The notes beneath the pieces were generated by a model. The model did no database searches. It saw only the letters and a program-made list of their open reading frames with translations, and had not been told where the DNA came from. This document shows positions 1-64,000 of a DNA stretch of 64,000 nt, piece after piece (position 1 is the stretch's first letter; each line of letters begins with the position of its first letter). The stretch comes from Escherichia coli. Lineage in GTDB: Bacteria > Pseudomonadota > Gammaproteobacteria > Enterobacterales > Enterobacteriaceae. Where the stretch lies: the NCBI RefSeq assembly GCF_022846255.1, contig NZ_AP025682.1; one strand, 5' to 3'. Both the position numbers and the translations under genes were made by a program.

Positions 1-2262
<2,262 letters not shown>

Positions 2263-2445
2263 TCACAACCCGAAGATGTTTCTTGCGATTCATCATCGTG
2301 TTGCGAAAATTTGAGAGACTCACGAACAACTTTCGTTGTTCAGTGTTTCAATTTTCAGCTTGATCCAGATTTTTAAAGAGCAAAACTTCGCAGTGAACCT
2401 TTGCAGGTACACTCTGAAGTATTTTTTATTTAATCACTACAGAGA

Positions 2446-2521
2446 TGGTGGAGCTATGCGGGATCGAACCGCAGACCTCCTGCGTGCAAAGCAGGCGCTC
2501 TCCCAGCTGAGCTATAGCCCC
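2446..2521 (-). tRNA. alaT: tRNA-Ala (anticodon UGC), rRNA spacer tRNA
   Basis: Reverse complement reads GGGGCTATAGCTCAGCTGGGAGAGCGCCTGCTTTGCACGCAGGAGGTCTGCGGTTCGATCCCGCATAGCTCCACCA. Confidence 0.95.
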
Positions 2522-2563
2522 ATAACATGTAGTTAAAACCTCTTCAAATTTGCGGTGCAAATT

Positions 2564-2640
<77 letters not shown>

Positions 2641-2708
2641 GTAGAGGTTTTACTGCTCATTTTCATCAGACAATCTGTGTGAGCACTGCAAAGTACGCTT
2701 CTTTAAGG

Positions 2709-4250
<1,542 letters not shown>

Positions 4251-4424
4251 AAAAGTTTGATGCTCAAAGAATTAAACTTCGTAATGAATTACGTGTTCAC
4301 TCTTGAGACTTGGTATTCATTTTCGTCTTTCGACGTTAAGAATCCGTATCTTCGAGTGCCCACACAGATTGTCTGATAAATTGTTAAAGAGCAGTGCCGC
4401 TTCGCTTTTTCTCAGCGGCGCGGG

Positions 4425-4460
4425 GTGTGCATAATACGCTTTCCCGCTACAGAGTCAAGC
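4425..4460 (-). promoter_or_regulatory. rrn P2 promoter (-35 TTGACT at 4453-4458, -10 TATTAT at 4431-4436, minus strand)
   Basis: Reverse complement reads TTGACTctgtagcgggaaagcgTATTATgcacacc, the conserved rrn P2 arrangement with 16-bp spacing. Confidence 0.8.
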
Positions 4461-4544
4461 ATTTATTTTTGCTTTCTCTGCCGGAATTCTCAGGAGAACC
4501 CCGCTGACCCGGCGGCGTGTTTGCCGTTGTTCCGTGTCAGTGGT

Positions 4545-4600
4545 GGCGCATTATAGGGAGTTATTCCGGCCTGACAAGAGGAAATTTAAAATAATTTTCT
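4545..4600 (-). promoter_or_regulatory. rrn P1 promoter (-35 TTGTCA at 4572-4577, -10 TATAAT at 4550-4555) with AT-rich UP element upstream
   Basis: Reverse complement reads TTGTCAGGCCGGAATAACTCCCTATAATGCGCCACCACTG, preceded by an A/T tract (4578-4600) typical of UP elements. Confidence 0.85.
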
Positions 4601-4626
4601 GACCGCGCATTTTTTATTCTTTATGC

Positions 4627-5172
4627 TTATTTCAGCGTCGGTTTGTCGGTTAAATGGGCGATTTCTCGGGCGAAATTCGCCACCTGCTCCCAATCGGTAT
4701 AGACAACTTCTTTGCGCGTATCCGTTTCACCGCCTGACATCTTCATAATTAACTTGATCATAAAACGGTCGTACCAGCGATAACGTGGGTAACGCAGCGC
4801 CCCGGCAATGACCGCGCAGCGATCGGGACGCCATTGTGAACTCATCAGAAACTTCCGCGCGTAGCTGTTGGTCTGTGGAGTACGCTTCTCAGGTTTACGC
4901 GCCACCAGGTTTACGGAGTAAAAGGCGCTCGGCATCGAATTCAGCCGCGTCGCATGCTTTTTGACAAACTCCTGGAACGCAGAGTGGTAGTGACCATAGC
5001 GAATAGAAGCACCAATGACCACACGGTCGTAGTTTTCCCACTGTGGTTCTTCAATGCGGTGCACATTGGCGACATCCGCCTGGATCCCCAGTTCTTTCAG
5101 TTCCGAAGCCAGGTAGGAGGCAATCTCGCGCGTTTGTCCGTCCCTTGTTGAGAAAAGAATTAATGTTTTCAC
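4627..5172 (-). CDS. hemG: protoporphyrinogen IX dehydrogenase (menaquinone-dependent), flavodoxin-like
   Basis: 181-aa [32 protein letters not shown]... recognised as HemG; position directly upstream of the rrn promoters as in E. coli. Confidence 0.93.
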
Positions 5173-5183
5173 GTATTACTCCA

Positions 5184-6635
5184 TCATTCACGCCAGAAAG
5201 TCGGGGTAAAGAGCACCAGCAATGTAAAGACCTCGAGACGACCAAACAGCATGTTGGCAATCAGGATCCATTTAGCCACCGGGTTCATACTGGTAAAGTT
5301 ATCAGCAACCACGCCAAGCCCTGGCCCCAGGTTATTCAATGTCGCAACAACCGAGGCAAAAGCAGAAAAGTCATCCACGCCCGTGGCGATAATCGCCAGC
5401 ATACTGACAATAAACACCAATGCATAGGCGGAGAAAAATCCCCAAACGGCTTCGAGGATACGTTCCGGCAGTGCGCGATTCCCCAGCTTAATGCTATAGA
5501 CGGCGTTCGGATGCACCAGTCGTTTCAGCTCACGGTTCCCCTGCTTAAACAGCAGCAGGATGCGGATCACTTTCAGGCCACCGCCCGTTGACCCGGCACA
5601 ACCGCCGATAAAAGCTGAACATAAAAGCAGTACCGGCAAAAAGAGCGGCCAGCGGGCAATGCTGTCAGTCGTAAACCCGGCGGTTGTCGCCATCGACACC
5701 ACCTGGAAAAACGCCTGGTTAATTGTCATCAGCGCCGAACTGTAGACATTATGAAACCACAGTACGAGGGTACAAATAACCACCAGCGTAAACTGTACGC
5801 CGATAAACATGCGAAATTCCGGATCGCGCCAATAAACCTTCAGACTACGCCCACTTAACAGCGAAAAGTGCAGACCGTAGTTACAGCCGGAGATCAGCAG
5901 GAAGATAGCAATGATAGTGTTAATAGTCGGGCTATCGAAATAACCGATACTGGCATCATGTGTCGAGAAGCCGCCAATAGCGATAGTCGCAAAGCTATGG
6001 CCGATGGCATCAAAGGCATCCATTCCGGCAAACCACAACGCCAGCGCACAGGCGACGGTCAGCAAGACATAAATCAACCACAGGGTTTTCGCCGTTTCCG
6101 CAATTCGCGGGCGCATTTTGTTATCTTTCAGTGGGCCGGGCATTTCTGCGCGATAGAGCTGCATCCCACCCACGCCGAGGATAGGCAGTATCGCAACCGC
6201 CAACACGATGATCCCCATCCCGCCAAACCATTGCAGCATCTGGCGATAAAAGAGGATGGCGTGAGGGAGCGAATCCAGTCCCACCAGCGTAGTGGCCCCC
6301 GTGGTAGTCAGACCGGAGAAAGATTCAAAAAACGCATCGGTAATCGTGAGGTTTGGGCTTTCCGAAAAGATAAAAGGGAGCGCACCGACGCTACCCAACA
6401 CGGTCCAGAACAGCACCACTATCAGAAACCCTTCACGGGATTTCAGTTCGCCCTTTTCTTTACGGTTCGGCCACCACAGCATAGAACCAATGGCAAGAGC
6501 GACAAAAAAGGTCTGGGTAAAGGCGCGGCCCGCACCATCCCGGTAGATGAGTGCTACCAGTCCAGGGATAATCATGGTCCCTGAAAATAAGATGACCAGT
6601 AGTCCAACGATTCGGGTAATGGCGCGAAAATGCAT
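5184..6635 (-). CDS. trkH: Trk system potassium uptake protein TrkH
   Basis: 483-aa polytopic membrane ORF; 12-nt gap to hemG (operon). Confidence 0.93.
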   Translation of the reverse strand: MHFRAITRIVGLLVILFSGTMIIPGLVALIYRDGAGRAFTQTFFVALAIGSMLWWPNRKEKGELKSREGFLIVVLFWTVLGSVGALPFIFSESPNLTITDAFFESFSGLTTTGATTLVGLDSLPHAILFYRQMLQWFGGMGIIVLAVAILPILGVGGMQLYRAEMPGPLKDNKMRPRIAETAKTLWLIYVLLTVACALALWFAGMDAFDAIGHSFATIAIGGFSTHDASIGYFDSPTINTIIAIFLLISGCNYGLHFSLLSGRSLKVYWRDPEFRMFIGVQFTLVVICTLVLWFHNVYSSALMTINQAFFQVVSMATTAGFTTDSIARWPLFLPVLLLCSAFIGGCAGSTGGGLKVIRILLLFKQGNRELKRLVHPNAVYSIKLGNRALPERILEAVWGFFSAYALVFIVSMLAIIATGVDDFSAFASVVATLNNLGPGLGVVADNFTSMNPVAKWILIANMLFGRLEVFTLLVLFTPTFWRE

Positions 6636-6673
6636 CTCTGCCGCTTCCTTAGTTCTGCAAAACGAAGTGGGGA

Positions 6674-7291
6674 TTATTCTTCAATCGCTAACAATTGCAA
6701 TGAACCACGGCTAAAATCCGCCAGCTTTGCGGAAAATTCAGCCACTTTCGCCGCCGGAAGCGCCACCCGCAGCAGAACGAATGCCTGATAATCACTGTTG
6801 ATAATTTTGCCGTCACACTGCCCCAGCAACGCTTCAATGCCGGTTAACTGACTATATTCACATTGCAAAGTATATTCGGTTAATGGTGTCTTGCGTTGGG
6901 TCGTTAGCTGGCGCAGCGCCTGATTCACGCCGCCGCCATACGCTTTCACTAACCCACCGGTGCCCAGCAATATGCCGCCGTAGTAGCGCACCACCACAGC
7001 GGTAATTTCCCCGACGCCGCTGCCCATTAGCTGGGCGAGCATCGGTTTACCTGCCGTTCCCGCCGGCTCCCCGTCGTCAGAGAAACCCAGCTGTTGAGAA
7101 TCATCCGGCGCACCCGCCACCCACGCCACGCAATGGTGGCGGGCATCGGGGTGCTCTGCCCGCACCGATTCAACAAACGCTTTTGCCGCCTCAACGCCAT
7201 CGGTATGCGCCAACAGCGTAATGAAGCGGCTCTTTTTGATCTCTTCAACGACCGTGACCGGTGCCGCAGGAATTAACCAGCTTTCCATCAC
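6674..7291 (-). CDS. yigZ: IMPACT-family protein YigZ
   Basis: 205-aa ORF; 4-nt overlap with the pepQ stop (7288-7291). Confidence 0.9.
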
Positions 7292-8619
7292 GCCAGTTTC
7301 AGATCCCGGGTCATGTTTTCCACGTTGTTTTCGTGAATCACCACGTTGTCTTCGATACGAATGCCGCCGAACGGTTTCAGTGCTTCAATTTTCTGCCAGT
7401 TGAAGTGTTTGCTGAACTGCCCTTCACGCCACGGTGCCAGAAGCGATTCGATGAAGTAGATACCCGGTTCGATGGTTAACACCATGCCCGGCTGGAGAAT
7501 ACGGGTGCAGCGCAGGTACGGATATTTTGCCGGTGCCGCGAGGTGCGTACCGCTATCATCCTGCATAAAACCGGCTACGTCATGCACCTGCAGGCCCAGC
7601 GGATGGCCGATACCGTGCGGCATAAACGGTCCGGTGAGATCGTTTTCGACCATCGCTTCTTCACTCATATCGGTGATGATTTGATGTTTACGCAGCAGTT
7701 TGGCGATGCGCTGATGGAACTGGATGTGGTAATCCACATAGCTGACGCCTGCTTTCATGGTGGCGATCAGCGCAAGTTGCTCATCATTTACGTCTTTCAC
7801 CAGCTGTGCGTAGTCGTTGTCGCTTTTTGCCGACCAGGTACGGGTTAGATCAGCCGCATAGCCGTTATATTCGGCCCCGGCATCCAGCAGGAAGCTGCGC
7901 ATCTCTTCCGGTGCCTGGTGGTCCAGTTTGGTGTAATGCAACACCGCAGCGTGTTCGTTAAGCGCCACAATGTTGCTATAAGGTACGTCGGTATCACGAT
8001 GACCGGTCGCGGTCAGATAGGCAATGTTGATATCGAACTCGCTCATGCCAGAACGGAACGCTTCTTCTGCCGCACGATGACCGTTGACCGCCATTTTCTG
8101 CGCTTCACGCATACAGGCCAGTTCGTACTCGGTTTTGAAGGAGCGATAGTAATGCAGGTAGTCGATCACCCCTTTCGGGTTGATATTGCTGGCCTCAATA
8201 CCCAGTTGCAGCGCACGTTCTGGCACCGGACCGATATAACCGATATTGCCGCGCGCAGCAGGCAACAGACTACCAATGCCATCGGCTTTCGGCAGCGCGA
8301 TCACTTCTACATCTTCAGTCCAGAAGGAGTTCGGCAGCGGTTCGACGTTGTGCCAGTAATCAACCGGCAGATAGAACCACAGTTTCGGCTTATTCACGCC
8401 ATCCACCAGCAGCCAGCAGTTTGGCACCTGAGTTACTGGCACCCACGCTTTGAATTGCGGGTTCACTTTAAACGGATAGGGATGATCGTCGAGAAAAACG
8501 TTGAACAGTTCGCCGGAGTGAATAAGTAACGCATCCAGCCTGAAGCGCGCCAGCGCATCGCGAGTCCGTTCCTGTAAGGTAGCTATATGATTTTTATAGA
8601 GCGAGGCCAGTGATTCCAT
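7288..8619 (-). CDS. pepQ: Xaa-Pro dipeptidase (prolidase)
   Basis: 443-aa ORF with the M24 metallopeptidase HxxE...E pattern; divergent from fadB. Confidence 0.93.
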
Positions 8620-8766
8620 TTTTTACCCTTCTGTTTTTTTGACCTTAAGTCTCCGCATATTAGCACATCGTTCATCCAGAGCGTGATTTCTGCCGAGCGT
8701 GATCAGATCGGCATTTCCTTAATATTTTATTTGCATATTTTTAACACAAAATACACACTTCGATGC

Positions 8767-8783
8767 ATCTGGTACGACCAGAT
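8767..8783 (+). promoter_or_regulatory. FadR operator in the fadBA promoter
   Basis: ATCTGGTACGACCAGAT, a near-palindrome matching the FadR consensus, 26 bp upstream of the fadB ATG. Confidence 0.8.
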
Positions 8784-8808
8784 CACCTTGCGGATTCAGG
8801 AGACTGAC

Positions 8809-10998
8809 ATGCTTTACAAAGGCGACACCCTGTACCTTGACTGGCTGGAAGATGGCATTGCCGAACTGGTATTTGATGCCCCAGGTTCAGTTAATAAACT
8901 CGACACTGCGACCGTCGCCAGCCTCGGCGAGGCCATCGGCGTACTGGAACAGCAATCAGATCTAAAAGGGCTGCTGCTGCGTTCGAACAAAGCAGCCTTT
9001 ATCGTCGGTGCTGATATCACCGAATTTTTGTCCCTGTTCCTCGTTCCTGAAGAACAGTTAAGTCAGTGGCTGCACTTTGCCAATAGCGTGTTTAATCGCC
9101 TGGAAGATCTCCCGGTGCCGACCATTGCTGCCGTCAACGGCTATGCGCTGGGCGGTGGCTGCGAATGCGTGCTGGCGACCGATTATCGTCTGGCGACGCC
9201 GGATCTGCGCATCGGTCTGCCGGAAACCAAACTGGGCATCATGCCGGGCTTTGGCGGTTCTGTACGTATGCCACGTATGCTCGGTGCTGACAGTGCGCTG
9301 GAAATCATTGCCGCCGGTAAAGATGTCGGCGCGGATCAGGCGCTGAAAATCGGTCTGGTGGATGGTGTAGTCAAAGCAGAAAAACTGGTTGAAGGGGCGA
9401 TGGCGATTTTACGCCAGGCCATTAACGGCGACCTCGACTGGAAAGCAAAACGTCAGCCGAAGCTGGAACCGCTAAAACTGAGCAAGATTGAAGCCGCCAT
9501 GAGCTTCACCATCGCTAAAGGGATGGTCGCGCAAACGGCGGGGAAACATTATCCGGCCCCCATCACCGCAGTAAAAACCATTGAAGCGGCGGCCCGTTTT
9601 GGTCGTGAAGAAGCCTTAAACCTGGAAAACAAAAGTTTTGTCCCGCTGGCGCATACCAACGAAGCCCGCGCACTGGTCGGCATTTTCCTTAACGATCAAT
9701 ATGTAAAAGGTAAAGCGAAGAAACTCACCAAAGATGTTGAAACCCCGAAACAGGCCGCTGTGCTGGGCGCAGGCATTATGGGCGGCGGCATCGCCTACCA
9801 GTCTGCGTGGAAAGGCGTGCCGGTTGTCATGAAAGATATCAACGACAAGTCGTTAACCCTCGGCATGACCGAAGCCGCGAAACTGCTGAACAAGCAGCTT
9901 GAGCGCGGCAAGATCGATGGTCTGAAACTGGCTGGCGTGATCTCCACAATTCACCCAACGCTCGACTACGCCGGGTTTGACCGCGTGGATGTTGTGGTAG
10001 AAGCGGTTGTTGAAAACCCGAAAGTGAAAAAAGCCGTGCTGGCAGAAACCGAGCAGAAAGTACGCCCGGATACCGTACTGGCGTCTAACACTTCAACCAT
10101 TCCTATCAGCGAACTGGCCAACGCGCTGGAACGTCCGGAAAACTTCTGCGGGATGCACTTCTTTAACCCGGTCCACCGAATGCCGTTAGTAGAAATTATT
10201 CGCGGCGAGAAAAGCTCCGACGAAACCATCGCGAAAGTCGTCGCCTGGGCGAGCAAGATGGGCAAAACGCCGATTGTGGTTAACGACTGCCCCGGCTTCT
10301 TCGTCAACCGTGTACTGTTCCCCTATTTCGCCGGTTTCAGCCAGTTGCTGCGCGACGGCGCGGATTTCCGCAAGATCGACAAAGTGATGGAAAAACAGTT
10401 TGGCTGGCCGATGGGTCCGGCATATCTGCTGGATGTTGTGGGCATTGACACCGCGCATCACGCCCAGGCTGTCATGGCAGCAGGCTTCCCGCAGCGGATG
10501 CAGAAAGATTATCGCGATGCCATCGACGCGCTGTTTAATGCCAACCGCTTTGGTCAGAAGAACGGCCTCGGTTTCTGGCGTTATAAAGAAGACAGCAAAG
10601 GTAAGCCGAAGAAAGAAGAAGATGCCGTCGTTGACGACCTGCTGGCAGAGGTCAGCCACGCAAAGCGCGATTTCAGCGAAGAAGAGATTATCGCCCGCAT
10701 GATGATCCCGATGGTCAACGAAGTGGTCCGCTGTCTGGAAGAGGGCATTATCGCCACTCCGGCAGAAGCGGATATGGCGCTGGTCTACGGCCTGGGCTTC
10801 CCTCCGTTCCACGGCGGCGCGTTCCGCTGGCTGGACACCCTCGGCAGCGCAAAATACCTCGATATGGCACAGCAATATCAGCACCTCGGCCCGCTGTATG
10901 AAGTACCGGAAGGTCTGCGTAATAAAGCACGTCATAACGAACCGTACTATCCCCCGGTTGAGCCAGCCCGTCCGGTTGGCGACCTGAAAACGGCTTAA
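8809..10998 (+). CDS. fadB: fatty acid oxidation complex alpha subunit (enoyl-CoA hydratase / 3-hydroxyacyl-CoA dehydrogenase)
   Basis: The ORF track gives 771 aa from an upstream ATG; the 729-aa product starting [23 protein letters not shown] (ATG at 8809) is taken as the real start. Confidence 0.93.
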
Positions 10999-12171
<1,173 letters not shown>

Positions 12172-12300
12172 CCACTTGCCGGATGCGGCGTGAACGCCTT
12201 ATCCGGCCTACCGATCCTGCACCCATGTGGGTCTGATAAGAAGCGCCAGCGTCGCATCAGGCATCGTGCATCGATTGCCGGATGCGACATAGATCTAAAT
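12172..12300. repeat. cluster of REP (repetitive extragenic palindromic) elements
   Basis: GCCGGATGCGGCGTGAACGCCTTATCCGGCCTAC and a second inverted copy ...CATCAGGCATCG...GCCGGATGCGAC; classic REP consensus. Confidence 0.8.
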
Positions 12301-12330
12301 GCCACTGTATAAAGTTTTAGTTGCCGTTCT

Positions 12331-12358
12331 TCCCGCCTGTCAGGGGCGGGTTTTTTAT
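12331..12358 (+). terminator. rho-independent terminator downstream of fadBA
   Basis: Stem CCCGCC...GGCGGG followed by TTTTTT (12351-12356). Confidence 0.7.
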
Positions 12359-12361
12359 ATC

Positions 12362-13063
12362 TCAGATAAATGCAAACGCATCGCCAAACAGGCGATCTTC
12401 CCGCGCATTACGCTCGCTGCAAAACAGGTCACGGGCAATTTTCGCCATCTCAAAACGTCCGGCAATATAGATATCATGCTCTGCCAGCGTACCATGATCC
12501 TGCAATACCGCCGTTAACACGGTGCCAGTACGCCCACGCCAGCCCGCTTCCGGTTGTTCAACCACCGGCACCACTTGTAGACCAGGATGCTTCAACGAAA
12601 GCGCCTCAAGCTCGCAGAGATCATACAGATGCTGCTCTTCACGCCCGCCCCAGTAAATGGTGATATCACGGTTTGGGTTACGCGCCAACGCTGTCAGCAA
12701 AATCGAGCGGGCATAAGAGAACCCGGTGCCGCCCGCAATCAAAATCATCGGACGCTCTTCATCATCGCGCAGCCACGCTTCTCCGTGGGGAATATCGACC
12801 ACGATTTGATGATCTTTGAGGATGCGGTCCATGACTGCTTTCGCGTAAAGGTTGATTTCAGAAGCGCCAATATGCAGCTCGATAAACCCTTTTTCATCTG
12901 GCGTCGAAGCCATTGAGAACGGACGTTTGTCGCGCTCATCCATCACTACCATCAAATACTGACCAGCACGAAAAGAAAAGGCCGCGTCTGGCACGATGCG
13001 GACACGATATACGGTATCCGTGATAGCTTCTACCGAGGTCACTTTACAGCTTAAGGTTGTCAT
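12362..13063 (-). CDS. fre: NAD(P)H-flavin reductase
   Basis: ORF track starts 11 codons upstream; the 233-aa product [21 protein letters not shown]... is Fre. Confidence 0.92.
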
Positions 13064-13108
13064 GCGCTTTCTCTGTCGGATCGATAAATAGGGCAAAACA
13101 AACGCGCA

Positions 13109-14602
13109 TCAGGCGCTTTTACCGTTGTTAAAAATAGCCAGTTCATCCCAAATGGCGTCAATATGCGCGACAACATCTGGATCTTTTTTGATGGGACGTC
13201 CCCATTCACGCTGGGTTTCCCCCGGCCATTTATTCGTGGCATCCAGCCCCATTTTTGAACCCAGCCCGGAGACAGGGGAGGCAAAATCCAGATAATCAAT
13301 AGGCGTATTTTCTACCAGAACGGTATCCCGCGCCGGGTCCATACGGGTGGTAATCGCCCAAATCACATCGTTCCAGTCGCGGGCGTTGACGTCATCATCG
13401 CAAACGATCACAAATTTAGTGTACATAAACTGGCGTAAGAACGACCAGACGCCCATCATGACGCGCTTCGCGTGTCCGGCATACTGTTTTTTGATCGTCA
13501 CTACCGCCAGGCGATAAGAACAGCCTTCCGGCGGCAGATAAAAATCGACAATTTCCGGGAACTGTTTTTGCAGAATCGGCACGAACACTTCGTTCAGTGC
13601 TACGCCCAGTACCGCAGGTTCATCTGGCGGACGCCCGGTATAGGTGGAATGATAAATCGCATCTTCACGCTGGGTAATATGCGTCACGGTAAATACCGGG
13701 AAACTATCGACTTCGTTATAGTAACCGGTGTGGTCGCCATACGGCCCTTCCGGCGCAGTTTCGCCTTGTTCGATATACCCTTCCAGCACAATCTCCGCAC
13801 TGGCGGGCACTTCAAGGTCATTGGAGATACACTTCACCACTTCGGTCTTGGTGCCGCGCAGCAATCCGGCAAACGCATACTCTGAAAGCGTATCCGGAAC
13901 GGGGGTGACTGCACCGAGAATCGTGGCAGGATCGGCACCCAGCGCCACAGAAACCGGGAAACGTTCGCCCGGATGCGCCGCACACCACTCCTGATAATCC
14001 AACGCGCCGCCGCGATGCGACAGCCAGCGCATAATCAGTTTGTTTTTACCAATTAGCTGCTGGCGATAAATGCCCAGATTCTGCCGCTCTTTATGCGGGC
14101 CGCGCGTTACGGTGAGCCCCCAGGTAATCAGCGGCGCGGCATCTTCCGGCCAGCAGGTCATAATGGGAATACGATTGAGATCGACGTCATCGCCAGAGAC
14201 GATTTTTTGTTGGCAGGGCGCACCACGCAGTCGCTTTGTCGGCATGTTCAATACTTGCTTAAACTGCGGCAGTTTATCAAACAGGTCGCGGAAACCTTTT
14301 GGCGGCTCCGGCTCTTTCAGAAACGCCAATAATTTACCAACTTCACGCAGCGCCGAAACATCTTCCTGCCCCATGCCCATCGCCACGCGCTTTGGCGTAC
14401 CGAACAGGTTGCACAGCACCGGCATTGAGTAGCCTTTAGGGTTTTCGAACAACAGCGCAGGCCCACCGGCACGCAAAGTGCGGTCAGCAATTTCAGTGAT
14501 TTCCAGGTGCGGATCCACCGGGAGCGTGATACGTTTTAGCTCACCCTGCTGTTCAAGCAGCGTCAAGAAGTCGCGTAAATCGTTATATTTCATGGCGTCC
14601 AT
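13109..14602 (-). CDS. ubiD: 3-octaprenyl-4-hydroxybenzoate decarboxylase
   Basis: 497-aa [28 protein letters not shown]... Confidence 0.94.
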
Positions 14603-14723
14603 TGTAGCCTCTTAATCTGCGCCCATTATACGGCGTTCATCTTTGCGATGCTGTAAATTTGTTAAATTAGCGTGAACTCTGACGGTATAACGCAAACCGG
14701 GGAATATAATTAACTTAGCGTAA

Positions 14724-16036
<1,313 letters not shown>

Positions 16037-16077
16037 CCTGTACTCCATATGACAACCGCCCTGACGGGCGGTTGAAT

Positions 16078-16854
16078 TTATTCTTCAGTTTTTTCGCTTT
16101 CTGCTTCAGCGTCGTTTTCCTCTTCCCGGTTTCGCCCTTTACCAACGTAAAAGCGTGAGAAGAAGACACCGATTTCAAACAGGCAGTACATCGGGATCGC
16201 CAACAGCGTTTGCGAGAAGACATCCGGCGGCGTCAGCAACATCCCGACAACGAATGCACCAACCAGCACATACGGGCGTTTTTTGCGTAAGTCTTCTGGC
16301 GAGGTAATCCCCATCCAGCACAGCAGCACAATTGCCACCGGCACTTCAAAGGAGACACCAAACGCCATAAACAGCGCCATAACGAAGCTTAAATAGCTCG
16401 CAATGTCGGTGGATACCTGTACCCCTTCCGGCGCGGTATTGGCAAGGAAGCCAAATGCCAGCGGAAAGACCACAAAGTAGGCGAACGCCATGCCGATATA
16501 AAACAGCAGAGAGCTGGAAACCAGCAGCGGCACCACCAGGCGACGTTCATGCTTATACAGCGCTGGGGCGATAAACGCCCACACCTGATAGAGAATCACC
16601 GGCGCTGACAGAATCAGCGACACCATAAAGGTCAGCTTGATCGGCGTAAAGAACGGCGAGGCCACGTCGGTGGCGATCATCGTTGAACCTTGCGGCAACT
16701 GCTTGATCAATGGCGCGGATACCAGGTGATAGATGTCATTGGCGAAATAGACCAGACACAGGAATATCACGATCACCGAGATAATGCAGTTCAGCAGACG
16801 CTTACGCAGCTCAATCAGATGCGTGATAAGCGGTTGAGTATCTTCTACAGACAT
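16078..16854 (-). CDS. tatC: twin-arginine translocase subunit TatC
   Basis: 258-aa six-TM ORF. Confidence 0.95.
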
Positions 16855-16856
16855 GT

Positions 16857-17372
16857 TTACGGTTTATCACTCGACGAAGGGGAAGGTGCAGCGGTTTTCG
16901 GTTCAGCGTCCGCAGCAGGTTTTACCACCGGCTCTGGCGTAGTTTCTGGCTTCTGTTCCGGCGAACTGGCCTGCGTTTGTGCAGCAGCAGGCGTTACGCC
17001 TTCATGCGCAGTTTCATTGTCTTTCACCACCGGGTTATGGATGGTGTGCGCTTCATCGCTCGCCTTTTCAGGATCGTTTGCAACGTAGGAACGCTTCATC
17101 GACTCCGCAGCCTGGCGTAATTCATCCATCGACGCTTTCAGTTCGGGCGTCAGGTTAGTGAGGCTCGCCTTTTCAACCTTTTTCAGACTGTCCTGAAACT
17201 CCTGGAGTTTTAACTCCTGGGTCAGTTCGTTCTGCACCGTTGTCGCCAGTGAACGCAACGCGCGAATCCAGCCCGCTACCGTTTTTACCGCCACAGGCAG
17301 TCGTTGCGGCCCCAGAACGACGAGGCCGATGATGAACACCAATAGCAGTTCGCTAAAACCGATATCAAACAC
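16857..17372 (-). CDS. tatB: twin-arginine translocase subunit TatB
   Basis: 171-aa [29 protein letters not shown]... Confidence 0.95.
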
Positions 17373-17375
17373 AGA

Positions 17376-17645
17376 TTACACCTGCTCTTTATCGTGGCGC
17401 TTCGCGTCTTCTGTTTTAGCCTGTTCCTGATTCGTATCCGCCTGCTTATCGGCGATAGTTTTCGCAGTAAAATCAGCATCCTGGCTGGTTTTATCCTGCT
17501 TTGGTTCATCATCGCTCATTGCTTTTTTAAAGCCTTTGATCGACGCACCAAGATCGGAACCGATGGAGCCGAGCTTTTTGGTGCCAAAAAGCAGTACAAC
17601 GATGACGGCAATAATCAATAACTGCCAAATACTGATACCACCCAT
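17376..17645 (-). CDS. tatA: twin-arginine translocase subunit TatA
   Basis: 89-aa product from [26 protein letters not shown]; the ORF track extends 14 codons upstream. Confidence 0.93.
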
Positions 17646-17723
17646 ACATGTTCCTCTGTGGTAGATGATGATTAAACAAAGCCGCATTATACGTTACACG
17701 GCCCGCCTTGAGCGATGAAAAAA

Positions 17724-19966
<2,243 letters not shown>

Positions 19967-19979
19967 TTCCGGTCTCCTG

Positions 19980-20735
19980 TCAGAACTTATAACCACGATG
20001 CAGCGCCACAACCCCTGCCGTCAGATTGTAGTAGTCGACACTTTCGAATCCGGCATCCTGCATCATGGTTTTCAGGGTATCCTGATCGGGATGCATACGG
20101 ATGGATTCTGCCAGATAACGGTAGCTGTCGGCGTCGTTCGCGACCAGTGAGCCAATACGCGGCAGCACATGGAAGGAGTATGCATCATAGGCTTTGCTCA
20201 GCGGCTCGATAATTGGCTTCGAGAACTCAAGTACCAGCAGGCGGCCGCCGGGTTTCAGCACGCGATACATTGAACGCAGTGCTTTATCTTTGTCGGTGAC
20301 GTTACGCAGACCAAACGAAATGGTGATGCAATCAAAGGTGTTATCCGGGAACGGCAGCGCCTCAGCGTTCGCCTGAACATACTCAACGTTGCCAATCACA
20401 CCGATATTACGCAGCTTCTCGCGGCCCATTTTGAGCATGGATTCATTGATATCAGCAAGGACCACTTTGCCAGTTTCTCCGACCAGGCGAGAGAATTTCG
20501 CTGTCAGGTCGCCGGTGCCACCAGCCAGATCCAGCACGGTCTGCCCACGGCGTACGCCGCTGCAATCAATCGTGAATCGCTTCCACAAACGATGAATACC
20601 GAATGACATCAAATCATTCATGACATCGTATTTTGATGCCACGGAATGGAAAACGTGGGCGACCATATCCGCTTTTTGTTCCTTCGCGACGGTCTGAAAA
20701 CCAAAGTGCGTCGTTTCTTGTGACTTATCCACCAT
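19980..20735 (-). CDS. ubiE: ubiquinone/menaquinone C-methyltransferase
   Basis: 251-aa ORF with SAM-binding motif [10 protein letters not shown]. Confidence 0.95.
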
Positions 20736-20829
20736 CTCAATGCCTGCTCATCAAAAAATTGTTCCAGAAGTGTAACAGATTGGGCGTCGATGCCCTAGAT
20801 TTCTACCCGGCTTAACTACCCCCAATGGG

Positions 20830-22257
20830 CTAGCGCGACTGCTGATTATATTCATCATCGCGTTGATAAGCTTCATCATTCGGCTGCTCCGGAACCGACC
20901 GAAGTCGATACTCTTCATCCTGGCTCACCGCCTGTTCAGCCAAATCCGGATTAATCTCGCGTTTAATTTCTACCCCTAAACCGCGAAACGCTTCTGCCTG
21001 CGCCAGCACATTTCCGCGACCTGAAGAGAGTTTTTTCATTGCCTGGCGATAGTTATCCTGCGCTTTGTCGAGACTTTGACCAATCGCGGACATGTCATCG
21101 ACAAACAAACGCATCTTGTCGTACAGCTTGCTGGCACGATCGGCGATTTGCTGGGCGTTGCGGCTTTGATGCTCATAACGCCACAGGTTGGCGATAGTGC
21201 GCAGCGCCACCAGCAGCGTAGTCGGGCTAACCAGCATGATATTGTTTTTCAACGCTTCGGTGATCAGCTCCGGCTGACGGTCAAGCGCCAGTAAAAAAGC
21301 GGGTTCAACGGGAATAAACATCAGCACGTAATCCAGAGTTCGCAGCCCCGGCAGCTGTTGATAATCTTTGCGTCCCAGCAAACGGATATGGTTACGTACC
21401 GACGCGATATGTTCCTGTAGCGCGCTTTCACGGGAGTAGTCATCTTCGGCGTTGAAATAGCGTTCATAGGCGACCAGCGTCATTTTGGCGTCGATCACCA
21501 CATCTTTTCCCTGCGGCAACCGCACGATGACATCCGGCTGCATCCGCGAGCGGGCGTCATTTTCGATGCTGACCTGGGTTTCATATTCATACCCTTCACG
21601 CAGACCGGAAGCCTCCAGCACCCGCGTCAATACTACCTCGCCCCAGTTGCCCTGGGTTTTATTGTCGCCTTTCAGCGCACGCGTCAGGTTGATCGCTTCC
21701 TGGGCCATCTGGGCGTTGAGTTGCTGGAGGTTGCGGATTTCGTGAGTCAGGGTATGACGTTCTTGGGCTTCTTTACCAAAGCTGTCCTGGACCTGACGGC
21801 GGAAACCATCCAGTTGTTCACGCAACGGCGACAAAAGACTGTTCAGACTCTGGCGATTTTGCTCATCAACCCGACGATTACTGTGTTCAAAAATACGGTT
21901 GGCAAGGTTTTCAAATTGCTCACTGAGGCGCTGTTCGCTGTTGATCATCTGGCGAATTTTATCGTCAGCGTGTTGCTGTGCGGCTTCCATCCGCGTGGTC
22001 ACTTCACGCAGATCGGCCTCCAGCGAGGTGTTAATACTTTGCAGGCTGCGCACTTCGTTATTGAGCAATTCACACTCTGCGCGCCAGTGCTCGCTTTGGG
22101 TAATTTGTTGTTTTGCCGCGCTTAACTCCGCGACCATCTCTTCACGTTCAGCTAATTGCTCGGCTTTTTGCTGCGCATGTTGATAACTGGCAAACAGCCA
22201 GCCAATTGCCACACCCACCAATGCAATAACTGCGTAAACCATGATTGAGAAATCCAC
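20830..22257 (-). CDS. rmuC: DNA recombination protein RmuC
   Basis: 475-aa ORF with N-terminal TM segment and long coiled-coil region. Confidence 0.92.
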   Translation of the reverse strand: MDFSIMVYAVIALVGVAIGWLFASYQHAQQKAEQLAEREEMVAELSAAKQQITQSEHWRAECELLNNEVRSLQSINTSLEADLREVTTRMEAAQQHADDKIRQMINSEQRLSEQFENLANRIFEHSNRRVDEQNRQSLNSLLSPLREQLDGFRRQVQDSFGKEAQERHTLTHEIRNLQQLNAQMAQEAINLTRALKGDNKTQGNWGEVVLTRVLEASGLREGYEYETQVSIENDARSRMQPDVIVRLPQGKDVVIDAKMTLVAYERYFNAEDDYSRESALQEHIASVRNHIRLLGRKDYQQLPGLRTLDYVLMFIPVEPAFLLALDRQPELITEALKNNIMLVSPTTLLVALRTIANLWRYEHQSRNAQQIADRASKLYDKMRLFVDDMSAIGQSLDKAQDNYRQAMKKLSSGRGNVLAQAEAFRGLGVEIKREINPDLAEQAVSQDEEYRLRSVPEQPNDEAYQRDDEYNQQSR

Positions 22258-22377
22258 AACGCCTCCTGACGCAACAACTTACCCGCACAAAATAGAATTG
22301 TGCTGTACAAACGTCCAGTTTGAAAGAAGTTTCCTGCGAGGCGCTACGCAAAACGATCGTTAATTTTCATTATTTTA

Positions 22378-22411
22378 TCCCACAATATGAGATGGAGTTT
22401 ATATTGTGGGA
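22378..22411. promoter_or_regulatory. perfect 11-bp inverted repeat (TCCCACAATAT-N12-ATATTGTGGGA) in the rmuC / IclR divergent region
   Basis: Seen directly in sequence, 62 bp upstream of the IclR-family regulator ATG; candidate operator. Confidence 0.5.
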
Positions 22412-22473
22412 TATATCACCTTTTCCCCACGTCATTATGTGGAACACTTCAGCAATATCATCAGGAGAAACGT

Positions 22474-23241
22474 ATGGCAGAAACCTCTTCAACCACCGCA
22501 GGCGCACAAACGTTATTACGTGGACTGGCGGTTCTTAATGCTGTTTATAACGGCTGCCATGACCTAAAAAGTATCGGCGAGTTCACCGGCACGACCCGGA
22601 GCACAACCCATCGTTTAGTCACCGTTCTGGTGGAACAACGCTACCTGCGCCATGTCCCAACGCAGGGCTACCAACTGGGTGCCAAACTGATCGAATTTGG
22701 TGCCAGAGCACTGGAAAGCACCTCGCTGTACGAAATTGCCCAGCCCGTTTTGCAACGCCTTGCCCGTTACACCCTGGACACCGTGCATCTGGGGATCGTT
22801 GAAGGCGACGAAGTGCTGTATCTGGAGAAGATCAACAGTCAGCGCGGGCTGGAAATGCGCTCACGCCCAGGCCATCGCATGCCACTGGCAATCACCGGCA
22901 TCGGCAAGGCATTGATCCTCAACCGAACAGAAGAAGAGTGGCGCACGCTGTTTAAGACCTGTGGTGATGAAACAAAACTGGGCACATTTATTCAGAACAT
23001 GCGTCGTTATGCCGCCAGTGGTTTTGCTTTTGATCTGGAAGAGAACGAGCCGACTATCCGTTGCGTTGCAGCGCCGGTTTACAACGCCCGGGATGAAATT
23101 GTGGCGGCTATTTCTGTCGCCAGTACCACCACGTATATGTCGCTGGCGCGTCTGGAAGAACTGGCACCTTACGTCAAATCCTGTGCAGAAGAGATATCCG
23201 CTGAACTGGGCTGGGGTAAGCACGTCCGCAAAGATAAATAA
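22474..23241 (+). CDS. IclR-family transcriptional regulator
   Basis: ORF from 22387; start taken at MAETSSTTAGAQTLLRGLAVLNA (RBS AGGAGA). N-terminal wHTH and C-terminal effector-domain pattern of IclR family. Confidence 0.85.
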   Translation: MAETSSTTAGAQTLLRGLAVLNAVYNGCHDLKSIGEFTGTTRSTTHRLVTVLVEQRYLRHVPTQGYQLGAKLIEFGARALESTSLYEIAQPVLQRLARYTLDTVHLGIVEGDEVLYLEKINSQRGLEMRSRPGHRMPLAITGIGKALILNRTEEEWRTLFKTCGDETKLGTFIQNMRRYAASGFAFDLEENEPTIRCVAAPVYNARDEIVAAISVASTTTYMSLARLEELAPYVKSCAEEISAELGWGKHVRKDK

Positions 23242-23264
23242 ACCATGATTAAAGGAAACGACTA

Positions 23265-24269
23265 ATGCCGGGAGCACCCTCATTTATTGCCCTGGACTGG
23301 GGAACGTCATCGCTTCGGGCATGGCGTTTTGGCGAATCACCAAATCCACAAGAAAAACGTGAATTCCCCTGGGGGATCATGAAATTACCCTCCCAGGCAG
23401 CAACACGTGAGGACGCTTTCCACGATACGTTTTTACGTGTCTGCGGCGACTGGCTGGCACAAACCCCATGCCCGGTACTGGCTTGCGGCATGCTCGGCAG
23501 TGCGCAAGGGTGGCAATCAGCAGCTTATTTACCTTGCCCGGTCACTCTCGAGGGTCTGGCGAAGCAGTTGACGCCTGTTATCCACCAGCAGCAGACAATG
23601 CTGCATATCATTCCTGGCGTGATTAAAGAAGGTGAAATGCCCGAAGTGATGCGTGGCGAAGAAACACAAATCTTCGGTGCTATCTCGATGGAACCGGCCC
23701 TGCAAAACGCGATCCATCAGGGTATGCCAGTGCTGATAGGCTTACCCGGCACACATGCGAAATGGGCAGTAGTTGAAAACAACACCATTACCGATTTCCG
23801 AACCTTTATGACGGGCGAGTTATTTGATGTTTTATCCCGCCATTCGATTCTCGGTGCCACCATGCATCCTGGAGATGAACCGCACTGGGATGCCTTCACC
23901 CACGGGCTGACAGCAGCACAAGAGCATCATCAGACCGGATTATTATCGACGCTGTTTTCGACCCGTTCGCGCCTGCTGACCAGTAATCTTACGTCGTCCT
24001 CGCAGGGGGATTACCTTTCCGGATTACTGATAGGCCATGAATTATGTGGTCTGGCATCCAGTTTGCTACGTGATTTACCCGCCACAACACCGATCGCCTT
24101 AATCGGTAGCGCAAATCTGAACAGCCGCTATTCACAAGCATTCAGCCACGTTTTTCCCGACAGACAGATACACGCCATTCCTAATGCCACTGAACAGGGA
24201 TTATGGCGAATCGCCCACGCTGCCGGGTTACTGTCCACCAACGCCAGGGAATGTACCCATGCCATTTAA
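23265..24269 (+). CDS. 2-dehydro-3-deoxygalactonokinase-family sugar-acid kinase (DgoK-like)
   Basis: 334-aa ORF; motifs IALDWGTSSLRAW, MRGEETQIFGA, DFRTFMTGELF, LSGLLIGHEL parallel E. coli DgoK as I recall it. Confidence 0.82.
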   Translation: MPGAPSFIALDWGTSSLRAWRFGESPNPQEKREFPWGIMKLPSQAATREDAFHDTFLRVCGDWLAQTPCPVLACGMLGSAQGWQSAAYLPCPVTLEGLAKQLTPVIHQQQTMLHIIPGVIKEGEMPEVMRGEETQIFGAISMEPALQNAIHQGMPVLIGLPGTHAKWAVVENNTITDFRTFMTGELFDVLSRHSILGATMHPGDEPHWDAFTHGLTAAQEHHQTGLLSTLFSTRSRLLTSNLTSSSQGDYLSGLLIGHELCGLASSLLRDLPATTPIALIGSANLNSRYSQAFSHVFPDRQIHAIPNATEQGLWRIAHAAGLLSTNARECTHAI

Positions 24270-24888
24270 TACGCTTTTGCAAAAAACCGGGTTAGTCGCC
24301 ATTTTACGCGGCGTGAAACCGGATGAGATTGTCGCCATCGGTGAAAAACTGTACGCCGCCGGATTCCGCCTGATTGAGATTCCTATGAACTCGCCGGAGG
24401 CGTTGCAAAGTATCAGTATACTGCGCGACGCCCTGCCTAAGGACTGCCTGGTCGGAGCCGGAACTGTGCTTTCGGTAGAGCAGGTGGTTGCGGTTAAAGA
24501 GGCTGGGGGCCAGATTATCGTGATGCCGCATTGCGATACTGCGGTGATCCGTCGCGCCCGTGCGCTGGGTATGTATTGTGCGCCTGGCGTCGCCACGCCC
24601 ACCGAAGCCTTTGCTGCCATTGAACATGGTGCTAATGCCATCAAGCTGTTCCCGGCTGAACAAATTACGCCAGAAGTTACCAAAGCCTGGCGTGCGGTTA
24701 TTCCACAATCCGTTCCGATGTTACCGGTTGGCGGTATCACACCGGAAACCATGGCGCGTTATCTGAGCCACGGCGCAAACGGCTTTGGCCTCGGTTCTGC
24801 GCTATATCGCCCCGGCATGACGCCAGAGCAAGTCTATGAAAATGCAGTACTGTTTATGAACGCATGGAACAATTTAAATAGCAACTAA
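24259..24888 (+). CDS. 2-dehydro-3-deoxy-6-phosphogalactonate / KDPG-type aldolase (DgoA-like)
   Basis: Start taken at MPFNTLLQKTGLVAILRGVKPDE (209 aa); motifs ILRG, GAGTV, GxATPTEAF, PVGGIT as in DgoA/Eda aldolases; start overlaps the kinase stop by 11 nt. Confidence 0.82.
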   Translation: MPFNTLLQKTGLVAILRGVKPDEIVAIGEKLYAAGFRLIEIPMNSPEALQSISILRDALPKDCLVGAGTVLSVEQVVAVKEAGGQIIVMPHCDTAVIRRARALGMYCAPGVATPTEAFAAIEHGANAIKLFPAEQITPEVTKAWRAVIPQSVPMLPVGGITPETMARYLSHGANGFGLGSALYRPGMTPEQVYENAVLFMNAWNNLNSN

Positions 24889-24912
24889 CTGATAAATAAG
24901 GATATAAAAGCA

Positions 24913-25887
24913 ATGATAAAACATCTTACCTTACCGAAAAAAATGGCTGCAATGGTACTTCTTGCAGGCGCTGCCCTCAGCATTGCGCCTGTACAGGCAG
25001 CCTCCTGGCCAACCAAACAGATCGAGTTAGTCGTTCCCTACGCTGCCGGAGGCGGTACGGATCTGGTTGCCCGTGCCTTTGCTGATGCCGCCAAAAACCA
25101 TTTACCCGTCAGCATCGGGGTTATCAATAAACCTGGCGGAGGCGGTGCTATCGGCCTGAGTGAAATCGCCGCTGCCCGCCCTAACGGTTACAAAATTGGT
25201 TTAGGCACGGTTGAACTGACCACCCTTCCCAGCCTCGGAATGGTGCGTTTTAAAACCAGCGACTTTAAACCCATTGCCCGTCTGAATGCGGATCCGGCTG
25301 CTATCACAGTCCGTGCCGATGCGCCGTGGAATAGCTATGAAGAATTTATGGCTTACTCCAAAGCGAATCCCGGAAAAGTACGCATTGGTAACTCAGGCAC
25401 CGGAGCTATCTGGCATCTGGCGGCAGCTGCACTGGAAGACAAAACGGGCACAAAGTTTTCTCATGTCCCGTATGACGGCGCAGCCCCTGCCATTACAGGC
25501 CTGTTAGGCGGGCACATTGAAGCGGTTTCCGTAAGCCCAGGAGAAGTTATCAACCATGTGAATGGCGGCAAGCTGAAGACACTGGTAGTGATGGCGGATG
25601 AGCGAATGAAAACCATGCCTGACGTCCCGACGTTAAAAGAGAAAGGCGTTGATCTCTCCATCGGCACCTGGCGCGGCCTGATTGTGTCGCAAAAAACGCC
25701 GCAGGATGTGGTGGATGTTCTGGCAAAGGCAGCAAAAGAGACGGCTGAAGAGCCTGCATTCCAGGATGCACTGCAAAAGTTGAATCTCAACTATGCATGG
25801 CTTGACGCTGCCAGCTTCCAGACCCAAATCAGCGAACAGGAAAAGTACTTTGACGAGTTGCTGACTCGCCTGGGCCTGAAAAAATAA
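24913..25887 (+). CDS. tripartite tricarboxylate transporter substrate-binding protein (TctC/Bug family), periplasmic
   Basis: 324 aa with signal peptide (MIKHLTLPKKMAAMVLLAGAALSIAPVQA) and typical Bug-family length. Confidence 0.8.
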   Translation: MIKHLTLPKKMAAMVLLAGAALSIAPVQAASWPTKQIELVVPYAAGGGTDLVARAFADAAKNHLPVSIGVINKPGGGGAIGLSEIAAARPNGYKIGLGTVELTTLPSLGMVRFKTSDFKPIARLNADPAAITVRADAPWNSYEEFMAYSKANPGKVRIGNSGTGAIWHLAAAALEDKTGTKFSHVPYDGAAPAITGLLGGHIEAVSVSPGEVINHVNGGKLKTLVVMADERMKTMPDVPTLKEKGVDLSIGTWRGLIVSQKTPQDVVDVLAKAAKETAEEPAFQDALQKLNLNYAWLDAASFQTQISEQEKYFDELLTRLGLKK

Positions 25888-25900
25888 ACCTGAGGTACGG

Positions 25901-26410
25901 TTGATGAACACAAAACAGTCTGTTGCTCAACTCGCCGTACCGCACCGCAAGCGCCTTTCATCAACGATGGTGGTGGCGCTGTTACTTTGTGTGGTTGCTG
26001 GCGCGGTGATGATTAATGCCGCTGATTTTCCAGCAACTGCCATTGAAACGGATCCCGGTGCAAGTGCCTTCCCTACCTTCTATGCCTGTGCCCTGATTGT
26101 GCTCGCTGTCTTGCTGGTGATACGCGATCTTTTGCAGGCAAAACCAGCCTCTTGCGCCAACGCACAGGAAAAACCGGCATTCAGGAAAACAGCAACAGGA
26201 ATTGCGGCAACCGCGTTTTATATTGTGGCGATGAGCTACTGCGGTTATCTCATTACTACTCCTGTTTTCCTCATCGTCATTATGACGTTGATGGGCTACA
26301 GGCGATGGGTACTCACACCGGGTATTGCGCTGCTGTTAACGGCAATCCTCTGGTTGCTGTTTGTCGAAGCGTTACAGGTGCCATTGCCTGTCGGCACATT
26401 TTTCGAATAA
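25901..26410 (+). CDS. tripartite tricarboxylate transporter small membrane subunit (TctB-like)
   Basis: 169-aa four-TM protein between TctC-like and TctA-like genes. Confidence 0.75.
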   Translation: MMNTKQSVAQLAVPHRKRLSSTMVVALLLCVVAGAVMINAADFPATAIETDPGASAFPTFYACALIVLAVLLVIRDLLQAKPASCANAQEKPAFRKTATGIAATAFYIVAMSYCGYLITTPVFLIVIMTLMGYRRWVLTPGIALLLTAILWLLFVEALQVPLPVGTFFE

Positions 26411-26422
26411 CAGGGGCCAGCA

Positions 26423-27913
26423 ATGTTTGAAAGTGAACTTTTAACTCAGGGTTTTTCGACATTACTCAATAATCCTCAGGCGCTGCTGTTTGCCACTTTT
26501 GGGGTGATGCTGGGTATTGTGATTGGCGCTTTGCCTGGTCTGACAGCGACCATGGGTGTGGCGATTTTGCTGCCTTTCACCTACGGCATGGAGCCTGTTT
26601 CTGGATTGTTGATGATTTGCGGCGTCTTTTTTGGTGGCGTCTACGGTGGTTCTATCACCGCAATTTTGCTCAAAATTCCCGGAACGCCTGCCGCCGCAGC
26701 CACCGCTATTGATGGTTATGAGCTGACGAAACAGGGAAAAGCAGGGCTGGCATTGAGTGCCGCCACGTTCTCTTCCTTTAGTGGCGGAACGCTCAGCATT
26801 ATCGTGCTGATGTTTCTCTCTCCGGTACTTGCCAGTTGGGCGCTGAAATTTAGTGCCTCGGAGTCCTTCGCCCTGGCAACCTTCGGACTGAGCATTATTG
26901 CCAGTATTTCCGGTGAGTCGCTGATTAAGGGGCTGATTGCCGGGGTTGGCGGATTGCTGATCGCAACGATAGGCCTTGATCCAATGGGCGGTTTTCCACG
27001 GTTTACAGGTGGATTTGTGGAGCTGATGAATGTGCCATTTATCCCGGTGATGATTGGTTTATTTGCTGCTTCAGAAGCATTCCGCTCTATGGAGCAAAAC
27101 CAGCAAATTCGTCGGGGCGCGAAGGTGGCTATCGGCAGTCTGTTACTGCCCTGGCAAACACTACGCCGCATCGCATTAACCATTTTGCGCTCATCAGGAT
27201 TAGGGGTTTTTATCGGCATGATCCCCGGTGCGGGGGCGGATATTGCAGCTTTTGTTGCCTATAACGAAACTCGTCGTTTCAGTAAGACACCAGAAAACTT
27301 TGGTAAGGGTGAAATTAAAGCTGTGGCCTCCTGTGAGGCAGGCGCGAATGGCTGCACCGGTGGCGCATTGTTACCTATGCTGACGCTGGGGATCCCTGGC
27401 GATGCGGTAACCGCCATCATGCTGGGCGCGTTAACGTTACAGGGAATGCAACCAGGCCCGCTGATGTTTACCGACCACGGCGATATGGTTTATACACTGT
27501 TTGTCGGCATGATCTTTTGTTACTTCATGCTGCTAGTTCTTGGACTGCTCTCTTTGAAAGTCATCGGTAACGTGGTGAAGATCCCCGGCAATATTCTCAC
27601 ACCGATGATCCTCGCACTTTGTGTGGTCGGGACTTATGCGTTGAACAATAGCCTTTTTGATGTTGGCATTATGCTGATTGCAGGCGTGGTGGGCTATTTC
27701 ATGCAGAAAGGAGGATATCCGGCATCACCCGTAGTGCTGGCATTGATTATGGGGCCAATGGCGGAAAGTAATTTTCGCCGTGCGCTGTCGCTTTCTGGTG
27801 GGTCACTCGACTTTCTGTATACCCGACCGATCACTCTGGCATTGCTAACTCTGGCAGCCTTTACGCTACTGACGCCAATAATCCGCAAAATAATGCGTTT
27901 ACGGCGTCAGTAA
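26423..27913 (+). CDS. tripartite tricarboxylate transporter large permease (TctA-like)
   Basis: 496-aa polytopic membrane protein with Gly-rich TctA-type segments. Confidence 0.82.
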   Translation: MFESELLTQGFSTLLNNPQALLFATFGVMLGIVIGALPGLTATMGVAILLPFTYGMEPVSGLLMICGVFFGGVYGGSITAILLKIPGTPAAAATAIDGYELTKQGKAGLALSAATFSSFSGGTLSIIVLMFLSPVLASWALKFSASESFALATFGLSIIASISGESLIKGLIAGVGGLLIATIGLDPMGGFPRFTGGFVELMNVPFIPVMIGLFAASEAFRSMEQNQQIRRGAKVAIGSLLLPWQTLRRIALTILRSSGLGVFIGMIPGAGADIAAFVAYNETRRFSKTPENFGKGEIKAVASCEAGANGCTGGALLPMLTLGIPGDAVTAIMLGALTLQGMQPGPLMFTDHGDMVYTLFVGMIFCYFMLLVLGLLSLKVIGNVVKIPGNILTPMILALCVVGTYALNNSLFDVGIMLIAGVVGYFMQKGGYPASPVVLALIMGPMAESNFRRALSLSGGSLDFLYTRPITLALLTLAAFTLLTPIIRKIMRLRRQ

Positions 27914-27920
27914 CTGATAT

Positions 27921-27950
27921 CGCTCCCCGAAGTTGGGGAGCGTTTTTTTA
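27921..27950 (+). terminator. rho-independent terminator after the tctA-like gene (overlaps the udp stop on the opposite strand)
   Basis: CGCTCCCC-GAAGTT-GGGGAGCG stem-loop followed by TTTTTTT. Confidence 0.75.
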
Positions 27951-28712
27951 TTTCAGCAGACGACGCGCCGCTTCCACCACGATTTTCACCGCATGGCTTT
28001 CGGTTTGTTTCATCGTCTCAGCATTCGGGATCTCTTGCTGGGTGCGGTTAACGATAACCCCCGCTACCATACCGGCACGCAGGCCCTGACTTGCACACAT
28101 GGTCAGCAGGGTTGCAGATTCCATTTCATAGTTCATTACGCCCATCGCCTGCCACTCTTCCATAGAACCTTTAAAGTGACGAACTACGCGACCAGAGTAA
28201 GTATCGTAACGTTCCTGACCAGGGTAGAAGGTATCAGAAGAAGCTGTCACGCCAACGTGAGTCGTCGCGCCAATGGATTTCGCAGCTTCAACCAGCGCAG
28301 TCGTACATTCGAAATCAGCGACAGCCGGGAATTCCAGCGGTGCGAAGTGCAGGCTCGCACCATCCAGACGAACAGACGCCGTGGTAACCAGGACATCGCC
28401 AACATTAATATGCGGCTGAATAGCGCCCGTTGTGCCGATACGCAGGAAGGTGCGAATGCCCAGCTGTGCCAGCTCTTCAACAGCAATAGAGGTAGACGGG
28501 CCGCCGATACCGGTAGAGCAGACGATAACAGGTTTACCATCCAGCTCTGCACGCCAGGTGGTGAATTCGCGATGAGATGCCAGCTTAACCGGCTTATCCA
28601 TCAGCGCGGCGATCTTTTCCACACGATCCGGGTCGCCAGGGACGATGGCAAGCGTAGCCCCTTGTAAATCGTTTTTAGTGAGGCCGAGATGAAAAACATC
28701 AGACTTGGACAT
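27948..28712 (-). CDS. udp: uridine phosphorylase
   Basis: Product from [33 protein letters not shown]; the ORF track starts 2 codons upstream. Confidence 0.95.
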
Positions 28713-28789
28713 ATACAACTCCTCTGTGAATCGGTTTAGTCAGAAGAAGCAAAAAGACACTTTACCGAAGGGTTTAACATTTTTTCGTG

Positions 28790-28855
28790 ATACTCATCAC
28801 CATGACGAAAATGCGTTGCATAAATTTACCCGCCAAAAGTGATGCAAATCACATA
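28790..28855 (-). promoter_or_regulatory. udp promoter region with a CRP-type site (TGTGATTTGCATCACT, reverse strand at 28839-28854) and a second weaker upstream half-site pair
   Basis: TGTGA-N6-TCACT match; udp is a known CRP/CytR-regulated gene. Exact operator boundaries not verified. Confidence 0.55.
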
Positions 28856-28973
28856 AATCACTCTTCATTCTGCAGGACTGCATAAAAGATGAGCCGATTC
28901 AGGCAATGTGATTTGTTGCATGCTGACTATAGTTAACATTGCGCAACATTTTTATAAGGGTACGGAGAATACC

Positions 28974-29783
28974 ATGGCAACAACACAACAATCTGGATTT
29001 GCACCTGCTGCATCGCCTCTCGCTTCGACCATCGTTCAGACTCCGGACGACGCGATTGTGGCGGGCTTCACCTCTATCCCTTCACAAGGGGATAACATGC
29101 CTGCTTACCATGCCAGACCAAAGCAAAGCGATGGCCCACTGCCAGTGGTCATTGTAGTGCAGGAAATTTTTGGCGTGCATGAACATATCCGCGATATTTG
29201 TCGCCGTCTGGCGCTGGAGGGGTATCTGGCTATCGCACCTGAACTTTACTTCCGCGAAGGCGATCCGAATGATTTTGCCGATATCCCTACGCTGCTTAGC
29301 GGTCTGGTAGCAAAAGTGCCTGACTCGCAGGTGCTGGCCGATCTCGATCATGTCGCCAGTTGGGCTTCCCGCAACGGCGGCGATGTTCATCGTTTAATGA
29401 TCACCGGATTCTGCTGGGGTGGACGTATCACCTGGCTGTATGCCGCGCATAATCCACAGCTAAAAGCCGCAGTGGCGTGGTACGGCAAACTGACGGGCGA
29501 CAAGTCGCTGAATTCACCGAAACAACCTGTTGATATCGCAACCGATCTTAACGCGCCGGTTCTCGGCTTATATGGTGGTCAGGATAACAGCATTCCGCAA
29601 GAGAGTGTGGAAACGATGCGCCAGGCGTTGCGGGCAGCAAACGCGAAAGCAGAGATTATCGTGTACCCGGATGCAGGGCATGCGTTCAACGCCGATTATC
29701 GTCCGAGCTATCATGCCGAGTCTGCGAAAGACGGCTGGCAGCGAATGTTGGAATGGTTTACACAGTATGGTGTTAAAAAGTAA
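28974..29783 (+). CDS. dlhH: dienelactone hydrolase family protein (carboxymethylenebutenolidase)
   Basis: Start taken at MATTQQSGFAPAASPLAS (ORF track starts 22 codons upstream); alpha/beta hydrolase with GFCWGG nucleophile elbow. Confidence 0.88.
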   Translation: MATTQQSGFAPAASPLASTIVQTPDDAIVAGFTSIPSQGDNMPAYHARPKQSDGPLPVVIVVQEIFGVHEHIRDICRRLALEGYLAIAPELYFREGDPNDFADIPTLLSGLVAKVPDSQVLADLDHVASWASRNGGDVHRLMITGFCWGGRITWLYAAHNPQLKAAVAWYGKLTGDKSLNSPKQPVDIATDLNAPVLGLYGGQDNSIPQESVETMRQALRAANAKAEIIVYPDAGHAFNADYRPSYHAESAKDGWQRMLEWFTQYGVKK

Positions 29784-29848
29784 CGCCATAGTCGCTAAAT
29801 CTGATGATTAAGCTCACACAATTTCAACGATTTTTTTAATCTCAAAAC

Positions 29849-29945
29849 CATACAGCATCAAAAAATTTGTTGCTGTATGCCACTCTTTGACTCCCTTCAC
29901 ATTCGTCATCACACCACCTGCTGAATGCAAAAATTTCGTTGCTGT
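29849..29945. promoter_or_regulatory. candidate operator/promoter region for the downstream 8-gene module: 9-bp inverted repeat CATACAGCA-N13-TGCTGTATG (29849-29879) and a second copy of AAAAATTT(C)GTTGCTGT (29929-29945)
   Basis: Seen directly in sequence; the two AAAAATTTnGTTGCTGT copies lie about 68 bp apart upstream of the hydrolase ATG at 30040. Confidence 0.45.
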
Positions 29946-30039
29946 GCGGCAAACTTTTTTCCTGTTTTGTGCCGCTTTTCTCCTGAATACTCGTTCTCAG
30001 AACAACTGGATCGTTTAAACATCAGACAGGAGATTTACC

Positions 30040-30708
30040 ATGACGCAATCCATTTTTCAGGCTCAACCCTTTGAATTACCTTTTGATCCGCGCACAACTG
30101 CACTGGTCATGATCGACATGCAGCGTGACTTTGTCGAAGCAGGGGGCTTCGGTGAGGCACTGGGCAATGATGTTTCACTGGTACGCACGGCTATCGCACC
30201 ATGTACAGAGGTGCTGGCAGCCGCACGTCAAAAAGGAATTATGGTTATTCATACTCGTGAAGGCCATCGTGCAGACTTAAGCGACTGCCCGCCAGCCAAA
30301 CTGACGCGCGGCGGAAAAACCTTTATTGGTGAACCAGGACCGATGGGACGCATTCTGGTCAGAGGTGAAGCAGGTCATGACATCATTCCTGAACTGTACC
30401 CGGTGGCAGGCGAACCGGTGATTGATAAGCCTGGCAAAGGCGCGTTTTATCAAACCGACTTACATCTGATTTTGCAAAACCACGGTATCAAGACGCTGAT
30501 AGTTTGTGGTGTTACAACCGAAGTTTGCGTAACCACCACCGTGCGCGAAGCAAATGATCGTGGCTATGAATGCATTATCCCGGAAGATTGTGTCGGCTCC
30601 TATTTCCCGGAATTCCAGAAATACGCCCTCGAGATGATCAAAGCACAAGGTGCCATTTTCGGTTGGGTTACTGATTCCAAAGCCATTATTGCAGGCCTGG
30701 AAGGCTAA
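30040..30708 (+). CDS. isochorismatase-family cysteine hydrolase (RutB / N-carbamoylsarcosine amidase-like amidohydrolase)
   Basis: 222 aa; D-K-C triad context (VMIDMQRDF ... IVCGVTTEVCVTTT) typical of the isochorismatase-like hydrolase fold. Confidence 0.8.
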   Translation: MTQSIFQAQPFELPFDPRTTALVMIDMQRDFVEAGGFGEALGNDVSLVRTAIAPCTEVLAAARQKGIMVIHTREGHRADLSDCPPAKLTRGGKTFIGEPGPMGRILVRGEAGHDIIPELYPVAGEPVIDKPGKGAFYQTDLHLILQNHGIKTLIVCGVTTEVCVTTTVREANDRGYECIIPEDCVGSYFPEFQKYALEMIKAQGAIFGWVTDSKAIIAGLEG

Positions 30709-30713
30709 CACCG

Positions 30714-31574
30714 ATGGTACAGGTTACGCTTTGCGCATCGTCGTTGGGATATCTTTTCCCGCAGAATGAAACGCAAGATTTACGTCTACATAGCGCTTTT
30801 AAACATGCGGTAAATCTGTATTCAGACGCGGGAACATTCATCACTCTGTTGTGTGCGCAAACGTATCTGAATCTCCCTGATGCAGCCAGAGTCTGGCTAC
30901 CTGAATGTTGGGACTGGCGAAGAGAGATTGCCCATTCAGATCCCATTCAGTTAACCCCAGGCTTACTGCGGACACCTCGATTTTGTGTGGCGCTCGAAAA
31001 CGCAACGCTCTGGCAGTCGCCATTTGTGGGGGGAATGCTGACACTTGAGGCATTCCCTTTGGTTTTCCAGCACTACCCAACGATGGCATCGCAACGGCTT
31101 TTATTTTGTCTGGAACATAACGTTCAAAGCACATTGCACCTGCCGGATAGTCTCACGCACCAGGGATTAGCGATTATGGAGCATCCAGATGCGCTGGAAC
31201 GCCAGGTGCCACAACTGATCGGCTTTGGTAAAGGCTTAACGCCCGATGGAGATGACTATTTGTTGGGCTATCTGGCAGCACTCTGGTTATGGCAACTCCC
31301 TGCACCACTTGCCGATCATCAATACCGGTTGCAGCAGGTAATTGATCAACATGCGCACAACACCACGGATATCAGTCGTCATTATCTGGAGCGTGCGCTT
31401 CAGGGACATTTTTCAGAACCGATTTGCCAGTTACTCGCACAACTGGTTGGGAGTGCATCGGCAATGACAATCGCATCCTGTGCAGAACAGGTCATGCAAT
31501 TTGGCGCAACGTCAGGAGTAGATTGCCTTGCAGGAATGCTGCATGGCTTTCGAACCCTGAACACCATGAATTGA
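30714..31574 (+). CDS. hypothetical protein, possibly YlbF/DUF2877-like
   Basis: 286-aa ORF 6 nt after the hydrolase stop; family guess rests on synteny with FdrA-like and DUF1116-like genes, not on motif recognition. Confidence 0.55.
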   Translation: MVQVTLCASSLGYLFPQNETQDLRLHSAFKHAVNLYSDAGTFITLLCAQTYLNLPDAARVWLPECWDWRREIAHSDPIQLTPGLLRTPRFCVALENATLWQSPFVGGMLTLEAFPLVFQHYPTMASQRLLFCLEHNVQSTLHLPDSLTHQGLAIMEHPDALERQVPQLIGFGKGLTPDGDDYLLGYLAALWLWQLPAPLADHQYRLQQVIDQHAHNTTDISRHYLERALQGHFSEPICQLLAQLVGSASAMTIASCAEQVMQFGATSGVDCLAGMLHGFRTLNTMN

Positions 31575-31668
31575 TTTCAACCTTTTCTCCCGTAGCCCGT
31601 TTATGGGGCTACACGGGGATGCTTTGCCCGAATTTTGCTATCGGGCGGAATGAAACAGGCGTAACAGC

Positions 31669-33228
31669 ATGAAAGTTAAATATAAAGTTTTCAGTAATCT
31701 TTATCAGGACTCAGTTTCTCTGATGCAGATTTCCGCGCAAATCAGCAAGTTGCCCGGTATTCAACAGGCCTCGGTCGTCATGGGAACACCCAATAATCTC
31801 GAGCAATTGAGCGATGCGGGTCTGGGTAACGAAATCAACGCCAGTCCCAATGATTTAGTGATTGCAGTCATGGGTGAAGAAGATATTTGCAATGAAGCAC
31901 TGGTACTGGCCCAGCAACGTCTGACCAGCAAACCCGATGATGAAACGGATAGTGGCATTAAAACACCGGAAAAGGTCAGCCTGGAAATGGCACTGGAAGC
32001 CGAGCCCGAAGCCAACCTGGCACTCATTTCTGTACCGGGAGACTACGCCGCCGCCGAAGCAATTAAAGCGTTAAACCTCGGAATGAACGTGATGATGTTC
32101 AGCGATAACGTCAGTATCGTGCAGGAAAAATCCATCAAAACGCTTGCCCGAGAACGTCAGCGCATCGTAATGGGACCTGACTGTGGAACCGCCATTGTTA
32201 ACGGCATTCCGTTAGGCTTCGCTAATGTGGTGAAACGCGGAGCAATTGGTGTTATTGGCGCGTCAGGCACCGGGCTACAGGAAGTGACTTGCCGAATCGA
32301 CCAGCTCGGAGCGGGTATTTCTCAGGCGTTGGGAACAGGCGGACATGATCTCAGTGAAGAGATTGGTGGAATATCGATGCTCTTCGCTTTAGATGCGCTG
32401 GCGCAAGACGATGAAACTCGCGTGATTGTGCTTATTTCAAAACCGCCTTCACCGATCGTTGCCCGGACTATTCTGGAGCGTGCCGAGGCTTGTGGAAAAC
32501 CCGTGGTGGTGAATTTCCTCGGTGCGAATCCGCATGATCTGGCACGTCCCAATATCACCGCGGCCACCACACTTGCCAGCGCCGCAAATATCGCCGTGGC
32601 GTTACTGAATGATCAACCACTTCCGACTATCGAGACCGAAATTTCCTGCGACGATCTCACAATGTTACAAAACGCCTGCCAGCGCCTGCCAGCCCATCGC
32701 CAGGCGATACGCGGTGTTTTCGCCGGAGGAACCTTCTGCTACGAAGCGCAACTTATCTGCCAACAAAAGGGATTCATCGCAGCCTCCAATACGCCAGTTG
32801 CGGGTAATCGTGCTCTGGCAAATATCTGGCAAATCGAAGATCACACGTTGATCGATATGGGCGACGATGATTTCACCCGTGGCAAACCGCATCCAATGAT
32901 CGACCCGACTCTGCGCAATCAACGTCTGCTCAACGAACTCAACGACTCACACACTGCCGTCGTGTTATTCGACCTGGTACTTGGTTATGGCGCTTCCACG
33001 ACGCCTGCCAGCGAATTACTGGACCAACTTTCACACATCGACATGAATAACGCACCGTTGCTGATTGCGCACGTTTGCGGAACGGAAGCTGATCCGCAAA
33101 TACGCAGTCAGCAGATAAGCGCACTACAAAATGCAGGGGTCATCATCGCCAGCAGCAATGCACAGGCGGCGCTATGGGCCAGCACCGTTGCACAGACTCA
33201 GTTGCAGAAAAAGGGGCTAAACGCATGA
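31669..33228 (+). CDS. FdrA-like protein (acyl-CoA synthetase/succinyl-CoA synthetase alpha-like, NAD(P)-binding)
   Basis: 519 aa; shares FQDSVSLM, VMGTP, LALISVPG.YAA, NVMMFSDNV, MGPDCGT, GVIGASGTG, GKPHPMIDPTLRNQ with E. coli FdrA as I recall it. Confidence 0.82.
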   Translation: MKVKYKVFSNLYQDSVSLMQISAQISKLPGIQQASVVMGTPNNLEQLSDAGLGNEINASPNDLVIAVMGEEDICNEALVLAQQRLTSKPDDETDSGIKTPEKVSLEMALEAEPEANLALISVPGDYAAAEAIKALNLGMNVMMFSDNVSIVQEKSIKTLARERQRIVMGPDCGTAIVNGIPLGFANVVKRGAIGVIGASGTGLQEVTCRIDQLGAGISQALGTGGHDLSEEIGGISMLFALDALAQDDETRVIVLISKPPSPIVARTILERAEACGKPVVVNFLGANPHDLARPNITAATTLASAANIAVALLNDQPLPTIETEISCDDLTMLQNACQRLPAHRQAIRGVFAGGTFCYEAQLICQQKGFIAASNTPVAGNRALANIWQIEDHTLIDMGDDDFTRGKPHPMIDPTLRNQRLLNELNDSHTAVVLFDLVLGYGASTTPASELLDQLSHIDMNNAPLLIAHVCGTEADPQIRSQQISALQNAGVIIASSNAQAALWASTVAQTQLQKKGLNA

Positions 33229-34649
33229 ATACCTTATTTAATCAGCCTTTGAAGGTCGTGAACGCGGGACTACACAGTTTTGCTGACAATATTCAACATG
33301 CCGGGGGAAGCGCAATTGCACTCAACTGGCAGCCACCAGCACAAGGCGATATTGACGCTGGATTGGATCTGGCATCGTTGCTACGTCATCCCCTGGTAGA
33401 AAATGCCAACCAAATCGCCATGACACGTTATCTCGAAGCACAGCCCGTGCTGGTGGATGTCATGCTCGCTAAAGAGGCCATTCCAGCAATGGCTGAACAA
33501 AAACGTATTTTGCACTCTGGCCCGCCGATTGCCTGGGAAGAGATGTGTGGTCCGGTAAAAGGGGCGATTATTGGTGCCATGCTGTACGAAGGTTGGGCCA
33601 CCAGCCAGCAAGACGCTGAAAACCAAATAAACGCAGGCGAAATCGACCTTGCCCCTTGTCATCATTATCACGCGGTTGGCCCAATGGCAGGCATCATCAG
33701 CCCGTCGATGCCGTTATGGGTGGTAGAAAACAAAACCAACGGCCATCGTACTTTTAGCAATTTCAATGAAGGGCTGGGTAAGGTTCTCCGTTTTGGCGCC
33801 AATAACGATGAAGTTCTCAATCGTCTGGCCTGGATGCGCGATGAACTGGCGCCGGCAATGAAAGCAGCAATCGCACAACACGGCGAGCTGGAACTCAAGC
33901 CATTAATGGCGCAGGCGCTGCATATGGGGGATGAAGTTCATAACCGCAATGCTGCCGCTACCGGTTTGCTGATTAAGCGCCTGCTCCCGGCATTGCTGGC
34001 CTGCTCTCTTCCACAGGAACATATCCAGCGCGTCGTGGCATTTATCACCGGTAACGATCACTTCTTCCTCAATCTTTCGATGGCCGCCTGTAAAGCAATG
34101 ATGGATGCCGCCGCCAATGTACCGTTCAGTTCAATGGTTACGGTGATGGCGCGTAACGGGGTGAATTTTGGTATTCGGCTTTCCGGTACTGGCGATCGCT
34201 GGTTCCAGGCTCCTGCCAATGCCGTTGAAGGTCTGTTCTTCCCCGGATTTGGCGTCGACGATGCCGCTGCTGACCTGGGTGATAGCGCAATTACTGAAAC
34301 CGCAGGTGTGGGTGGCTTCGCGATGGCGTCATCTCCAGCGATCGTCAAATTTGTGGGAGGCACCCCTGCCGATGCCACCAATAACAGCCGTAGGATGCAA
34401 GCAATCACCCTCGGTGGTAACCCCGCATTTACACTTCCTGCCCTCAATTTTGCCCCCACCGCAGCAGGGATTGATGCGCGTAAAGTGACCGATCGCGGCA
34501 TTTTACCGGTCATCAATACGGGTATCGCCCACAAACAAGCGGGGGTCGGGCAAATTGGTGCCGGGATCACCACTGCGCCGATGGCCTGTTTTGTCGCCGC
34601 TGTACGTGCACTGGCGGAGATCGTCGCAAAGGAGAACCATCATGGTTAA
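33225..34649 (+). CDS. DUF1116-family protein (YlbE-like)
   Basis: Start taken at MNTLFNQPLKVVNAG, whose ATG overlaps the fdrA-like stop (ATGA); ORF track starts 17 codons upstream. Family call by synteny and length. Confidence 0.7.
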   Translation: MNTLFNQPLKVVNAGLHSFADNIQHAGGSAIALNWQPPAQGDIDAGLDLASLLRHPLVENANQIAMTRYLEAQPVLVDVMLAKEAIPAMAEQKRILHSGPPIAWEEMCGPVKGAIIGAMLYEGWATSQQDAENQINAGEIDLAPCHHYHAVGPMAGIISPSMPLWVVENKTNGHRTFSNFNEGLGKVLRFGANNDEVLNRLAWMRDELAPAMKAAIAQHGELELKPLMAQALHMGDEVHNRNAAATGLLIKRLLPALLACSLPQEHIQRVVAFITGNDHFFLNLSMAACKAMMDAAANVPFSSMVTVMARNGVNFGIRLSGTGDRWFQAPANAVEGLFFPGFGVDDAAADLGDSAITETAGVGGFAMASSPAIVKFVGGTPADATNNSRRMQAITLGGNPAFTLPALNFAPTAAGIDARKVTDRGILPVINTGIAHKQAGVGQIGAGITTAPMACFVAAVRALAEIVAKENHHG

Positions 34650-35598
34650 GCCACTGGCTGTCGTCGCGGTTGGCGGCAATGCGCTCATTCAGGACGAGCA
34701 ACGCAATAGTATTCCCGATCAATATGTTGCAGTGATGGAAAGCGTGCAACATATCGTTGATATGGTTGAAGCCGGATGGGACCTGGTACTAACCCACGGT
34801 AATGGCCCGCAGGTGGGCTTTATTCTGCGCCGCTCTGAACTCGCCAGTAACGAAGTTTCTCCGGTTCCACTTGATTACGCCGTGGGTGATACACAAGGTG
34901 CAATTGGCTACATGTTCCAGAAAGCGCTGCATAACGAATTGGCTCGCCGTGGCATAAACAAACCGGTAATTGCCCTGGTGACACAAACGCGAGTCAGCCC
35001 ACATGACGATGCTTTCGCCAGCCCCAGTAAACCAATTGGCGCGTTTCTCGATGAAGCAACGGCCCAACAACGCCAACAACAACTCGGCTGGACGCTGATG
35101 GAGGACGCCGGGCGTGGTTGGCGGCGTACAGTTCCCTCTCCTGCACCACTGGAAATTATTGAGCACGACACCATCGCTCACCTGGTGCGCCAGGGATATC
35201 TGGTTATTGCCTGCGGCGGCGGCGGTATTCCGGTGGTGCGAGACGGGCAACAACTGAAAGGTGTGGAAGCCGTGATCGATAAAGATCTGGCCTCCGCGCT
35301 GCTCGCCAGTCAGTTAGGCGCAGATCTGCTGGTGATCCCCACCGGTGTAGAAAAAGTAGCGATTAACTTTGGTACACCACAACAACAGTGGCTCGACGCT
35401 ATCAGCGTTGCCGAAGCGCAAACGCTGTTGCGGGAAGGTCAGTTTGGTGTCGGCAGTATGCAACCCAAAGTGGAAGCCATTGTTGATTTCATCAATGCCA
35501 GCCAGCAACAAGGCAAACAGGCCAGCGGCCTGATTACTTCACCGCAAACCATAAAAGCAGCCCTGGCGCATCAGAGCGGTACATGGATAACCCTTTAA
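34642..35598 (+). CDS. carbamate kinase-like (amino acid kinase family, YqeA/ArcC-like)
   Basis: Start MVKPLAVVAVGGNALIQDEQRNS with RBS AAGGAGAA; amino-acid-kinase fold motifs (VAVGGNAL, THGNGPQVG, VIACGGGGIPV); overlaps the upstream stop by 8 nt. Confidence 0.82.
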   Translation: MVKPLAVVAVGGNALIQDEQRNSIPDQYVAVMESVQHIVDMVEAGWDLVLTHGNGPQVGFILRRSELASNEVSPVPLDYAVGDTQGAIGYMFQKALHNELARRGINKPVIALVTQTRVSPHDDAFASPSKPIGAFLDEATAQQRQQQLGWTLMEDAGRGWRRTVPSPAPLEIIEHDTIAHLVRQGYLVIACGGGGIPVVRDGQQLKGVEAVIDKDLASALLASQLGADLLVIPTGVEKVAINFGTPQQQWLDAISVAEAQTLLREGQFGVGSMQPKVEAIVDFINASQQQGKQASGLITSPQTIKAALAHQSGTWITL

Positions 35599-35614
35599 TT
35601 CTCTGGAGAACACA

Positions 35615-36004
35615 ATGACTACAACGCTTTTAGCCGTTAACGGAACGCTGATGCGCGGCCTGGAACTCAACCCAAATATGCAAAAAGCGGGCGGTATTTT
35701 TGTCCGTGAAGACCGAACTGACGCCCATTACCGGTTGTGGAGTATTAATGATCGCCATCCGGGAATGATTCGCGTGAATGAAGGAGGAACACACGTCGAC
35801 GTAGAAATTTGGCAATTACCGCTGGCCAGTTTTGCCGCTCTGTTAATGAGCGAACCCGCTGGGCTGGCAATTGGCAAAATCAAACTTGCCGATGGTAGCG
35901 AAGTGCTGGGCGTACTGGCAGAAAACTGGCTGACCGAAGGCCAACGGGAAATTACAGAACTGGGTAGCTGGCGCAAATACACCGGGCATTTTCATACTGT
36001 GTAA
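35615..36004 (+). CDS. small protein, probably gamma-glutamylcyclotransferase-like (AIG2/GGCT fold)
   Basis: 129 aa; family call is tentative, based on size and general resemblance to GGCT-like domains. Confidence 0.5.
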   Translation: MTTTLLAVNGTLMRGLELNPNMQKAGGIFVREDRTDAHYRLWSINDRHPGMIRVNEGGTHVDVEIWQLPLASFAALLMSEPAGLAIGKIKLADGSEVLGVLAENWLTEGQREITELGSWRKYTGHFHTV

Positions 36005-36029
36005 CGCGCATTTATAAAGGGAACATACT

Positions 36030-37253
36030 ATGCGTAAAAAAGAAGAGAATCTGAATACGGCATCAGGATTGCGTATTGCCATGATTTTGCTGGGTATTGC
36101 CGTCACACCTGTGCTGTTGTCATCCTCAAGCCTCGGCAATCAACTTTCCAGCGGCAGTTTAATTAGCGTCGTATTGTTAGGCGGCGTCATTCTGACCTTA
36201 CTTTCAGCCATCACCATTAGCGTGGGAGAAAAAGCCCGCCTGCCAACGTATGGCATTGTGAAATATTCGTTTGGCGAAAAAGGGGCCATCGCCATTAACA
36301 TTTTGATGGCGATAAGTCTGTTCGGCTGGATTGCCGTTACCGCCAATATGTTTGGTCATTCGGTACATGACTTACTGGCTCAACATGGACTGGAAGTTCC
36401 ACTGGCACTGTTAGTGGCGGCTGGCTGTGTCATTTTTGTCGCCTCTACGGCATTTGGCTTTGCCGTTCTGGGAAAAATTGCCCAGGTTGCCGTGCCGGTT
36501 ATCGCGCTGGTGCTGTGTTACATCCTCTATGTGGCAACCCATACCGAAGTGGCAGTACCAGCGGCGATTGTGGAGATGAATACAGGTGTCGCCGTTTCCA
36601 CCGTTGTTGGCACCATTATTGTGCTGGTTGCCACACTGCCTGATTTCGGTAGTTTTGTGCATAACCGCAAACATGCGCTGATTGCCGCAGGCGTGACGTT
36701 TCTGGTTGCCTACCCTCTGCTCTACTGGGCGGGTGCAACGCCGAGCGCCATTAGTGGTCAGGGATCTTTACTGGGTGCGATGGCGGTATTCGGTGCGGTT
36801 CTGCCTGCGGCGCTGTTGTTGATTTTCGCCTGCGTCACCGGTAACGCGGGCAATATGTTCCAGGGCACGCTGGTGGTTTCCACACTGCTTACCCGCTTTC
36901 CCAAATGGCAGATTACCGTGGCGCTGGGTATCCTTTCCGCCATCGTAGGCAGTATGGATATTATGGCGTGGTTTATTCCGTTTCTGCTGTTCCTGGGTAT
37001 CGCCACGCCACCCGTTGCCGGAATTTATATCGCTGACTTTTTCCTTTATCGCCGTAATGGCTATCAAGAGTCAGTGTTAGCCCAGGAGTCACAGATTAAA
37101 GTGCTGACATTCGCAGCATGGATCATAGGCGCAGCGGTTGGCTTTATGACCGTAAAAGGCTTATTCACCCTGACGACGATCCCTTCGGTAGACTCGATTC
37201 TGGTGGCATGTATCGCGTATGCGATTCTCAGTCGGGCAAGTCAACACCGCTAA
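36030..37253 (+). CDS. NCS1-family nucleobase permease (cytosine/purine permease CodB-like)
   Basis: 407-aa, ~12-TM protein with CodB-like length and hydrophobicity pattern. Confidence 0.7.
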   Translation: MRKKEENLNTASGLRIAMILLGIAVTPVLLSSSSLGNQLSSGSLISVVLLGGVILTLLSAITISVGEKARLPTYGIVKYSFGEKGAIAINILMAISLFGWIAVTANMFGHSVHDLLAQHGLEVPLALLVAAGCVIFVASTAFGFAVLGKIAQVAVPVIALVLCYILYVATHTEVAVPAAIVEMNTGVAVSTVVGTIIVLVATLPDFGSFVHNRKHALIAAGVTFLVAYPLLYWAGATPSAISGQGSLLGAMAVFGAVLPAALLLIFACVTGNAGNMFQGTLVVSTLLTRFPKWQITVALGILSAIVGSMDIMAWFIPFLLFLGIATPPVAGIYIADFFLYRRNGYQESVLAQESQIKVLTFAAWIIGAAVGFMTVKGLFTLTTIPSVDSILVACIAYAILSRASQHR

Positions 37254-37330
37254 TTCCTGGGTATACTCAGGCAATGATTACGGCTGAATCTGGAGAGATT
37301 CAGCCACTTTACCACTGACCAGGGAGCCTT

Positions 37331-38227
37331 ATGTTCATCTCAGACGAAACGCTTCGTGTTATTCATCTGGTCGCCAGACACCAGAGCATTACCACCGCAG
37401 CCGAGCAGTTAAATAAAGTCCCTTCCGCCATCAGTTACACCATCAAGAAAGCGGAAGAGAGCCTGGGCGTTGAACTGTTCATTCGTAAGGGACGCTATAT
37501 TGAATTATCGCCAGCGGGAAGTTACTTCATCGAACATAGCAAAACTATTCTTGGCGACCTGGAAGCATTAAAGCGCAACACAGTGCTGATTCACGATGGT
37601 ATTGAGCGTGAACTGACAATAGCGGTAAACAATATTATTCCTGGTGATTTGCTGGTGGCATTTATTCGAGATTTTGAACGGCAATTCACATCAACAACAC
37701 TGACGGTAGATCTTGAGGTATACAACGGCTGCTGGGATGCGCTGTACAGTAAGCGTGCTGATCTGGTCTACGGTGCTCCTCATGCAGTACCAAGCAGTGA
37801 AGGCATCATTAGCGAACCGGTCGGACAAATGGAATGGGATTTTGTCGTCAGCCCACTCCACCCACTGGCAGCGAAGCGGCATCCATTAGAAAACAGTGAA
37901 TTGCGTCATTATCCAGCGGTTTGTATCCGCGATACCTCCGTTAACTTCCCCCCGATGCAAGCCTGGTTGTTGGAAGGACAAAAACCCATTTTTGTTCCTG
38001 ACTTCGCTACGGCAATCGCCTTAATAGAACAAAACGTCGGTATTGGTTATATTCCACATCATCTGGCATTGCCGTTATTGAACAGCGGTAAATTGCTTAA
38101 AAAGCCAATGCGCGAACATAAACACGCCACCAAGTTATTTCTTGCCGCTCGTTCCGATGGTATGGGCAAAGCCTGTCAGTGGTGCATAGAATATTTAAGA
38201 AATCCGCAATTAATTTTCTGTTCCTGA
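37331..38227 (+). CDS. LysR-family transcriptional regulator
   Basis: 298 aa; N-terminal HTH (LRVIHLVARHQSITTAAEQLNKVPSAISYTIKKAEESLGVELFIR). Confidence 0.88.
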   Translation: MFISDETLRVIHLVARHQSITTAAEQLNKVPSAISYTIKKAEESLGVELFIRKGRYIELSPAGSYFIEHSKTILGDLEALKRNTVLIHDGIERELTIAVNNIIPGDLLVAFIRDFERQFTSTTLTVDLEVYNGCWDALYSKRADLVYGAPHAVPSSEGIISEPVGQMEWDFVVSPLHPLAAKRHPLENSELRHYPAVCIRDTSVNFPPMQAWLLEGQKPIFVPDFATAIALIEQNVGIGYIPHHLALPLLNSGKLLKKPMREHKHATKLFLAARSDGMGKACQWCIEYLRNPQLIFCS

Positions 38228-38250
38228 AGATCCACATCATACCTGGCATA

Positions 38251-38284
38251 CATAGCAAAATGGCTTCCGGTGTTGGAAGCCATT
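38251..38284 (-). terminator. rho-independent terminator of metE (hairpin also closes the LysR gene on the other strand)
   Basis: AATGGCTTCC-GGTGTT-GGAAGCCATT 10-bp stem; on the minus strand it is followed by TTTTGCTATG. Confidence 0.7.
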
Positions 38285-38320
38285 ATTGTGCTGCAATTTA
38301 CAATGACTCGTTAATACTCA

Positions 38321-40582
38321 TCATCCCCGACGCAAATTCTGCGCCGCCTGCACCATGTTCGCCAGTGCCGCGCGGGTTTCTGGCCAGCCGCGCGTTTTCA
38401 GGCCACAGTCCGGGTTGACCCACAGACGCTCTGCCGGAATGCGTTTTGCCGCTTTCTTCAGCAAGGCTTCAATCCATTCCACGCTCGGTACGTTTGGCGA
38501 GTGAATGTCATAGACGCCAGGACCGATTTCATTTGGATAATCAAACTCTTCAAACGACTCCAGCAACTCCATGTCGGAACGCGAGGTTTCGATGGTGATG
38601 ACGTCTGCGTCCAGCGCCGCAATCGAATCCATGATGTCGTTGAACTCGCAGTAACACATGTGAGTGTGGATTTGTGTGTCATCTTTCGCCACGGCGGCGT
38701 TGATACGGAAAGCCTCCACGCCCCACTGGAGATAGGCATCCCAGTCGCTGCGACGCAGTGGTAAACCTTCGCGCAATGCCGGTTCGTCAATCTGAATGAT
38801 GCCAATTCCAGCGGCTTCCAGGTCCGCCACTTCATCACGCAGCGCCAGCGCAATTTGTTTGGCGATGGTTTCACGGCTGACATCTTCACGCGGGAACGAC
38901 CAGCAGAGAATAGTCACCGGGCCGGTCAACATCCCTTTCACCGGTTTATCAGTCAGGGATTGCGCATATTTTGCCCACTCCACGGTAATCGGTGCCGGGC
39001 GGCTAACGTCACCAATAACAATCGGTGGCTTCACGCAGCGGGAACCGTAGCTCTGTACCCAACCGTTTTGCGTAAAGACAAAGCCATCCAGATGCTCGCC
39101 AAAGTATTCCACCATGTCATTACGCTCGGCCTCGCCATGTACCAGCACATCCAGTCCCAAACGTTCCTGCTCAACAATGGCCTGCTTGATATGTTCCGCA
39201 ATGCCCGTGCGGTAGTTATTGGCGTCGAGATTACCCTTTTTGAAATCCAGACGCAGGGTACGAATCTCCGTGGTTTGCGGGAAGGAACCAATCGTGGTGG
39301 TCGGCCACGCGGGCAGTTTAAAACGCGCACGCTGGGCTTCAGCACGCACTTCATAGACATTCGCACGCTGACTGTCCTGAGCGGTGATCGCCGCCAGACG
39401 CTTTTCTACTGCCGGATTATGTACACGAGTAGAGTGACGACGCGCCTGAATCGGAGCGCTCCACTCTGCCAGAGCTGCCGTATCACCACTGTTCAGCGTA
39501 TCGCGCAGCAATGCCAGTTCATGACATTTTTGCAGGGCGAAGGCAAACCAGCTTTTCACTTCTGCATCAAGACGCGTTTCCACGCTCAGGTCGATGGGGC
39601 TGTGCAGCAACGAGCAGGAAGATGCCACCCACAAATCGCGTTTGCCGACAATGTCCTTAATTTGCGCATATTTCTCGGTAAGATCGGCGCGCCAGACGTT
39701 ACGACCATTGATAAGACCCGCAGACAGCAGCCAGTCAGAAGGCAGACGCTTGTGCAGTTCAGCAACGTCATCTTTACCATGTACGAGATCGACATGCAGA
39801 CCCTGAACAGGCAGCGCAGTAATCGTGTCGAGGTTTGGCGTTACGCCTTCAAAATAGGTAGTCAGCAGCAGTTTCACCTGCCCCTGCAGAGCATCGTAAG
39901 CGGGTTTGTACGCATCCAGCCACGCCTGCGGCAGTTCCAGAACCAGCGCGGGTTCATCAATCTGTACCCACTCGATGCCGCGTTTTGCCAGTTCTGCCAG
40001 CACTTGCTGATAAACCGGCAGAATGTCGTTCAGCAGGCTCAGGCGATCAAACTGTTCACCTTTCACTTTACCCAGCCACAGGTAGGTAACCGGCCCCAGC
40101 AGCACAGGTTTCACCTTGTGGCCCAGCGCCAGCGCCTCGTCCACTTCCTCCAGCAGCTGCGTCCAGGTCAGTTTGAACTGTTGGCCTTTAACGAACTCCG
40201 GCACCATGTAGTGATAGTTGGTGTTAAACCATTTGGTCATTTCCGCTGCCGCCGCAGGTTCGCCAGTCGGTGCACGTCCACGACCAATACGGAACAGGGT
40301 GTCGATATCTACCGAACCATCTTTGTTCTGGTGACGCGCCGGAACGTTACCCAGCAGCAGGCTGGTGGTCAGGACATGATCGTACCAGGCAAAATCACCC
40401 ACCGGCAGCAGGTCGATACCTGCTTGCTTTTGTTGATCCCAGTGACGAGCACGCAGTTCACGCCCTACCGCCAGCAGTTCTTCACGCGTGGAGTTCCCCG
40501 CCCAATAACTCTCTTGCGCTTTTTTCAGCTCGCGACGCAGGCCAACGCGAGGGAAACCGAGGGTGTGATTAAGAATTGTCAT
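38321..40582 (-). CDS. metE: cobalamin-independent methionine synthase
   Basis: 753-aa [32 protein letters not shown]... Confidence 0.96.
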
Positions 40583-40687
40583 TATATGCCCCTTATGGAA
40601 TTTTTAGTATTTAGCCGTCCAGATGTTTACACATCCATAATTGGCGGTTACTGTATATTCCTCAAGCGCAAATTATTCATGCCGAAG

Positions 40688-40700
40688 TGAAGGACTTTCA
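40688..40700. promoter_or_regulatory. MetR-consensus-like palindrome TGAAGGACTTTCA (TGAA-N5-TTCA) at the metR start
   Basis: Seen in sequence within the metE-metR divergent region; real operator positions not verified. Confidence 0.4.
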
Positions 40701-41653
40701 TGATCGAAGTAAAACACCTGAAAACGCTACAAGCGTTGCGGAACTGCGGCTCACTCGCAGCCGCTGCGGCGACGTTGCATCAAACGCAATCCGCCCTGTC
40801 TCACCAGTTTAGCGATCTGGAACAACGCCTTGGCTTCCGGCTATTTGTGCGTAAGAGCCAGCCGCTACGCTTTACACCGCAGGGAGAAATCCTGTTGCAA
40901 CTGGCAAACCAGGTACTGCCGCAAATTAGCCAGGCACTGCAAGCCTGCAATGAACCGCAGCAGACGCGTCTGCGCATTGCCATAGAGTGCCATAGCTGTA
41001 TTCAGTGGCTGACGCCCGCATTAGAAAGTTTCCATAAGAACTGGCCGCAGGTGGAGATGGATTTTAAATCGGGCGTAACGTTTGATCCGCAGCCTGCGTT
41101 GCAACAGGGCGAGCTGGATCTGGTGATGACGTCCGATATTCTGCCGCGCAGTGGCCTGCATTATTCGCCGATGTTCGACTATGAAGTGCGTCTGGTGTTA
41201 GCACCTGACCATCCACTGGCGGCAAAAACGCGTATTACACCGGAAGATCTCGCCAGCGAAACGCTGTTGATTTATCCGGTGCAGCGTAGCCGACTGGATG
41301 TCTGGAGGCATTTTCTTCAGCCAGCAGGCGTCAGCCCGTCACTGAAAAGCGTCGATAACACCTTATTGTTGATTCAGATGGTTGCCGCACGGATGGGTAT
41401 TGCCGCACTACCGCATTGGGTGGTGGAGAGTTTTGAACGCCAGGGTCTGGTGGTCACCAAAACCCTGGGCGAAGGCTTGTGGAGCCGACTGTACGCCGCC
41501 GTGCGCGATGGCGAGCAGCGTCAGCCGATTACAGAAGCGTTTATTCGTTCAGCGCGCAATCACGCCTGCGATCATCTGCCGTTTGTGAAGAGCGCGGAGC
41601 GACCCACTTACGATGCACCCACAGTGAGGCCAGGATCACCAGCGCGCCTGTAA
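40700..41653 (+). CDS. metR: LysR-family regulator MetR
   Basis: 317-aa [44 protein letters not shown]... Confidence 0.95.
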
Positions 41654-42440
41654 TAAACGTTGGCCAGTGCGGCTGTTGGTGCCAGATAGCCAGGTTTACC
41701 AGCAGCCCTGCCGGAACGTGCATATTATTCATAATGCCCAGCGTTCCGGCGTCCACCTGCGTCGCGCCGTAGTTCCACATAAAGTAGCCAATCCCGGAAG
41801 CCACCACGCCAAGAAACACCAGAATGCCCCATTGCAACGTGGTTTGCGGCATTTTCTGCGCATTTCCCAGCAAGAACCATGCAATCACTGCCACCAGGAA
41901 CGCGCCAAGATAGAACCACGCAAAGGCGTTATGCTGCGGCATCGGGCGAGTTTCCATCAGACGTTTGTAACCCACCATGCCGATGGCAAAAGTGATATTG
42001 GAGAGTTGCACCAGCAATAAGCCAGTCCAGAAATGGTCGGTGACCTGATCATAGCGAATAATCCCGGCACCAATCACCGCCAACAAGGCGCTAAAAGCAT
42101 AGCCCCAGCGCAGACGGCGCTTACTCATGATGTCATAAATCAGCGTGATGTAGAGCGGCGTCAGTACGGTGAACAGCAACAGTTCGGAGACCGTCAGGTA
42201 GAGATAGGCGCGGAAACTCAGCATATACATCACACCGAGCTGCATCGCGCCCACCAGCATACACAGGCCAACCGTTTTCAGGCTATTGCCACGGGTGCGC
42301 AGAAACGGCAGAAAAACGAGTGCCGCCAGACCAACGCGCACCAGCACCGCAAAATAGCTATCGACGTGCCCCGCAAGGTACTCGCCATAAAAGCTAAAGG
42401 AGAAGGCCCACAGAATCGTGGTGATGATAAGTAGCGCCAC
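41541..42440 (-). CDS. yigM: DMT-family inner membrane transporter YigM (biotin transporter BioP)
   Basis: ORF track gives 324 aa from an upstream ATG; 299-aa product assumed from an internal GTG ([17 protein letters not shown]). Start uncertain. Confidence 0.8.
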
Positions 42441-42515
42441 AATGGAAAACTCTTTGATTAACGAGTATCCATTGTAGCGAAGTATCAGGTTGACAACTGA
42501 CCAAATAAAGAACAA

Positions 42516-43316
42516 TTACGATAAATAGAGCTTACGCAGATAATGCGGCACTGCGTCTTCGGCGTTAGTACCAATCACTTCCAGCTCTGGATGCAGATCT
42601 TTCAGCCGTTGATGCGCGCTGCCCATAATGCAGCCTTTCCCCGCCATCGACAGCATTTCGGCATCGTTCATTCCATCGCCAAAGGCAATACAATCTTGCA
42701 GGCTGTAGCCCAGTTTCTTCGCCACCGCTTCCAGCGCATGGCCTTTTGAAACGCCGCCCGCCATCACTTCCAGGCAGGTTAAGGTAGAGAAACTGACATT
42801 GACGCGATCTCCCCAGCGAGCGTTAATCGCCTGCTCCAGTGGCAGAAGTTTTTCATGGGAATCGCAGGTGAAGAACACTTTGCTGACGCCTTCCGGCTCC
42901 AGCAATCCCGGCTCATACAGCGCATATTTGAACACCGCTTCTTTAAAAAAGCGCATCTCTTCCGGGCGATGGCGATTCATAAACCATTCGTCGTCGCGAT
43001 AAACGTTAGTAATGATGTCCGGATTGTCGTTGACTACGCCAAACAGGTCACTGGCAATGTCGCGATCCAGGTTATGAGCAAAAATCAGGTTGCCATCGAG
43101 GTCGTGAACGCGCGCGCCATTGGAGGTAATCATGTAAGACTTAATCTCCAGATTATCGCGAATTTGCCCCACATCAACGTGGTGACGACCGGTCGCAAAC
43201 ACAAAGTTGATGCCGCGCGCGGTGAGCAGCTTCAGAGTTTCTTTGGCGTAAGGGGATAACGTATGGTCGGGAGAAAGTAACGTGCCATCTAAATCAGACG
43301 CAACAACCTGGTACAT
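42516..43316 (-). CDS. yigL: HAD-family sugar/pyridoxal phosphate phosphatase YigL
   Basis: 266-aa product from MYQVVASDLDGTLL (HAD motif I); ORF track starts 42 codons upstream. Confidence 0.9.
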   Translation of the reverse strand: MYQVVASDLDGTLLSPDHTLSPYAKETLKLLTARGINFVFATGRHHVDVGQIRDNLEIKSYMITSNGARVHDLDGNLIFAHNLDRDIASDLFGVVNDNPDIITNVYRDDEWFMNRHRPEEMRFFKEAVFKYALYEPGLLEPEGVSKVFFTCDSHEKLLPLEQAINARWGDRVNVSFSTLTCLEVMAGGVSKGHALEAVAKKLGYSLQDCIAFGDGMNDAEMLSMAGKGCIMGSAHQRLKDLHPELEVIGTNAEDAVPHYLRKLYLS

Positions 43317-43323
43317 AAGAAAT

Positions 43324-44346
43324 TTAAACCTCTGTAGAGCGGTTTCCGCTGGGTGAGTTATGCCTGTTGAAAAAATCAACGATAGCGTGGAGCGCGACTG
43401 AGCGCATTGCGTCCTTTTCAAAAAGGATCTCATGGTACGCACCTTTAATTACCAACGGCCGTCCTCCTTCGACAGGATGGCCCGCAGCGGTGCGTAGTTC
43501 ACAAAAACGGTCGTGCATGCGGTTATCCACCACGCGTTCCTCTTCAGCTTGTAAGAGAAGCGTTGGCGTGGCGTCATCACCCGCACCGGCTAACACCTGT
43601 TCGCCAGCCAGAATACTTTCGCGTACCCAATGGTAGGTCGGCCCACCGACGCGAATCGTTGGGTCATCAGCATAGAAACGTAAGTTACGTCGATATCGCT
43701 GTCTGCTGTGGGTCAGTACGTTGATAGCAAACGGCAACGCGCGCCAGCGCCCGGTGCCTATCGCATAGCCATCACGGAAACGTGGATGCGCTTCGGCCCA
43801 GTTAAGGATCTGCCGTGCCATAAATGACGGCATACGAATCACAATCCCAAACATTGGCGCAGTTAGCGCAATGGCGTCACATACACCTGGATGGCGTTGC
43901 AGAAATAATGTGGAGATCGCACCGCCCATCGAATGTGCCAGTATATAGCGTTTACGCCACGGACCGGGCTGAACCTCCTGTTGCCAGAATGCCGCCAGAT
44001 CATCAACATAATCATTAAAGCGATTAACATGCCCGAGATGTGGATCGGCTAACAGGCGACCGGAACGTCCCTGCCCGCGATGGTCGATGATTAAAACATC
44101 AAACCCCAAATGGAACAGGTCGTAGGCCAGTTCCGCATATTTTACGTAGCTCTCAATACGCCCCGGACAGATGACTACCACCCGGTCATGGTGCTGTGCG
44201 CGAAAACGGACAAAGCGAACCGGAATGTCATCCACACCAGTAAATTCTGCTTCATCACGCTGACGCCAGAAATCAGTCAGCGGTCCCATGGTAAAAGCAG
44301 CAAACGCGTTTTCTCTTGTTTCCCAGTCTTTTTGCTGCTGAAACAT
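43324..44346 (-). CDS. pldB: lysophospholipase L2
   Basis: 340-aa alpha/beta hydrolase with GHSMGG nucleophile motif. Confidence 0.93.
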   Translation of the reverse strand: MFQQQKDWETRENAFAAFTMGPLTDFWRQRDEAEFTGVDDIPVRFVRFRAQHHDRVVVICPGRIESYVKYAELAYDLFHLGFDVLIIDHRGQGRSGRLLADPHLGHVNRFNDYVDDLAAFWQQEVQPGPWRKRYILAHSMGGAISTLFLQRHPGVCDAIALTAPMFGIVIRMPSFMARQILNWAEAHPRFRDGYAIGTGRWRALPFAINVLTHSRQRYRRNLRFYADDPTIRVGGPTYHWVRESILAGEQVLAGAGDDATPTLLLQAEEERVVDNRMHDRFCELRTAAGHPVEGGRPLVIKGAYHEILFEKDAMRSVALHAIVDFFNRHNSPSGNRSTEV

Positions 44347-44456
44347 CGGGTAATCTGCCTCTTAAACCACGTAAAATCGTTTTTTTAAGCGTGCCTGACA
44401 CAACGCTGCGACAGTAGCGTATTGTGGCACAAAAATAGACACACCGGGAGTTCATC

Positions 44457-45077
44457 ATGACCTTAGAATGGTGGTTTGCCTACCTGCTGACATCGATCAT
44501 TTTAAGCCTGTCGCCAGGCTCTGGCGCAATCAACACCATGACCACCTCGCTCAACCACGGTTATCGCGGCGCGGTGGCGTCTATTGCTGGGCTTCAGACC
44601 GGACTGGCGATTCATATTGTGCTGGTTGGCGTGGGGTTGGGGACGCTATTTTCCCGCTCAGTGATTGCGTTTGAAGTGTTGAAGTGGGCAGGCGCAGCTT
44701 ACTTGATTTGGCTGGGAATACAGCAATGGCGCGCCGCTGGCGCAATTGATCTTAAATCGCTGGCCTCTACTCAATCGCGCCGACATTTGTTCCAGCGCGC
44801 AGTTTTTGTGAATCTCACCAATCCCAAAAGTATTGTGTTTCTGGCGGCGCTATTTCCGCAATTCATCATGCCGCAACAGCCGCAGCTGATGCAGTATATC
44901 GTGCTCGGCGTCACCACTATTGTGGTCGATATTATTGTGATGATCGGTTACGCCACCCTTGCTCAACGGATTGCTCTATGGATTAAAGGACCAAAGCAGA
45001 TGAAGGCGCTGAATAAGATTTTCGGCTCGTTATTTATGCTGGTGGGAGCGCTGTTAGCATCGGCGAGGCATGCTTAA
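44457..45077 (+). CDS. rhtB: homoserine/homoserine lactone efflux protein (LysE/RhtB family)
   Basis: 206-aa membrane [30 protein letters not shown]... Confidence 0.93.
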
Positions 45078-45235
45078 AACTGGAATAAAGCTCACGTAAA
45101 TTAATGTGCCTCGAGAGATTGTTACATCCGCGCTCGAGGCATCTCGTAATAAGCGTAATCTGTTAATTTATTTACTATTTACTTCTCTTTGTTAGTGCCA
45201 GAATGCCGCCATATTTCACCCACGGATGATGAAAA

Positions 45236-46096
45236 ATGACGGAAGCAACGACACCACATGACGCAATCTTTAAGGCTTTTTTATCCCGACCAGAAACGGC
45301 CCGTGACTTTATTGAAATTCATCTGCCGCCTTCTTTAGTTAAACTCTGCAATCTTGATACGCTCCATCTCGAGTCCAGCAGTTTTGTAGAGGAAAACCTA
45401 CGCCAGTATTACAACGACGTACTTTATTCAGTAGAGACGACGAAAGGGTGCGGATATATCTATGTGTTGATTGAGCATCAAAGTTCACCTGATGAAAATA
45501 TGGCGTTCCGTATGCTTCGCTATGCTATTGCCACCATGCAGCGGCATCTTGAAGCGGGACATGATTATCTGCCTCTGGTGATCCCCATTCTTTTTTACCA
45601 GGGAAAGCGTAGCCCATATCCATGGTCAACAAACTGGCTCGATGGTTTTCCGGATCCGGACATTGCACGCGATCTCTATTTCCATGCTTTTCCGCTGGTT
45701 GATATTACGCTAATTCCTGATGACGAAATCATGCAACACCGCAGCATGGCCGCCTTTACGCTGGTACAGAAGCATATCCGTCAACGGGATATGACAACGC
45801 TGTTAGATAAGTTATCCCGCTTAATGATTCTGGGGCAGATGAGCGGACAGCAAATACGCATGTTGATAAACTACATGGCGCTGGTAGGTGAAGCACAGGA
45901 TGTACGAACATTAGTACATGGTCTGGCACAACGAGTGCCTCAACAAGGAGAGGAACTGATGACTTTAGCGGAAGAACTTCGGCGCGATGCCCTTCTCAAT
46001 GTCGCAAAAGCAATGCTACAGCGTGGCTTTGATTTGCAGTTGATTATGGAAATGACCGGGCTTTCTCAGGAAGACCTTTATCAATTGCAATCCTGA
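45236..46096 (+). CDS. Rpn/YhgA-like recombination-promoting nuclease (PD-(D/E)XK, transposase_31 family)
   Basis: 286 aa; N-terminal HDAIFKAFLS...ARDFIEIHLP and D/E-rich core (YNDVLYSVET...YVLIEHQSSPDENMAFRMLRY) typical of Rpn/YhgA proteins; lies between rhtB and rhtC, where K-12 has none as I recall. Confidence 0.8.
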   Translation: MTEATTPHDAIFKAFLSRPETARDFIEIHLPPSLVKLCNLDTLHLESSSFVEENLRQYYNDVLYSVETTKGCGYIYVLIEHQSSPDENMAFRMLRYAIATMQRHLEAGHDYLPLVIPILFYQGKRSPYPWSTNWLDGFPDPDIARDLYFHAFPLVDITLIPDDEIMQHRSMAAFTLVQKHIRQRDMTTLLDKLSRLMILGQMSGQQIRMLINYMALVGEAQDVRTLVHGLAQRVPQQGEELMTLAEELRRDALLNVAKAMLQRGFDLQLIMEMTGLSQEDLYQLQS

Positions 46097-46132
46097 TGTT
46101 ATTCCCCCTGATAGCGTATCAGGGGGAAGTGC

Positions 46133-46753
46133 TTAACGCGAAATAATCAAATGAATGCCAAATCCGGCAAATAACGCCCCGGCAAAACCATCAATCCACT
46201 TCGCCAGACGCTGATAACCACGGCGCATTTGCGGCAGGGCAAACAGGCTGGCAACGACGGTAAACCACGCCAGTGTTTCGACAATAATCAACGCGAAAAT
46301 GCCCCAGCGTTCGGTGGTGCCAACGTTATCGCCGACAAACAGCGAGAATACCGAACCAAAGTAGATAATCGCTTTCGGATTGGCGAGATTGGTCAGTAAG
46401 CCTTTCAGGAAACTGCGCCCGCTTTTTGCCAGCTCAACCTGTGGTGCAGGCGCAGAAACCGCCTCTTTTTTCAGTGCACCGCGTAGCATCTGGTAACCCA
46501 TCCAGCAGAGATACAGGCCACCGCCCACCATAATCAGCGTATGCAGCCAGGCCATTTTTTCGATAATCAAATGCAGGCCAAGCAACGCAATCCCAGCCCA
46601 AACCATTACGCCGCAGGTAATGCCCAGCACGCCCATCATCGCTTCTTTACGGGAACGACTGACAGCGGTCTGAGAGACAAAAAAGAAATCGGGACCGGGG
46701 CTCATAAGCGCCACAATGTGCACCATGGCGACGGTGAGGAATAACATCAACAT
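46133..46753 (-). CDS. rhtC: threonine efflux protein (LysE/RhtB family)
   Basis: 206-aa membrane ORF MLMLFLTVAMVHIVALMSPGPDFFFV... Confidence 0.93.
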   Translation of the reverse strand: MLMLFLTVAMVHIVALMSPGPDFFFVSQTAVSRSRKEAMMGVLGITCGVMVWAGIALLGLHLIIEKMAWLHTLIMVGGGLYLCWMGYQMLRGALKKEAVSAPAPQVELAKSGRSFLKGLLTNLANPKAIIYFGSVFSLFVGDNVGTTERWGIFALIIVETLAWFTVVASLFALPQMRRGYQRLAKWIDGFAGALFAGFGIHLIISR

Positions 46754-46816
46754 ACATTAGACTCGCGGGGGAAACGTTTACGGAGTCTTCATCCTGGCAC
46801 TTTTTTATCCTGCTGA

Positions 46817-48646
46817 CTACTCTTCGTCATCGCCATCGACATGCGCACGAATCAGCGCCATAAACGGTTTGCCAAAGCGTTCCAGCTTGCGCATCCCAAC
46901 GCCGTTAACGCTGAGCATTTCGCTGGCAGTGATCGGCATCTGTTCCGCCATCTCAATCAAGGTTGCGTCGTTAAATACCACGTACGGCGGGACATTGCTT
47001 TCATCGGCAATCGATTTACGCAGTTTGCGTAATTTGGCGAACAGTTTGCGATCATAGTTGCCGCCGAACGATTTCTGCATCGCTTTCGGTTTGAGCGCCA
47101 CGATACGCGGCACGGCAAGTTGCAAAGAGGATTCGCCGCGCAGCACCGGACGCGCAGCCTCTGTCAGTTGTAGGGCAGAATGCTGGGCAATATTTTGCGT
47201 CACCAGGCCGAGGTGAATCAGCTGGCGGATCACGCTCACCCAATGTTCATGGCTTTTATCACGGCCCATGCCATAGACTTTCAGTTTGTCATGACCATAG
47301 TCGCGGATACGCTGGTTATTAGCGCCACGAATCACTTCCACCACATAACCCATCCCAAACCGCTGATTCACCCGACCAATGGTGGAAAGGGCAATCTGAG
47401 CATCGGTTGAACCATCGTATTGTTTCGGCGGATCGAGGCAGATATCGCAGTTCCCGCACGGCTCCTGCCGCCCTTCGCCAAAGTAGTTCAGCAGCACCAG
47501 ACGACGGCAAGTTTGCGCTTCGGCAAACGCGCCCATCGCATTGAGTTTATGGCGCTCGATATCCTGCAATTGCCCCTGCGGCTTCTCTTCCAGACAACGG
47601 CGTAGCCACGCCATATCGGCCGGATCGTAAAACAGCATCGCTTCCGCGGGCAGGCCATCACGCCCGGCGCGTCCAGTTTCCTGATAATAGGATTCGATAT
47701 TGCGCGGAATATCAAAGTGGACCACGAAGCGGACGTTAGGCTTGTTGATGCCCATGCCAAACGCCACGGTCGCCACCACAATTTGCAGGTCATCGCGCTG
47801 GAATTTTTCCTGCACATCGGCGCGAACATTATTTTCCAGCCCGGCATGATAGGCCGCCGCGCTAATTCCCTTGCTTTGCAGGCGCGCAGCGGTGTCTTCT
47901 ACTTTCGCGCGGCTGTTGCAGTAGATAATGCCTGACTTACCGCGCTGTTCCTGCACGTAGCGCATCAACTGATCGAGCGGTTTGAATTTCTCCATCAGCA
48001 TGTAGCGAATGTTCGGACGGTCAAAACTGCTAATTTGAATCAGCGGATCGTTCAGCCCCAGCAGGCGCACGATATCCTGCCGCGTGGTGTCGTCGGCGGT
48101 GGCAGTCAGCGCCATAAACGGCAGCGTCGGAAAACGCTGACGCAGCTGACCGAGGGCAGCGTATTCCGGGCGGAAATCGTGCCCCCATTGGGAGATACAG
48201 TGCGCTTCATCAACGGCTAATAACACCGGATTCCAGTGCGCCAGATGCTCAAGGAAGTTATCCAGCATCAGGCGTTCCGGCGCGATATACAGCAGGCGGA
48301 TTTGCCCGGTGCGACAGCCTGTCATCACGTCAAGTTGCTGCTCGCGGGTTTGCGTCGAGTTAAGGCACGCCGCCGCCACGCCGTTGGCTTGCAGTTGATC
48401 CACCTGATCTTTCATCAACGAAATCAGCGGTGAGACAACCACGGTAAGGCCGTTTAGCAATAAGGCAGGGATTTGATAGCAAAGGGATTTTCCGCCACCA
48501 GTGGGCATGACGACCAGGCAATCGCGACCGGAAAGTACGGTGTCGATAATCTCTTCCTGGCCGGGGCGAAACTGTTGGTAGCCAAAGGTTTCTTGTAAAA
48601 CCTGTTTAGCCCCGGACTCCAGATTCAACACTTCCGCCTGCGCCAC
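46817..48646 (-). CDS. recQ: ATP-dependent DNA helicase RecQ
   Basis: ORF track gives 611 aa; 609-aa product assumed from a GTG start ([30 protein letters not shown]...). Confidence 0.94.
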
Positions 48647-48662
48647 ATTCACCCCGATTGCC

Positions 48663-48695
48663 TGAAATAAAAACAGGCGCTATTTTCAGCGCCTG
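48663..48695 (-). terminator. rho-independent terminator of pldA
   Basis: CAGGCGCT-GAAAAT-AGCGCCTG stem (minus-strand reading) followed by TTTTTATTT. Confidence 0.75.
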
Positions 48696-48770
48696 CGCGA
48701 GAAACTGCAATGCTTTTAGTCTCTGAGAGGGTAATCCTGGATGCTGGATTCCAGATTTGCCAACCATTCA

Positions 48771-49640
48771 TCAAAACAGGTCGTTTAGCATAACTCCCAC
48801 ACCAACGCGGGTCTGGTTGAAGTTATAGTCGATGAGCGATTCGCCGTAACCACTGTAAACCTGAGTATAAAGGCGCACATGTTTGGTGATCGGGTAACTT
48901 AAGCCTAACTCCGCACCACCGTAACCGGTGTTCCAGTTGTACTGCCCTTTCGCGCTCAGTACCGCATCACCGAGGTGATAGCCGATTTTAAGCTGGTAAT
49001 AGCCCATATATTTGGTGATATCCGGGTTATCGTCAGTATTACCCACCACATACCACGGCTTCACCTCTACCAGCCAGTTACCGTTTTCTGCCATCAGGCG
49101 GGTATAAAGGCGGTTCCAGCTGCGGGAAGTCGGGTCAGAACGCCCGTTTGAGTCGTGGTTGTAGCCCATTTCCACATCGCGCAGCGTCCAGCCAGCAAAG
49201 TTGTAATCCGTGGCAAAACCGAGGAACAATTGCGGTTCGTAGTTGGTTTCACGAAACGGTGAAGACTCTTCGCTATTGGACAGTTGCCACCAGGATTTTT
49301 GCGTGTAAGACGCACCCAATACCGAGTTCGGGCCTAAAATCCCACGCCACAGCGGAAATGCCAGGCTCAACTGAAACTTTACTTCATCCTTACGCGCATT
49401 TTCCGCCCAGTCGTAACTGGCAATCGCTTCTTTATTCAGATCGCTGGTTTGGGTGTAGATGATGTAGTTGGTGTCATAAGGATAAAGGGTGAACGGATTG
49501 TCATGCTCCTGCAGCATATTCGCAATAATACTGCCACGCACCGCAGGCGCGTCATGCACCTCTTTTACCGTTGCCTCTTGCGCATACACTGCCATTGGCA
49601 ACATAAACACCGGCAACAACCAGCCCTGCAGAGTCCGCAT
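48771..49640 (-). CDS. pldA: outer membrane phospholipase A (OMPLA)
   Basis: 289-aa ORF with signal peptide and C-terminal F of a beta-barrel. Confidence 0.94.
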   Translation of the reverse strand: MRTLQGWLLPVFMLPMAVYAQEATVKEVHDAPAVRGSIIANMLQEHDNPFTLYPYDTNYIIYTQTSDLNKEAIASYDWAENARKDEVKFQLSLAFPLWRGILGPNSVLGASYTQKSWWQLSNSEESSPFRETNYEPQLFLGFATDYNFAGWTLRDVEMGYNHDSNGRSDPTSRSWNRLYTRLMAENGNWLVEVKPWYVVGNTDDNPDITKYMGYYQLKIGYHLGDAVLSAKGQYNWNTGYGGAELGLSYPITKHVRLYTQVYSGYGESLIDYNFNQTRVGVGVMLNDLF

Positions 49641-49786
49641 CGGTCGTGTTCTCCGTAACGAATTATTGATTAGATGAATATTTTTCTGCGGGCTATTTTA
49701 CATACTTAACTCCTTTGCCGTTAGTTATCCCTTCCTAAAGTAGAAAACCACAATTAAGAAGCATAAAATCAACATTTCATTAACCA

Positions 49787-50272
49787 ATGAGGTGTAAGGA
49801 TGATATGTCTGCCGTACTGACCGCTGAACAAGCCCTGAAATTAGTGGGTGAGATGTTTGTTTATCACATGCCATTTAACCGCGCATTGGGGATGGAACTG
49901 GAGCGTTACGAAAAAGAGTTCGCACAGCTGGCCTTTAAAAATCAGCCAATGATGGTGGGTAACTGGGCGCAAAGCATTTTGCACGGCGGGGTCATTGCGT
50001 CGGCGCTGGATGTCGCCGCAGGTCTGGTGTGCGTGGGAAGTACCTTAACCCGCCACGAAACCATCAGTGAAGATGAACTACGCCAGCGGCTATCGCGGAT
50101 GGGGACCATTGATCTTCGCGTCGATTATCTGCGCCCAGGCAGGGGCGAGCGTTTTACTGCTACCAGTAGCCTGTTGCGGGCAGGCAATAAAGTCGCCGTC
50201 GCCCGCGTTGAATTACACAATGAAGAACAGCTTTATATTGCCAGCGCTACCGCCACCTATATGGTAGGTTGA
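49787..50272 (+). CDS. yigI: hotdog-fold acyl-CoA thioesterase YigI
   Basis: 161-aa ORF; start may lie a few codons downstream. Confidence 0.85.
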
Positions 50273-50323
50273 TAACGTAAAAGCAGGTAAACTGCTGTTA
50301 CCAATTAAAAATGAGTATTCCCG

Positions 50324-51211
50324 ATGGATGCAAAACAAACGCGGCAAGGCGTATTACTCGCTCTTGCCGCTTATTTTATTTGGGGTATTGCGCCAGCGTA
50401 CTTCAAGCTGATTTACTACGTGCCCGCCGATGAGATCCTGACGCATCGCGTGATCTGGTCGTTTTTCTTTATGGTGGTGCTGATGAGCATCTGCCGCCAG
50501 TGGTCCTATTTAAAAACGCTGATTCAGACGCCACAGAAAATTTTTATGCTGGCAGTCTCTGCCGTGCTGATTGGTGGCAACTGGCTACTGTTTATCTGGG
50601 CGGTGAACAATCACCATATGCTGGAAGCGAGTCTTGGTTACTTTATTAACCCGCTGGTGAACATTGTGCTGGGGATGATTTTCCTCGGCGAGCGATTCCG
50701 CCGGATGCAATGGCTGGCGGTGATTCTGGCGATATGTGGAGTGCTGGTTCAGTTGTGGACTTTTGGTTCACTGCCGATCATCGCGCTGGGGCTGGCGTTT
50801 AGTTTTGCTTTCTATGGCCTGGTGCGCAAGAAGATTGCTGTTGAAGCGCAAACCGGCATGTTAATCGAAACTATGTGGTTGCTGCCCGTGGCGGCGATTT
50901 ACCTGTTTGCTATTGCCGACAGCTCAACCAGTCATATGGGGCAAAACCCGATGTCGCTGAATTTACTGCTGATCGCCGCCGGTATTGTCACTACCGTACC
51001 GCTGTTGTGTTTTACTGCGGCTGCGACACGCCTGCGTCTCTCAACGTTAGGCTTTTTTCAGTACATTGGCCCGACGCTGATGTTCCTGCTGGCTGTGACG
51101 TTTTATGGTGAAAAACCGGGTGCCGATAAGATGGTGACCTTCGCCTTTATTTGGGTGGCGCTGGCAATTTTTGTGATGGATGCGATTTATACGCAGCGTA
51201 GAAAAAGTTAA
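50324..51211 (+). CDS. rarD: DMT-superfamily transporter RarD
   Basis: 295-aa 10-TM ORF. Confidence 0.92.
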   Translation: MDAKQTRQGVLLALAAYFIWGIAPAYFKLIYYVPADEILTHRVIWSFFFMVVLMSICRQWSYLKTLIQTPQKIFMLAVSAVLIGGNWLLFIWAVNNHHMLEASLGYFINPLVNIVLGMIFLGERFRRMQWLAVILAICGVLVQLWTFGSLPIIALGLAFSFAFYGLVRKKIAVEAQTGMLIETMWLLPVAAIYLFAIADSSTSHMGQNPMSLNLLLIAAGIVTTVPLLCFTAAATRLRLSTLGFFQYIGPTLMFLLAVTFYGEKPGADKMVTFAFIWVALAIFVMDAIYTQRRKS

Positions 51212-51257
51212 GCATTAACATGGGTAGGCCGTTTAAAGAGCCTACCCACTGACTTAT

Positions 51258-51575
51258 TTATCTTTTTTTGAAAAAAATTAAGATAAGAAAAAGAACAATA
51301 TTTGTTACAGGAAATACCCCCAAAGCTCCCCAGTACTTACTCCATCCTAGAGACATCGTATATCTACCAAGGATTTGACAAAATCCAAAACTTAACCCTA
51401 TACCTATACTTCTTAAATTTAATGTCGTAGTCAGGCTTAAAATAAATAGAACAAGGATGGTAATAGCCCACCACAATAACCACGCCTTAACAAAATCAGA
51501 TTTTTTGCTGTAAGGTTCTTTACCCAAGAACAACTGCCAAAAGTTACTATTTTCCATATAGAATACATTCACCAA
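51258..51575 (-). CDS. hypothetical small hydrophobic protein in AT-rich DNA (possibly spurious)
   Basis: 105-aa ORF; composition K/N/I/F/L-rich as expected from the AT-rich sequence; no recognisable family. Confidence 0.3.
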   Translation of the reverse strand: MVNVFYMENSNFWQLFLGKEPYSKKSDFVKAWLLWWAITILVLFILSLTTTLNLRSIGIGLSFGFCQILGRYTMSLGWSKYWGALGVFPVTNIVLFLILIFFKKR

Positions 51576-51772
51576 AAATATTATTCATAGAAACAAATAT
51601 TATTTAATTATATTTAATTAAATATAGTTCCCCTCAATAAAAACTTATACACTCTAAATTACTACTGTATAGTTATCAATACAAAGGCTGTCATATTGCA
51701 TGGATATAACAAGCTATATGTTCTAAATAATGTATATACACTTAAACCAATCATATACAAAACAATATAAAA

Positions 51773-52159
51773 ATGTTTAAATCATCTATTAGAAATATAT
51801 TATACCCATCCAGGCTTAAGCATTTATCACGTTTGCAGTTTATAATCTACACATTAACATCATGGACAATATTAATAACTTTGAATGATATCAACCTGGC
51901 TTTGAGTTTCATTCTGGTCATCACTAATACGTATGTGAATATCAATATCGGAGCTAAAAGAATAAGAGATACTGGATGTAAGGCAATCTATTTTGTATTG
52001 ATTTCATTGGGTTTGACACTTTTTTCTATTATCTCGGCAGTAATTGAAGGGGTGAGATGTGATTCATTAAGCGTCCAACTCAACGTAGCATGGATATTAT
52101 TCACAACAATTATGTTATCTGCGATTCCCTCGGCTAAAATGTCGCTGTCAGCACACTAA
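51773..52159 (+). CDS. small inner membrane protein, YigF-like by position
   Basis: 128-aa ORF with two or three hydrophobic segments, convergent with corA as yigF is in K-12; sequence identity not verified. Confidence 0.55.
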   Translation: MFKSSIRNILYPSRLKHLSRLQFIIYTLTSWTILITLNDINLALSFILVITNTYVNINIGAKRIRDTGCKAIYFVLISLGLTLFSIISAVIEGVRCDSLSVQLNVAWILFTTIMLSAIPSAKMSLSAH

Positions 52160-52183
52160 CTTACTCACAGCGACATCGTAAAG

Positions 52184-53134
52184 TTACAACCAGTTCTTCC
52201 GCTTAAAGTAGAGATACGGTGCCAGGCCCGCGAGGATCATAAAGATAATCGCGCCTGGGTAGCCGAAGCTCCACTTCAGTTCTGGCATAAACTCAAAGTT
52301 CATCCCGTAGCTGGAAGCAACCAGCGTCGGCGGCAGGAACACGACGGATACCACCGAGAAGATTTTGATGATGCGGTTCTGCTCGATATTGATAAAGCCC
52401 ATCGCCGCCTGCATCAGGAAGTTCACCTTCTGGAACAGGGATTCGTTATGCGGCAGCAGGGATTCGATATCTCGCAGGATTTCACGCGCCTGCTCCAGTT
52501 GCCCACCCGGTAAACGCGCCTTGCGTACCAGGAAGTTGAGCGCACGCTGGGTATCCATCAGACACAGGCGAACTTTCCAGCCGATATCTTCCAGTTCCGC
52601 CAGCGTAGAGAGCGCTTCGTCATACTCATCGCCCTGATGCCCTTCCATAATCACCCGGCTCAACTGCTCCAGGTCGCTATAGATATTTTCAATTTCATCT
52701 GCCAGCTGTTCGATTTTGGTTTCGAACAGATCCAACAGCAGCTCGTAGGCGTTACCGTCTACCATCGACTGGCTACGGGCACGCATACGATACAGACGAA
52801 AAGCGGGCAGTTCACGCTCACGCAAAGTAAACAGACGACCATCACGGATGGTAAATGCCACAGTGGAGTTACCGGCGTGATCTTCCGCATCTTCAAAGAA
52901 GAAGAAGGAGTGAATATGCAGGCCGTCATCGTCTTCAAAGAAACGTGCCGATGCTTCGATGTCTTCCAGTTCCGGGCGGGTTGCCAGGCTCTGGCCAAGT
53001 TCAGATTGTACGCGCAGTCGCTCGTCGTCGTCCGGTTCGACAAGATCAATCCATACTGCATTTACAAGGGGTTGTGACTCTTCGACTTCCAGCCGGGTCA
53101 GTCGGTTATTTTCCAGTTGAAATGCGCTCAGCAT
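52184..53134 (-). CDS. corA: magnesium/cobalt transport protein CorA
   Basis: 316-aa product from [16 protein letters not shown]; C-terminal YGMNF motif present. Confidence 0.95.
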
Positions 53135-53503
53135 GACCGGGACTCCCAATGCTTAAAATATCGGACAGTTCGGTGGGCACACAGAAACAAATTGGGTTTC
53201 AGACCATTAAACAGCCTGACTCAGCGCGACGGGAAAAATTGAGGTCGCTGACAACCGCTAAGGCTATCAGCAAAAAGGGATAGCCTTAGGAGTTGATCCT
53301 GGATGACAGGATAGTGAGCCAGTATCTACTGGGTGTGTCCAAGGCGAATGTCCTCTTAGAGTGATCGTGCGCGCATGTTACGCCAGCAAAATTTTGCCGT
53401 CAACACGCAACAGAACACCACAGAACAATAGTTGAACTTCGCGCTTTTTGGTACTCGTCAAGGTCGCTAACAGGATAAAAAAATCCCACATCCAGGACCT
53501 ATA

Positions 53504-54268
53504 ATGGCGCATCGGCTACTCATTGGTAAAGGAATGATCACCTTGAATCTCAAACGGATTTTTCTCGCCCTCACCTTACTTCCCTTGTTTGCTGTTGCCG
53601 CTGATGATTGCGCACTCTCAGATCCGACGCTGACCGTACAGGCGTATACCGTTAATACTCAAACAGAGCGGGTGAAAATGTACTGGCAAAAAGCCAATGG
53701 CGAAGCGTGGGGAACGTTACATGCGCTGCTGGCGGATATGAATAGTCAGGGTCAGGTGCAGATGGCGATGAACGGCGGCATCTATGATGAAAGCTATGCG
53801 CCGCTCGGTTTGTACATCGAAAACGGTCAGCAGAAGGTGGCGTTAAATCTCGCTTCAGGTGAAGGGAATTTCTTTATTCGTCCTGGCGGCGTGTTTTATG
53901 TCGCGGGAGATAAAGTCGGCATCGTTCGTCTGGATGCCTTTAAAACCAGTAAAGAGATTCAGTTTGCGGTGCAGTCAGGGCCATTGTTGATGGAAAACGG
54001 TGTAATTAATCCGCGTATTCATCCCAACGTCGCCTCACGTAAAATTCGTAACGGTGTTGGGATTAATAAACATGGGAACGCCGTGTTTTTGTTGAGCCAG
54101 CAGGCGACAAATTTTTATGATTTTGCCTGTTATGCCAAAGCAAAACTGAACGTTGAGCAGCTGCTTTATCTTGATGGCACAATTTCACATATGTATATGA
54201 AAGGCGAGGCAATCCCGTGGCAACGCTATCCTTTTGTCACCATGATTTCCGTCGAGCAGAAAGGTTAA
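53504..54268 (+). CDS. yigE: DUF2233-domain periplasmic protein YigE
   Basis: 254-aa ORF with signal peptide. Confidence 0.85.
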   Translation: MAHRLLIGKGMITLNLKRIFLALTLLPLFAVAADDCALSDPTLTVQAYTVNTQTERVKMYWQKANGEAWGTLHALLADMNSQGQVQMAMNGGIYDESYAPLGLYIENGQQKVALNLASGEGNFFIRPGGVFYVAGDKVGIVRLDAFKTSKEIQFAVQSGPLLMENGVINPRIHPNVASRKIRNGVGINKHGNAVFLLSQQATNFYDFACYAKAKLNVEQLLYLDGTISHMYMKGEAIPWQRYPFVTMISVEQKG

Positions 54269-54350
54269 ACATTGTACACTCGAGGAGGCCAGACAAACTG
54301 GGGCTGGCTACACAGCTGGAAAATCATCAGATAAATGAAGGGAAACAAAA

Positions 54351-55253
54351 ATGAAAAAAACGCTCGCAACATTATTTTTATTAACCTGTCTGGGGTCATC
54401 ATCCGCTTATGCGGATAACGCTTTGATTTTACAAACGGATTTTAGCCTGAAAGATGGTGCCGTCTCGGCGATGAAAGGGGTCGCTTTCGGCGTTGACCAT
54501 AATCTTAAAATATTTGATTTAACACACGAAATTCCACCGTATAACATCTGGGAAGGCGCTTACCGCCTGTATCAGACTGCCAATTACTGGCCGCAAGGTT
54601 CGGTGTTTGTTAGCGTGGTCGATCCTGGTGTTGGTACAGAGCGTAAATCGGTAGTGCTGAAAACCAAAAATGGTCAGTACTTCGTTTCACCAGATAACGG
54701 TACGCTCACGTTGGTGGCGGAATCGCTGGGTATTGAGAGCGTCCGGCAAATCGATGAAAAAACCAACCGTCTGAAAGGTTCCGAAAAGTCATATACCTTC
54801 CACGGTCGTGACGTGTATGCCTACACCGGTGCACGTCTGGCTTCCGGGGCGATCACGTTCGAGCAGGTGGGGCCAGAGCTTCCTGCAAAAGTTGTCGAAC
54901 TTTCTTATCAGAAAGCCAAAGCAACAAAAGGTGAAGTGAAGGGCAATATCCCGATTCTCGATATTCAGTACGGCAACGTCTGGAGCAATATCAGCGACGA
55001 GTTGCTGAATCAGGCAGGAATCAAACTCAACGACACGTTGTGTGTGACCATTTCCGAAGGTTCCCAGCAAAAATACGCAGGGAAAATGCCGTATGTCGCA
55101 AGCTTCGGCGATGTGCCGGAAGGCCAGCCGATGGTGTATCTGAACAGCTTATTGAATGTTTCCGTGGCGCTGAATATGGATAATTTCGCGCAGAAACATC
55201 AGGTTGCGTCTGGTGCTGACTGGAATATTGATGTGAAGAAGTGCGCTAAGTAA
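54351..55253 (+). CDS. DUF62-family SAM hydroxide adenosyltransferase-like protein with N-terminal signal peptide
   Basis: 300 aa; motifs TDFS, VVDPGVGTER, SPDNG, TFHGRDVY, QYGNV parallel the archaeal/bacterial SAM hydrolase (fluorinase/chlorinase) fold; N-terminus MKKTLATLFLLTCLGSSSAYA is a Sec signal peptide. Confidence 0.8.
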   Translation: MKKTLATLFLLTCLGSSSAYADNALILQTDFSLKDGAVSAMKGVAFGVDHNLKIFDLTHEIPPYNIWEGAYRLYQTANYWPQGSVFVSVVDPGVGTERKSVVLKTKNGQYFVSPDNGTLTLVAESLGIESVRQIDEKTNRLKGSEKSYTFHGRDVYAYTGARLASGAITFEQVGPELPAKVVELSYQKAKATKGEVKGNIPILDIQYGNVWSNISDELLNQAGIKLNDTLCVTISEGSQQKYAGKMPYVASFGDVPEGQPMVYLNSLLNVSVALNMDNFAQKHQVASGADWNIDVKKCAK

Positions 55254-55260
55254 GTTACTG

Positions 55261-55300
55261 ATGCCGGATGCGGTGTGGCGCACCGCATCCGGCAACGGAA
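55261..55300. repeat. REP-type palindrome
   Basis: GCCGGATGCGGTG-TGGCG-CACCGCATCCGGC, a perfect 13-bp inverted repeat with REP consensus. Confidence 0.75.
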
Positions 55301-55307
55301 TCGTAAA

Positions 55308-57470
55308 TTATACCGTCTCCAGTCGGGCGTAAGCCGCCACCAGCCATTTAATACCCTGGCCCTGGAACGCCACCTGCAAACGGCTATGCTCACCGCTGCC
55401 TTCCATATTGACGATGGTGCCTTCACCAAACTTAGCGTGGCGTACGCGCTGGCCGAGCTTGTAGCCGCTGTCGTTCTCGACCATCGGCGTACCCATCCGT
55501 TGATGGCTGACCGGGCGGCTTACCGTGGCGCGCAGGCGCACCTCTTCCACACACTCTTCCGGCAACTCACCGATAAAGCGCGACGGGCGATGGTAAACCT
55601 CTTTGCCATATAGACGGCGGGTTTCCGCGTAGGTCAGCGTCAGTTTCTGCATCGCGCGGGTTACGCCAACGTAGGCCAGACGGCGTTCTTCTTCCAGACG
55701 CCCGCCTTCATCCAGCGACATCTGGCTTGGGAACATGCCCTCTTCCATACCAACGATAAACACCTGCGGGAATTCCAGACCTTTCGCCGAGTGTAGCGTC
55801 ATCAACTGCACAGCATCCTGCCAGGTATCCGCCTGCCCCTCGCCCGCTTCCAGCGCCGCATGGGAGAGGAATGCCTGCAGCGGCATTAAATCTTCGTCTT
55901 CTTCGTTGTAGCTGAACTGGCGCGTTGCCGTCACCAGTTCCTCTAAGTTTTCGATACGCGTCTGACCTTTTTCGCCCTTCTCCTGCTCGTACATGGTGCG
56001 CAGGCCGGAGTCTTTAATTACCCGGTCAGTCTGTACATGCAGCGGCATATCGGCAGTTTCCTGCGCTAAGGCGTCGATTAATTCCATAAATCGCTGTAAG
56101 GCGCTGGCAGCACGTCCGGCGAGGGCTTTTTCCTGCAACAGTTCACGGCACGCTTGCCACAGCGTTAACTGTCGATCGCGCGATGCCTGACGTACCACGT
56201 CCAGCGTCCGGTCACCAATACCCCGCGTTGGCGTATTCACCACACGCTCAAAGGCCGCGTCGTCGTTACGGTTGGCAATCAGGCGTAAATACGAGAGCGC
56301 ATCTTTGATTTCCTGGCGTTCGAAGAAGCGCATCCCGCCGTAAATACGGTACGGCATACTCGCCTGCAACAGTGCTTCTTCCAGCACGCGCGACTGGGCG
56401 TTGCTGCGGTAGAGAATGGCGCACTCGGCAAGCGCCCCACCATTGTCCTGCCAGGTTTTGATGCGGTTAACGACAAAACGCGCTTCGTCGAGTTCGTTAA
56501 AAGCGCAATAGAGGGAAATCGGCTCACCGTCCGCGCCATCGGTCCACAACTTTTTACCCAAACGCCCGTTGTTGTTTTCAATCAGGGCGTTAGCGGCGCT
56601 CAGAATGTTGCTAGTGGAGCGGTAGTTTTGCTCCAGACGAATGGTTTCGGCACCGGGGAAATCATTGAGGAAACGCTGAATATTCTCTACCTGCGCCCCA
56701 CGCCAGCCGTAGATTGACTGGTCGTCATCGCCAACGATCATCACTTTGCCAGTATCGCCCGCCAGCAGGCGGATCCACGCGTACTGAATGTTGTTGGTAT
56801 CCTGGAATTCGTCCACCAGGATGTTAGTAAAACGTTCGCGGTAGTGTTGCAGGATATGCGGCTTGTTAAGCCACAGTTCGTGGGCGCGTAGCAGTAGTTC
56901 AGCGAAGTCTACCAGGCCCGCGCGGTCGCACGCTTCCTGATACGCCTGGTACACCTTCTGCCAGGTCTGCTCCACCGGATTACCGTAGCTTTGAATATGA
57001 TGCGGACGCAGCCCTTCATCTTTCTGGCTGTTGATGTACCACATTGCCTGGCGCGGCGGCCACTGCTTCTCGTCGAGGTTCATGGCTTTGATCAGACGCT
57101 TAAGCAGGCGCAACTGGTCTTCGCTGTCGAGGATCTGGAAATCCTGCGGCAGGTTGGCGTCCATATGGTGCGCACGCAGCAGACGGTGTGCCAGCCCGTG
57201 GAAAGTGCCGACCCACATACCGCCCTGGCTGGTACCCATCAGTTGCCCGATACGATGGCGCATTTCCGCCGCCGCTTTGTTGGTAAATGTCACCGCCATA
57301 ATCGAGTACGGCGAGCAGTTTTCCACGCTCATCAGCCAGGCGATACGATGCACCAGTACGCGCGTCTTACCACTGCCCGCGCCCGCCAGCACCAAAAGGT
57401 TGCTGCGTGGCGCGGCCACCGCTTCGCGCTGTTTGTCATTAAGGCTGTCGAGCAGGTAAGAAACGTCCAT
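55308..57470 (-). CDS. uvrD: DNA helicase II
   Basis: 720-aa product from MDVSYLLDSLNDKQREAVAAPRSNLLVLAGAGSGKTRVL; the ORF track extends 62 codons upstream over the LexA box. Confidence 0.95.
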   Translation of the reverse strand: MDVSYLLDSLNDKQREAVAAPRSNLLVLAGAGSGKTRVLVHRIAWLMSVENCSPYSIMAVTFTNKAAAEMRHRIGQLMGTSQGGMWVGTFHGLAHRLLRAHHMDANLPQDFQILDSEDQLRLLKRLIKAMNLDEKQWPPRQAMWYINSQKDEGLRPHHIQSYGNPVEQTWQKVYQAYQEACDRAGLVDFAELLLRAHELWLNKPHILQHYRERFTNILVDEFQDTNNIQYAWIRLLAGDTGKVMIVGDDDQSIYGWRGAQVENIQRFLNDFPGAETIRLEQNYRSTSNILSAANALIENNNGRLGKKLWTDGADGEPISLYCAFNELDEARFVVNRIKTWQDNGGALAECAILYRSNAQSRVLEEALLQASMPYRIYGGMRFFERQEIKDALSYLRLIANRNDDAAFERVVNTPTRGIGDRTLDVVRQASRDRQLTLWQACRELLQEKALAGRAASALQRFMELIDALAQETADMPLHVQTDRVIKDSGLRTMYEQEKGEKGQTRIENLEELVTATRQFSYNEEDEDLMPLQAFLSHAALEAGEGQADTWQDAVQLMTLHSAKGLEFPQVFIVGMEEGMFPSQMSLDEGGRLEEERRLAYVGVTRAMQKLTLTYAETRRLYGKEVYHRPSRFIGELPEECVEEVRLRATVSRPVSHQRMGTPMVENDSGYKLGQRVRHAKFGEGTIVNMEGSGEHSRLQVAFQGQGIKWLVAAYARLETV

Positions 57471-57518
57471 TGGCACCGCCGCGTAAAAATAGGTTGGGCG
57501 GAGAAGCGCAACGCCCTC

Positions 57519-57534
57519 CGCCAAAAAGCTGGGT
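57519..57534 (-). promoter_or_regulatory. LexA (SOS) box in the uvrD promoter
   Basis: Reverse complement CTGTATATATACCCAG matches the CTGT-N8-ACAG LexA consensus. Confidence 0.85.
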
Positions 57535-57553
57535 ATATATACAGATTTGCTGA

Positions 57554-58270
57554 TTATATCAGCGAGGTCAGAGATGCCAACCGGGAAATTTCCAGATGCG
57601 GGAGTAAACGGCTGTCCCAGGTTTGCATCAGATCGCCATTTTCCGGTCTGATCCAACAGGCCTGCATTCCGCTTCGAATTGCCCCACCCACGTCAGTGGT
57701 GAGATCGTCCCCAACATGTAAGATCTTGCCGATCGGCACGTTGAGTTTTTCCGCCGCCAGGAAGTACATATCGCTGAACGGTTTTGAGCGCCCGTGCGGG
57801 CCAGCACGCAGCACAAACTCAAAATAATCCCCCAAACCAAACAGCTCCGGCTGGGCGTTACCGTTGGTGATCGCCACCAGCGGCCATTTCTTCGCCAGCT
57901 GTTTTAAGGTGTCGTGCGTTTGCTGCGGAACGTCGATCCGGCTACGCCATTTGGCAAAGTTGATCATTGCCGCGTGTGCGCCTGCACTGGCTTCTTCTGC
58001 GCTCAGCCCGGCGTCGAGCATCGCTTGTTCTATTGAGCGAAAACGCCAGCGCGTCACATCATGATAAATCTCGGGTTCCGCTTCCCGTACCGCCTGACGC
58101 AGACGTTGCAGATCTTCATTCTGGAAGCTGCGCAGCGCCGGATGGTAATTTTGCACAAAGGTAAGCGCCTCCTGCTCAGTGCGCAAAATCACCGGACGGT
58201 TATCGTAAAGGGTATCATCCAGGTCAAAGGTGAGCGCCGAGATGCGCCCCAAAGGCCGGTAAAAACGCAT
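57554..58270 (-). CDS. yigB: HAD-family phosphatase YigB
   Basis: 238-aa ORF with HAD motif I ([13 protein letters not shown]). Confidence 0.9.
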
Positions 58271-59166
58271 TATTTCCCCCGTTTGGCGCGTGGATGCGCC
58301 GCATCGTACACCGAGGCAAGGTGTTGAAAATCAAGATGAGTATAGATTTGCGTGGTAGAAAGGTTGGCATGACCCAGCAGCTCCTGTACACCACGAAGAT
58401 CACCGCTCGACTCCAGCATATGCGTAGCGAACGAGTGACGTAATTTATGCGGGTGAACGTGATTATTCAGCCCTTGTTTGATGCCCCATTCGGCAAAGCG
58501 TTTCTGCACATTACGCGCGGAGATACGCTTGCCCAGTTTCGACAGAAAAAGCGCGTCGTCTTCGCTACCAAACAGGTCGCGCAAATCAAGCCAGTGCTCA
58601 ATCCACGCCACAGCGTTGCGACCAATCGGCAGGCGGCGCTCTTTGCTGCCTTTCCCCATCACCCACACTTCGCCGGACTCCAGGTCGAGGTGTTTGATAT
58701 CGAGCCCCACCAGTTCGGAAAGACGCAGACCCGCACCGTACATTACTTCCAGCATTGCCCGATCGCGCACGGCGAGGGGATCGTTGATATCAATATCCAG
58801 CAGCCGATTTATATCATCGACGTCGATATTTTTCGGCAGATGACGCGGCGCTTTCGGTGCCGAAACACCTTTCGCCGGGTTAGCTTTGAGTTCGTTCTGG
58901 CTGACCAGCCAGTCAAAAAAGCTACGTAGCGCAGAAAGCCGTAACGCCAGACTTGCTGCTCCCAGCCCTTTACGGCGACTGCGTACAGCAAAATTGCGTA
59001 CCATCGTCACATCACATTGCTGCCAGCTTTGCAGGCCGTTTTCGCTGGCAAAATGGATGATCGCCTCAAGCTGTCGCTGGTAGTTAAGCAGGGTTATCGG
59101 GCTAAGCTGGCGCTCCACACTCAGATAACGTAGGTAGCGTTCTACATCGGTGTGTAAATCGGTCAT
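58270..59166 (-). CDS. xerC: tyrosine site-specific recombinase XerC
   Basis: 298-aa ORF with R..HxxR..Y catalytic pattern ([13 protein letters not shown]...TQIYTH). Confidence 0.95.
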
Positions 59167-59870
59167 ACGCGTTCAATCCAACGCGCCAGAAGCTCCGGCA
59201 ACATCAGTGCAATTTCATGAAGTAACTGCGTTCCCTGCCCTTGTTGATAGTGACTGGCATCGCGACTGGTAAACAGCACAACACCCAAATCAGCATCGCT
59301 TCCCAGCATCGACATCGCCACCGATCCCACCGCTTTCGCTTCCGGTAGCACCACCAGAAGCTCCGGTCCGTTAAGCGGCCCCAGATAGTGCTGTTCCTGC
59401 CCCAGACGCTGAATACGCAGCGGTTCGAAAGACTGACGGCTTAATGCCAGATGAGTGTAGTTCGACGGCGCACCTAAGCGCCAGCGATCCGGAAACAGGC
59501 GCAGACTCGCACCTGCCAGGCCGAGATCGCGCGCCCAGCGGTGAAAGCGCATCAGCATATCATCGAGACTGCTGGCGGCGGTGAGACTGCGCTGCAGGTA
59601 GAGTAGACGATAAAACAGGCCTTCGTTGGCGATTGCCTGTTCCATCAACAGCGCCATGTTCTCTTCCAGAACATGAATATGATTACGTGCGCGGGCCATG
59701 TGCCACTCGACCAACGAAACGGTGCCGCGTACCGGATGCGGCACACGTATCGCTTCTACTGCGCGCGCATTGCGGATAAAAAACTCAGGATTTTTAATCA
59801 GATAATCGACAACCGCCCGGTCATCAAGCTCCGTGAGTGTTTCCTGCAGTTCTTCCCCTGGTTGCTTCAT
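59163..59870 (-). CDS. yigA: DUF484-family protein YigA
   Basis: 235-aa ORF; 4-nt overlaps with both xerC and dapF. Confidence 0.88.
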
Positions 59871-60691
59871 AGATGAATAAATCCGTCGTAGACATGTACC
59901 GCCGGGCCAGTCATATATAACGGGTGACCCGGACCTTTCCAGGCGATATCAAGACGACCGCCGGGGAGTTCCACGCGTACTTCTTCGGCCAGCAAACCTT
60001 GCTGAATCCCTACCGCCACCGCCGCACATGCGCCGCTGCCGCAGGCCTGGGTTTCTCCTGCCCCACGCTCATAAACGCGTAAACGAATATGCTCGCGCTT
60101 AACCACTTGCATAAAACCGATATTGGCGCGCTCCGGGAAACGTTCGTGGCTTTCCAGAACAGGACCAAGCGTTTCTACCGCCGCGGTATCGACATCATCG
60201 ACCTGAATCACGCAATGCGGATTTCCCATCGACACCACGCCGCATAAGATTGTCTGCTCGGCGGCGCGCATAATATAGGTCTTTTCCGCTTTGTTAGCGC
60301 GAAACGGCACGGCAGAAGGTTCGAAGTTGGGTTCGCCCATATTTACGCGGACCAGATCATCATCGGTGACGGTAAGAACCATCCGCCCGTTGGCGGTGCT
60401 GACGCGGATATCGCGCTTATTGGTCAGCCCTTTCAGACGCACAAAACGGGCAAAGCAGCGTGCTCCGTTGCCACACTGCGCCACTTCACTGCCATCAGCA
60501 TTGAAAATGCGATAGTGAAAATCCAGTTCAGGATCATACGGCGGCTCAACCACCAGCAGTTGGTCAAACCCTACCCCCAGGTGCCGATCAGCCAGGCGAC
60601 GAATCAGCTCCGGTGAAAAAAAGACATTCTGCGTTACCGCGTCGACGACCATAAAATCGTTGCCAAGGCCATGCATTTTCGAGAACTGCAT
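59867..60691 (-). CDS. dapF: diaminopimelate epimerase
   Basis: 274-aa product from [17 protein letters not shown]; catalytic Cys motifs present. Confidence 0.95.
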
Positions 60692-60727
60692 CATTTACTC
60701 CAATCACGCGGGTACAGAAACTGACTT

Positions 60728-60931
60728 TTAGTAATTCACCTGGGATGGACCATCGCCAGTGGCGCGGTCGTTTTTATCCGGCACCGTGGATTGCGTTTGC
60801 GTCTCTACCGGTTTGGTCGGCGGCGGTGCGTTTTTATCTGCAGGCGGGAAATAGAGCGGACCTTTCAGACCGCAGCCCGTCAGGCTGAAGAGAGTAAGTA
60901 ATACAGTGAGTGCCTTAAACACGTTTTTCAT
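60728..60931 (-). CDS. yifL: small lipoprotein YifL
   Basis: 67 aa with lipobox LTGC. Confidence 0.88.
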   Translation of the reverse strand: MKNVFKALTVLLTLFSLTGCGLKGPLYFPPADKNAPPPTKPVETQTQSTVPDKNDRATGDGPSQVNY

Positions 60932-61089
60932 TATGGATTGCCTGTAAAGTTCATCGCTTTCTGCTTTCTATCATCGCAGGAGAAGGCGTAAAAGCAAGCG
61001 TTTAGCGACTCTTTATGAAGTCTGAAAAGTGAGGAAATGCTGCGAGTATAACGCTTACTCGTGGCGATTTATGTTTTGCTGGTAGTTTC

Positions 61090-63147
61090 GTGATCGGCAC
61101 CTCGCGCCAGGATGGCTTTATGCACTATCGCAATGTGGTTTGTTTGTTGGCTTGTTCGTTGTTTTTATCGTCGGCATGGGGATGTCGGCTTTCCGCGCCT
61201 GAACATAATATTTACCAGAAACAGGGAAAAGGCGTGGTGTACCTGCGCCCTTATCAGAAAACAAATCTTTCTCTACCTGACGTGAAATACAAGAGATTGC
61301 GTCGTTTACCCAATTTATTAATAGACCCAACAACACTAGACGAATGGGATAAAGAACCTCCTCTGACCGATCTGACAACCGACTACCTCTATGAAGGCGC
61401 ACAAGCCTGGTATCCTCATTATTCCTGGCATAGCGATGGTCGCTATATCCTCTACGCAGGTGAAGTTGTGCAAAACCCTCCCGGCACTCCTCCCGTCGAT
61501 GTCGCCTCGTTCAAGGCATGGGGTGATTTTGCCGCAGATAAACACAGTCTCTATTTCGAAGGCAAGCGCACCGATGACAATGGCGGGGGAAATAGCTTAG
61601 ATATCAAAACACTGCATCAGGTGAAATTCCGTTTCCCCTGGAAACCTGACGTTCTGGGGCTGATATTACGTGACGCTAATTTCTTATATGTTGATGGACA
61701 TCGCCTCGCTGACCCCGAGAGTTTTCGCGTGCTGGCGCAAAAATCCTGGGATCAGCGAGGAAAGTTTTCCACCACGTTTAACCCCTGCGTTGCCGTACCA
61801 TTTGGCCCCTGGGATACATTAGCCCGTACACACACGGAAATGATGATCAACGGCGAACAGCTTGATGCCGACCCGGAGACATTTACTGTCGTACGCTGGA
61901 TGCCCGGTTCGTTATTAACCTGGCGAGATAAAAGCGGCCTGCACCGGAAGGTGCTGAATCAGGGAAATCTGGACAAAGATAGGGCAAATAGCTGCGCGGC
62001 GTTCAATTTGCAGGAACACTCTGTTTCATGGCGCAAAGGGCCTGAATGCCAGCAAGAAGTCCTACCCGGCCTCGATCCAGAACAATTTCACCCTCTTAGT
62101 AATACCGTCGCGCAGTATCAGGACAAACTGTACACCATCAAAAAAACAGAATTTGGCGAAAACAGGCTGGATATCGTCACGCTGGATAATCCTGCTTTGG
62201 TGATTAATAAACGCTTTAACGCGGGAAGAACTCACGGCTATTTACTGACCAAATTACAAGTTCGTGGTGAAGAAGAAGATGGTCTCCAGGTATTCGAGTC
62301 TTCCGGGCCGCTTATCCTGATGGATTATCGTGTTCCTGACGAGCGTGAGGCTCACCTTAGCGATAGCTCCCATTACAAGAAATGGTATGCACACGACGAT
62401 CGTTATGTTTACGCATTCGATGGCTCACAGCTTTGGCGCTACCCAACACCCAATACCAGGGCCGTGCGGGTGAACTGGAAAACCGGACATTCAGGATATG
62501 GCTATTGGGCAGACTACCGTAGTGGAGAGTTAGACGGCAGACTTCTTGAGGATGGTGCGTTTATTCCAACGGGAATCCCCTATAACTCATCCGTTAACAT
62601 TGCTCAATATTCTGCTGGCGAGAGCGCTTTTCTCGTCGGCGAAACCGATGTTAGCTGGCGTAAGCTTCGCTCTACAGACCAGCAATGGAGTCAATGGGGG
62701 AAACTCCGCGATATTGACCCAAAAGCATTTCACCCCATCACCGATCGTATCGCGCAGTACAAAAATACTCTGTACATTGCGAAATTGTCTCCTTTTGGTG
62801 AAGACATCCTGGAAACCCTAACGCTCGACTCTTCTGCACCTTTCCTGAACCAACGCATTAACGCAGGGAAAGACCATGGCTACTTTATGCGCTCTTCCCG
62901 ATTACGCGACGATATTCAAATTTTTGCCATTGATGGACCATTGAAGACCACCGAACGCTTCGCTTATGACAATCGCTATGTTTATACCTGGATCGGTAGC
63001 CAACTTTATCGAACCGCGTCGCCCTGTCCGGCAAAGACACGTAATCTGGATCAGAACATGTTTTCATCCAATGATGACATCATCATCCTGAAGACGGATG
63101 AAGAGTGCCGCAAAGCACCAGACATTGAGCAAACTTTGAAGCCCTGA
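61090..63147 (+). CDS. secreted protein with internal ~110-aa tandem duplication, DKNYY-repeat-like
   Basis: 685-aa ORF; probable start at the second Met (61120, MHYRNVVCLLACSLFLSSAWG signal peptide); duplicated segments FHPLSNTVAQYQDKLYTIKK...DDRYVYAFDGSQLWRYPTP and FHPITDRIAQYKNTLYIAKL...DNRYVYTWIGSQLYRTASP. Confidence 0.7.
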   Translation: MIGTSRQDGFMHYRNVVCLLACSLFLSSAWGCRLSAPEHNIYQKQGKGVVYLRPYQKTNLSLPDVKYKRLRRLPNLLIDPTTLDEWDKEPPLTDLTTDYLYEGAQAWYPHYSWHSDGRYILYAGEVVQNPPGTPPVDVASFKAWGDFAADKHSLYFEGKRTDDNGGGNSLDIKTLHQVKFRFPWKPDVLGLILRDANFLYVDGHRLADPESFRVLAQKSWDQRGKFSTTFNPCVAVPFGPWDTLARTHTEMMINGEQLDADPETFTVVRWMPGSLLTWRDKSGLHRKVLNQGNLDKDRANSCAAFNLQEHSVSWRKGPECQQEVLPGLDPEQFHPLSNTVAQYQDKLYTIKKTEFGENRLDIVTLDNPALVINKRFNAGRTHGYLLTKLQVRGEEEDGLQVFESSGPLILMDYRVPDEREAHLSDSSHYKKWYAHDDRYVYAFDGSQLWRYPTPNTRAVRVNWKTGHSGYGYWADYRSGELDGRLLEDGAFIPTGIPYNSSVNIAQYSAGESAFLVGETDVSWRKLRSTDQQWSQWGKLRDIDPKAFHPITDRIAQYKNTLYIAKLSPFGEDILETLTLDSSAPFLNQRINAGKDHGYFMRSSRLRDDIQIFAIDGPLKTTERFAYDNRYVYTWIGSQLYRTASPCPAKTRNLDQNMFSSNDDIIILKTDEECRKAPDIEQTLKP

Positions 63148-63194
63148 CACCATGCCGCTATACTGCCGCCATCACTTAAAAACAGGATACAACA

Positions 63195-63515
63195 ATGAAC
63201 GACAGTGAATTTCATCGCCTGGCTGATCAACTGTGGCTGACCATTGAAGAACATCTGGACGACTGGGATGGCGACAGCGATATCGACTGTGAAATCAACG
63301 GCGGTGTACTAACCATTACCTTTGAGAACGGCAGCAAAATCATTATCAACCGCCAGGAACCACTGCACCAGGTGTGGCTGGCAACCAAACAGGGTGGCTA
63401 CCATTTTGATCTGAAAGGCGACGAGTGGATTTGCGATCGTAGCGGTGAAACCTTCTGGGATTTGCTGGAACAGGCGGCGACGCAGCAGGCGGGTGAAACA
63501 GTTAGTTTCCGCTAA
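63195..63515 (+). CDS. cyaY: iron-sulfur cluster assembly protein CyaY (frataxin homolog)
   Basis: 106-aa [36 protein letters not shown]... Confidence 0.95.
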
Positions 63516-63554
63516 GATTGCATGCCGGATAAGCCTCGCTTTCCGGCACGTTCA
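63516..63554. terminator. bidirectional hairpin between convergent cyaY and cyaA
   Basis: GCCGGATAAGC-CTCGCTTTCCGGC imperfect stem-loop in the 39-bp gap. Confidence 0.45.
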
Positions 63555-64000
63555 TCACGAAAAATACTGCTGCAACAGCGGCGCGTCATGCTCCTGATTG
63601 GCAGGTGGCATGTTACCGATAGATTTGGTGCGAAACGGAATCACCTGTTCACGACCATCAACCTTCACAATCTGATAGAACTGCGGCAGGTTGAAGTTGA
63701 TGAAGCTTGAGCCGTAGGTGAAACGGTCGTGCGAAGACGAGTAGAAGCGACTGACGTCACGCACCAGTTCCTCTTTGCTGCCTTCGCAGTGGTGATACAC
63801 CTCAACCCGGTTGCTTTCGTCGAGAATGTAGATATTAAAGCCATTCTCGTCTTGCGTTTCTTCGAAGAAAAACTGGATGATCCCTTCGCTGGCAAAGCCG
63901 TCCACCACCGCCGGTAATTTGACGTGATTGGTTTCAACCTGCACTGACAGGCCGTGCAGTTTGTTATGCGAAATAGCGCCATAAAACTCGATGGCGTTTT
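63555..64000 (-). CDS. cyaA: adenylate cyclase, 3' end (gene continues beyond the window end)
   Basis: Minus-strand frame ending at 63555, convergent with cyaY as in E. coli; the ORF track shows only the part from an internal Met. Confidence 0.8.

Follow-up and report, generated by a model that had tools for sequence, protein, structure and literature searches.

We analyzed a 64,000-nucleotide stretch of Escherichia coli DNA (contig NZ_AP025682.1 of assembly GCF_022846255.1), referred to here as the window. Between rmuC and udp, positions 22354-27947 of its plus strand hold what reads as a compact six-gene operon encoding an IclR regulator, a DgoK-family kinase, a DgoA-type KDPGal aldolase, and TctC, TctB, and TctA, the subunits of a TTT-family transporter. 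This gene order, first proposed in a first-pass annotation of the sequence, was confirmed by the open reading frames (six in the block, all on the plus strand) and by Pfam matches of identical E. coli proteins. The block is missing from K-12, as the first-pass annotation had it: in K-12 and DH5alpha, rmuC and udp are neighbors with 140 bp between them. Reading the junctions against this spacer, we find a 5.6-kb islet (22354-27947, plus strand) in place of 44 bp of the 140. Of the interval marked in the first-pass annotation, 22258-27950, only the first 96 nt (22258-22353) occur in E. coli genomes without the block. This rmuC-proximal part of the spacer aligns to that of K-12 and shows 88-96% identity in every cassette-free genome. 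The G+C content of the islet, 0.48-0.55, matches the flanks; we found no integrase, transposase, or other mobility gene in it, no direct repeats flanking it, and no plasmid-borne copy of the cassette. The marks of a genomic island (odd composition, mobility genes, flanking repeats, a tRNA target) are not seen here. The intergenic gaps are, in gene order, 23, −11, 24, 16, and 12 nt, and the operon ends in an intrinsic terminator (27921-27952, plus strand) that abuts the udp stop codon. Its hairpin, a 9-bp stem with 7 G-C pairs, is followed by the T-run TTTTTTTATT, and it is the strongest terminator-like site in the region. A simple consensus scan of the plus strand gave no sigma-70 promoter. 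Since the six genes are separated by small gaps and share a single strong terminator at the end, we infer that they are transcribed as a single operon.

The first gene (22474-23241, plus strand; same start in RefSeq) encodes a 255-aa transcriptional regulator of the IclR family, with a ribosome-binding site, AGGAG, 7 nt upstream of the start. The protein has an N-terminal winged helix-turn-helix domain (HTH_IclR, PF09339) and a C-terminal effector domain (IclR_C, PF01614); there is no GntR gene in the block, and the regulator is IclR type rather than GntR type, as originally annotated. Its best NCBIfam models are BhcR and KdgR, both under the cut-off. Since no NCBIfam equivalog threshold is reached, no named regulator can be assigned. 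KdgR is a sensor of 2-keto-3-deoxy acids, and we counted the relationship to it in favor of a keto-deoxy acid as the substrate of the islet. A palindrome noted earlier at 22378-22411 is real: TATCCCACAATAT-N12-ATATTGTGGGATA (22376-22413), 61 nt upstream of the iclR start, has perfect 13-nt arms (22376-22388 and 22401-22413) that are 100% complementary across a 12-nt spacer. Ten cassettes, representing at least six genera, have a related motif with the consensus ATCCCATATATnGGGAT...TTATATTnTGGGAT ahead of iclR, in a spacer that is otherwise not conserved. The cassette's IclR protein probably binds this palindrome.

The second gene (23265-24269, plus strand) encodes a 334-aa sugar acid kinase of the DgoK family (Pfam DGOK, PF05035). 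Its matches to two solved DgoK structures, 3r1x and 3t69, have E values of about 1e-37. It has the conserved ASKHA-type motifs and retains all 51 residues that are invariant among 14 DgoK-like proteins, including the motifs DWG, GMxGS, RGEExQ, and PGTHxKW. In a tree of the kinases, the cassette proteins branch as sister to the De Ley-Doudoroff kinases of Burkholderiales. The protein is a predicted 2-keto-3-deoxy-galactonate kinase, encoded by the fastest-evolving gene of the cassette. The aldolase open reading frame (24259-24888, plus strand) overlaps that of the kinase by 11 nt and is translationally coupled to it. Its product, a 209-aa class I aldolase (Pfam Aldolase, PF01081), scores 321.7 bits with the KDPGal-aldolase model NF006600, against a cut-off of 207, and stays under the cut-off of every KDPG-aldolase model; its best solved relative is the KDPGal aldolase of E. 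coli, 2v81. In E. coli DgoA numbering, KDPGal-type stereoselectivity is set by Ala11 and Ile12 in strand 1 and Val154 in strand 7 (PMC4915726). The cassette protein has Ala14, Ile15, and Val157 as stereoselectivity residues, along with the Schiff-base Lys129 and the catalytic Glu40, and these are identical in all 16 aldolases that we compared. The residues suggest KDPGal rather than KDPG stereochemistry. The resemblance of both enzymes to DgoK and DgoA, already proposed from the sequence, is upheld.

The native dgoRKADT operon of E. coli, which serves D-galactonate catabolism, is one of the nearest known counterparts. It has the same DgoK and DgoA families, with the same catalytic and stereochemical residues, and the same predicted end products, pyruvate and glyceraldehyde 3-phosphate. 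However, the cassette kinase is only 35% identical to K-12 DgoK and the aldolase only 46% identical to K-12 DgoA, and the two systems coexist in most carriers. The native operon also has the dehydratase DgoD, the MFS symporter DgoT, and the GntR-type regulator DgoR. The cassette has none of these, as the first-pass annotation had said of the dehydratase and the MFS transporter, and has a TTT transporter and an IclR regulator instead.

The last three genes have the architecture of a TTT-family transporter, and the RefSeq names agree. TctC (24913-25887, plus strand; Pfam TctC, PF03401) is a 324-aa periplasmic solute-binding protein of the TctC/Bug family with a signal peptide ending in VQA/AS. 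TctB (25904-26410, plus strand; Pfam TctB, PF07331; same start in RefSeq) is the small membrane subunit of 168 aa, and TctA (26423-27913, plus strand; Pfam TctA, PF01970) is the large permease subunit of 496 aa. Together they are predicted to perform binding-protein-dependent carboxylate uptake. The nearest relatives of TctC, at 55-60% identity, are orphan binding proteins of Comamonadaceae that adjoin galactarate dehydratase, a neighbor we saw in Variovorax, and the cassette protein belongs to this sugar-acid branch of the TctC family. Group-specific loop positions 44, 45, 163, 165, and 188 set it apart from the galactarate-cluster proteins, and the cassette binding proteins have smaller residues at several group-specific positions. 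The best solved relatives are 4x9t from Polaromonas (ligand unknown; E 1.6e-99) and 25hk (E 2.7e-63), which shares the pocket motifs GGGTD, PGE, and GTWRG with the cassette TctC. Residue numbering indicates that 25hk is probably TTT-C of Vibrio sp. C42, a TctC-family protein that binds unsaturated alginate oligosaccharides, a uronate-type acid ligand (PMC13390454). Of the 11 binding residues reported for it, seven are identical in E. coli TctC (Gly48, Thr49, Asp50, Pro128, Gly210, Thr252, and Arg254), an eighth is a conservative change (Tyr43 for Phe19), and positions 44, 191, and 192 differ. The Vibrio transporter sits in an alginate locus with lyases and takes an oligosaccharide, whereas the cassette has no lyase or hydrolase.

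We found the cassette at 99% identity or more in 1,452 of 5,426 complete E. coli genomes, about a quarter. It also lies between rmuC and udp in E. whittamii, two Klebsiella species, Buttiauxella, and Pseudocitrobacter; in Brenneria, K. oxytoca, and a soil metagenome-assembled genome it is found elsewhere in the genome. Eleven cassettes, which come from at least seven genera and occupy three or more genomic sites, keep the six-gene set, with all six proteins intact at 35-91% identity. Intactness at such identities indicates that purifying selection acts on the two enzymes and not on the transporter alone. TctA is the best conserved protein: its identity is 72-91% in cassettes from outside Escherichia and reaches 99% in E. 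whittamii. At the shared site, TctA (86-91%) and TctC (79-87%) are conserved much like the flanking RmuC (79-82%) and YsgA (83%). Since the cassette occupies the same site in several genera and other sites elsewhere, it looks like an old resident that has been patchily kept, not a recent B2 insertion. The block had been described as inserted; it is indeed absent from K-12, but its presence at one site in four genera, with conservation like that of the flanks, makes insertion doubtful, and the block is no less likely to have been lost from the K-12 lineage than gained by this one. K. oxytoca and one contig (L045) also encode an Fe-alcohol dehydrogenase, which is conserved, and a second DGOK-like kinase of very divergent sequence. 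Reports from 2010 and 2012 mention the islet as ORFs whose function was unknown; in the literature we found neither a functional study of it nor an experiment bearing on its substrate. In agreement with the first-pass annotation, we found no characterized system to which the cassette can be assigned.

We think there is about an even chance that the islet encodes, in one operon, the whole catabolism of an acidic C6 sugar derivative, which would most probably be free 2-keto-3-deoxy-D-galactonate (D-KDGal). Periplasmic TctC would catch the acid and deliver it to the membrane components TctB and TctA, which would import it, the DgoK-type kinase would phosphorylate D-KDGal at C6, and the DgoA-type aldolase would cleave KDPGal into pyruvate and D-glyceraldehyde 3-phosphate. 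The IclR protein would bind the conserved palindrome ahead of its own gene and come off the DNA in response to the keto-deoxy acid or its phosphate. Here we infer the identity of both the transported compound and the IclR effector. Import of a ready-made 2-keto-3-deoxy acid, suggested in the first-pass annotation, was a reasonable proposal that the present comparisons strengthen, as does the absence of a dehydratase from all eleven cassettes (see below), although it is weakened by the Burkholderia and Pararobbsia dgoKA clusters, which have no linked dgoD either. A similar logic is known from the enterobacterial KdgR-KdgT-KdgK-Eda regulon for 2-keto-3-deoxy-D-gluconate (KDG), with its IclR-family keto-deoxy-acid sensor, dedicated importer, kinase, and class I aldolase. 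However, that regulon uses KdgT and a PfkB-type KdgK in place of the TTT transporter and the DGOK kinase, its substrate is the C4 epimer, and its genes are scattered rather than joined in one operon. With native dgoRKADT switched on, the cassette kinase and aldolase would be redundant, and native dgoKA is present in at least 1,045 of the 1,452 cassette-bearing genomes. That the cassette nonetheless keeps its own kinase and aldolase points to a substrate which joins the pathway downstream of DgoD and leaves DgoR uninduced. In K-12, external 2-keto-3-deoxy-hexonates do not induce their own uptake (PMC11219438). With the operon, carriers would have an inducible pathway for a compound that K-12 can metabolize intracellularly but cannot inducibly import. 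Other points also count against this reading, the lack of a sigma-70 promoter in the consensus scan being one. The binding-protein relatives lie in galactarate and uronate clusters, not in galactonate clusters, and we identified no natural extracellular source of D-KDGal in the gut. By stereochemical reasoning, reduction of DKI derived from pectin or glycosaminoglycans, the obvious candidate source, would yield the L-enantiomer.

The main rival is high-affinity scavenging of D-galactonate, which we consider unlikely. The TTT transporter would import galactonate, DgoD of native dgoRKADT would dehydrate it, and the cassette kinase and aldolase would add capacity or work under different regulation. 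D-Galactonate is a recognized metabolite of gut and tissue (PMC10507020), and native dgo genes are present in 5,019 of the 5,426 E. coli genomes. Further support comes from the De Ley-Doudoroff clusters of Burkholderiales that we compared (Burkholderia cepacia L038, Acidovorax L039, Pararobbsia L040, and Xylophilus L041). In these iclR-dgoK-dgoA(-dgoD) clusters, the regulator, kinase, and aldolase genes are orthologous to those of the cassette and in the same order (54% identity for the regulator, 47-48% for the kinase, and 58% for the aldolase, the Xylophilus values being 54%, 47%, and 58%). An IclR regulator beside dgoK and dgoA, which the first-pass annotation had contrasted with the GntR-type DgoR, is normal for this module, the standard one of Burkholderiales. 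These clusters are tied to galactose dehydrogenase, a lactonase, and an ABC sugar transporter, or else to DgoD, so they start from galactose or galactonate. In Xylophilus, the orthologous iclR, dgoK, and dgoA adjoin a true galactonate dehydratase gene (NF010624, 709 bits) and a TctC gene, the only one linked to any of the clusters. A TTT-DgoKA pairing thus exists elsewhere, but this TctC is not orthologous to that of the cassette, being only 29% identical, which also weakens the case for galactonate as the cargo. None of the eleven cassettes has recruited a dehydratase, in flanks examined over at least 1.5 kb per side and mostly 5-8 kb: tblastn with K-12 DgoD gave no match in cassette loci L008-L010, and no enolase-superfamily (MR_MLE) gene was called in the remaining loci. 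The lack of a linked dehydratase is not decisive, since the Burkholderia and Pararobbsia clusters without dgoD must use an unlinked one. However, native DgoD is cotranscribed with native DgoK and DgoA, so a second pair would be redundant, yet it is intact across genera.

It is also possible, though doubtful, that the cargo is another C6 sugar acid (for example KDG, L-KDGal, an aldarate, or a uronate-derived keto-deoxy acid), handled with one or more unlinked host enzymes acting ahead of the predicted steps or in their place, or by a kinase and aldolase whose specificity has shifted from D-KDGal. The binding protein speaks for this: its nearest relatives flank genes for galactarate dehydratase, an SDR, and a lactonase, the next solved relative is probably the Vibrio binder of unsaturated uronate oligosaccharides, and cassette binding proteins have the smaller residues noted above. 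The rapid evolution of the kinase is consistent with it as well, and the extra dehydrogenase and kinase in K. oxytoca and L045 hint at a wider substrate set. However, the aldolase has all the KDPGal-type stereochemical determinants and exceeds the curated KDPGal-aldolase threshold, the kinase clusters with bona fide De Ley-Doudoroff kinases, and the minimal six-gene unit recurs without any added enzyme.

The citrate transporters TctCBA of Salmonella and BctCBA of Bordetella carry tricarboxylates under the control of two-component systems. They share the three-component architecture, the Pfam families, and the family name with the cassette transporter, but a citrate or tricarboxylate importer lying by chance beside a spare dgoKA pair is very improbable, since the six genes are packed as a unit with one regulator, of the IclR type, and one terminator, they travel together in the eleven cassettes at three or more sites, and the operon partners and close TctC relatives in sugar-acid clusters point to a sugar acid, as does the TctC loop, GGGTD as in TTT-C, without the proline of the BugD-type GGPTD.

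The space between two minus-strand genes, rmuC (20830-22257) and udp (27948-28712), holds six plus-strand genes encoding an IclR regulator (22474-23241; Pfam HTH_IclR and IclR_C), a kinase (23265-24269; DGOK), an aldolase (24259-24888; Aldolase, PF01081), and the TctC (24913-25887; TctC), TctB (25904-26410; TctB), and TctA (26423-27913; TctA) components of a tripartite tricarboxylate transporter (TTT). The Pfam assignments are precomputed matches for identical proteins in public E. coli genomes. The intergenic gaps are 23, -11, 24, 16, and 12 nt, and a terminator-like hairpin, the strongest in the region, is found 3′ of tctA at 27921-27942. The first-pass annotation had described a co-directional six-gene block absent from K-12, and comparison of the junctions bears this out. 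The rmuC-udp spacer of K-12/DH5alpha is 140 bp. The 96 nt next to rmuC are common to the window and K-12, and the two then diverge as far as the stop codon of udp; 44 bp of K-12 spacer are thus replaced in the window by a 5.6-kb block (22354-27947). The right junction coincides with the udp stop codon (27945-27953): the gene ends in CTG CTG TAA in K-12 and in CTG CTG AAA TAA here, giving a Udp of 254 aa versus 253 in K-12. The G+C content of the block is the same as that of its flanks, and we found no mobility genes or flanking direct repeats in the region and no plasmid copy of the cassette in PLSDB. PADLOC returned no defense system for the region, and Rfam no structured RNA or riboswitch at E values up to 0.1.

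The complete block is present in 1452 of 5426 complete E. coli genomes (27%), always at an identity of at least 99%. A further 3973 genomes match the 96-nt stub only, and one has no match at all. Among the carriers are ST131 and further extraintestinal pathogens, a large number of clinical isolates, and the probiotic strain A0 34/86. Native dgoKA is also present in at least 1045 of the 1452 carriers, a lower bound obtained by adding cassette carriers to native dgo carriers and subtracting all genomes (1452 + 5019 - 5426). The full cassette is present in strain DETEC-P881 (NZ_CP116100.1), where the match to native dgoK-dgoA is split into two segments and covers only 65% of the query; this may be a naturally occurring carrier whose native pathway is not intact.

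The cassette is conserved in several genera of Enterobacterales. It occupies the same rmuC-udp site in Escherichia whittamii, Klebsiella indica, K. spallanzanii, Buttiauxella warmboldiae, Pseudocitrobacter cyperus, and a contig from a sequencing run (L044), and it lies elsewhere in Brenneria corticis, K. oxytoca, a metagenome contig (L045), and a soil Proteobacteria MAG (L010). When K. indica and Buttiauxella are compared with E. coli, the transporter proteins TctA (86-91% identity) and TctC (79-87%) come close to the flanking RmuC (79-82%) and YsgA (83%), so the transporter has diverged about as much as the neighboring housekeeping genes. The other cassette proteins are 60-68% (aldolase), 64-72% (IclR), and 48-59% (kinase) identical. 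The block had been described as inserted. It is indeed missing from K-12, but with the same site occupied in several genera, these comparisons fit an old resident of the rmuC-udp site that would have been lost repeatedly, including in most E. coli, and a fresh insertion in B2 would fit less well. The data are also compatible with replacement by homologous recombination through the flanks.

Among close relatives, no other cassette gene evolves as fast as that of the kinase: between E. coli and E. whittamii this protein is 92% identical, against 97-99% for the other five. Across genera, kinase identity is 42-59%, and only TctB goes lower. An extended, nine-gene version is common to K. oxytoca (L037, 4728-13652) and the unrelated metagenome contig (L045, 1851-10959), with proteins 48-92% identical between the two. 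Upstream it gains an Fe-dependent alcohol dehydrogenase gene, transcribed divergently, and a gene for a DGOK-like kinase of very divergent sequence; downstream it has a second IclR gene. The extra kinase has 17-23% identity to other DgoKs and keeps the RGEETQ motif. This version may point to additional substrates.

A palindrome had been placed at 22378-22411, and it is real: we found a perfect 13-nt inverted repeat at 22376-22413, 61 nt upstream of iclR (TATCCCACAATAT-N12-ATATTGTGGGATA). Counterparts occur upstream of iclR in ten cassettes, with the consensus ATCCCATATATnGGGAT followed by TTATATTnTGGGAT, in a surrounding spacer that is not conserved. Since this cis element travels with the cassette and stands directly before iclR, it is most simply read as a putative operator of the cassette IclR protein. 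A consensus scan of the plus strand gave no canonical sigma-70 promoter. The right operator half-site (TTTATATTGTGG) recurs as an exact 12-nt copy within tctB (26217-26228); this copy is probably meaningless, since about one match is expected by chance in 5.8 kb.

The assignment of the kinase as DgoK-like and the aldolase as DgoA-like, made from sequence at first pass, holds. The kinase has the DGOK domain, and the aldolase scores 321.7 bits against the NCBI curated subfamily model for aldolases of KDPGal, phosphorylated 2-keto-3-deoxy-D-galactonate (D-KDGal), for which the cut-off is 207. It falls below threshold for every model of aldolases acting on KDPG, the gluco counterpart. The Schiff-base Lys129 and the catalytic Glu40 are kept. 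Experiments have shown that stereoselectivity for KDPGal versus KDPG is set by an Ala and an Ile of strand 1 together with a Val of strand 7 (PMC4915726). All three residues are present in the cassette aldolase and are identical in 16 of 16 cassette, Burkholderiales, and K-12 sequences; the predicted substrate of the lower pathway is therefore the galacto (D-threo) epimer. In the kinase, each of the 51 residues invariant across 14 DgoK-like sequences is retained, including the DWG(T/S), GMxGS, RGEExQ, and PGTHxKW motifs. It is 47-48% identical to Burkholderiales DgoK versus 35-37% for E. coli's own DgoK, and in a neighbor-joining tree the cassette kinases of enterobacteria group together in a single clade, whose sister group is the Burkholderiales kinases; K-12 DgoK branches outside.

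The predicted workings of the cassette resemble those of the dgo pathway's lower half. It cannot be classed as a canonical dgo operon (dgoRKADT), because the dehydratase DgoD, the symporter DgoT, and the GntR regulator DgoR were each looked for and, as previously noted, are each absent. We compared it with four Burkholderiales loci, from Burkholderia cepacia, Pararobbsia, Acidovorax, and Xylophilus. The first two have iclR-dgoK-dgoA followed by a dehydrogenase and an epimerase, joined by a lactonase in Pararobbsia and an ABC sugar transporter in B. cepacia, and neither has a linked dehydratase; they look like the classical De Ley-Doudoroff galactose cluster. The Acidovorax and Xylophilus loci have dgoK-dgoA-dgoD, in Xylophilus with a divergent iclR and a TctC gene. 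Identity between Xylophilus and the cassette is 54% for IclR, 58% for the aldolase, 47% for the kinase, and just 29% for TctC. Thus an IclR regulator is what dgoKA modules of this type ordinarily carry, and such modules have acquired a TTT binding protein on more than one occasion. The cassette is best filed as a Burkholderiales-type iclR-dgoK-dgoA module joined to a sugar-acid TTT, without a dehydratase.

Structurally, the transporter belongs fully to the TTT family. Matches of the cassette sequences to solved structures are unambiguous. The best solved relative of its binding protein is 4x9t, a Polaromonas TctC protein with an unknown ligand (E = 1.6e-99), followed by 25hk (E = 2.7e-63), whose residue numbering agrees with that of the TTT-C protein of Vibrio sp. 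C42. The Vibrio protein binds unsaturated alginate oligosaccharides, with eleven residues implicated (PMC13390454). The cassette TctC is identical at seven of these (Gly48, Thr49, Asp50, Pro128, Gly210, Thr252, and Arg254), has Tyr43 for Phe19, and differs at three (Ala44, Ala191, and Pro192). In a scan of one genome per species, 22 orthologues with 52-60% identity were found in Comamonadaceae and Cupriavidus, along with two weaker matches (47-48%) in Bordetella and Polaromonas MAGs, and none of these has adjacent tctBA. We annotated two Variovorax loci, calling ORFs in the high-G+C Comamonadaceae loci with a third-position G+C filter. In both, a galactarate dehydratase of equivalog level (over 900 bits; cut-off, 731) and an SDR lie directly upstream of the orphan TctC gene, and in one of them a lactonase-like gene and genes for a TRAP transporter and a GntR regulator are found in the vicinity as well. 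This context places the cassette TctC in a sugar-acid branch of the family. Comparison of the cassette with the orphan proteins reveals group-specific residues, several of them in the two ligand-binding loops (at 44, A/S in the cassette versus Q in the orphans, and likewise at 45, A versus P; at 163, T versus N; at 165, A versus S; and at 188, D versus Q), with further ones at 69 (G versus V), 98 (G versus L), and 115 (T versus Y). Although some of these positions may lie outside the pocket, the differences make it likely that the ligand has shifted from that of the galactarate-cluster proteins. In some Comamonadaceae (L011, 10057-15151; L016, 10044-11411), the orphan gene is accompanied by a second TctC gene and then by large GGDEF/EAL (cyclic-di-GMP) proteins, which hints that some of these binding proteins serve signaling rather than transport.

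The islet is very probably a sugar-acid operon. The TTT would take up an acid, the kinase would phosphorylate it, and the aldolase would cleave the product into pyruvate and glyceraldehyde 3-phosphate, much as the KdgR/KdgT/KdgK/Eda system handles the gluco epimer. As for the acid, we give D-KDGal about an even chance. It is the sole compound that needs exactly uptake, phosphorylation, and aldol cleavage, and none of the eleven cassettes compared has a dehydratase. The cassette kinase and aldolase are also conserved across genera despite the native pair in so many carriers. Because native DgoD shares its transcript with native DgoK and DgoA, a substrate that has to pass through DgoD would gain nothing from a spare kinase and aldolase. 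This redundancy makes it unlikely that D-galactonate is imported and dehydrated by host DgoD, even though Burkholderia-type clusters operate with an unlinked dgoD, which counts against D-KDGal. Another C6 acid, or a shifted specificity, is similarly unlikely; the relatives of TctC point to aldarates and uronates, which again counts against D-KDGal. It is highly improbable that the block combines two unrelated neighboring functions. Uptake of external 2-keto-3-deoxy-hexonates is not inducible in K-12 (PMC11219438), a real physiological gap that favors D-KDGal; against it, we cannot name an abundant natural source of the free compound. A pectin or glycosaminoglycan source through reduction of the DKI aldehyde, which the Fe-alcohol dehydrogenase beside some cassettes would suit, was rejected for D-KDGal, because by stereochemical reasoning renumbering leaves the D/L label of a threo pair unchanged and the product would be L-KDGal.

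Strain-specific carbon sources are a main explanation for good colonization by some E. coli lineages, ST131 and other extraintestinal pathogens with this block among them. We tentatively propose that the cassette could be the first dedicated inducible system for uptake and catabolism of a free galacto-configured 2-keto-3-deoxy-hexonate, and the first E. coli TTT with an assignable role. On this view it would be an ancient Enterobacteriaceae locus, lost by most E. coli lineages and kept by those rich in extraintestinal pathogens, which could then cross-feed on keto-deoxy sugar acids that leak from other microbes of the gut or from plant-associated ones. If true, this would place a new nutrient on the E. 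coli pan-metabolic map, offer E. coli and TTT research a tractable, genetically simple transporter with a sugar-acid ligand, and provide a case of a lower-pathway module uncoupled from its dehydratase, harvesting a pathway intermediate from the environment. Specialists would not find this startling, but it concerns a clean, widespread gap in E. coli strain-specific metabolism.

Small chromosomal differences from K-12 recur throughout the species, and the islet is one of them. Li et al. (2012) included "6 ORFs with unknown functions" in describing the 16-kb tkt1 island of APEC O1 and B2 ExPEC (PMC3349570), and Zdziarski et al. (2010) listed the kinase and aldolase within a UPEC-specific region of strain 83972 (PMC2928814). 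Beyond these two descriptive mentions and one line for tctA in a transcriptome table (PMC4464170), we found no functional study in the full-text literature; the islet has been seen before but never characterized. A 2018 review of TTTs has neither an E. coli system nor a keto-deoxy acid ligand among its entries (PMC5812351). A second accessory block lies nearby (30040-38227), between ysgA and metE (38321-40582, minus strand), which are directly consecutive in K-12. It encodes a cysteine hydrolase/isochorismatase, DUF2877, FdrA, and DUF1116 proteins, a carbamate kinase, a cytosine permease, and a LysR regulator. This block is the ysgA-proximal half of the tkt1 island (PMC3349570); the tkt1/ptsG/hxlB/tssD half is absent from the window and present in A0 34/86.

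Follow-up and report, generated by a model that had tools for sequence, protein, structure and literature searches.

IclR-type tandem operators and galactonate regulators

Group-1 regulators of the IclR family recognize the motif GKTYCRYW3-4RYGRAMC. Tandem IclR sites that lie 18-22 nt apart have been described for 94 orthologous groups, and this arrangement was ascribed to tetramers in which the dimers lie on the same side of the DNA (PMC8222616). The element described here resembles the group-1 tandem operators of that study in its 17-bp pseudo-palindromic box, in its spacing within 18-22 nt, and in its location upstream of the regulator's own operon. It differs at the peripheral positions, which read ATC...GAT here and TGT-11-ACA, GTT-11-AAC, WTT-11-AAW, or NGT-12-ACN in the published subgroups (PMC8222616). 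Also unlike the published group-1 operators, the Escherichia coli element combines degenerate inner half-sites with perfect outer ones. In the accessible part of the supplement to PMC8222616, sites for the orthologous group of our regulator were not found, and the similar TCYCA-N5-TGRGA sites listed there all belong to different IclR groups, those of Corynebacterium, Rhodococcus, and Nocardia. DgoK (COG3734) occurs in one regulog of the same part of that supplement.

A tetrameric IclR-family repressor is known from the TtgV-ttgGHI system (PDB 2xro; Lu et al. 2010, as cited in PMC8222616). The TtgV operator of ~40 bp, which is read cooperatively by a dimer of dimers, provides a working model for the four half-sites reported below. 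However, TtgV is only distant kin of the regulator considered here (E 7e-11), and it differs in the sequence of its operator, in the class of its effectors (aromatics), and in the function under its control (an efflux pump).

KdgR, a member of the same family that governs the catabolism of pectin and keto-deoxy sugar acids in enterobacteria, is a repressor of keto-deoxy sugar-acid kinase and aldolase genes that is released by a keto-deoxy acid. Its box is AATRAAAYRNYRTTTYATT-like and unrelated to TCCCA-N5-TGGGA. KdgR has a wide regulon, whereas our regulator appears to be local. KdgR is the second-best named profile match to this regulator (E 1.7e-37).

In E. coli, the canonical D-galactonate operon dgoRKADT is repressed by DgoR, a protein of the GntR/FadR family (PMC12288454). 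DgoR is likewise encoded by the first gene of its operon and controls paralogous dgoK and dgoA functions. However, that system differs in regulator family, in operator, and in transporter (DgoT, of the MFS type), and it includes a dehydratase, DgoD, that is absent from the gene cluster studied here. A parallel in gene content comes from Salinivirga fredricksonii, in which an IclR-type regulator ("GalR"), dgoK, and a TTT transporter are found together and both uptake of D-galactonate and its role as effector have been predicted (Leyn et al. 2017, PMC5507952). The gene combination is the same as in our cluster, but the host is an alphaproteobacterium. Searches of the available literature returned no publication specific to the E. 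coli gene cluster or to an IclR-type dgo regulator. Nor did we find an earlier description of the palindrome discussed below as a control site of this cluster, although such an operator would be of an ordinary kind.

A putative sugar-acid island between rmuC and udp

The window analyzed in this study is a stretch of 64,000 nucleotides from an E. coli of the ABU 83972 type, with 100% identity over 2.3 kb to ABU 83972 and to other human isolates. It carries a 5.6-kb block of six genes, iclR-dgoK-dgoA-tctCBA, inserted between rmuC (20830-22257, minus strand) and udp (27948-28718, minus strand). Because K-12-type homology stops at 22353 and the gap between rmuC and udp in K-12 is only 140 bp, the six-gene block is regarded as an island. 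Its left junction falls between 22353 and 22354, which is 22 bp before the inverted repeat that is the subject of this report. Of 5426 complete E. coli genomes, 1456 carry this B2-associated island; ABU 83972 and examples of ST131 (O25:H4) are among them.

The first gene of the operon (22474-23241, plus strand) encodes an IclR-family regulator of 255 amino acids (RefSeq WP_001305366.1) that carries the domains HTH_IclR (PF09339) and IclR_C (PF01614). Its ATG at 22474 follows an AGGAG at 22463-22467, and this start agrees with the RefSeq annotation and with the N-termini of homologs. The list of open reading frames also offers an in-frame ATG at 22387, inside the repeat. This start was rejected as a non-coding artefact, because the extension from there to 22473 is frameshifted in Escherichia whittamii and is not conserved. 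The protein is only distantly related to solved structures, and it scores below the cut-off of every named NCBIfam equivalog (for example, 142 bits against 350 for BhcR, and 129 bits against 275 for KdgR). The latter score led us to reject the possibility that the repeat is a site of the KdgR regulon.

Downstream, on the same strand, lies a gene for a 2-dehydro-3-deoxygalactonokinase of the DgoK family (23265-24269; PF05035, E 3.5e-89). The start of the next gene, which encodes a 2-dehydro-3-deoxy-6-phosphogalactonate aldolase of the DgoA type (24259-24888 in RefSeq coordinates; NF006600, 321 bits), overlaps the end of dgoK. The genes tctC, tctB, and tctA (24913-27913, plus strand; PF03401, PF07331, and PF01970) follow and encode a transporter of the tripartite tricarboxylate type (TTT). 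The operon ends at a strong intrinsic terminator, composed of the hairpin CGCTCCCCGAAGTTGGGGAGCG and a T-run (27921-27942, plus strand), just before the stop codon of udp. This terminator stands in place of a different hairpin that is found after udp in K-12. Upstream of udp, two CRP-like matches, CGTGATACTCATCACC and AGTGATGCAAATCACA, are located within 28786-28853; the udp promoter is controlled by CRP and CytR.

The island thus encodes the kinase and the aldolase of the lower D-galactonate (De Ley-Doudoroff) pathway, together with a TTT transporter. Because the island genes include no dehydratase, 2-keto-3-deoxy-galactonate or one of its close analogues may be what the transporter takes up. 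If DgoD from the core genome is used, D-galactonate itself may be the transported compound. TTT-type transporters have been little studied in E. coli, and the operator, the regulator, and the likely CRP input described below offer handles toward the inducer and hence toward the substrate.

A perfect inverted repeat upstream of the regulator gene

The original prediction, made from the window alone, noted an 11-bp palindrome, TCCCACAATAT-N12-ATATTGTGGGA, at 22378-22411. The sequence and coordinates match exactly, and the distance of 62 bp that was given between the palindrome and the regulator start was confirmed as 62 nt to the ATG at 22474. The perfect complementarity is in fact longer than was claimed. 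It comprises 13 nt in each arm, with TATCCCACAATAT at 22376-22388 on the left and ATATTGTGGGATA at 22401-22413 on the right, separated by a spacer of 12 nt.

Perfect inverted repeats whose arms reach 13 nt or more, across a spacer no longer than 20 nt, are expected 0.015 times per dinucleotide-shuffled window (200 shuffles), and thus this repeat is not a chance feature. For arms of at least 11 nt, four repeats were observed, compared with 0.285 expected per window from dinucleotide shuffles. A window-wide search with the 13-mer arm that allowed up to three mismatches gave 14 matches versus 12.95 expected, among which only the two arms stand out. Matrix scans of the 64-kb window likewise revealed no second convincing or comparable site. 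A palindrome at 57548-57564, TGCTGATTATATCAGCG, gave a weak match to the first box matrix (see below), but it is unlike the TCCCA/TGGGA half-sites and was set aside as unrelated.

The exact 42-bp stretch occurs in 847 complete E. coli genomes, and the perfect form of the repeat is not universal among island-bearing strains. Strains of the ST131 type carry C22383T, which gives TCCCATAATAT, and a change in the spacer, without a compensating change in the opposite arm. In these and in some commensal strains, C22383T is found with or without G22395A or T22414C. The variant TCCCATAATAT is nearer to the cross-species consensus than is the sequence of the window. The perfection of the E. coli palindrome is therefore lineage-specific and polymorphic within the species.

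Co-inheritance of the element with the regulator

Homologs of the regulator with 53-97% identity were taken, together with their flanking DNA, from the genomes of 80 species. The neighbourhood iclR-dgoK-dgoA is kept in all 80 of these loci. The genes tctCBA are added in enterobacteria (Escherichia spp., Buttiauxella, Phytobacter, Klebsiella spallanzanii, and Brenneria) and are absent in Burkholderiaceae; in the single Burkholderiaceae locus that was checked, from Burkholderia savannae, a gene for a periplasmic sugar-binding protein lies downstream of dgoA.

A two-part element of the form (T)TCCCA-WTAT-N-TGA...TCA-N-ATATTGG is found upstream of the regulator gene in 76 of the 78 loci with enough upstream DNA, which include enterobacteria and Burkholderiaceae. 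An alignment of 71 sites yields the consensus ATCCCATTATnTGAAC-N7-TCACATATTGGAGAT, with eight invariant and eight nearly invariant columns. The bases T22378, C22379, C22381, A22382, A22403, and G22408 of the window are invariant across these orthologous sites, and G22389 and T22399 are among the invariant or nearly invariant columns. On the side of the protein, most aligned homologs have the recognition helix RSTTHRL in common, and S43, T44, H46, R47, and L48 are invariant. The motif defines a regulog common to the E. coli island and the iclR-dgoK-dgoA clusters of Burkholderiaceae, and it provides a concrete putative control site for the uncharacterised regulator of an island that is present in about one quarter of complete E. 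coli genomes.

A matrix was needed to capture the motif, since a plain search for CCC-N7-GGG missed most Burkholderia sites. The first matrix was refined on its own top matches and is circular, and a leave-clade-out test frees only the E. coli site from this circularity. When a matrix was built exclusively from 64 betaproteobacterial left boxes, the window positions 22377 (plus strand) and 22396 (minus strand) ranked first and second among the ~128,000 positions on both strands of the 64-kb window. With this same matrix, the best bipartite score in the window was obtained at a centre-to-centre distance of 19 bp.

Conservation is also evident at short range. Among four Escherichia lineages, 26 of 120 island-side intergenic positions vary, compared with only one of 22 positions in the arms (one-sided Fisher p = 0.022); in the spacer of the repeat, 3 of 12 positions vary. 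The repeat is the best-conserved block of the intergenic region. Together with the location in the island, the co-inheritance with the regulator, and the ranking by the betaproteobacteria-only matrix, this conservation lends sequence-based support to the earlier proposal that the palindrome is an operator of the adjacent IclR-family regulator and a control site for the kinase, aldolase, and TTT genes.

A paralogous module occurs in other E. coli, in Citrobacter amalonaticus, and in Lelliottia (loci L083 1-8765, L009, L010, and L084). In this module, an Fe-ADH gene and a DgoK-family gene are divergent from iclR1-dgoK-aldolase-tctCBA-iclR2. The element is located upstream of iclR1, whose product is 53% identical and carries the same recognition helix, RSTTHRL. 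In the Citrobacter and Lelliottia loci (L009 and L010), the regulator that was matched is a second, downstream iclR copy, and the region upstream of this copy lacks the motif. Another recurrent sequence, the identical 17-mer TGCCGATATTGTCAAAA, is found in most Burkholderiaceae loci ~4.5-4.7 kb downstream of the regulator start; it probably belongs to a conserved sugar-transport gene and is not an operator.

Two tandem boxes

Comparison of the orthologs shows that the unit of the element is a pseudo-palindrome of 15-17 bp, TCCCA-N5-TG(G/A)GA, that is followed by an inverted copy 19-20 bp away (centre to centre). The distance is 19 bp in Escherichia and Buttiauxella, and 20 bp in Phytobacter, Brenneria, Achromobacter, and Burkholderiaceae. 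Some orthologs have cleaner palindromes than does E. coli, such as TCCCATATATAGGGA in Buttiauxella and Klebsiella, or TCCCACATATTGGGA in Phytobacter.

In the window, box 1 is the 17-mer ATCCCACAATATGAGAT at 22377-22393 (plus strand), a pseudo-palindrome TCCCA-N5-TGAGA with its centre at 22385. Box 2 is the 17-mer ATCCCACAATATAAACT, as read on the minus strand, at 22396-22412, with its centre at 22404 and a degenerate inner half. The left and right arms of the perfect repeat correspond to the outer halves of box 1 and box 2, respectively. Because the outer half-sites (TCCCACA/TGTGGGA) are strong and identical and the inner half-sites are weak, the E. coli element has the appearance of an 11-13-bp palindrome with a 12-bp gap.

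The original prediction held that the length and symmetry of the palindrome fit the operator of a dimeric wHTH protein. This part of the proposal needs revision. An element that measures 34-38 bp and includes a 12-bp gap exceeds the length of a site for one IclR dimer, and it resolves instead into the two tandem 17-bp boxes; what was taken for a dimeric operator is probably better read as two dimer sites for one tetramer. By our own comparison, box 1 agrees with the group-1 consensus GKTYCRYW3RYGRAMC at 13 of 17 positions, and the departures are confined to the peripheral positions 1, 3, 15, and 17. Four features that mark tandem-box operators of the IclR family are found at this locus, namely an adjoining cognate regulator, a box of ~17 bp, a spacing within 18-22 bp, and a phylogenetic footprint.

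Promoter context and a CRP-like site

Each of the 64 betaproteobacterial loci has TTGGAG, TTGAAT, or TTGGTG within its right box, with TACAAT, TAAAAT, or TAGAAT located 17-18 nt further on. Thus, the right box overlaps the -35 element of a good promoter in Burkholderiaceae. This is a classic repressor position and therefore points to repression. The geometry of the Burkholderia promoter was also applied to E. coli and was rejected there, because TTGTGG plus 17 nt falls on CCACGT, which is not a -10 element. The enteric promoter is therefore presumed to be organised differently. A strict sigma-70 scan of 22200-22520 gave no plus-strand promoter, and thus we infer the position of the operator relative to the E. 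coli promoter. On the minus strand, the results of the same scan were one match and one weak hairpin, of terminator-like form, in the core region.

The original prediction overlooked an adjacent CRP-like site. This site, TGTGG-GATATA-TCACC at 22405-22420, overlaps box 2 and matches TGTGA-N6-TCACA at 8 of 10 core positions; by our own count, the 22-mer at 22402-22423 matches the consensus at 15 of 22 positions. Across Escherichia, Buttiauxella, Phytobacter, and Klebsiella, the half-sites stay constant and the N6 differs, as illustrated by TGTGG-GAATCA-TCACC in E. whittamii, TGTGC-ATTATC-TCACC in Buttiauxella, TGTGC-GCAACG-TCACC in Phytobacter, and TGTGC-AGTAAA-TCACC in Klebsiella. The site is also conserved in the paralogous module (TGTGA-GCGAAT-TCATA). 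Its distance to the ATG is fixed at 52-54 nt in the enteric loci. Over the window as a whole, the CRP-like pattern is no more frequent than expected by chance, with 14 occurrences observed versus 26.6 expected.

The CRP-like core is followed, at a distance of 22-28 nt, by hexamers that resemble a -10 element: AACACT in E. coli, CAGAAT in Klebsiella, and TAAAAT in Brenneria. The E. coli hexamer at 22443-22448 (plus strand) is a candidate weak -10 element. If used, it would imply a transcription start near 22455 and a position near -42 for the CRP-like site, which would fit a class II arrangement. The boxes are predicted to lie upstream of the core promoter, at approximately -50 and -70 in Escherichia and at approximately -60 and -80 in other enteric genera. 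The operator of Escherichia extends over the upstream half of the CRP-like site, whereas a gap of ~9 bp separates operator and CRP-like site in the other enteric genera; this offset corresponds to about one helical turn. Between the CRP-like site and the candidate -10 element lies a small inverted repeat, CCAC-N8-GTGG (22427-22442), that is not conserved in E. whittamii or in Escherichia sp. E1V33.

Proposed regulation and alternative explanations

We propose, with a probability of roughly 0.78, that the IclR-family regulator encoded on the island uses the repeat as its operator, in the form of two tandem 17-bp inverted boxes, and controls its own operon from there. A tetramer of the regulator (a dimer of dimers) would occupy both boxes on one face of the DNA and, while bound, would silence the autoregulated operon iclR-dgoK-dgoA-tctCBA. 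Release of the regulator would be brought about by a keto-deoxy sugar acid or by D-galactonate. In Escherichia, where box 2 overlaps the upstream half of the CRP-like site, this site probably drives a weak promoter of the class II type, and repression would be exerted largely by exclusion of CRP or RNA polymerase. Such a mechanism is conventional for the IclR family, with a typical tandem-box operator on an uncharacterised regulator.

A more elaborate version of this proposal can be offered only tentatively, and we consider it rather doubtful. It holds that the island gives B2-type E. coli a self-contained route for a keto-deoxy sugar acid, most simply 2-keto-3-deoxy-galactonate imported as such by the TTT transporter. 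The route would be switched by anti-activation, in which CRP and a tetrameric IclR-type repressor compete for overlapping DNA. Escherichia would have acquired this overlap by a deletion of ~9 bp, or one helical turn, that moved the operator onto the CRP site. Should the substrate come from the host or its diet, the island could help to determine the niche of B2 strains that live outside the intestine or reside in the gut.

The same protein might bind the same site with the opposite outcome, as an activator or a CRP co-activator that recruits RNA polymerase when the effector is present. MhpR, PobR, and PcaU are activators within the IclR family. With box centres predicted near -70 and -51 (Escherichia) or near -80 and -60 (Buttiauxella, Phytobacter, and Klebsiella), the protein would bind upstream of a promoter in which no -35 element can be recognised, as would suit an activator, and the offset of ~9 bp between lineages would keep the protein on the same DNA face. 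However, activation is unlikely in view of the betaproteobacterial loci, where the right box overlaps the -35 element of a near-consensus promoter in 64 of 64 cases. Moreover, the closest named relatives of the regulator by profile are the repressors KdgR, IclR, and AllR, along with BhcR, and the overlap of box 2 with the CRP-like core in Escherichia favours competition over cooperation. We prefer repression by exclusion of CRP or RNA polymerase.

The operator interpretation must also be weighed against a role of the repeat as a hairpin or cruciform, that is, as an RNA stem-loop, attenuator, or terminator rather than as a protein-binding site. The predicted RNA fold has a free energy of -20.3 kcal/mol (z -5.3), and no shuffled sequence folds as well. 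Nevertheless, such a role is very improbable. The stem is AT-rich, it has no T-run, and it was not flagged by a terminator scan, and the element sits between divergent genes. In Burkholderiaceae, the element lies upstream of the -35 element and overlaps it, and thus would not be transcribed. Across the 71 orthologous sites, 67.9% of cells pair, and four of the 13 pairs (5/41, 7/39, 11/35, and 15/31) are mostly unpaired. In addition, one E. coli lineage has T in place of A at 22385, and its opposite arm shows no compensating change. Because base identity at symmetric positions is conserved, and pairing is not, the element bears the signature of a protein-binding site, consistent with an operator.

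The palindrome resides in a 216-bp intergenic region that the regulator gene shares with the divergent rmuC, 119 bp upstream of the rmuC start codon, and could regulate rmuC rather than the sugar-acid module. This explanation is scarcely tenable. K-12-type E. coli match the sequence upstream of rmuC only as far as 22353 and have no palindrome, and the arm sequence, even with two mismatches allowed, has no match in the rmuC-udp spacer of K-12. Because K-12 is without both the island and the repeat, the repeat is not part of the core rmuC promoter. The original prediction itself held that conservation of the palindrome at rmuC promoters in genomes without the module would assign it to rmuC; this pattern was looked for, and the result was negative. 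The element instead accompanies iclR in loci that have no neighbouring rmuC, which include those of Phytobacter, Brenneria, Achromobacter, and all Burkholderiaceae; in Achromobacter, it is found in the divergent spacer between dgoK and iclR. A LexA-box-like sequence, CTGTACAAACGTCCAG (CTG-N10-CAG), is located in the core region at 22303-22318; the CTG-N10-CAG motif is absent from the palindrome. The gene rmuC (yigN) is a listed SOS gene (PMC6590174). The LexA-box-like sequence is common to the K-12, Buttiauxella, and Klebsiella loci.

Finally, the palindrome might have arisen by chance, or might have been left behind by the insertion, for example as a terminal inverted repeat or an attachment site, and play no part in regulation. 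Although it is located only 22 bp from the island junction, this is hardly credible, given the rarity of such repeats in shuffled windows and the conserved position of the element with respect to the regulator gene, both outside islands and in other bacterial classes. Three further perfect inverted repeats in the window, each with arms of 11 nt or more, are located at 46102-46128, 53258-53289, and 55262-55294. The last of these, TGCCGGATGCGGTG/CACCGCATCCGGCA, resembles a REP-type element.

What the first reader, a model, noticed from the sequence alone, without database searches (positions are those of the whole stretch)
29784..38320. Eight-gene module between dlhH and metE: FdrA/YlbE/YlbF-like proteins with carbamate kinase, a cysteine hydrolase, a GGCT-like protein, an NCS1 permease and a LysR regulator
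In K-12, as I recall, dlhH (ysgA) and metE are convergent neighbours; here about 8.5 kb of co-directional genes sits between them. The FdrA-like (motifs seen), DUF1116 and YlbF-like (both by synteny) and carbamate-kinase-like genes mirror the fdrA-ylbE-ylbF-ybcF set next to the allantoin genes, which has been linked to oxalurate/oxamate carbamoyl transfer (citation not verifiable here). In this copy they are combined with an isochorismatase-family amidohydrolase and a CodB-like nucleobase permease. That combination suggests import of a nucleobase-like cyclic amide or ureide, hydrolytic ring opening or deamidation, carbamoyl transfer to phosphate, and ATP recovery by carbamate kinase. Substrate and pathway are inference.
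Basis: partly seen in the sequence, partly recalled or inferred. Interest (0 to 1): 0.8.

Follow-up and report, generated by a model that had tools for sequence, protein, structure and literature searches.

The report
Predicted triuret-to-ATP operon in E. coli
The eight genes between ysgA and metE are the uncharacterised half of a known B2-ExPEC island. They look like a self-contained operon that breaks down triuret, a urate-oxidation product found in urine, into ammonia and ATP through carbamoyl phosphate.

Summary
Eight intact co-directional genes fill 29784-38320; K-12 has only 39 bp there. The block is not new as an island: it is APECO1_2632-2639 of the 16-kb "tkt1 island" (Li 2012), whose functions were left unknown.

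- It occurs in 1553 of 5426 complete E. coli genomes.
- A copy about 94.6% identical sits on 82 conjugative plasmids, including ColV-type APEC plasmids.

The homology calls hold but can be sharpened.
- The cysteine hydrolase is triuret-hydrolase (TrtA) type: 59% identical, with 14 of 14 catalytic, binding and specificity residues matching.
- The "GGCT-like" protein is a stand-alone allophanate-hydrolase C-domain. Its structure is already solved as PDB 5C5Z.
- The AllH/AllF/AllG-like proteins form a third paralogue set, 25-49% identical to both K-12 sets.

The seven-gene core keeps one order in Enterobacterales, Vibrionales, Moraxellales, Xanthomonadales and Burkholderiales. A sister cassette has the same carbamoyltransferase clade (AllG 79-80% identical), with hydrolase, C-domain and permease replaced by cyanuric acid hydrolase and other transporters. 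TrtA and cyanuric acid hydrolase both make 1-carboxybiuret.

Best model: triuret is deamidated; carboxybiuret, biuret or allophanate is phosphorolysed to carbamoyl phosphate; carbamate kinase makes ATP. Substrates are inferred, not shown.

The parts
29784..30039 (+). Intergenic control region upstream of the operon. It holds a palindrome (ATACAGCA-N13-TGCTGTAT, 29850-29878) and a second copy of the motif AAAAATTT(C)GTTGCTGT at 29929-29945.
   Evidence: The blocks TGCAAAA-TTTCG, TCACA and TTTxCTGTT are conserved upstream of the orthologous operons of Citrobacter, Edwardsiella, Serratia and the ColV plasmid copy. No sigma-70 consensus promoter was found there, which fits an activator-dependent promoter. 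Binding by the LysR protein is inferred.
30040..30708 (+). Isochorismatase-like cysteine hydrolase of the triuret hydrolase (TrtA) type, 222 aa
   Evidence: The best solved homologue is TrtA 6XIX (270 bits), ahead of BiuH 6AZO (237) and RutB (105). Identity is 58.7% to TrtA and 53.5% to BiuH. D24, F29, E72, K129, K132, T158, C162 and Q202 are present, and all six TrtA-versus-BiuH discriminators (F35, N41, A134, E160, Y187, I205) are TrtA-type (residues defined in PMC7948467). It scores below the NCBIfam BiuH cut-off (280 < 370).
30714..31574 (+). AllH-like (DUF2877) subunit, 286 aa
   Evidence: Pfam AllH PF11392, E 6.5e-27. It is 25% identical to YahE and 33% to the AllH C-terminal part. It is the fastest-evolving gene of the module, 28-62% identical between hosts.
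31669..33228 (+). AllF/FdrA-like subunit, 519 aa
   Evidence: NCBIfam NF004760 FdrA scores 495.7 bits, above the 433 cut-off. It is 41.5% identical to YahF and 40.5% to AllF.
33225..34649 (+). AllG-like (DUF1116) subunit, 474 aa
   Evidence: Pfam AllG PF06545, E 8.6e-99. It is 48.5% identical to AllG and 46% to YahG. It is 71-89% identical within a clade that holds both the TrtA-type and the cyanuric-acid-hydrolase-type cassettes.
34642..35598 (+). Carbamate kinase, 318 aa
   Evidence: TIGR00746 arcC equivalog scores 366 bits, above the 358 cut-off; NF009007 scores 378, above 266. It is 48.6% identical to YahI and 38.8% to AllK.
35615..36004 (+). Stand-alone allophanate hydrolase C-terminal-domain protein (AH_C), 129 aa
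   Evidence: Pfam AH_C PF21986, E 1.8e-41. It matches positions 472-595 of the 600-position allophanate hydrolase model. It is 100% identical to PDB 5C5Z. It is 69-91% conserved across hosts. Natural fusions exist with BiuH-type hydrolases and with carbamate kinase.
36030..37253 (+). NCS1-family permease (CodB-like, not a CodB orthologue), 407 aa
   Evidence: It scores 145.7 bits on the cytosine permease model, below the 326 cut-off. Pfam Transp_cyt_pur is assigned to the orthologues.
37331..38227 (+). LysR-type regulator (PunR/AllS-like), 298 aa
   Evidence: It scores 287 bits on NF008294 PunR (below the 345 cut-off) and 214 on AllS. It is 66% identical to the regulator of the cyanuric-acid-hydrolase cassette.
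38260..38283 (.). Perfect hairpin (ATGGCTTCC-GGTGTT-GGAAGCCAT) between the LysR and metE stop codons. It takes the place of the K-12 ysgA/metE hairpin.
   Evidence: Read directly from the sequence. The simple terminator scan did not flag it, so a terminator role is inferred.

Best explanation
The region is a self-contained, LysR-controlled catabolic operon for triuret (carbonyldiurea) or a very close linear carbamoyl-urea.

Proposed steps:
1. The NCS1 permease imports the compound.
2. The TrtA-type cysteine hydrolase removes one terminal amide, giving ammonia and 1-carboxybiuret.
3. The stand-alone AH_C protein handles an N-carboxylated intermediate. Most likely it decarboxylates carboxybiuret to biuret, doing the job that the unrelated TrtB does elsewhere.
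4. A distinct AllH/AllF/AllG-type carbamoyltransferase transfers the terminal carbamoyl group to phosphate instead of hydrolysing it. The donor could be biuret, carboxybiuret or allophanate.
5. Carbamate kinase converts carbamoyl phosphate and ADP into ATP and carbamate, which decays to ammonia and CO2.

The operon would thus replace the biuret hydrolase and allophanate hydrolase of the known triuret pathway with an ATP-yielding phosphorolytic route.

Basis of each step:
- Shown by family scores above curated cut-offs, or by strong Pfam hits: the family identities of carbamate kinase, AllF, AllG, AllH and AH_C.
- Strong inference: TrtA-like specificity.
- Moderate inference: the carbamoyl donor is a product of carboxybiuret chemistry.
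- Weak inference: the exact donor and the role of AH_C.
For: 1. **Hydrolase.** The closest solved relative is TrtA, and all 14 catalytic, substrate-contact and specificity residues are TrtA-type. The same holds in all 36 module hydrolases examined, whereas an archaeal relative (L056) is BiuH-type (residue definitions).

2. **One unit under selection.** The order hydrolase-AllH-AllF-AllG-CK-AH_C-permease is the same in every fully annotated context of an orthologue. These are Citrobacter, Edwardsiella, Serratia, Caballeronia, Dyella, Psychrobacter, Photobacterium and a metagenome contig. All six detectable genes were found in every non-truncated locus of the genome scan with AllG at least 77% identical, apart from the two cyanuric-acid-hydrolase cassettes.

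3. **Natural swap.** A cassette occurs in rare E. coli drafts, a Klebsiella michiganensis plasmid and Huaxiibacter. Its AllF, AllG, CK and LysR are 68%, 80%, 71% and 66% identical to the window's, and its AllG is nested in the same clade. In place of hydrolase, AH_C and NCS1 permease it has a cyanuric acid hydrolase (577 bits against a 360 cut-off; 6BUM E 1e-173), an NCS2 permease and a DcuC-like transporter. TrtA and cyanuric acid hydrolase both produce 1-carboxybiuret (PMC7948467).

4. **No conventional downstream enzymes.** Neither cassette encodes BiuH or the amidase domain of AtzF or AtzE. The carbamoyltransferase is the only candidate for the downstream steps.

5. **Precedent.** AllFGH with AllK is an experimentally shown carbamoyl-phosphate-forming, ATP-yielding route for the N-acylurea oxalurate (PMC11326118).

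6. **More distant AllFG cassettes** sit beside the same chemistry:
   - an AtzE-like amidase (Herpetosiphonaceae) and an AtzD-family enzyme (Clostridia);
   - a BiuH-type hydrolase in Nitrososphaeraceae;
   - trtA, biuH and atzF in comammox Nitrospira (PMC12625717).

7. **AH_C.** It co-varies with the hydrolase and not with AllFG/CK. It is found fused to BiuH-type hydrolases in both orders, which parallels the amidase plus AH_C architecture of allophanate hydrolase.

8. **A divergent variant.** One high-GC contig has a hydrolase with the TrtA signature at 5 of the 6 discriminator positions, then AllF, AllG, a CK::AH_C fusion and a urea-channel (UT) gene.
Against: - No enzyme of this module has been assayed, so every substrate is inferred from homology and gene context.
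- The hydrolase is only 59% identical to the one characterised TrtA. It forms its own tight clade, 82-91% identical between hosts.
- It does not sit with biuH and atzF as characterised trtA genes do.
- The cyanuric-acid-hydrolase cassette lacks AH_C. AH_C therefore cannot be essential for using carboxybiuret, and its role stays open.
- The fused hydrolases are BiuH-type, not TrtA-type. They are metagenome gene calls that could not be checked in context.
- If biuret is the carbamoyl donor, the product is urea. As I recall, most E. coli cannot use urea.
- A CodB-like permease gives no positive evidence for triuret uptake.
- No growth, transcript or mutant data for these eight genes were found in the library.
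Confidence: 0.5

Rival explanations
1. Biuret, not triuret, is the physiological substrate. The hydrolase acts as a biuret hydrolase making allophanate. The AllHFG-like enzyme phosphorolyses allophanate to carbamoyl phosphate and carbamate, and AH_C speeds the breakdown of the N-carboxy species.
For: - The best NCBIfam model for the hydrolase is BiuH (280 bits), and it is 53.5% identical to BiuH.
- The AH_C fusions are with BiuH-type hydrolases.
- Archaeal clusters pair a BiuH-type hydrolase with allFGHK without atzF (L056).
- A generalist BiuH that also takes triuret exists.
Against: - All six positions that separate TrtA from BiuH are TrtA-type in all 36 module hydrolases.
- In TrtA, the single changes F35Y, N41Y and Y187T each cost more than 90% of triuret activity, and TrtA has about 10^-5 relative activity on biuret.
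- The score is below the BiuH equivalog cut-off.
Confidence: 0.15
2. The operon degrades a different, still unidentified ureide or carbamoyl amide that happens to fit a TrtA-like pocket. Candidates are formylurea, guanylurea-like compounds, a urate or 5-azacytosine breakdown product, or a drug such as a hydroxyurea derivative. The AllHFG-like enzyme acts on the resulting N-acylurea.
For: - Specificity within the isochorismatase-like hydrolases shifts with second-shell residues.
- The module hydrolases form their own clade, about 59% identical to TrtA.
- The permease is of the nucleobase type.
- TrtA has trace activity on formylurea and nitrobiuret.
Against: - All first-shell and discriminator residues are identical to TrtA.
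- The sister cassette uses a bona fide cyanuric acid hydrolase, whose product is the same as TrtA's. This ties the shared carbamoyltransferase to carboxybiuret chemistry.
Confidence: 0.2
3. It is a second oxalurate (allantoin-branch) pathway. The AllHFG-like enzyme is another oxamic transcarbamylase, and the hydrolase deamidates oxamate or a related product.
For: All three OXTCase subunit families and a carbamate kinase are present. RefSeq names the DUF2877 protein "oxamate carbamoyltransferase subunit AllH family".
Against: - Identity to K-12 AllF, AllG and AllH is only 33-49%, no closer than to the Yah paralogues.
- The module is never next to allantoin genes in the ten annotated contexts.
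- The same clade is coupled to cyanuric acid hydrolase.
- The hydrolase pocket is TrtA-like.
Confidence: 0.08
4. It is a pyrimidine-degradation (Rut-like) module: a pyrimidine enters through the CodB-like permease and a RutB-like hydrolase releases carbamate. This is the reading proposed for GR 29 of BEN2908.
For: PMC12928451 reports 32% identity to RutB and 26.5% to CodB.
Against: - The RutB match (105-112 bits) is far weaker than the TrtA and BiuH matches (237-270 bits).
- No RutA-type ring-opening oxygenase or any other ring-opening enzyme is in the module.
- RutB's product, carbamate, needs neither a carbamoyltransferase nor a kinase to yield ammonia.
Confidence: 0.04

Closest known systems
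Triuret/biuret pathway TrtA-(TrtB)-BiuH-AtzF of Herbaspirillum sp. BH-1 and Rhizobium (Tassoulas 2020, PMC7948467)
   Same: The first enzyme is the same: an isochorismatase-like cysteine hydrolase with the full TrtA residue signature. The expected intermediate, 1-carboxybiuret, is also the same.
   Different: There is no BiuH, no TrtB (an AtzH/HpxZ-family protein) and no amidase domain of AtzF. Their place is taken by an AllH/F/G-type carbamoyltransferase, a carbamate kinase and a stand-alone AH_C domain. The route would be phosphorolytic and ATP-yielding instead of hydrolytic.
Oxamic transcarbamylase AllFGH with catabolic carbamate kinase AllK of E. coli K-12 (Kim & Kim 2022, 2024; PMC11326118)
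   Same: The three subunit families and the operonic carbamate kinase are the same. So is the logic of turning an N-carbamoyl amide into carbamoyl phosphate and then ATP in bacteria without urease.
   Different: Identity is only 33-49%. The gene order is H-F-G-K, not F-G-H-K. The module is not linked to allantoin genes. It is coupled to a TrtA-type hydrolase or, in the sister cassette, to cyanuric acid hydrolase. A different carbamoyl donor is therefore expected.
yahE-yahF-yahG-yahI-yahJ cluster of E. coli K-12 (uncharacterised paralogue set)
   Same: Same gene order (DUF2877, FdrA-like, DUF1116, carbamate-kinase-like) and a LysR regulator nearby. The carbamate kinase is closest to YahI, at 48.6%.
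   Different: Identity is 25-49%. The yah cluster has an ankyrin protein and a metal-dependent amidohydrolase (YahJ) instead of the cysteine hydrolase, AH_C and NCS1 permease. Its function is also unknown.
Allophanate hydrolase (AtzF, DUR1,2 AH domain; PDB 4GYR, 4ISS)
   Same: The 129-aa protein is homologous to the C-terminal domain over its whole length. 19 positions conserved in at least 97% of the stand-alone proteins are identical in both solved allophanate hydrolases. As in allophanate hydrolase, it accompanies an amidase that turns a terminal ureido amide into an N-carboxylate.
   Different: The amidase-signature N-domain is absent. The partner amidase belongs to an unrelated fold. The stand-alone family also has its own invariant residues, for example N9, R14, R31, H48 and K88.
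tkt1 genomic island of B2 ExPEC (Li et al. 2012, PMC3349570), also GR 29 of BEN2908 (PMC12928451)
   Same: Same chromosomal site and the same eight genes, APECO1_2632-2639.
   Different: The window carries only this half. The RpiR-tkt1-PTS-SIS half seen in APEC O1 and ST131 is missing, and LysR abuts metE directly. The published work assigned no function to these eight genes.
Arginine deiminase pathway (catabolic ornithine transcarbamylase plus carbamate kinase)
   Same: Substrate-level ATP synthesis by phosphorolysis of a carbamoyl-nitrogen bond followed by carbamate kinase. This comparison rests on established biochemistry, summarised.
   Different: The transcarbamylase family is unrelated, and the carbamoyl donor (citrulline) is different.

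Membership tests
Triuret hydrolase TrtA (isochorismatase-like hydrolase) | Catalytic triad Asp24-Lys129-Cys162 and substrate contacts F29, E72, K132, T158, Q202 | tested here: met
   All are present in the window protein and in all 36 module orthologues. Residues are defined in PMC7948467.
Triuret hydrolase TrtA (isochorismatase-like hydrolase) | TrtA consensus at the six positions that differ from BiuH: F35, N41, A134, E160, Y187, I205 | tested here: met
   6 of 6 are TrtA-type. BiuH 6AZO has Y, Y, S, D, T, V, and the archaeal relative L056 is BiuH-type at five of the six positions.
Triuret hydrolase TrtA (isochorismatase-like hydrolase) | Genomic clustering with biuH and atzF | tested here: not met
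   No BiuH-type paralogue or amidase-signature gene lies in or next to the module in the window or in ten annotated contexts.
Triuret hydrolase TrtA (isochorismatase-like hydrolase) | High, specific activity on triuret giving carboxybiuret and ammonia | not testable with these tools
   This needs an enzyme assay.
Oxamic transcarbamylase AllFGH | Three subunits of the AllF (FdrA), AllG (DUF1116) and AllH (DUF2877) families encoded together with a carbamate kinase | tested here: met
   NCBIfam FdrA 496 > 433 and arcC 366 > 358. Pfam AllH and AllG.
Oxamic transcarbamylase AllFGH | Orthology to b0518-b0520, meaning closer to them than to other paralogues | tested here: not met
   40.5%, 48.5% and 33% identity to AllF, AllG and AllH, against 41.5%, 46% and 25% to YahF, YahG and YahE. 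In the AllG matrix, K-12 AllG is 44-54% identical to every other sequence.
Oxamic transcarbamylase AllFGH | Location downstream of the allantoin genes allECD, with oxalurate as substrate | tested here: not met
   The module sits between ysgA and metE. No allantoin genes flank it in any host examined. The substrate itself cannot be tested here.
Allophanate hydrolase | N-terminal amidase-signature domain | tested here: not met
   The 129-aa protein matches only model positions 472-595 of 600, and no amidase-signature gene is in the module.
Allophanate hydrolase | C-terminal AH_C domain | tested here: met
   PF21986, E 1.8e-41. Aligns with the C-domains of 4GYR and 4ISS.
Rut pathway (RutB ureidoacrylate amidohydrolase) | RutB equivalog score and presence of rutA and other rut genes | tested here: not met
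   TIGR03614 scores 112 bits against a 378 cut-off. No rut genes are in the block.
Cytosine permease CodB | Equivalog-level similarity to CodB | tested here: not met
   146 bits against a 326 cut-off. It belongs to the NCS1 family only.
Accessory genomic island (tkt1 island) | Same insertion site and gene content as APECO1_2632-2639, absent from K-12 | tested here: met
   The tkt1-containing half is absent from the window.

The most novel reading that the evidence does not exclude
A distinct clade of AllFGH-type enzymes is a biuret, carboxybiuret or allophanate : phosphate carbamoyltransferase. With a TrtA-type hydrolase, a stand-alone AH_C decarboxylase and carbamate kinase, it would form a previously undescribed route that needs neither urease nor allophanate hydrolase and that yields ATP. 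The route would mineralise triuret and, in the sister cassette, cyanuric acid. It is carried by about 29% of complete E. coli genomes, including B2 lineages such as ST131 and APEC O2:K1, and by ColV-type plasmids. That would let extraintestinal E. coli draw nitrogen and energy from oxidised urate in urine and in urate-rich avian hosts.
Probability: 0.35. Interest if true: 0.78.

Novelty: new variant of a known kind. Interest (0 to 1): 0.6.

Why it matters
- **A function for a known ExPEC marker.** These eight genes belong to an island long used as a marker of B2 ExPEC. Li 2012 found it in 70-94% of B2 APEC, UPEC and NMEC isolates. A second copy travels on conjugative ColV-type virulence plasmids. 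No function had been assigned.
- **A concrete, testable substrate.** Triuret is formed when peroxynitrite oxidises urate and has been detected in human urine (PMC7948467). That would link a nutritional trait to the urinary niche. A link to the avian niche is my own suggestion.
- **New enzymology.** The result would extend the newly discovered three-subunit oxamic transcarbamylase family to new carbamoyl donors. It would suggest a role for the allophanate hydrolase C-domain and for the orphan structure 5C5Z. It would also give a lead on the K-12 yahEFGI genes.
- **Environmental relevance.** It would show that enteric bacteria can encode routes for triuret, biuret and cyanuric acid, which are also fertiliser and pool-water chemicals.

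Tried and rejected
1. **AH_C as TrtB.** I tested whether the AH_C protein is the known carboxybiuret decarboxylase TrtB. It is not: TrtB belongs to the AtzH/HpxZ family. AH_C can be at most a non-homologous analogue.
2. **AtzF near the Klebsiella cassette.** A full-length allophanate hydrolase lies 5 kb from the cyanuric-acid-hydrolase cassette on the K. michiganensis plasmid. It looked like evidence that allophanate is the product. IS5 and IS6 transposase genes separate it from the cassette and it sits beside an ABC-transporter gene, so I did not use it.
3. **Rut-like pyrimidine reading.** Rejected on scores and on the lack of any ring-opening enzyme.
4. **Recent horizontal acquisition.** There is no GC deviation. 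The module lies at the same site next to metE in Citrobacter (two species) and Lelliottia. There its proteins are 77-91% identical, except AllH at 62%, against 91-96% for udp, ysgA, metE and metR. Old residence with loss from K-12-like lineages is at least as likely as insertion.
5. **Promoter search.** No sigma-70 consensus promoter and no match to a loose TGG-N8-9-TGC pattern upstream of the operon.
6. **More distant AllG loci.** Annotation of the Rhodospirillaceae and alphaproteobacterial MAG loci gave only unrelated neighbours.
7. **Papers not held.** Aukema 2020 (on TrtB) and Fan 2013 (on the function of the allophanate hydrolase C-domain) could not be read. What I say about the C-domain converting N-carboxycarbamate rests on my recollection of Fan et al. 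2013.
8. **Fusion proteins.** Contexts of the BiuH::AH_C fusions P0252 and P0256 are not on record.
9. **Solved structures.** None match the AllH-like protein.

Full report
**1. What is in the sequence**

Between the stop codon of ysgA/dlhH (29783) and that of metE (38321) lie eight intact ORFs on the + strand, with short or overlapping junctions:
- a 222-aa cysteine hydrolase (30040-30708)
- a DUF2877/AllH-like protein (30714-31574)
- an FdrA/AllF-like protein (31669-33228)
- a DUF1116/AllG-like protein (33225-34649)
- a carbamate kinase (34642-35598; the ATG start agrees with RefSeq)
- a 129-aa protein (35615-36004)
- an NCS1 permease (36030-37253)
- a LysR regulator (37331-38227)

NCBIfam puts the FdrA-like protein (496 bits, cut-off 433) and the carbamate kinase (arcC, 366 bits, cut-off 358) above their curated cut-offs. 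Pfam confirms AllH (PF11392), AllG (PF06545) and, for the 129-aa protein, the allophanate hydrolase C-terminal domain AH_C (PF21986, E 1.8e-41). The GGACT/AIG2 family is only a weak second hit.

In K-12, metE and ysgA are convergent and 39 bp apart, with one hairpin between them.

**2. The block is already known as an island, but not by function**

Li et al. 2012 (PMC3349570) described a 16-kb "tkt1 genomic island" between metE and ysgA in APEC O1. APECO1_2632-2639 are these eight genes, annotated then as isochorismatase hydrolase, yahE, yahF, yahG, carbamate kinase, hypothetical, permease and regulator. The function of most of the island's ORFs was given as unknown. By PCR the island was found in 70-94% of B2 APEC, UPEC and NMEC isolates. 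A 2026 paper lists it as GR 29 and speculates about Rut-like pyrimidine degradation.

In my searches:
- 1553 of 5426 complete E. coli genomes carry at least 80% of the block.
- 3537 have the K-12-type empty junction.
- Others have different inserts. One example has a tssD gene and two genes of unknown function.

In ST131 and APEC O1 the module is followed by RpiR, tkt1, a PTS IIBC gene and a SIS-domain gene. In the window, LysR abuts metE directly, so only the eight-gene half is present.

A second copy, about 94.6% identical, lies on 82 conjugative plasmids (78 Escherichia, 4 Klebsiella). Among them are the APEC IMT5155 plasmid and NC_007675, which I recall is pAPEC-O2-ColV. Many come from poultry. 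On one such plasmid the copy is flanked by IS remnants and lies near an ABC-transporter/MFS gene set that I take to be eitABCD.

Base composition is unremarkable: 51.1% GC for the block against 51.9% for the window.

The module occupies the same site next to metE in two Citrobacter species and in Lelliottia. Against Citrobacter amalonaticus the module proteins are 77-91% identical, apart from AllH at 62%. The flanking udp, ysgA, metE and metR products are 91-96% identical. Long residence at this site with loss from K-12-like lineages is at least as likely as a recent insertion.

**3. Sharper identities**

*The hydrolase.* Its best solved relatives are 6XIX and 6XJ4 (270 and 266 bits), which are the triuret hydrolase TrtA of Herbaspirillum BH-1. 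These score ahead of biuret hydrolase BiuH (237 bits) and far ahead of RutB (105 bits) (PDB codes identified).

Tassoulas et al. list the catalytic triad (D24, K129, C162), the substrate contacts (F29, E72, K132, T158, Q202) and six positions that distinguish TrtA from BiuH:

| Position | TrtA | BiuH |
|---|---|---|
| 35 | F | Y |
| 41 | N | Y |
| 134 | A | S |
| 160 | E | D |
| 187 | Y | T |
| 205 | I | V |

Most of the single TrtA-to-BiuH changes are deleterious: F35Y, N41Y and Y187T each leave less than 10% of triuret activity and E160D leaves about half, while A134S has no effect. TrtA is about 10^5-fold less active on biuret. The window protein, and all 36 module hydrolases I collected, are TrtA-type at all 14 positions. 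An archaeal relative next to allFG is BiuH-type. Overall identity is 58.7% to TrtA and 53.5% to BiuH.

*The 129-aa protein.* It is 100% identical to PDB entry 5C5Z, deposited under the name "Glutamyl-tRNA amidotransferase". This is a misnomer for an AH_C domain.

*The AllH/F/G-like proteins and the kinase.* They are about equally distant from the two K-12 paralogue sets:

| Window protein | Identity to All set | Identity to Yah set |
|---|---|---|
| AllF-like | 40.5% (AllF) | 41.5% (YahF) |
| AllG-like | 48.5% (AllG) | 46% (YahG) |
| AllH-like | 33% (AllH, C-terminal part) | 25% (YahE) |
| Carbamate kinase | 38.8% (AllK) | 48.6% (YahI) |

This is a third paralogue set, with the gene order of the yah cluster.

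**4. The module is one conserved unit**

I looked up contexts of AllH-like and AH_C orthologues. All show the same order: isochorismatase, AllH, AllF, AllG, kinase, AH_C, NCS1 permease. A LysR gene is usually nearby. The hosts are Citrobacter amalonaticus, Edwardsiella tarda, Serratia, Caballeronia, Dyella, Psychrobacter, Photobacterium and a metagenome contig.

A scan of one genome per species with AllG returned 42 loci:
- Every non-truncated locus with AllG at least 77% identical has the hydrolase, AllF, AllG, kinase, AH_C and permease. Two loci are exceptions, described in section 5.
- The hosts are Escherichia, Citrobacter, Enterobacter, Serratia, Rahnella, Limnobaculum, Caballeronia, Burkholderia and others.

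Conservation against the window is uneven:
- hydrolase 82-91%
- AllG 74-88%
- AH_C 69-91%
- AllH only 28-62%

**5. A natural swap that points to the shared intermediate**

Another accessory cassette occurs in two E. coli draft assemblies, a Klebsiella michiganensis plasmid (bracketed by IS elements) and Huaxiibacter. No complete E. coli genome has it. It has this order:
- a DcuC-like transporter
- an AtzD-family enzyme
- an NCS2 permease
- AllH, AllF, AllG and kinase
- LysR

Its AllF, AllG, kinase and LysR are 68%, 80%, 71% and 66% identical to the window's. In an identity matrix its AllG is nested among the TrtA-type modules (71-89% within the clade), while K-12 AllG and YahG are 44-48% identical to all of them.

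The AtzD-family protein passes the equivalog cut-off for cyanuric acid amidohydrolase (577 bits against 360). It matches the solved cyanuric acid amidohydrolase 6BUM at E 1e-173.

Cyanuric acid hydrolase and TrtA make the same product, 1-carboxybiuret, which decays to biuret with a half-life of about 20 minutes. Neither cassette encodes BiuH or an AtzE or AtzF amidase. The simplest reading is that this carbamoyltransferase clade consumes carboxybiuret or one of its immediate descendants (biuret, allophanate). The related LysR proteins may sense such a shared intermediate.

More distant AllFG cassettes also sit next to enzymes of this chemistry:
- an AtzE-like amidase in a Herpetosiphonaceae MAG and an AtzD-family enzyme in a Clostridia MAG;
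- a BiuH-type hydrolase in a Nitrososphaeraceae MAG;
- trtA, biuH and atzF in comammox Nitrospira, where the authors read the allFGHK genes as a separate oxalurate pathway.

**6. The AH_C protein**

AH_C co-varies with the hydrolase, not with the carbamoyltransferase. It is present in all TrtA-type modules and absent from the cyanuric-acid-hydrolase cassettes.

A search of 1.8 billion cluster representatives found proteins in which AH_C is fused to other domains:
- to BiuH-type isochorismatase-like hydrolases, in both orders (P0252, P0256, P0322);
- to carbamate kinase (P0245).

The P0245 fusion lies in a high-GC contig with this order: a hydrolase with the TrtA signature at 5 of the 6 discriminator positions (73% identical), AllF, AllG, CK::AH_C, and a urea-channel (UT) gene. 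No AllH was found there.

In AtzF the C-terminal 14 kDa is dispensable for amidase activity (PMC3944691). I recall that Fan et al. 2013 assigned the C-domain the conversion of N-carboxycarbamate, but I could not read that paper.

Together this suggests that AH_C processes the N-carboxylate released when an amidase deamidates a terminal ureido group. Here that would be carboxybiuret to biuret plus CO2. This step is weakly supported, for three reasons. The fusions are unverified metagenome gene calls. Their hydrolase domains are BiuH-type. The sister cassette does without AH_C.

**7. Proposed mechanism**

1. The NCS1 permease takes up the substrate. *Inferred.*
2. The hydrolase converts triuret to NH3 and carboxybiuret. 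*Strong homology inference.*
3. AH_C acts on the N-carboxy intermediate. *Weak inference.*
4. The AllH/F/G-like enzyme transfers a terminal carbamoyl group to phosphate. *Inferred* from the shown activity of AllFGH on oxalurate and from the gene-context arguments above.
5. Carbamate kinase makes ATP. *Family membership shown by score; direction inferred.*

Two sub-variants remain open:
- **Biuret as donor.** Biuret + Pi gives carbamoyl phosphate + urea. This yields one ATP and leaves urea. It fits a decarboxylase role for AH_C and the UT gene.
- **Carboxybiuret, then allophanate, as donors.** This yields two ATP, releases all four nitrogens and makes no urea. It fits the argument of Kim & Kim that this enzyme type serves urease-negative enterics.

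I rate the two about equally likely.

**8. Regulation**

The 256-bp upstream region has no sigma-70 consensus promoter. It carries a palindrome (29850-29878) and a repeated AAAAATTT(C)GTTGCTGT motif (29861-29876 and 29929-29945). Sequence blocks in it are conserved upstream of the enterobacterial orthologues. This fits activator-dependent transcription. Binding by the LysR protein is not shown.

**9. Novelty and verdict**

The island, its site and its ExPEC association are published, and the gene families are all known. What appears new is the functional reading. The library searches found no paper linking triuret or biuret to E. coli, or to carbamate kinase, apart from the nitrifier study.

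The new reading has three parts:
- a TrtA-type hydrolase in E. coli;
- a separate carbamoyltransferase clade tied to carboxybiuret chemistry by the TrtA/cyanuric-acid-hydrolase swap;
- a stand-alone AH_C partner.

I class this as a new variant of a known kind. Interest is moderate to high because it gives directly testable substrates for a widespread ExPEC and ColV-plasmid module. Everything about substrates remains inference.

Noticed in passing
window 22387-27913: A second accessory block lies between rmuC and udp. It encodes an IclR regulator, 2-dehydro-3-deoxygalactonokinase and a tripartite tricarboxylate transporter (Bug/TctC, TctB, TctA). K-12 has udp next to rmuC. 1452 of 5426 complete genomes cover at least 80% of window 20000-29000, which contains this block, a frequency close to that of the module. 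It is the 5-kb "islet" mentioned by Li 2012.
   Followed up: partly
L011 5576-16179 (E. coli draft GCA_032658605.1); also L012, L029, L030: A sister cassette has the order DcuC-like transporter, cyanuric acid hydrolase, NCS2 permease, AllH, AllF, AllG, carbamate kinase, LysR. It sits next to IS1 in E. coli and is bracketed by IS elements on a Klebsiella michiganensis plasmid. No complete E. coli genome has it. It would be a predicted cyanuric acid route without biuret or allophanate hydrolase.
   Followed up: partly
window 29784-38320 site; L006 3229-4936; L001 12653 onwards: The ysgA-metE junction is a variable site. It is empty in K-12 and O157. It holds a tssD (Hcp-type) gene plus two small ORFs in strain JNE112863. 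In ST131 and APEC O1 it holds the module plus RpiR, tkt1, PTS and SIS genes. The last residues of YsgA also differ between K-12 (…KQYGGKKSL) and the window (…TQYGVKK).
   Followed up: partly
L003 8012-16190 (plasmid pVTB815v-1) and 81 other plasmids: A diverged copy of the whole module, about 94.6% identical in DNA, is carried on large conjugative ColV-type plasmids of APEC and ExPEC. On pVTB815v-1 it lies near ABC-transporter/MFS genes resembling eitABCD and next to IS remnants. Some strains may therefore hold both a chromosomal and a plasmid copy.
   Followed up: partly
window 35615-36004: PDB entry 5C5Z is this exact protein, but it is named "Glutamyl-tRNA amidotransferase". Many database entries repeat the name. 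It is an AH_C domain with no GatA-like part.
   Followed up: yes
P0252, P0256, P0322, P0245; L060 1246-7300: AH_C occurs fused to BiuH-type hydrolases in both orders, once with two hydrolase domains, and fused to carbamate kinase. The CK::AH_C variant lies in a high-GC contig with a urea-channel (UT) gene and no AllH gene.
   Followed up: partly
L004 4926-11508 (K-12 yahE-yahJ): The K-12 yahEFG-yahI-yahJ cluster is a further uncharacterised paralogue set of the same enzyme type. It is coupled to a metal-dependent amidohydrolase (YahJ) and an ankyrin protein, so it probably acts on yet another ureide.
   Followed up: no
L016 about 4090-4350 (Psychrobacter, upstream of the hydrolase): A short tandem repeat (GACAATGACTTAAGT, about four copies) precedes the operon, next to a transposase gene.
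   Followed up: no
L050 8428-16638 (Clostridia MAG) and L047 8373-15939 (Herpetosiphonaceae MAG): Distant AllF-AllG pairs sit beside related chemistry. In the Clostridia MAG the neighbours are an AtzD-family ring-opening amidohydrolase, a cytosine-deaminase-like amidohydrolase and an LctP-type permease. In the Herpetosiphonaceae MAG they are an acyl-CoA ligase-like protein, an AtzE-like amidase and a carbamate kinase.
   Followed up: no

Follow-up and report, generated by a model that had tools for sequence, protein, structure and literature searches.

Closest Described LysR-Type Systems

LysR-type promoters commonly have a recognition site near −65 and an activation site near −35/−45, as in BenM/CatM, CbnR, AtzR and OccR, and the boxes typically follow the patterns ATC-N9-GAT or T-N11-A. 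A regulator gene that is divergent from its target and autoregulated is common in the LysR family, though not obligatory. The described members closest to the regulator considered here are PunR and AllS. PunR (YdhB) activates punC, and its operator, first discovered through phylogenetic footprinting and validated by ChIP-exo, fluorescence polarisation and EMSA, has the consensus TsttwTCAAwAwwwTTGaaGGCA (PMC8376909). AllS activates the allD and allF (fdrA-ylbE-ylbF-ybcF) operons of Escherichia coli K-12 and binds upstream of allF, between −203 and −144 from the ATG, as judged by EMSA (PMC12535856, PMC11326118).

The island examined here resembles both systems in part. The PunR operator is an imperfect palindrome of about 23 bp, placed upstream of the target promoter, and its TCAA-N5-TTGA core is that of the island boxes; the flanks differ, being GCA/TGC in the island boxes and sttw/GGCA in the PunR operator. 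PunR has one box in the divergent punR-punC spacer, whereas the island has two strong boxes and a weak third, with a co-directional and distal regulator gene. The target of PunR is a transporter gene and its inducer is adenine, while the target in the island is a catabolic operon. AllS represents the second-closest regulator family and controls the paralogous AllFGH and AllK proteins (oxamate transcarbamylase and carbamate kinase), which are the families of four island genes. A matrix scan of the K-12 allD-allF spacer found no island-type box (best match 4.7 bits); hence, the two systems differ in DNA motif. ArcA takes part in the control of the allF operon (PMC12535856), whereas the co-element of the island looks like a CRP site. 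The standard LysR layout is recognisable in a box at about −65, a weaker dyad about 22 bp downstream over the −35 region, a poor −35 and a conserved −10. Beyond this layout, the island has a strong box about 70 (or 80, 100) bp upstream with a partner 31–32 bp further, and the CRP-like site lies between the two strong boxes.

Genomic Context and Distribution of the Island

The window, i.e., the 64-kb stretch of E. coli DNA analysed, contains a module of 8.4 kb on the plus strand that follows ysgA, with metE coming next on the opposite strand. The earlier note had placed the repeats upstream of a dlhH-metE module; the context is in fact an accessory island inserted between ysgA and metE, not a dlhH-metE operon. 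The operon whose regulation is predicted here (30040..37253, plus strand) was described from the open reading frames, the RefSeq annotation of an identical island, Pfam and NCBIfam. It encodes a BiuH-like cysteine hydrolase, AllH-like, FdrA/AllF-like and AllG-like proteins, a carbamate kinase, an allophanate-hydrolase C-domain protein and an NCS1 permease. The product of the first gene is an isochorismatase-family cysteine hydrolase with BiuH as the top family match, below the cut-off, and the gene is preceded by a Shine-Dalgarno sequence AGGAGA (30028..30033, plus strand) that forms a conserved block.

Of 5426 complete E. coli genomes, 1499 (about 28%) carry the island, among them ST131 and other ExPEC lineages. 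Island-free genomes of the K-12 type match the window only as far as the ysgA stop codon, and the entire spacer is thus island DNA. The spacer is at least 99% identical in 1496 of the 1499 carriers; such near-identity within the species makes it uninformative as a footprint. Used as the query of a genome scan, the first protein led to 80 loci, more than 40 of which have the same gene order. This combination of genes has been remarked on in nitrifiers and, to our knowledge, has never been studied. The island falls in the ExPEC genomic region "GR 29, metE..ysgA", the genes of which are uncharacterised (PMC12928451). The literature searched gave no description of the regulation of the island and no binding, footprinting, start-site or expression data for the locus.

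Repeats and Palindrome in the Spacer

The spacer extends over 256 bp (29784–30039) from the stop codon of ysgA/dlhH (29781–29783) to the ATG of the first island gene (30040). Both features pointed out in the earlier note, a repeated motif and a palindrome, lie within it and are real by direct reading. The arms of the inverted repeat are CATACAGCA (29849–29857) and TGCTGTATG (29871–29879), with 13 nt between them. Repeat copy 1 reads AAAAATTTGTTGCTGT (29861–29876) and copy 2 reads AAAAATTTCGTTGCTGT (29929–29945), with a start-to-start distance of 68–69 bp. The inverted repeat had been given as 9 bp, which understates it: a repeat search found arms of 14 nt (29849–29862 and 29866–29879), complementary at 13 of 14 positions around a 3-nt centre. 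They form a near-perfect palindrome of 31 bp, CATACAGCATCAAA-AAA-TTTGTTGCTGTATG (29849..29879), which includes the 9-bp inverted repeat and repeat copy 1. The direct repeat can be extended without gaps to 30 nt, 23 of them identical.

The repeats were compared with 1000 dinucleotide-preserving shuffles of the 256-bp region. A palindrome of 13/14 arose in one shuffle, a perfect 9-nt inverted repeat in 18 and a direct repeat of 23/30 in none. The thought that repeat and palindrome are accidents of an AT-rich spacer can draw on the longest exact direct word, which at 8 nt is by itself not unusual (510 of the 1000 shuffles), and on the degenerate pattern ATCAA-N5-TTGNTGC, which at two mismatches is not enriched in the window. 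Chance is refuted, to the point of deserving practically no weight, by the rarity of the longer repeats among the shuffles and by the fixed positions of both elements across genera. A further 12-nt inverted repeat that flanks the spacer (29800–29811 and 30015–30026) was judged to be fortuitous, its left arm being lost in E. coli E69.

Both copies of the 16–17-bp element exist, although the functional unit appears to be a dyad box of about 21 bp rather than the direct repeat. The string that the earlier reader saw twice consists of an AT-rich spacer and the right half-site (GTTGCTG) of this box. The palindrome has the same inner core: only its inner 21 bp or so are conserved, the outer arms (29849–29853 and 29875–29879) belong to the unconserved class, and in the comparison of orthologues pairing beyond about 10 positions from the centre is found in E. 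coli only.

These limits bear on a reading of the palindrome as an RNA hairpin that terminates or pauses read-through from ysgA, whose native 3′ region was lost at the insertion of the island, with the second copy being incidental. For a sequence of this composition the predicted fold is stable (−14.7 kcal/mol, z −6.0, with none of 200 shuffles equally stable), and it lies 66 nt past the ysgA stop codon. E. coli has no GC-rich terminator between ysgA and the island, and Citrobacter On2M and Buttiauxella have one. The hairpin, however, has no U-tract, with CCACTCTTTG following the stem, its inner half is AT-rich, and the terminator scan made no call. Conservation is confined to the inner dyad, the outer stem occurs in E. 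coli only, and the box is kept where the upstream gene is not ysgA. Moreover, the hairpin leaves the second box, the fixed distance to the −10 and the link to the regulator unexplained. We regard it as quite improbable that the palindrome is explained in this way, and the hairpin can have at most a secondary, lineage-specific role.

LysR-Type Boxes

The degenerate pattern proved too loose, giving no enrichment, and a weight matrix was used instead, trained without any E. coli-derived sequence. The box consensus is tGCATCAA-N5-TTGaTGCt (TGCATCAAAATTTTTGATGCT) with the core CAA-N5-T(T/C)G. Box 1, the distal box (AGCATCAAAAAATTTGTTGCT, 29854..29874, plus strand), has its centre at 29864, at about −134 relative to the predicted start, and its CATCAA and TTG are nearly invariant in the alignment of Enterobacterales. 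Box 2, the proximal one (GAATGCAAAAATTTCGTTGCT, 29923..29943, plus strand), includes repeat copy 2 and is centred at 29933, about −65, in the position of a recognition site. A third, weak and inverted box (TTCAACGATTTTTTTAATCTC, 29823..29843, minus strand) has its centre at 29833, 31 bp upstream of box 1. Box 3 scores 8.9–9.1 bits in the window; its equivalents reach 17–21 bits in Serratia and 15.6 bits in Budvicia and always lie 31–32 bp from box 1.

Boxes 1 and 2 are the top two matrix sites of the 64-kb window, with 25.3 and 22.4 bits, respectively; the next site scores 14.8 bits. In 200 simulations of a 64-kb sequence, the maximum was 15.1 ± 1.9 bits and the highest value 20.6 bits. In the other loci, the 23.7 kb that precede the first gene contain 59 sites of at least 16 bits, compared with 10 in the remaining 1.47 Mb; as training and counting drew on upstream regions of one kind and the loci are related, the enrichment and Fisher figures overstate independence. 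Four of these 10 sites fall within a signal-peptide coding sequence. Matches of 22 bits 3′ of the regulator gene in four Rahnella-type loci had the look of a second target and were set aside as chance, since the part of a small BhsA-like gene that encodes its signal peptide contains them.

The orthologue consensus contains ATC-N9-GAT, and several loci have it in perfect form (L024, L018, L023 and L038). The E. coli boxes keep CAA-N5-T(T/C)G; box 1 reads T-N11-T and box 2 reads G-N11-T, and only the orthologue consensus fits T-N11-A.

The half-sites also recall those of other global DNA-binding proteins, and IHF, FNR, ArcA, Nac or a similar factor might occupy the boxes instead. CATCAA in the left half is similar to WATCAA, the core of an IHF site, ATCAA/TTGAT also serve as FNR half-sites, and the paralogous allF operon is under ArcA control (PMC12535856). 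Nevertheless, IHF requires WATCAA-N4-TTR, whereas the boxes have N5-TTG in every genus, and an N4 reading puts TTT or ATT at the place of TTR. The FNR site is TTGAT-N4-ATCAA, while the boxes have the half-sites in the reverse order and a 5-nt spacer. Furthermore, loss of the LysR gene goes with loss of the boxes, although global factors of this kind occur widely. Spacing and half-site order exclude IHF and FNR, and a global factor as the cognate binder is very unlikely.

Phylogenetic Footprint

A footprint independent of the weight matrix was obtained from an alignment of the 260 bp upstream of the first gene in 20 other Enterobacterales species, with identity expressed relative to the window; the comparison was then extended to about 30 more distant loci. 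Conservation is block-wise and centres on TCACA, boxes 1 and 2 with the dyad that follows the latter, the −10 and the Shine-Dalgarno sequence. From left to right, the mean identity is 0.90 for a TCACA block (29814–29818), 0.62 for the CAACGATTTTTT block that corresponds to box 3 (29823–29843), 0.70 for box 1 (29854–29874), 0.62 for TG-N7-TCACA (29886–29901), 0.75 for box 2 (29923–29943), which was called the best-conserved block of the spacer, 0.68 for AAA-N4-TTT-N2-CTGT (29951–29965), 0.88 for the −10 hexamer (29986–29991) and 0.77 for the ribosome-binding site. The intervening stretches have a mean identity of 0.34–0.44.

Judging from the visible coding ends, at least three different genes stand upstream of the island among the aligned loci. 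In a range of loci that extends from E. coli to Vibrio, Shewanella, Dyella, Silvimonas and Caballeronia, the dyad motif precedes the orthologous first gene.

Promoter Layout

A sigma-70 −10 hexamer, AATACT, is predicted at 29986..29991 on the plus strand, at a fixed distance from box 2; other genera have TATACT or TATAAT. The predicted start is at about 29998, at a conserved CAG. There is no good −35, and a scan for consensus promoters found no sigma-70 −35/−10 pair on the plus strand, as is expected for an activator-dependent promoter. Inspection by eye found no TGGCAC-N5-TTGC of the sigma-54/NtrC type. A riboswitch or leader RNA was not found either: an Rfam scan of 29500–30300 at E ≤ 10 gave sub-threshold chance matches only.

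The centre of box 2 is 53 bp upstream of the −10, and a distance of 51–53 bp is kept in 25 of the 26 clade-spanning loci listed. The −10-like hexamers at that distance are AATACT, TATACT, TATAAT and TAGACT, and the genera comprise E. coli, Citrobacter, Edwardsiella, Rahnella, Budvicia, Photobacterium, Vibrio, Shewanella, Aeromonas, Silvimonas, Amantichitinum, Dyella, Paraburkholderia and Caballeronia. Between box 2 and the −10 lies an element similar to an activation site (AAACTTTTTTCCTGT, 29951..29965, plus strand), with its centre at about 29955, i.e., about −43 and 22 bp downstream of box 2. Its orthologue consensus, GAAATCATTTCGCTGT, corresponds to the dyad GAAAT-N-ATTTC followed by CTGT; the AAA, TTT and CTGT are 90–99% conserved, and the element is also found in Dyella, Silvimonas, Amantichitinum and Caballeronia. 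Counted from the predicted start, the elements match the layout of recognition site and activation site. A weak terminator-like site (29938–29950) overlaps box 2; its structure is not conserved, and it was read as part of the interval between the box and the activation site.

CRP-like Sites and Spacing of the Boxes

A CRP-like site of the form TTTGA-N6-TCACA (TTTGACTCCCTTCACA, 29886..29901) matches TGTGA-N6-TCACA in 9 of 10 positions and is centred at 29893.5, about −104.5. Two CRP matches with at most one mismatch were found in the window against 1.63 expected, which is not significant alone; the other one is in the udp-ysgA divergent region. The TG and TCACA of the site are conserved, and it lies 29.5–30.5 bp from box 1 throughout the Enterobacterales; in the other spacing classes its centre is at −94.5 or −115.5. 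Better or perfect CRP sites are found in the corresponding regions of the Vibrio-type, Thorsellia, Avibacterium and Shewanella loci. The leftmost conserved element of the spacer (29803..29818) is also CRP-like, with GATGA-N6 before the TCACA at 29814–29818 (8 of 10 positions). This TCACA is 90% conserved in the 20 Enterobacterales, its left half is not, and it lies at a constant 83–84 bp from the second TCACA.

The spacing between boxes 1 and 2 falls into three classes of 69–71 bp (14 loci), 79–81 bp (5 loci) and 100–103 bp (7 loci), with none between. The discreteness of these classes implies that the helical phase has been preserved, through probably only two or three independent changes in length. 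The conserved phasing suggests that the distal and proximal complexes may interact. The phasing is kept through spacer changes of 10 bp and 30 bp, from Enterobacterales to Vibrionaceae.

The Regulator Gene

The proposed binder of the boxes is a LysR-type regulator (37331..38227, plus strand) with HTH_1 and LysR_substrate domains (PF00126, 61 bits; PF03466, 97.7 bits; both above the cut-off), a paralogue of PunR and AllS. It scores 286.7 bits with the PunR model and 214 bits with AllS. As the PunR score does not reach the equivalog cut-off of 345 bits, the island regulator is a paralogue of PunR; membership of the PunR regulon is not indicated, with the core of the boxes matching and the flanks not. 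The protein is 35% identical to E. coli PunR, and its recognition helix (KVPSAISYTIKK) is near-identical to that of PunR (RVPSAVSYTVRQ). The helix KVPSAISYT(I/V)KK is kept in nearly all island regulators over an identity range of 39 to 99%. In Phytobacter and Kosakonia, PT instead of PS in the helix accompanies a changed box, CTCAT-N5-TTGAG; this apparent co-variation is anecdotal.

The E. coli island ends with the regulator gene, which is on the same strand and is not divergent from its presumed target promoter. Elsewhere it is found upstream on the same strand (Vibrio-type loci), and it is divergent only in Neisseriales-type loci and Pseudovibrio. A matrix scan found no box in the 77-bp spacer before the regulator gene.

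A box of at least 15 bits is present in 44 of the 48 loci with a regulator homologue and in 2 of the 31 without, counts that are inflated by shared ancestry and by the use of the same kind of region for training. Four regulator-bearing loci are without a strong box, and two box-bearing loci, those of Budvicia aquatica and Serratia microhaemolytica, have no regulator in the DNA examined. Mycobacterium, Chloroflexi and several metagenome-assembled genomes keep the enzymes and have neither the regulator nor the box. The elements themselves, their conservation and geometry, and the co-occurrence of the boxes with the regulator are computational observations. The earlier note took the repeats for likely tandem operators of a dedicated regulator and named the LysR protein from the far end of the module as a candidate; conservation, this co-occurrence and the PunR core lend support to that proposal at the level of sequence. 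The boxes are probably operators of the island's own LysR-type regulator and part of an activator-dependent sigma-70 promoter.

The most interesting alternative is the binding of core-genome PunR, which responds to adenine and might occupy the boxes alone or in competition, wiring the island into purine sensing. The PunR operator has the common core TCAA-N5-TTGA (PMC8376909), the resemblance of the recognition helices points the same way, and the island matrix gives the punC site 13.1 bits, the top match of its locus. The island boxes, at 22–25 bits, are nevertheless far from the 13 bits of the PunR site, the flanks differ, and the boxes track the island regulator gene across many genera, including Burkholderiales and Xanthomonadales. 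We consider occupation by PunR unlikely, and the island's own regulator is preferred as the binder in what follows.

Plasmid-Borne Copy

A paralogous module with 85% DNA identity adjoins eitABCD on IncF ColV-type plasmids. A wider query of 401 bp, extending into the first gene, gave 122 plasmid matches. The plasmid spacer retains both TCACA elements, the T-run with CTGT and the −10. Its boxes are degenerate: box 1 is without the ATCAA half, an insertion has lengthened the spacer of box 2 by 1 bp, and all sites score 8 bits or less. The plasmid module keeps the regulator, with two substitutions in the recognition helix. The changes in boxes and regulator may represent decay, release from control or a shift in specificity. 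A plasmid palindrome, ATAAACA-N12-TGTTTAT, was considered as compensatory conservation of the hairpin and rejected, since it is in a different register and the boxes are merely degenerate.

Proposed Mechanism and Biological Significance

The arrangement of the elements suggests the following scheme, in which we infer the identity of the binder, the start site, activation rather than repression, and looping. A tetramer of the regulator would occupy box 2 (29933, about −65) together with the adjacent dyad (about 29955, about −43) and, upon binding of a small-molecule inducer, would activate RNA polymerase at a promoter that has a −10 and no usable −35. Box 1 (29864, about −134) and the weak box 3 could bind a second regulator unit. 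The CRP-like site at 29886–29901, between the distal and proximal boxes, may add catabolite control and DNA bending, and the two regulator units may communicate, as the conserved helical phasing between the boxes suggests. A promoter controlled in this way would serve the eight-gene island. The role of the distal box is not accounted for by the standard model with one tetramer. A more elaborate version, in which the two regulator units (box 3 with box 1, and box 2 with the activation site) are joined by a CRP dimer abutting one of the boxes (at a constant 30 bp or so between centres) into a phased, bent or looped complex that gates an ATP-yielding pathway of the ureide or biuret type, with the plasmid operon having perhaps escaped this control, is offered as speculation and seems doubtful at present.

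The analysis provides a regulatory map for an uncharacterised eight-gene island of nitrogen-compound catabolism, on which three boxes, a CRP-like site and an activation site lead up to a −10 and a predicted start. The pair of regulator and operator offers a handle on the inducer, and hence on the substrate, of a pathway composed of a BiuH-like hydrolase, an AllFGH-type transcarbamylase and a carbamate kinase. The PunR/AllS subfamily of LysR regulators would gain a third type of operator, one with the PunR core, which makes cross-talk with purine sensing possible. The mechanism of the gene switch is of a standard, ordinary kind, and the value of the finding lies in the map that it gives for experiments on an ExPEC-associated pathway.

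Gene content of the accessory island

The enzymes of the accessory island between ysgA and metE (window 30040-37253) comprise a BiuH-like cysteine hydrolase, AllH/AllF/AllG-like proteins, carbamate kinase and an allophanate-hydrolase C-domain protein, and are encoded together with an NCS1 permease. The cysteine hydrolase scores 279.8 bits, which is under the cut-off of 370. Across taxa as distant as E. coli, Mycobacterium and Chloroflexi, the first enzyme of the island retains 67-92% identity. Together, these genes appear to encode an uncharacterised pathway of the ureide or biuret type, with carbamoyl phosphate and ATP as end products.

Regulator gene and loci lacking it

The spacer 5′ of the LysR-type regulator gene (window 37254-37330) contains a TATACT-CAG string at 37263-37271, resembling the -10 element and start of the operon, and a hairpin with a 9-bp stem, GGCTGAATC-N6-GATTCAGCC, at 37282-37305. 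A LysR-type box is absent from this spacer. The island regulator is probably transcribed from a separate promoter, without autoregulation via the operator boxes. Strong boxes were found in the related loci of Serratia microhaemolytica (17 bits) and Budvicia aquatica (24 bits; three boxes), and no homologue of the island regulator was found within the 20 kb retrieved for either locus. Their regulator may have been lost or may be encoded elsewhere.

Plasmid-borne paralogue

On the IncF ColV-type plasmids pLYS105A-1 and pSA186_2 (L002 9940-10236 and L003 among the compared loci), a complete copy of the module adjoins eitABCD. This copy is a paralogue of the window module (29784-38227), with a DNA identity of 85%. 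Its operator boxes are degenerate: every site scores 8 bits or less with the island-box matrix, box 1 has lost ATCAA and box 2 has a 1-bp insertion in its spacer. The recognition helix of the plasmid LysR protein is KVPSTISYTLKK, with two changes. Both TCACA sequences are retained, as are CTGT and the -10 element.

Other motifs and a second accessory block

The sequence AGTGATGCAAATCACA (window 28838-28853), located in the divergent udp-ysgA spacer, matches the CRP consensus at 9/10 positions and is presumably one CRP site of the CRP/CytR-controlled udp promoter. The third-ranked match to the island-box matrix in the window, AAAATCAGATTTTTTGCTGTA (51492-51512), scores 14.8 bits, which is about the highest score expected by chance (15.1 ± 1.9 for the null maximum). 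A 12-nt inverted repeat with 11/12 matching positions, TCTGATGATTAA (29800-29811) and TTAAACATCAGA (30015-30026), flanks the entire regulatory region of the island; it is probably a chance occurrence, since its left arm is not preserved in E. coli E69. Another block, apparently accessory, lies between rmuC and udp (22387-27913); its genes specify a TctCBA tripartite tricarboxylate transporter, an IclR regulator, and 2-dehydro-3-deoxygalactonokinase together with its matching aldolase.

Island form and distribution in E. coli

B2-type strains, e.g., E. coli SK1144 (L001 19632-24401), contain an extra block between the module and metE, encoding an RpiR regulator, the tkt1 transketolase and a PtsG-like transporter. 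In the window, metE immediately adjoins the LysR gene (corresponding interval 38228-38320), and the island is therefore the short form. The spacer upstream of the island genes (29784-30039) is at least 99% identical in 1496 of the 1499 E. coli carrier genomes, which include ST131, SE15 and ST1193 strains. Compared with the 95-99% identity of the neighbouring ysgA across most of the species, this conservation suggests that one island allele has recently spread in E. coli.

What the first reader, a model, noticed from the sequence alone, without database searches (positions are those of the whole stretch)
33225..34649. Translational coupling in the FdrA-like / DUF1116 / carbamate-kinase trio
The DUF1116 start ATG overlaps the FdrA-like stop (ATGA, 33225-33228) and the carbamate kinase start overlaps the DUF1116 stop by 8 nt (34642-34649). 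Overlapping reading frames of this kind usually indicate stoichiometric co-expression, consistent with these proteins forming one complex.
Basis: partly seen in the sequence, partly recalled or inferred. Interest (0 to 1): 0.35.

Follow-up and report, generated by a model that had tools for sequence, protein, structure and literature searches.

The report
Overlapping genes in transcarbamylase-kinase operon
The two gene overlaps are real but are the ordinary kind seen in bacterial operons; the first joins two halves of one split enzyme, and the second joins that enzyme to a separate kinase that uses its product.

Summary
Both overlaps exist exactly as described: ATGA at 33225-33228 and 8 nt at 34642-34649. 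Each start has a good Shine-Dalgarno motif, and conserved N-termini support both start codons.

The genes belong to an accessory E. coli operon found in about 29% of complete genomes. It is a paralog of allFGHK, which encodes oxamic transcarbamylase plus carbamate kinase.

The complex idea holds for FdrA-like plus DUF1116. They are fused into one ~1000-aa protein in many Firmicutes, the split point differs between paralogs, and AllF/AllG co-purify. It does not hold for the kinase. AllK and AllFGH are each active alone, no kinase fusion to FdrA or DUF1116 was seen, and the kinase is instead fused to the next gene (AH_C) in mycobacteria.

Overlap geometry is not conserved among close orthologs, and the proven AllF/AllG pair is 9 nt apart.

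Side lead: the operon's cysteine hydrolase carries the triuret-hydrolase (TrtA) signature, which suggests an untested ATP-yielding route for triuret-type ureides.

The parts
30040..30708 (+). Cysteine hydrolase of the isochorismatase fold, of the triuret-hydrolase (TrtA) type; first gene of the operon
   Evidence: Pfam Isochorismatase 163.7 bits. The best solved relative is TrtA 6XIX (E 8.7e-80), ahead of BiuH (about 1e-69). Catalytic D/K/C and all six TrtA-versus-BiuH discriminating residues are TrtA-type. The NCBIfam BiuH score of 279.8 is below the 370 cut-off.
30714..31574 (+). DUF2877 / AllH-like protein, the probable third and looser subunit of the transcarbamylase
   Evidence: Pfam AllH 95.3 bits against a cut-off of 25. 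It is only about 41-51% identical to close orthologs whose neighbours are about 70-90% identical, and it is absent from 9 of the 25 loci that carry hydrolase, kinase and AH_C.
31575..31668 (+). 94-nt intergenic spacer with two hairpins (about 31589-31619 and 31627-31647); function unknown
   Evidence: Fold z = -1.70. Close orthologs have hairpin-bearing spacers of 93-146 nt. No Rfam match and no terminator or promoter call in the spacer on the + strand.
31669..33228 (+). FdrA / AllF-like subunit (SCS-alpha-like CoA_binding plus Ligase_CoA domains)
   Evidence: Pfam. NCBIfam FdrA subfamily 495.7 bits against a cut-off of 433. PDB 3DMY E 4.6e-85. The motif D396-x-G-D-D-x-F-T-x-G-(R/K)-P-H408-P-M-I-D has invariant D396, G398, T403, G405, H408, P409 and M410 across 75 homologs.
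33210..33216 (+). Shine-Dalgarno motif (AAAGGGG) for DUF1116, inside the FdrA-like coding region
   Evidence: Direct reading. An SD-like motif 6-9 nt upstream is kept in orthologs whether or not the genes overlap.
33225..33228 (+). ATGA stop/start overlap (-4) between FdrA-like and DUF1116
   Evidence: the PGAP annotation agrees.
33225..34649 (+). DUF1116 / AllG-like subunit, long form (474 aa)
33225..33389 (+). Mobile N-terminal segment of about 55 residues. In other lineages it is attached to FdrA, free-standing, or part of a full fusion
   Evidence: Homologous to the AllF C-terminal tail (E 3e-7). Alignments. Stand-alone mini-genes in L088 and L080.
34629..34634 (+). Shine-Dalgarno motif (AAGGAG) for the carbamate kinase, inside the DUF1116 coding region
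   Evidence: Direct reading. AGGAGAA is conserved in the enterobacterial orthologs although the encoded C-termini vary.
34642..34649 (+). 8-nt overlap (ATGGTTAA) between DUF1116 and the carbamate kinase
   Evidence: Derived from the orthologous ATGA by an A-to-G change at 34645.
34642..35598 (+). Carbamate kinase (ArcC/AllK type)
   Evidence: NCBIfam arcC equivalog 366.2 bits against a cut-off of 358.25, and PRK12352 at 377.6 against 266. Pfam AA_kinase.
35615..36004 (+). Stand-alone homolog of the allophanate hydrolase C-terminal domain (AH_C)
   Evidence: Pfam AH_C 141.6 bits. Essentially identical to PDB 5C5Z (E 1.7e-85). Fused to the kinase in six loci.
36030..37253 (+). NCS1-family (cytosine/purine/allantoin-type) permease
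   Evidence: Pfam Transp_cyt_pur. NCBIfam cytosine permease 145.7 bits, below the 326 cut-off.
37331..38227 (+). LysR-type regulator, closest to PunR and AllS
   Evidence: Pfam HTH_1 plus LysR_substrate. NCBIfam PunR 286.7 and AllS 214.3 bits, both below their cut-offs.

Best explanation
The two overlaps are ordinary tight operon junctions in an accessory E. coli operon that is a paralog of allFGHK (oxamic transcarbamylase plus catabolic carbamate kinase).

At the ATGA junction, the FdrA-like and DUF1116 proteins are two pieces of one enzyme. A ribosome finishing FdrA can re-initiate at the overlapping ATG, helped by the SD 8 nt upstream, which favours near-equimolar synthesis of two obligate partners.

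At the 8-nt junction, the same mechanism probably passes ribosomes on to the carbamate kinase. The kinase is a separate enzyme that consumes the transcarbamylase's labile product, carbamoyl phosphate, to make ATP. This overlap reflects co-expression within a pathway, not membership of one complex.

Shown here: the overlaps, the start codons, the SD motifs, the family assignments, the fusions, the shifting split point and the comparative junction statistics. Inferred: that re-initiation actually operates here, the stoichiometry, and that the kinase is not stably bound.
For: The overlaps, starts and SD motifs are confirmed.

Family identities come from Pfam AllH, AllG, CoA_binding/Ligase_CoA and AA_kinase and from NCBIfam FdrA and arcC scores above their cut-offs.

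FdrA and DUF1116 behave as one unit:
- All 120 listed relatives of fusion protein P0135 are about 1000 aa at full coverage, including complete genomes of cultured Firmicutes, and NCBI names some of them 'bifunctional FdrA/YlbE family protein'.
- A segment of about 55 residues sits on DUF1116 here and in YahG, on AllF in the all operon (E 3e-7), and is a free 55-58-aa mini-gene in L088 and L080.
- FdrA is adjacent in 49 of 49 loci with full flanks.
- Untagged AllG elutes with His-AllF in similar amounts (PMC11326118).
- The single-chain AF2 model has pTM 0.71.

The junctions are tight across 80 species. FdrA to DUF1116 has median -1 nt with 47 of 67 in -8..+10. DUF1116 to the kinase has median +2 with 32 of 47 in that range. 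Overlaps are enriched at the core junctions over other junctions of the same loci (39/63 against 4/49, Fisher p = 2e-9).

Overlapping pairs were strictly coupled in 13 of 14 tested cases (PMC6728339), and coupling decays over +14 to +38 nt (PMC10666635).

The kinase is a separate enzyme. Purified AllK alone is active, and allFGHK is co-transcribed (PMC9843812). The kinase is fused to AH_C in six loci.
Against: No experiment exists on this operon, so coupling and stoichiometry are inferred.

Both downstream starts have good SD motifs, and neither junction has unusual mRNA structure (z = +1.05, +0.99, +0.77 and -0.17). Independent initiation is therefore possible and coupling need not be obligatory.

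Overlap is not conserved among close orthologs: Caballeronia has +10 and +19, Budvicia +11 and -4. The proven AllF/AllG pair is +9.

A transient kinase-transcarbamylase association for channelling carbamoyl phosphate cannot be excluded.

The survey's start codons were chosen heuristically and the species are not phylogenetically independent. The AF2 result lacks a PAE matrix and could not be cross-checked.
Confidence: 0.7

Rival explanations
1. One reading: the FdrA-like, DUF1116 and carbamate kinase proteins assemble into one stoichiometric complex, and the two overlaps exist to enforce that stoichiometry.
For: Both junctions fall in the range that permits re-initiation and are tight in most species. 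The kinase follows DUF1116 directly in 47 of the 50 loci where both were called on the same strand, and a kinase gene lies within 6.5 kb in 37 of 49 full-flank loci. Carbamoyl phosphate is labile, so channelling would be useful. From memory only, a carbamate-kinase-like enzyme and ornithine transcarbamylase were reported to channel carbamoyl phosphate in Pyrococcus; this was not checked here.
Against: AllK alone and AllFGH alone are each active, and deleting ybcF barely affects allantoin degradation. None of the ten fusion candidates scanned for domains carries a kinase domain, whereas FdrA-DUF1116 fusions are abundant. The kinase is instead fused to AH_C. In K-12 paralogs the kinase overlaps allH (-4) or lies 421 nt from yahG. 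The known third subunit is DUF2877/AllH, not the kinase.
Confidence: 0.13
2. The overlaps are neutral by-products of operon compaction and stop-codon drift. Each gene is initiated independently at its own Shine-Dalgarno site, and the overlap has no regulatory consequence.
For: Both starts have strong SD motifs in unstructured mRNA. The -8 arose from -4 by a single base change. Close orthologs have +4 to +19 gaps and keep their SD motifs. AllF/AllG work with a +9 gap. Overlaps are common in this window at pairs that do not form complexes.
Against: Overlaps are concentrated at the core junctions compared with other junctions of the same loci (39/63 against 4/49). Of 14 natural overlapping pairs tested experimentally, 13 were strictly coupled. 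Tight spacing at these two junctions persists across phyla.
Confidence: 0.17

Closest known systems
E. coli K-12 allFGHK (fdrA-ylbE-ylbF-ybcF): oxamic transcarbamylase AllFGH plus catabolic carbamate kinase AllK
   Same: It has the same four protein families in one operon. AllF and AllG co-purify and three genes are needed for activity. The operon is co-transcribed and the kinase uses the carbamoyl phosphate made by the transcarbamylase.
   Different: This is a paralog, not an ortholog: DUF1116 is 48% identical to AllG, and FdrA is about 40% identical by the figure quoted in PMC12928451. The gene order differs (H-F-G-K here, F-G-H-K there). The split point between F and G differs by about 55 residues. 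The junctions differ (+9, +10, -4 there; +94, -4, -8 here). The context differs: there the allantoin genes allDCE, here a TrtA-type hydrolase, AH_C, an NCS1 permease and a LysR regulator.
E. coli K-12 yahEFGI(J), an uncharacterised y-ome cluster
   Same: It has the same gene order (DUF2877, FdrA-like, long-form DUF1116, carbamate kinase) and the same split point. yahE/yahF overlap by 11 nt and yahF/yahG by 1 nt.
   Different: DUF1116 is 46% identical to YahG. The kinase yahI lies 421 nt downstream of yahG. Its partners are an ankyrin protein (YahD) and an amidohydrolase (YahJ), not a cysteine hydrolase and AH_C. No functional data were found.
Triuret/biuret pathway TrtA-TrtB-BiuH-AtzF (Herbaspirillum sp. 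BH-1)
   Same: The first gene here matches TrtA best (E 8.7e-80), with the catalytic triad and all six specificity-linked residues. The operon also carries a homolog of the C-terminal domain of allophanate hydrolase.
   Different: The operon has no BiuH, no TrtB (which belongs to the AtzH/HpxZ family) and no amidase domain of AtzF. In their place are the FdrA/DUF1116/DUF2877 transcarbamylase and a carbamate kinase.
Overlapping gene pairs translated by termination-reinitiation (Huber et al. 2019 and 2023)
   Same: The pairs are co-directional with -4 and -8 overlaps and have an SD inside the upstream gene. This class is enriched for subunits of heteromeric complexes.
   Different: Nothing unusual was found. 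Coupling has not been measured for these pairs, and the enrichment is only 30.4% against 6.8%, so overlap alone does not show complex formation.
Succinyl-CoA synthetase alpha/beta
   Same: The FdrA-like protein shares the CoA_binding region with SCS-alpha (E 3e-13) and carries a Pfam Ligase_CoA domain.
   Different: DUF1116 is not SCS-beta-like; its fold has no relative in the PDB outside its own family. The FdrA family lacks the GHAGA phosphohistidine motif and has an invariant GxPHPMID motif instead.

Membership tests
AllFGH-type (FdrA/DUF1116/DUF2877) carbamoyltransferase | AllF-like subunit with CoA_binding and Ligase_CoA domains | tested here: met
   Pfam 42.7 and 138.2 bits. NCBIfam FdrA subfamily 495.7 bits against a cut-off of 433. 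PDB 3DMY E 4.6e-85.
AllFGH-type (FdrA/DUF1116/DUF2877) carbamoyltransferase | AllG-like subunit (PF06545) encoded directly after the AllF-like gene | tested here: met
   Pfam AllG 329.8 bits. Adjacent in 49 of 49 full-flank loci.
AllFGH-type (FdrA/DUF1116/DUF2877) carbamoyltransferase | AllH-like subunit (PF11392) in the same operon | tested here: met
   Pfam AllH 95.3 bits at 30714-31574. However, it is missing from 9 of 25 related loci.
AllFGH-type (FdrA/DUF1116/DUF2877) carbamoyltransferase | Physical association of the F and G subunits | tested here: met
   The evidence is indirect but comes from several sources: natural fusions, the moving split point and the single-chain AF2 model with pTM 0.71. 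Direct co-purification is shown only for the paralog.
Oxamic transcarbamylase in the strict sense (oxalurate + Pi <-> carbamoyl phosphate + oxamate) | Orthology to AllFGH and linkage to the allantoin genes (allDCE) | tested here: not met
   DUF1116 is 48% identical to AllG. The neighbours are a TrtA-type hydrolase, AH_C, an NCS1 permease and a LysR regulator, and no all genes are present.
Oxamic transcarbamylase in the strict sense (oxalurate + Pi <-> carbamoyl phosphate + oxamate) | Catalytic activity on oxalurate/oxamate | not testable with these tools
   This needs an enzyme assay.
Translationally coupled (termination-reinitiation) gene pair | Co-directional genes spaced -8 to +10 nt | tested here: met
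   -4 and -8. The range is as defined in PMC10666635.
Translationally coupled (termination-reinitiation) gene pair | Short spacing kept in orthologs | tested here: met
   Medians are -1 and +2 nt, with 47/67 and 32/47 junctions inside -8..+10. The exact overlap is not conserved.
Translationally coupled (termination-reinitiation) gene pair | Downstream translation depends on upstream translation | not testable with these tools
   This needs a reporter assay. The mRNA folds show no sequestration of the start sites, so dependence is not predicted to be absolute.
Carbamate kinase (ArcC/AllK) | Score above the curated equivalog cut-off | tested here: met
   TIGR00746 scores 366.2 bits against a cut-off of 358.25.
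   None of the ten fusion candidates scanned carries a kinase domain. The kinase is fused to AH_C instead. The paralogous enzymes are active separately. A transient interaction was not testable.
Triuret hydrolase TrtA (isochorismatase-like cysteine hydrolase) | Catalytic D24/K129/C162, substrate-binding residues, and the six residues that separate TrtA from BiuH | tested here: met
   D, K, C, E72, K132 and Q202 are conserved. F35, N41, A134, E160, Y187 and I205 are all TrtA-type. Of 35 cluster-linked homologs, 28 carry FNAEYI or FNSEYI.
Triuret hydrolase TrtA (isochorismatase-like cysteine hydrolase) | Hydrolysis of triuret to carboxybiuret | not testable with these tools
   This needs an enzyme assay.

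The most novel reading that the evidence does not exclude
The operon is not a second oxalurate system. It would be a single, undescribed ATP-yielding route for triuret-type ureides in a urease-negative bacterium.

Proposed steps:
1. The TrtA-type hydrolase makes carboxybiuret.
2. The FdrA/DUF1116(/DUF2877) enzyme cleaves carboxybiuret, and then allophanate, with phosphate to give carbamoyl phosphate.
3. The kinase converts the carbamoyl phosphate into ATP.
4. AH_C disposes of the N-carboxy product.

This would bypass biuret hydrolase, allophanate hydrolase and urease.

Points in favour:
- The TrtA signature is near-universal in cluster-linked hydrolases.
- Hydrolase, kinase and AH_C co-occur in 25 of 49 loci across phyla.
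- The kinase is fused to AH_C in six loci.
- Carboxybiuret and allophanate resemble oxalurate chemically.
- Comammox contigs that carry allFGHK lack trtB.

No paper in the held library proposes this.
Probability: 0.3. Interest if true: 0.6.

Novelty: new member of a known kind. Interest (0 to 1): 0.27.

Why it matters
As stated, the finding matters little. Overlapping start and stop codons are routine in operons, and the FdrA/DUF1116/DUF2877 enzyme has been known as a heteromer since 2024.

The follow-up adds three things:
- A clear sequence-based argument that FdrA and DUF1116 are one enzyme split at variable points, which could guide structural work on a transcarbamylase whose quaternary structure is unsolved.
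- A correction of the proposed trio: DUF2877 is the subunit-type partner, and the kinase pairs with AH_C.
- A testable substrate hypothesis (triuret, carboxybiuret or allophanate) for an accessory operon carried by about 29% of complete E. coli genomes, shared by ExPEC and AIEC strains, and found from mycobacteria to comammox Nitrospira.

Tried and rejected
1. Upstream start for DUF1116 at 33174: rejected on ortholog lengths and the aligned N-termini.

2. Obligatory coupling through mRNA structure that hides the start sites: not supported. The folds are no more stable than shuffled sequence (z = +1.05, +0.99, +0.77, -0.17).

4. A conserved SCS-type GHAGA phosphohistidine loop in FdrA: absent. 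The family has an invariant GxPHPMID motif instead.

5. A known RNA element in the 94-nt DUF2877-FdrA spacer: no Rfam match and no terminator or promoter call there.

6. AH_C as a homolog of the carboxybiuret decarboxylase TrtB: rejected. TrtB groups with AtzH and HpxZ.

7. The cysteine hydrolase as biuret hydrolase: its score is below the NCBIfam BiuH cut-off and its residues are TrtA-type.

8. Cross-check of the single-chain model against AlphaFold DB: the library was unavailable.

9. Primary papers on allophanate hydrolase structure and on TrtB were not held. I used a review instead (PMC5770610).

10. A regex census of the mobile segment across loci was too strict and was discarded.

11. 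No functional literature was found on yahEFGI.
Full report
OBSERVATION. The FdrA-like ORF (31669-33228) ends in TGA at 33226-33228, and the DUF1116 ATG is at 33225, giving ATGA. DUF1116 ends in TAA at 34647-34649, and the kinase ATG is at 34642, giving an 8-nt overlap. Each downstream start has a Shine-Dalgarno motif inside the upstream gene: AAAGGGG at 33210-33216 and AAGGAG at 34629-34634. NCBI's annotation of a 99.8%-identical genome uses the same starts.

An in-frame ATG at 33174 could extend DUF1116, but orthologs are 467-480 aa long and all begin at the aligned M-x-x-LF-x-QPL. The kinase N-terminus is conserved in the same way.

The 8-nt overlap is a one-base derivative of the 4-nt overlap found in Serratia, Edwardsiella and Budvicia. 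ATGA became ATGG at 34645, which removed the TGA stop, so the frame runs on to the next TAA.

IS IT MORE THAN CHANCE? No. In the 50 kb of this window covered by annotation, 5 of 30 same-strand neighbouring gene pairs overlap. Huber et al. report that -4 is by far the commonest junction in E. coli, followed by -1 and -8 (PMC10666635), and that in most prokaryotic groups the fraction of co-directional overlapping gene pairs is close to 15% (PMC6728339).

WHAT THE GENES ARE. The region is an eight-gene operon-like block, 30040-38227, lying between ysgA and metE. It is present in 1559 of 5426 complete E. coli genomes, with 127 of the matching places on plasmids. It has been described as genomic region "GR 29 metE..ysgA", shared by ExPEC and AIEC strains (PMC12928451).

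Pfam and NCBIfam give this order:
- an isochorismatase-fold cysteine hydrolase
- DUF2877 (AllH)
- FdrA (AllF-like)
- DUF1116 (AllG)
- carbamate kinase
- a stand-alone homolog of the allophanate hydrolase C-terminal domain (AH_C)
- an NCS1 permease
- a LysR regulator

It is therefore a third E. coli paralog of allFGHK and yahEFGI. AllF, AllG and AllH together are the oxamic transcarbamylase, which interconverts oxalurate plus phosphate with carbamoyl phosphate plus oxamate. AllK is the catabolic carbamate kinase (PMC11326118; PMC9843812).

THE FIRST JUNCTION: TWO HALVES OF ONE ENZYME. Several independent lines show that FdrA-like and DUF1116 form one unit.
- Adjacency. In 49 of 49 related loci with complete flanks, spanning many phyla, an FdrA gene lies directly upstream of DUF1116.
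- Fusion. The two are fused, in the same order, into single proteins of about 1000 aa. A search of 1.8 billion representatives found many such proteins, and Pfam confirmed CoA_binding/Ligase_CoA followed by AllG. One fusion lies on a 28-kb contig followed by an AllH gene. All 120 listed relatives of that protein are full-length fusions, including complete genomes of Jeotgalibaca, Fundicoccus, Paenibacillus macerans and Clostridium nigeriense, and NCBI names some of them "bifunctional FdrA/YlbE family protein".
- Moving break point. The first ~55 residues of this DUF1116 (and of YahG) are homologous to the C-terminal tail of AllF (41% identity over 32 residues, E = 3e-7). AllG starts just after that segment. 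In two other loci the segment is a free-standing gene of 55-58 codons between FdrA and a short DUF1116. The same unit therefore occurs fused, split before the segment, split after it, and split on both sides.
- Co-purification. In the paralog, untagged AllG elutes with His-tagged AllF in similar amounts.
- Structure prediction. A single-chain AlphaFold2 model of this window's FdrA joined to DUF1116, built on a paired and fusion alignment, gave pTM 0.71 and mean pLDDT 85.8. Only the HMA linker and the artificial junction had low confidence. Two independently floating halves would cap pTM near 0.5. I had no PAE matrix and could not cross-check against AlphaFold DB, so this is supportive only.

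THE SECOND JUNCTION: A SEPARATE ENZYME. Nothing I tested places the kinase in the complex. Purified AllK alone is an active carbamate kinase, purified AllFGH alone is an active transcarbamylase, and deleting ybcF barely changes allantoin degradation. None of the ten fusion candidates I scanned for domains carries a kinase domain. The kinase is instead fused to the next gene, AH_C, in five mycobacterial loci and one Burkholderiales MAG. In K-12 the kinase gene overlaps allH by 4 nt in one paralog and lies 421 nt from yahG in the other. The subunit-type third partner, DUF2877/AllH, is encoded upstream at 30714-31574 and is separated from the FdrA-like gene by a 94-nt spacer.

COMPARATIVE JUNCTIONS. 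I called the cluster genes in 80 species-level loci by homology and chose starts by N-terminal alignment. This is a heuristic, and the species are not phylogenetically independent.

Overlap rates at junctions of 60 nt or less:
- FdrA to DUF1116: 34 of 67 overlap; median -1 nt; 47 of 67 within -8..+10.
- DUF1116 to kinase: 21 of 47 overlap; median +2 nt; 32 of 47 within -8..+10.
- DUF2877 to FdrA: 9 of 15 overlap.

Other junctions of the same clusters overlap in 4 of 49 cases. Within loci that have both kinds of junction, the comparison is 39/63 against 4/49 (Fisher p = 2e-9). So tight spacing among these genes is a conserved tendency. The exact geometry is not: close orthologs have -4/-4 (Serratia, Edwardsiella), +11/-4 (Budvicia) and +10/+19 (Caballeronia). 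The experimentally proven AllF/AllG pair is +9.

HOW WELL OVERLAP PREDICTS A COMPLEX. In E. coli, 30.4% of pairs spaced -8 to +10 encode subunits of heteromeric complexes, against 6.8% of pairs more than 20 nt apart. That is an enrichment, not a rule. In this window, fadBA (+9) and tatABC (+2, +3) are complexes that do not overlap, while dgoK/dgoA (-11) are separate sequential enzymes that do.

WILL COUPLING OPERATE? Probably, but not exclusively. Of 14 natural overlapping pairs tested, 13 were strictly coupled, and coupling decays over +14 to +38 nt. Both downstream starts here have good SD motifs, which are kept in orthologs whether or not the genes overlap. Neither junction has more mRNA structure than shuffled controls. 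Independent initiation is therefore also possible.

SIDE LEAD ON FUNCTION. The first gene's closest solved relative is the triuret hydrolase TrtA (6XIX, E 8.7e-80), ahead of the biuret hydrolases. It scores below NCBI's biuret hydrolase cut-off. Against the published TrtA analysis (PMC7948467), the catalytic triad and binding residues are conserved, and all six positions that separate TrtA from BiuH are TrtA-type.

Across 35 hydrolases linked to these clusters:
- 22 carry the full TrtA signature.
- 6 differ only by A134S, the one tested change that was not deleterious.
- 4 Firmicutes variants carry FNAHFI.
- 2 are truncated.
- The single BiuH-type copy is a Nitrospira gene 3.2 kb away from its cluster.

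Hydrolase, kinase and AH_C co-occur in 25 of 49 full-flank loci. The C domain of allophanate hydrolase catalyses the step after amide cleavage (PMC5770610). A 2025 study noted biuH/trtA next to allFGHK in comammox bacteria and in archaea, but read them as two separate pathways. It also recorded that the comammox contigs with allFGHK lack trtB.

A single pathway fits these facts. Triuret would be hydrolysed to carboxybiuret. Carboxybiuret, and then allophanate, would be cleaved with phosphate to carbamoyl phosphate, and the kinase would use that to make ATP. This is untested, and I give it about 0.3.

VERDICT. The finding is a new member of a known kind: an uncharacterised paralog of a known heteromeric transcarbamylase operon with routine overlapping junctions.

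Noticed in passing
window 33225-33389; L003:8190-8345; L088:1297-1473; L080 (gap between FdrA and DUF1116): A conserved segment of about 55 residues (V11, N13, G15, F19, W35, P37, G41 and L49 invariant) is encoded in different places. It sits at the N-terminus of DUF1116 here and in YahG, at the C-terminus of AllF in the all operon, as a free 55-58-codon mini-gene in two other loci, and inside full FdrA-DUF1116 fusions in Firmicutes.
   Followed up: yes
L012-L015, L032 (mycobacteria) and L035 (Burkholderiales MAG); corresponds to window 34642-36004: The carbamate kinase and the AH_C protein are fused into one ORF of about 450 aa in six loci. This points to a functional or physical link between the kinase and AH_C rather than between the kinase and DUF1116.
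   Followed up: partly
window 30040-30708: The operon's cysteine hydrolase carries the complete triuret-hydrolase (TrtA) residue signature, not the biuret-hydrolase one. So do 28 of 35 homologs linked to FdrA/DUF1116 clusters across phyla.
   Followed up: yes
window 31575-31668: The 94-nt spacer between DUF2877 and the FdrA-like gene contains two hairpins (z = -1.7). Close orthologs have hairpin-bearing spacers of 93-146 nt, with partial sequence conservation between E. coli and Edwardsiella. There is no Rfam match and no T-run. Its function is unknown; it may set different expression levels for the upstream and downstream genes.
   Followed up: partly
window 35615-36004: The AH_C protein is essentially identical to PDB entry 5C5Z (E 1.7e-85), which was deposited under the name 'Glutamyl-tRNA amidotransferase'. 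That name does not fit its family assignment.
   Followed up: no
window 30714-31574: DUF2877/AllH is much less conserved than its neighbours, at about 41-51% identity against about 70-90% in the same close orthologs. It is absent from several related clusters (mycobacteria, two Caballeronia species), although AllH is required for activity in the all operon.
   Followed up: partly
window 31669-33228 (FdrA-like residues 396-412): The motif D-x-G-D-D-x-F-T-x-G-(R/K)-P-H-P-M-I-D has an invariant histidine (H408) across 75 FdrA homologs. The SCS-type GHAGA phosphohistidine motif is absent. H408 is a candidate catalytic residue.
   Followed up: partly
[not shown]
   Followed up: yes
window 30000-36100 (whole island): The island is accessory: it is found in 1559 of 5426 complete E. 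coli genomes, and 127 of the matching places are on plasmids. DUF1116 orthologs are 72-88% identical across Enterobacterales, Burkholderiales, Vibrionaceae and Psychrobacter, which suggests horizontal spread.
   Followed up: no
window 22474-27913: A second block lies between rmuC and udp. It encodes an IclR regulator, 2-dehydro-3-deoxygalactonokinase-like and aldolase-like genes (overlapping by 11 nt) and a tripartite tricarboxylate transporter. From memory rmuC and udp are adjacent in K-12, so this block may also be accessory.
   Followed up: no
L087 (metagenome contig): A short-form DUF1116 gene (416 aa) has no FdrA gene directly upstream and is followed by a PaaA/PaaC-family gene. This is a possible exception to the universal FdrA-DUF1116 adjacency, but the contig is only 2.5 kb.
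   Followed up: no
L048, L065, L081 (gaps of 687-762 nt) and L051, L055, L063, L079 (gaps of 118-188 nt) between FdrA and DUF1116: These larger gaps in the junction survey were not explained. They may hold an inserted gene or reflect mis-called start codons.
   Followed up: no
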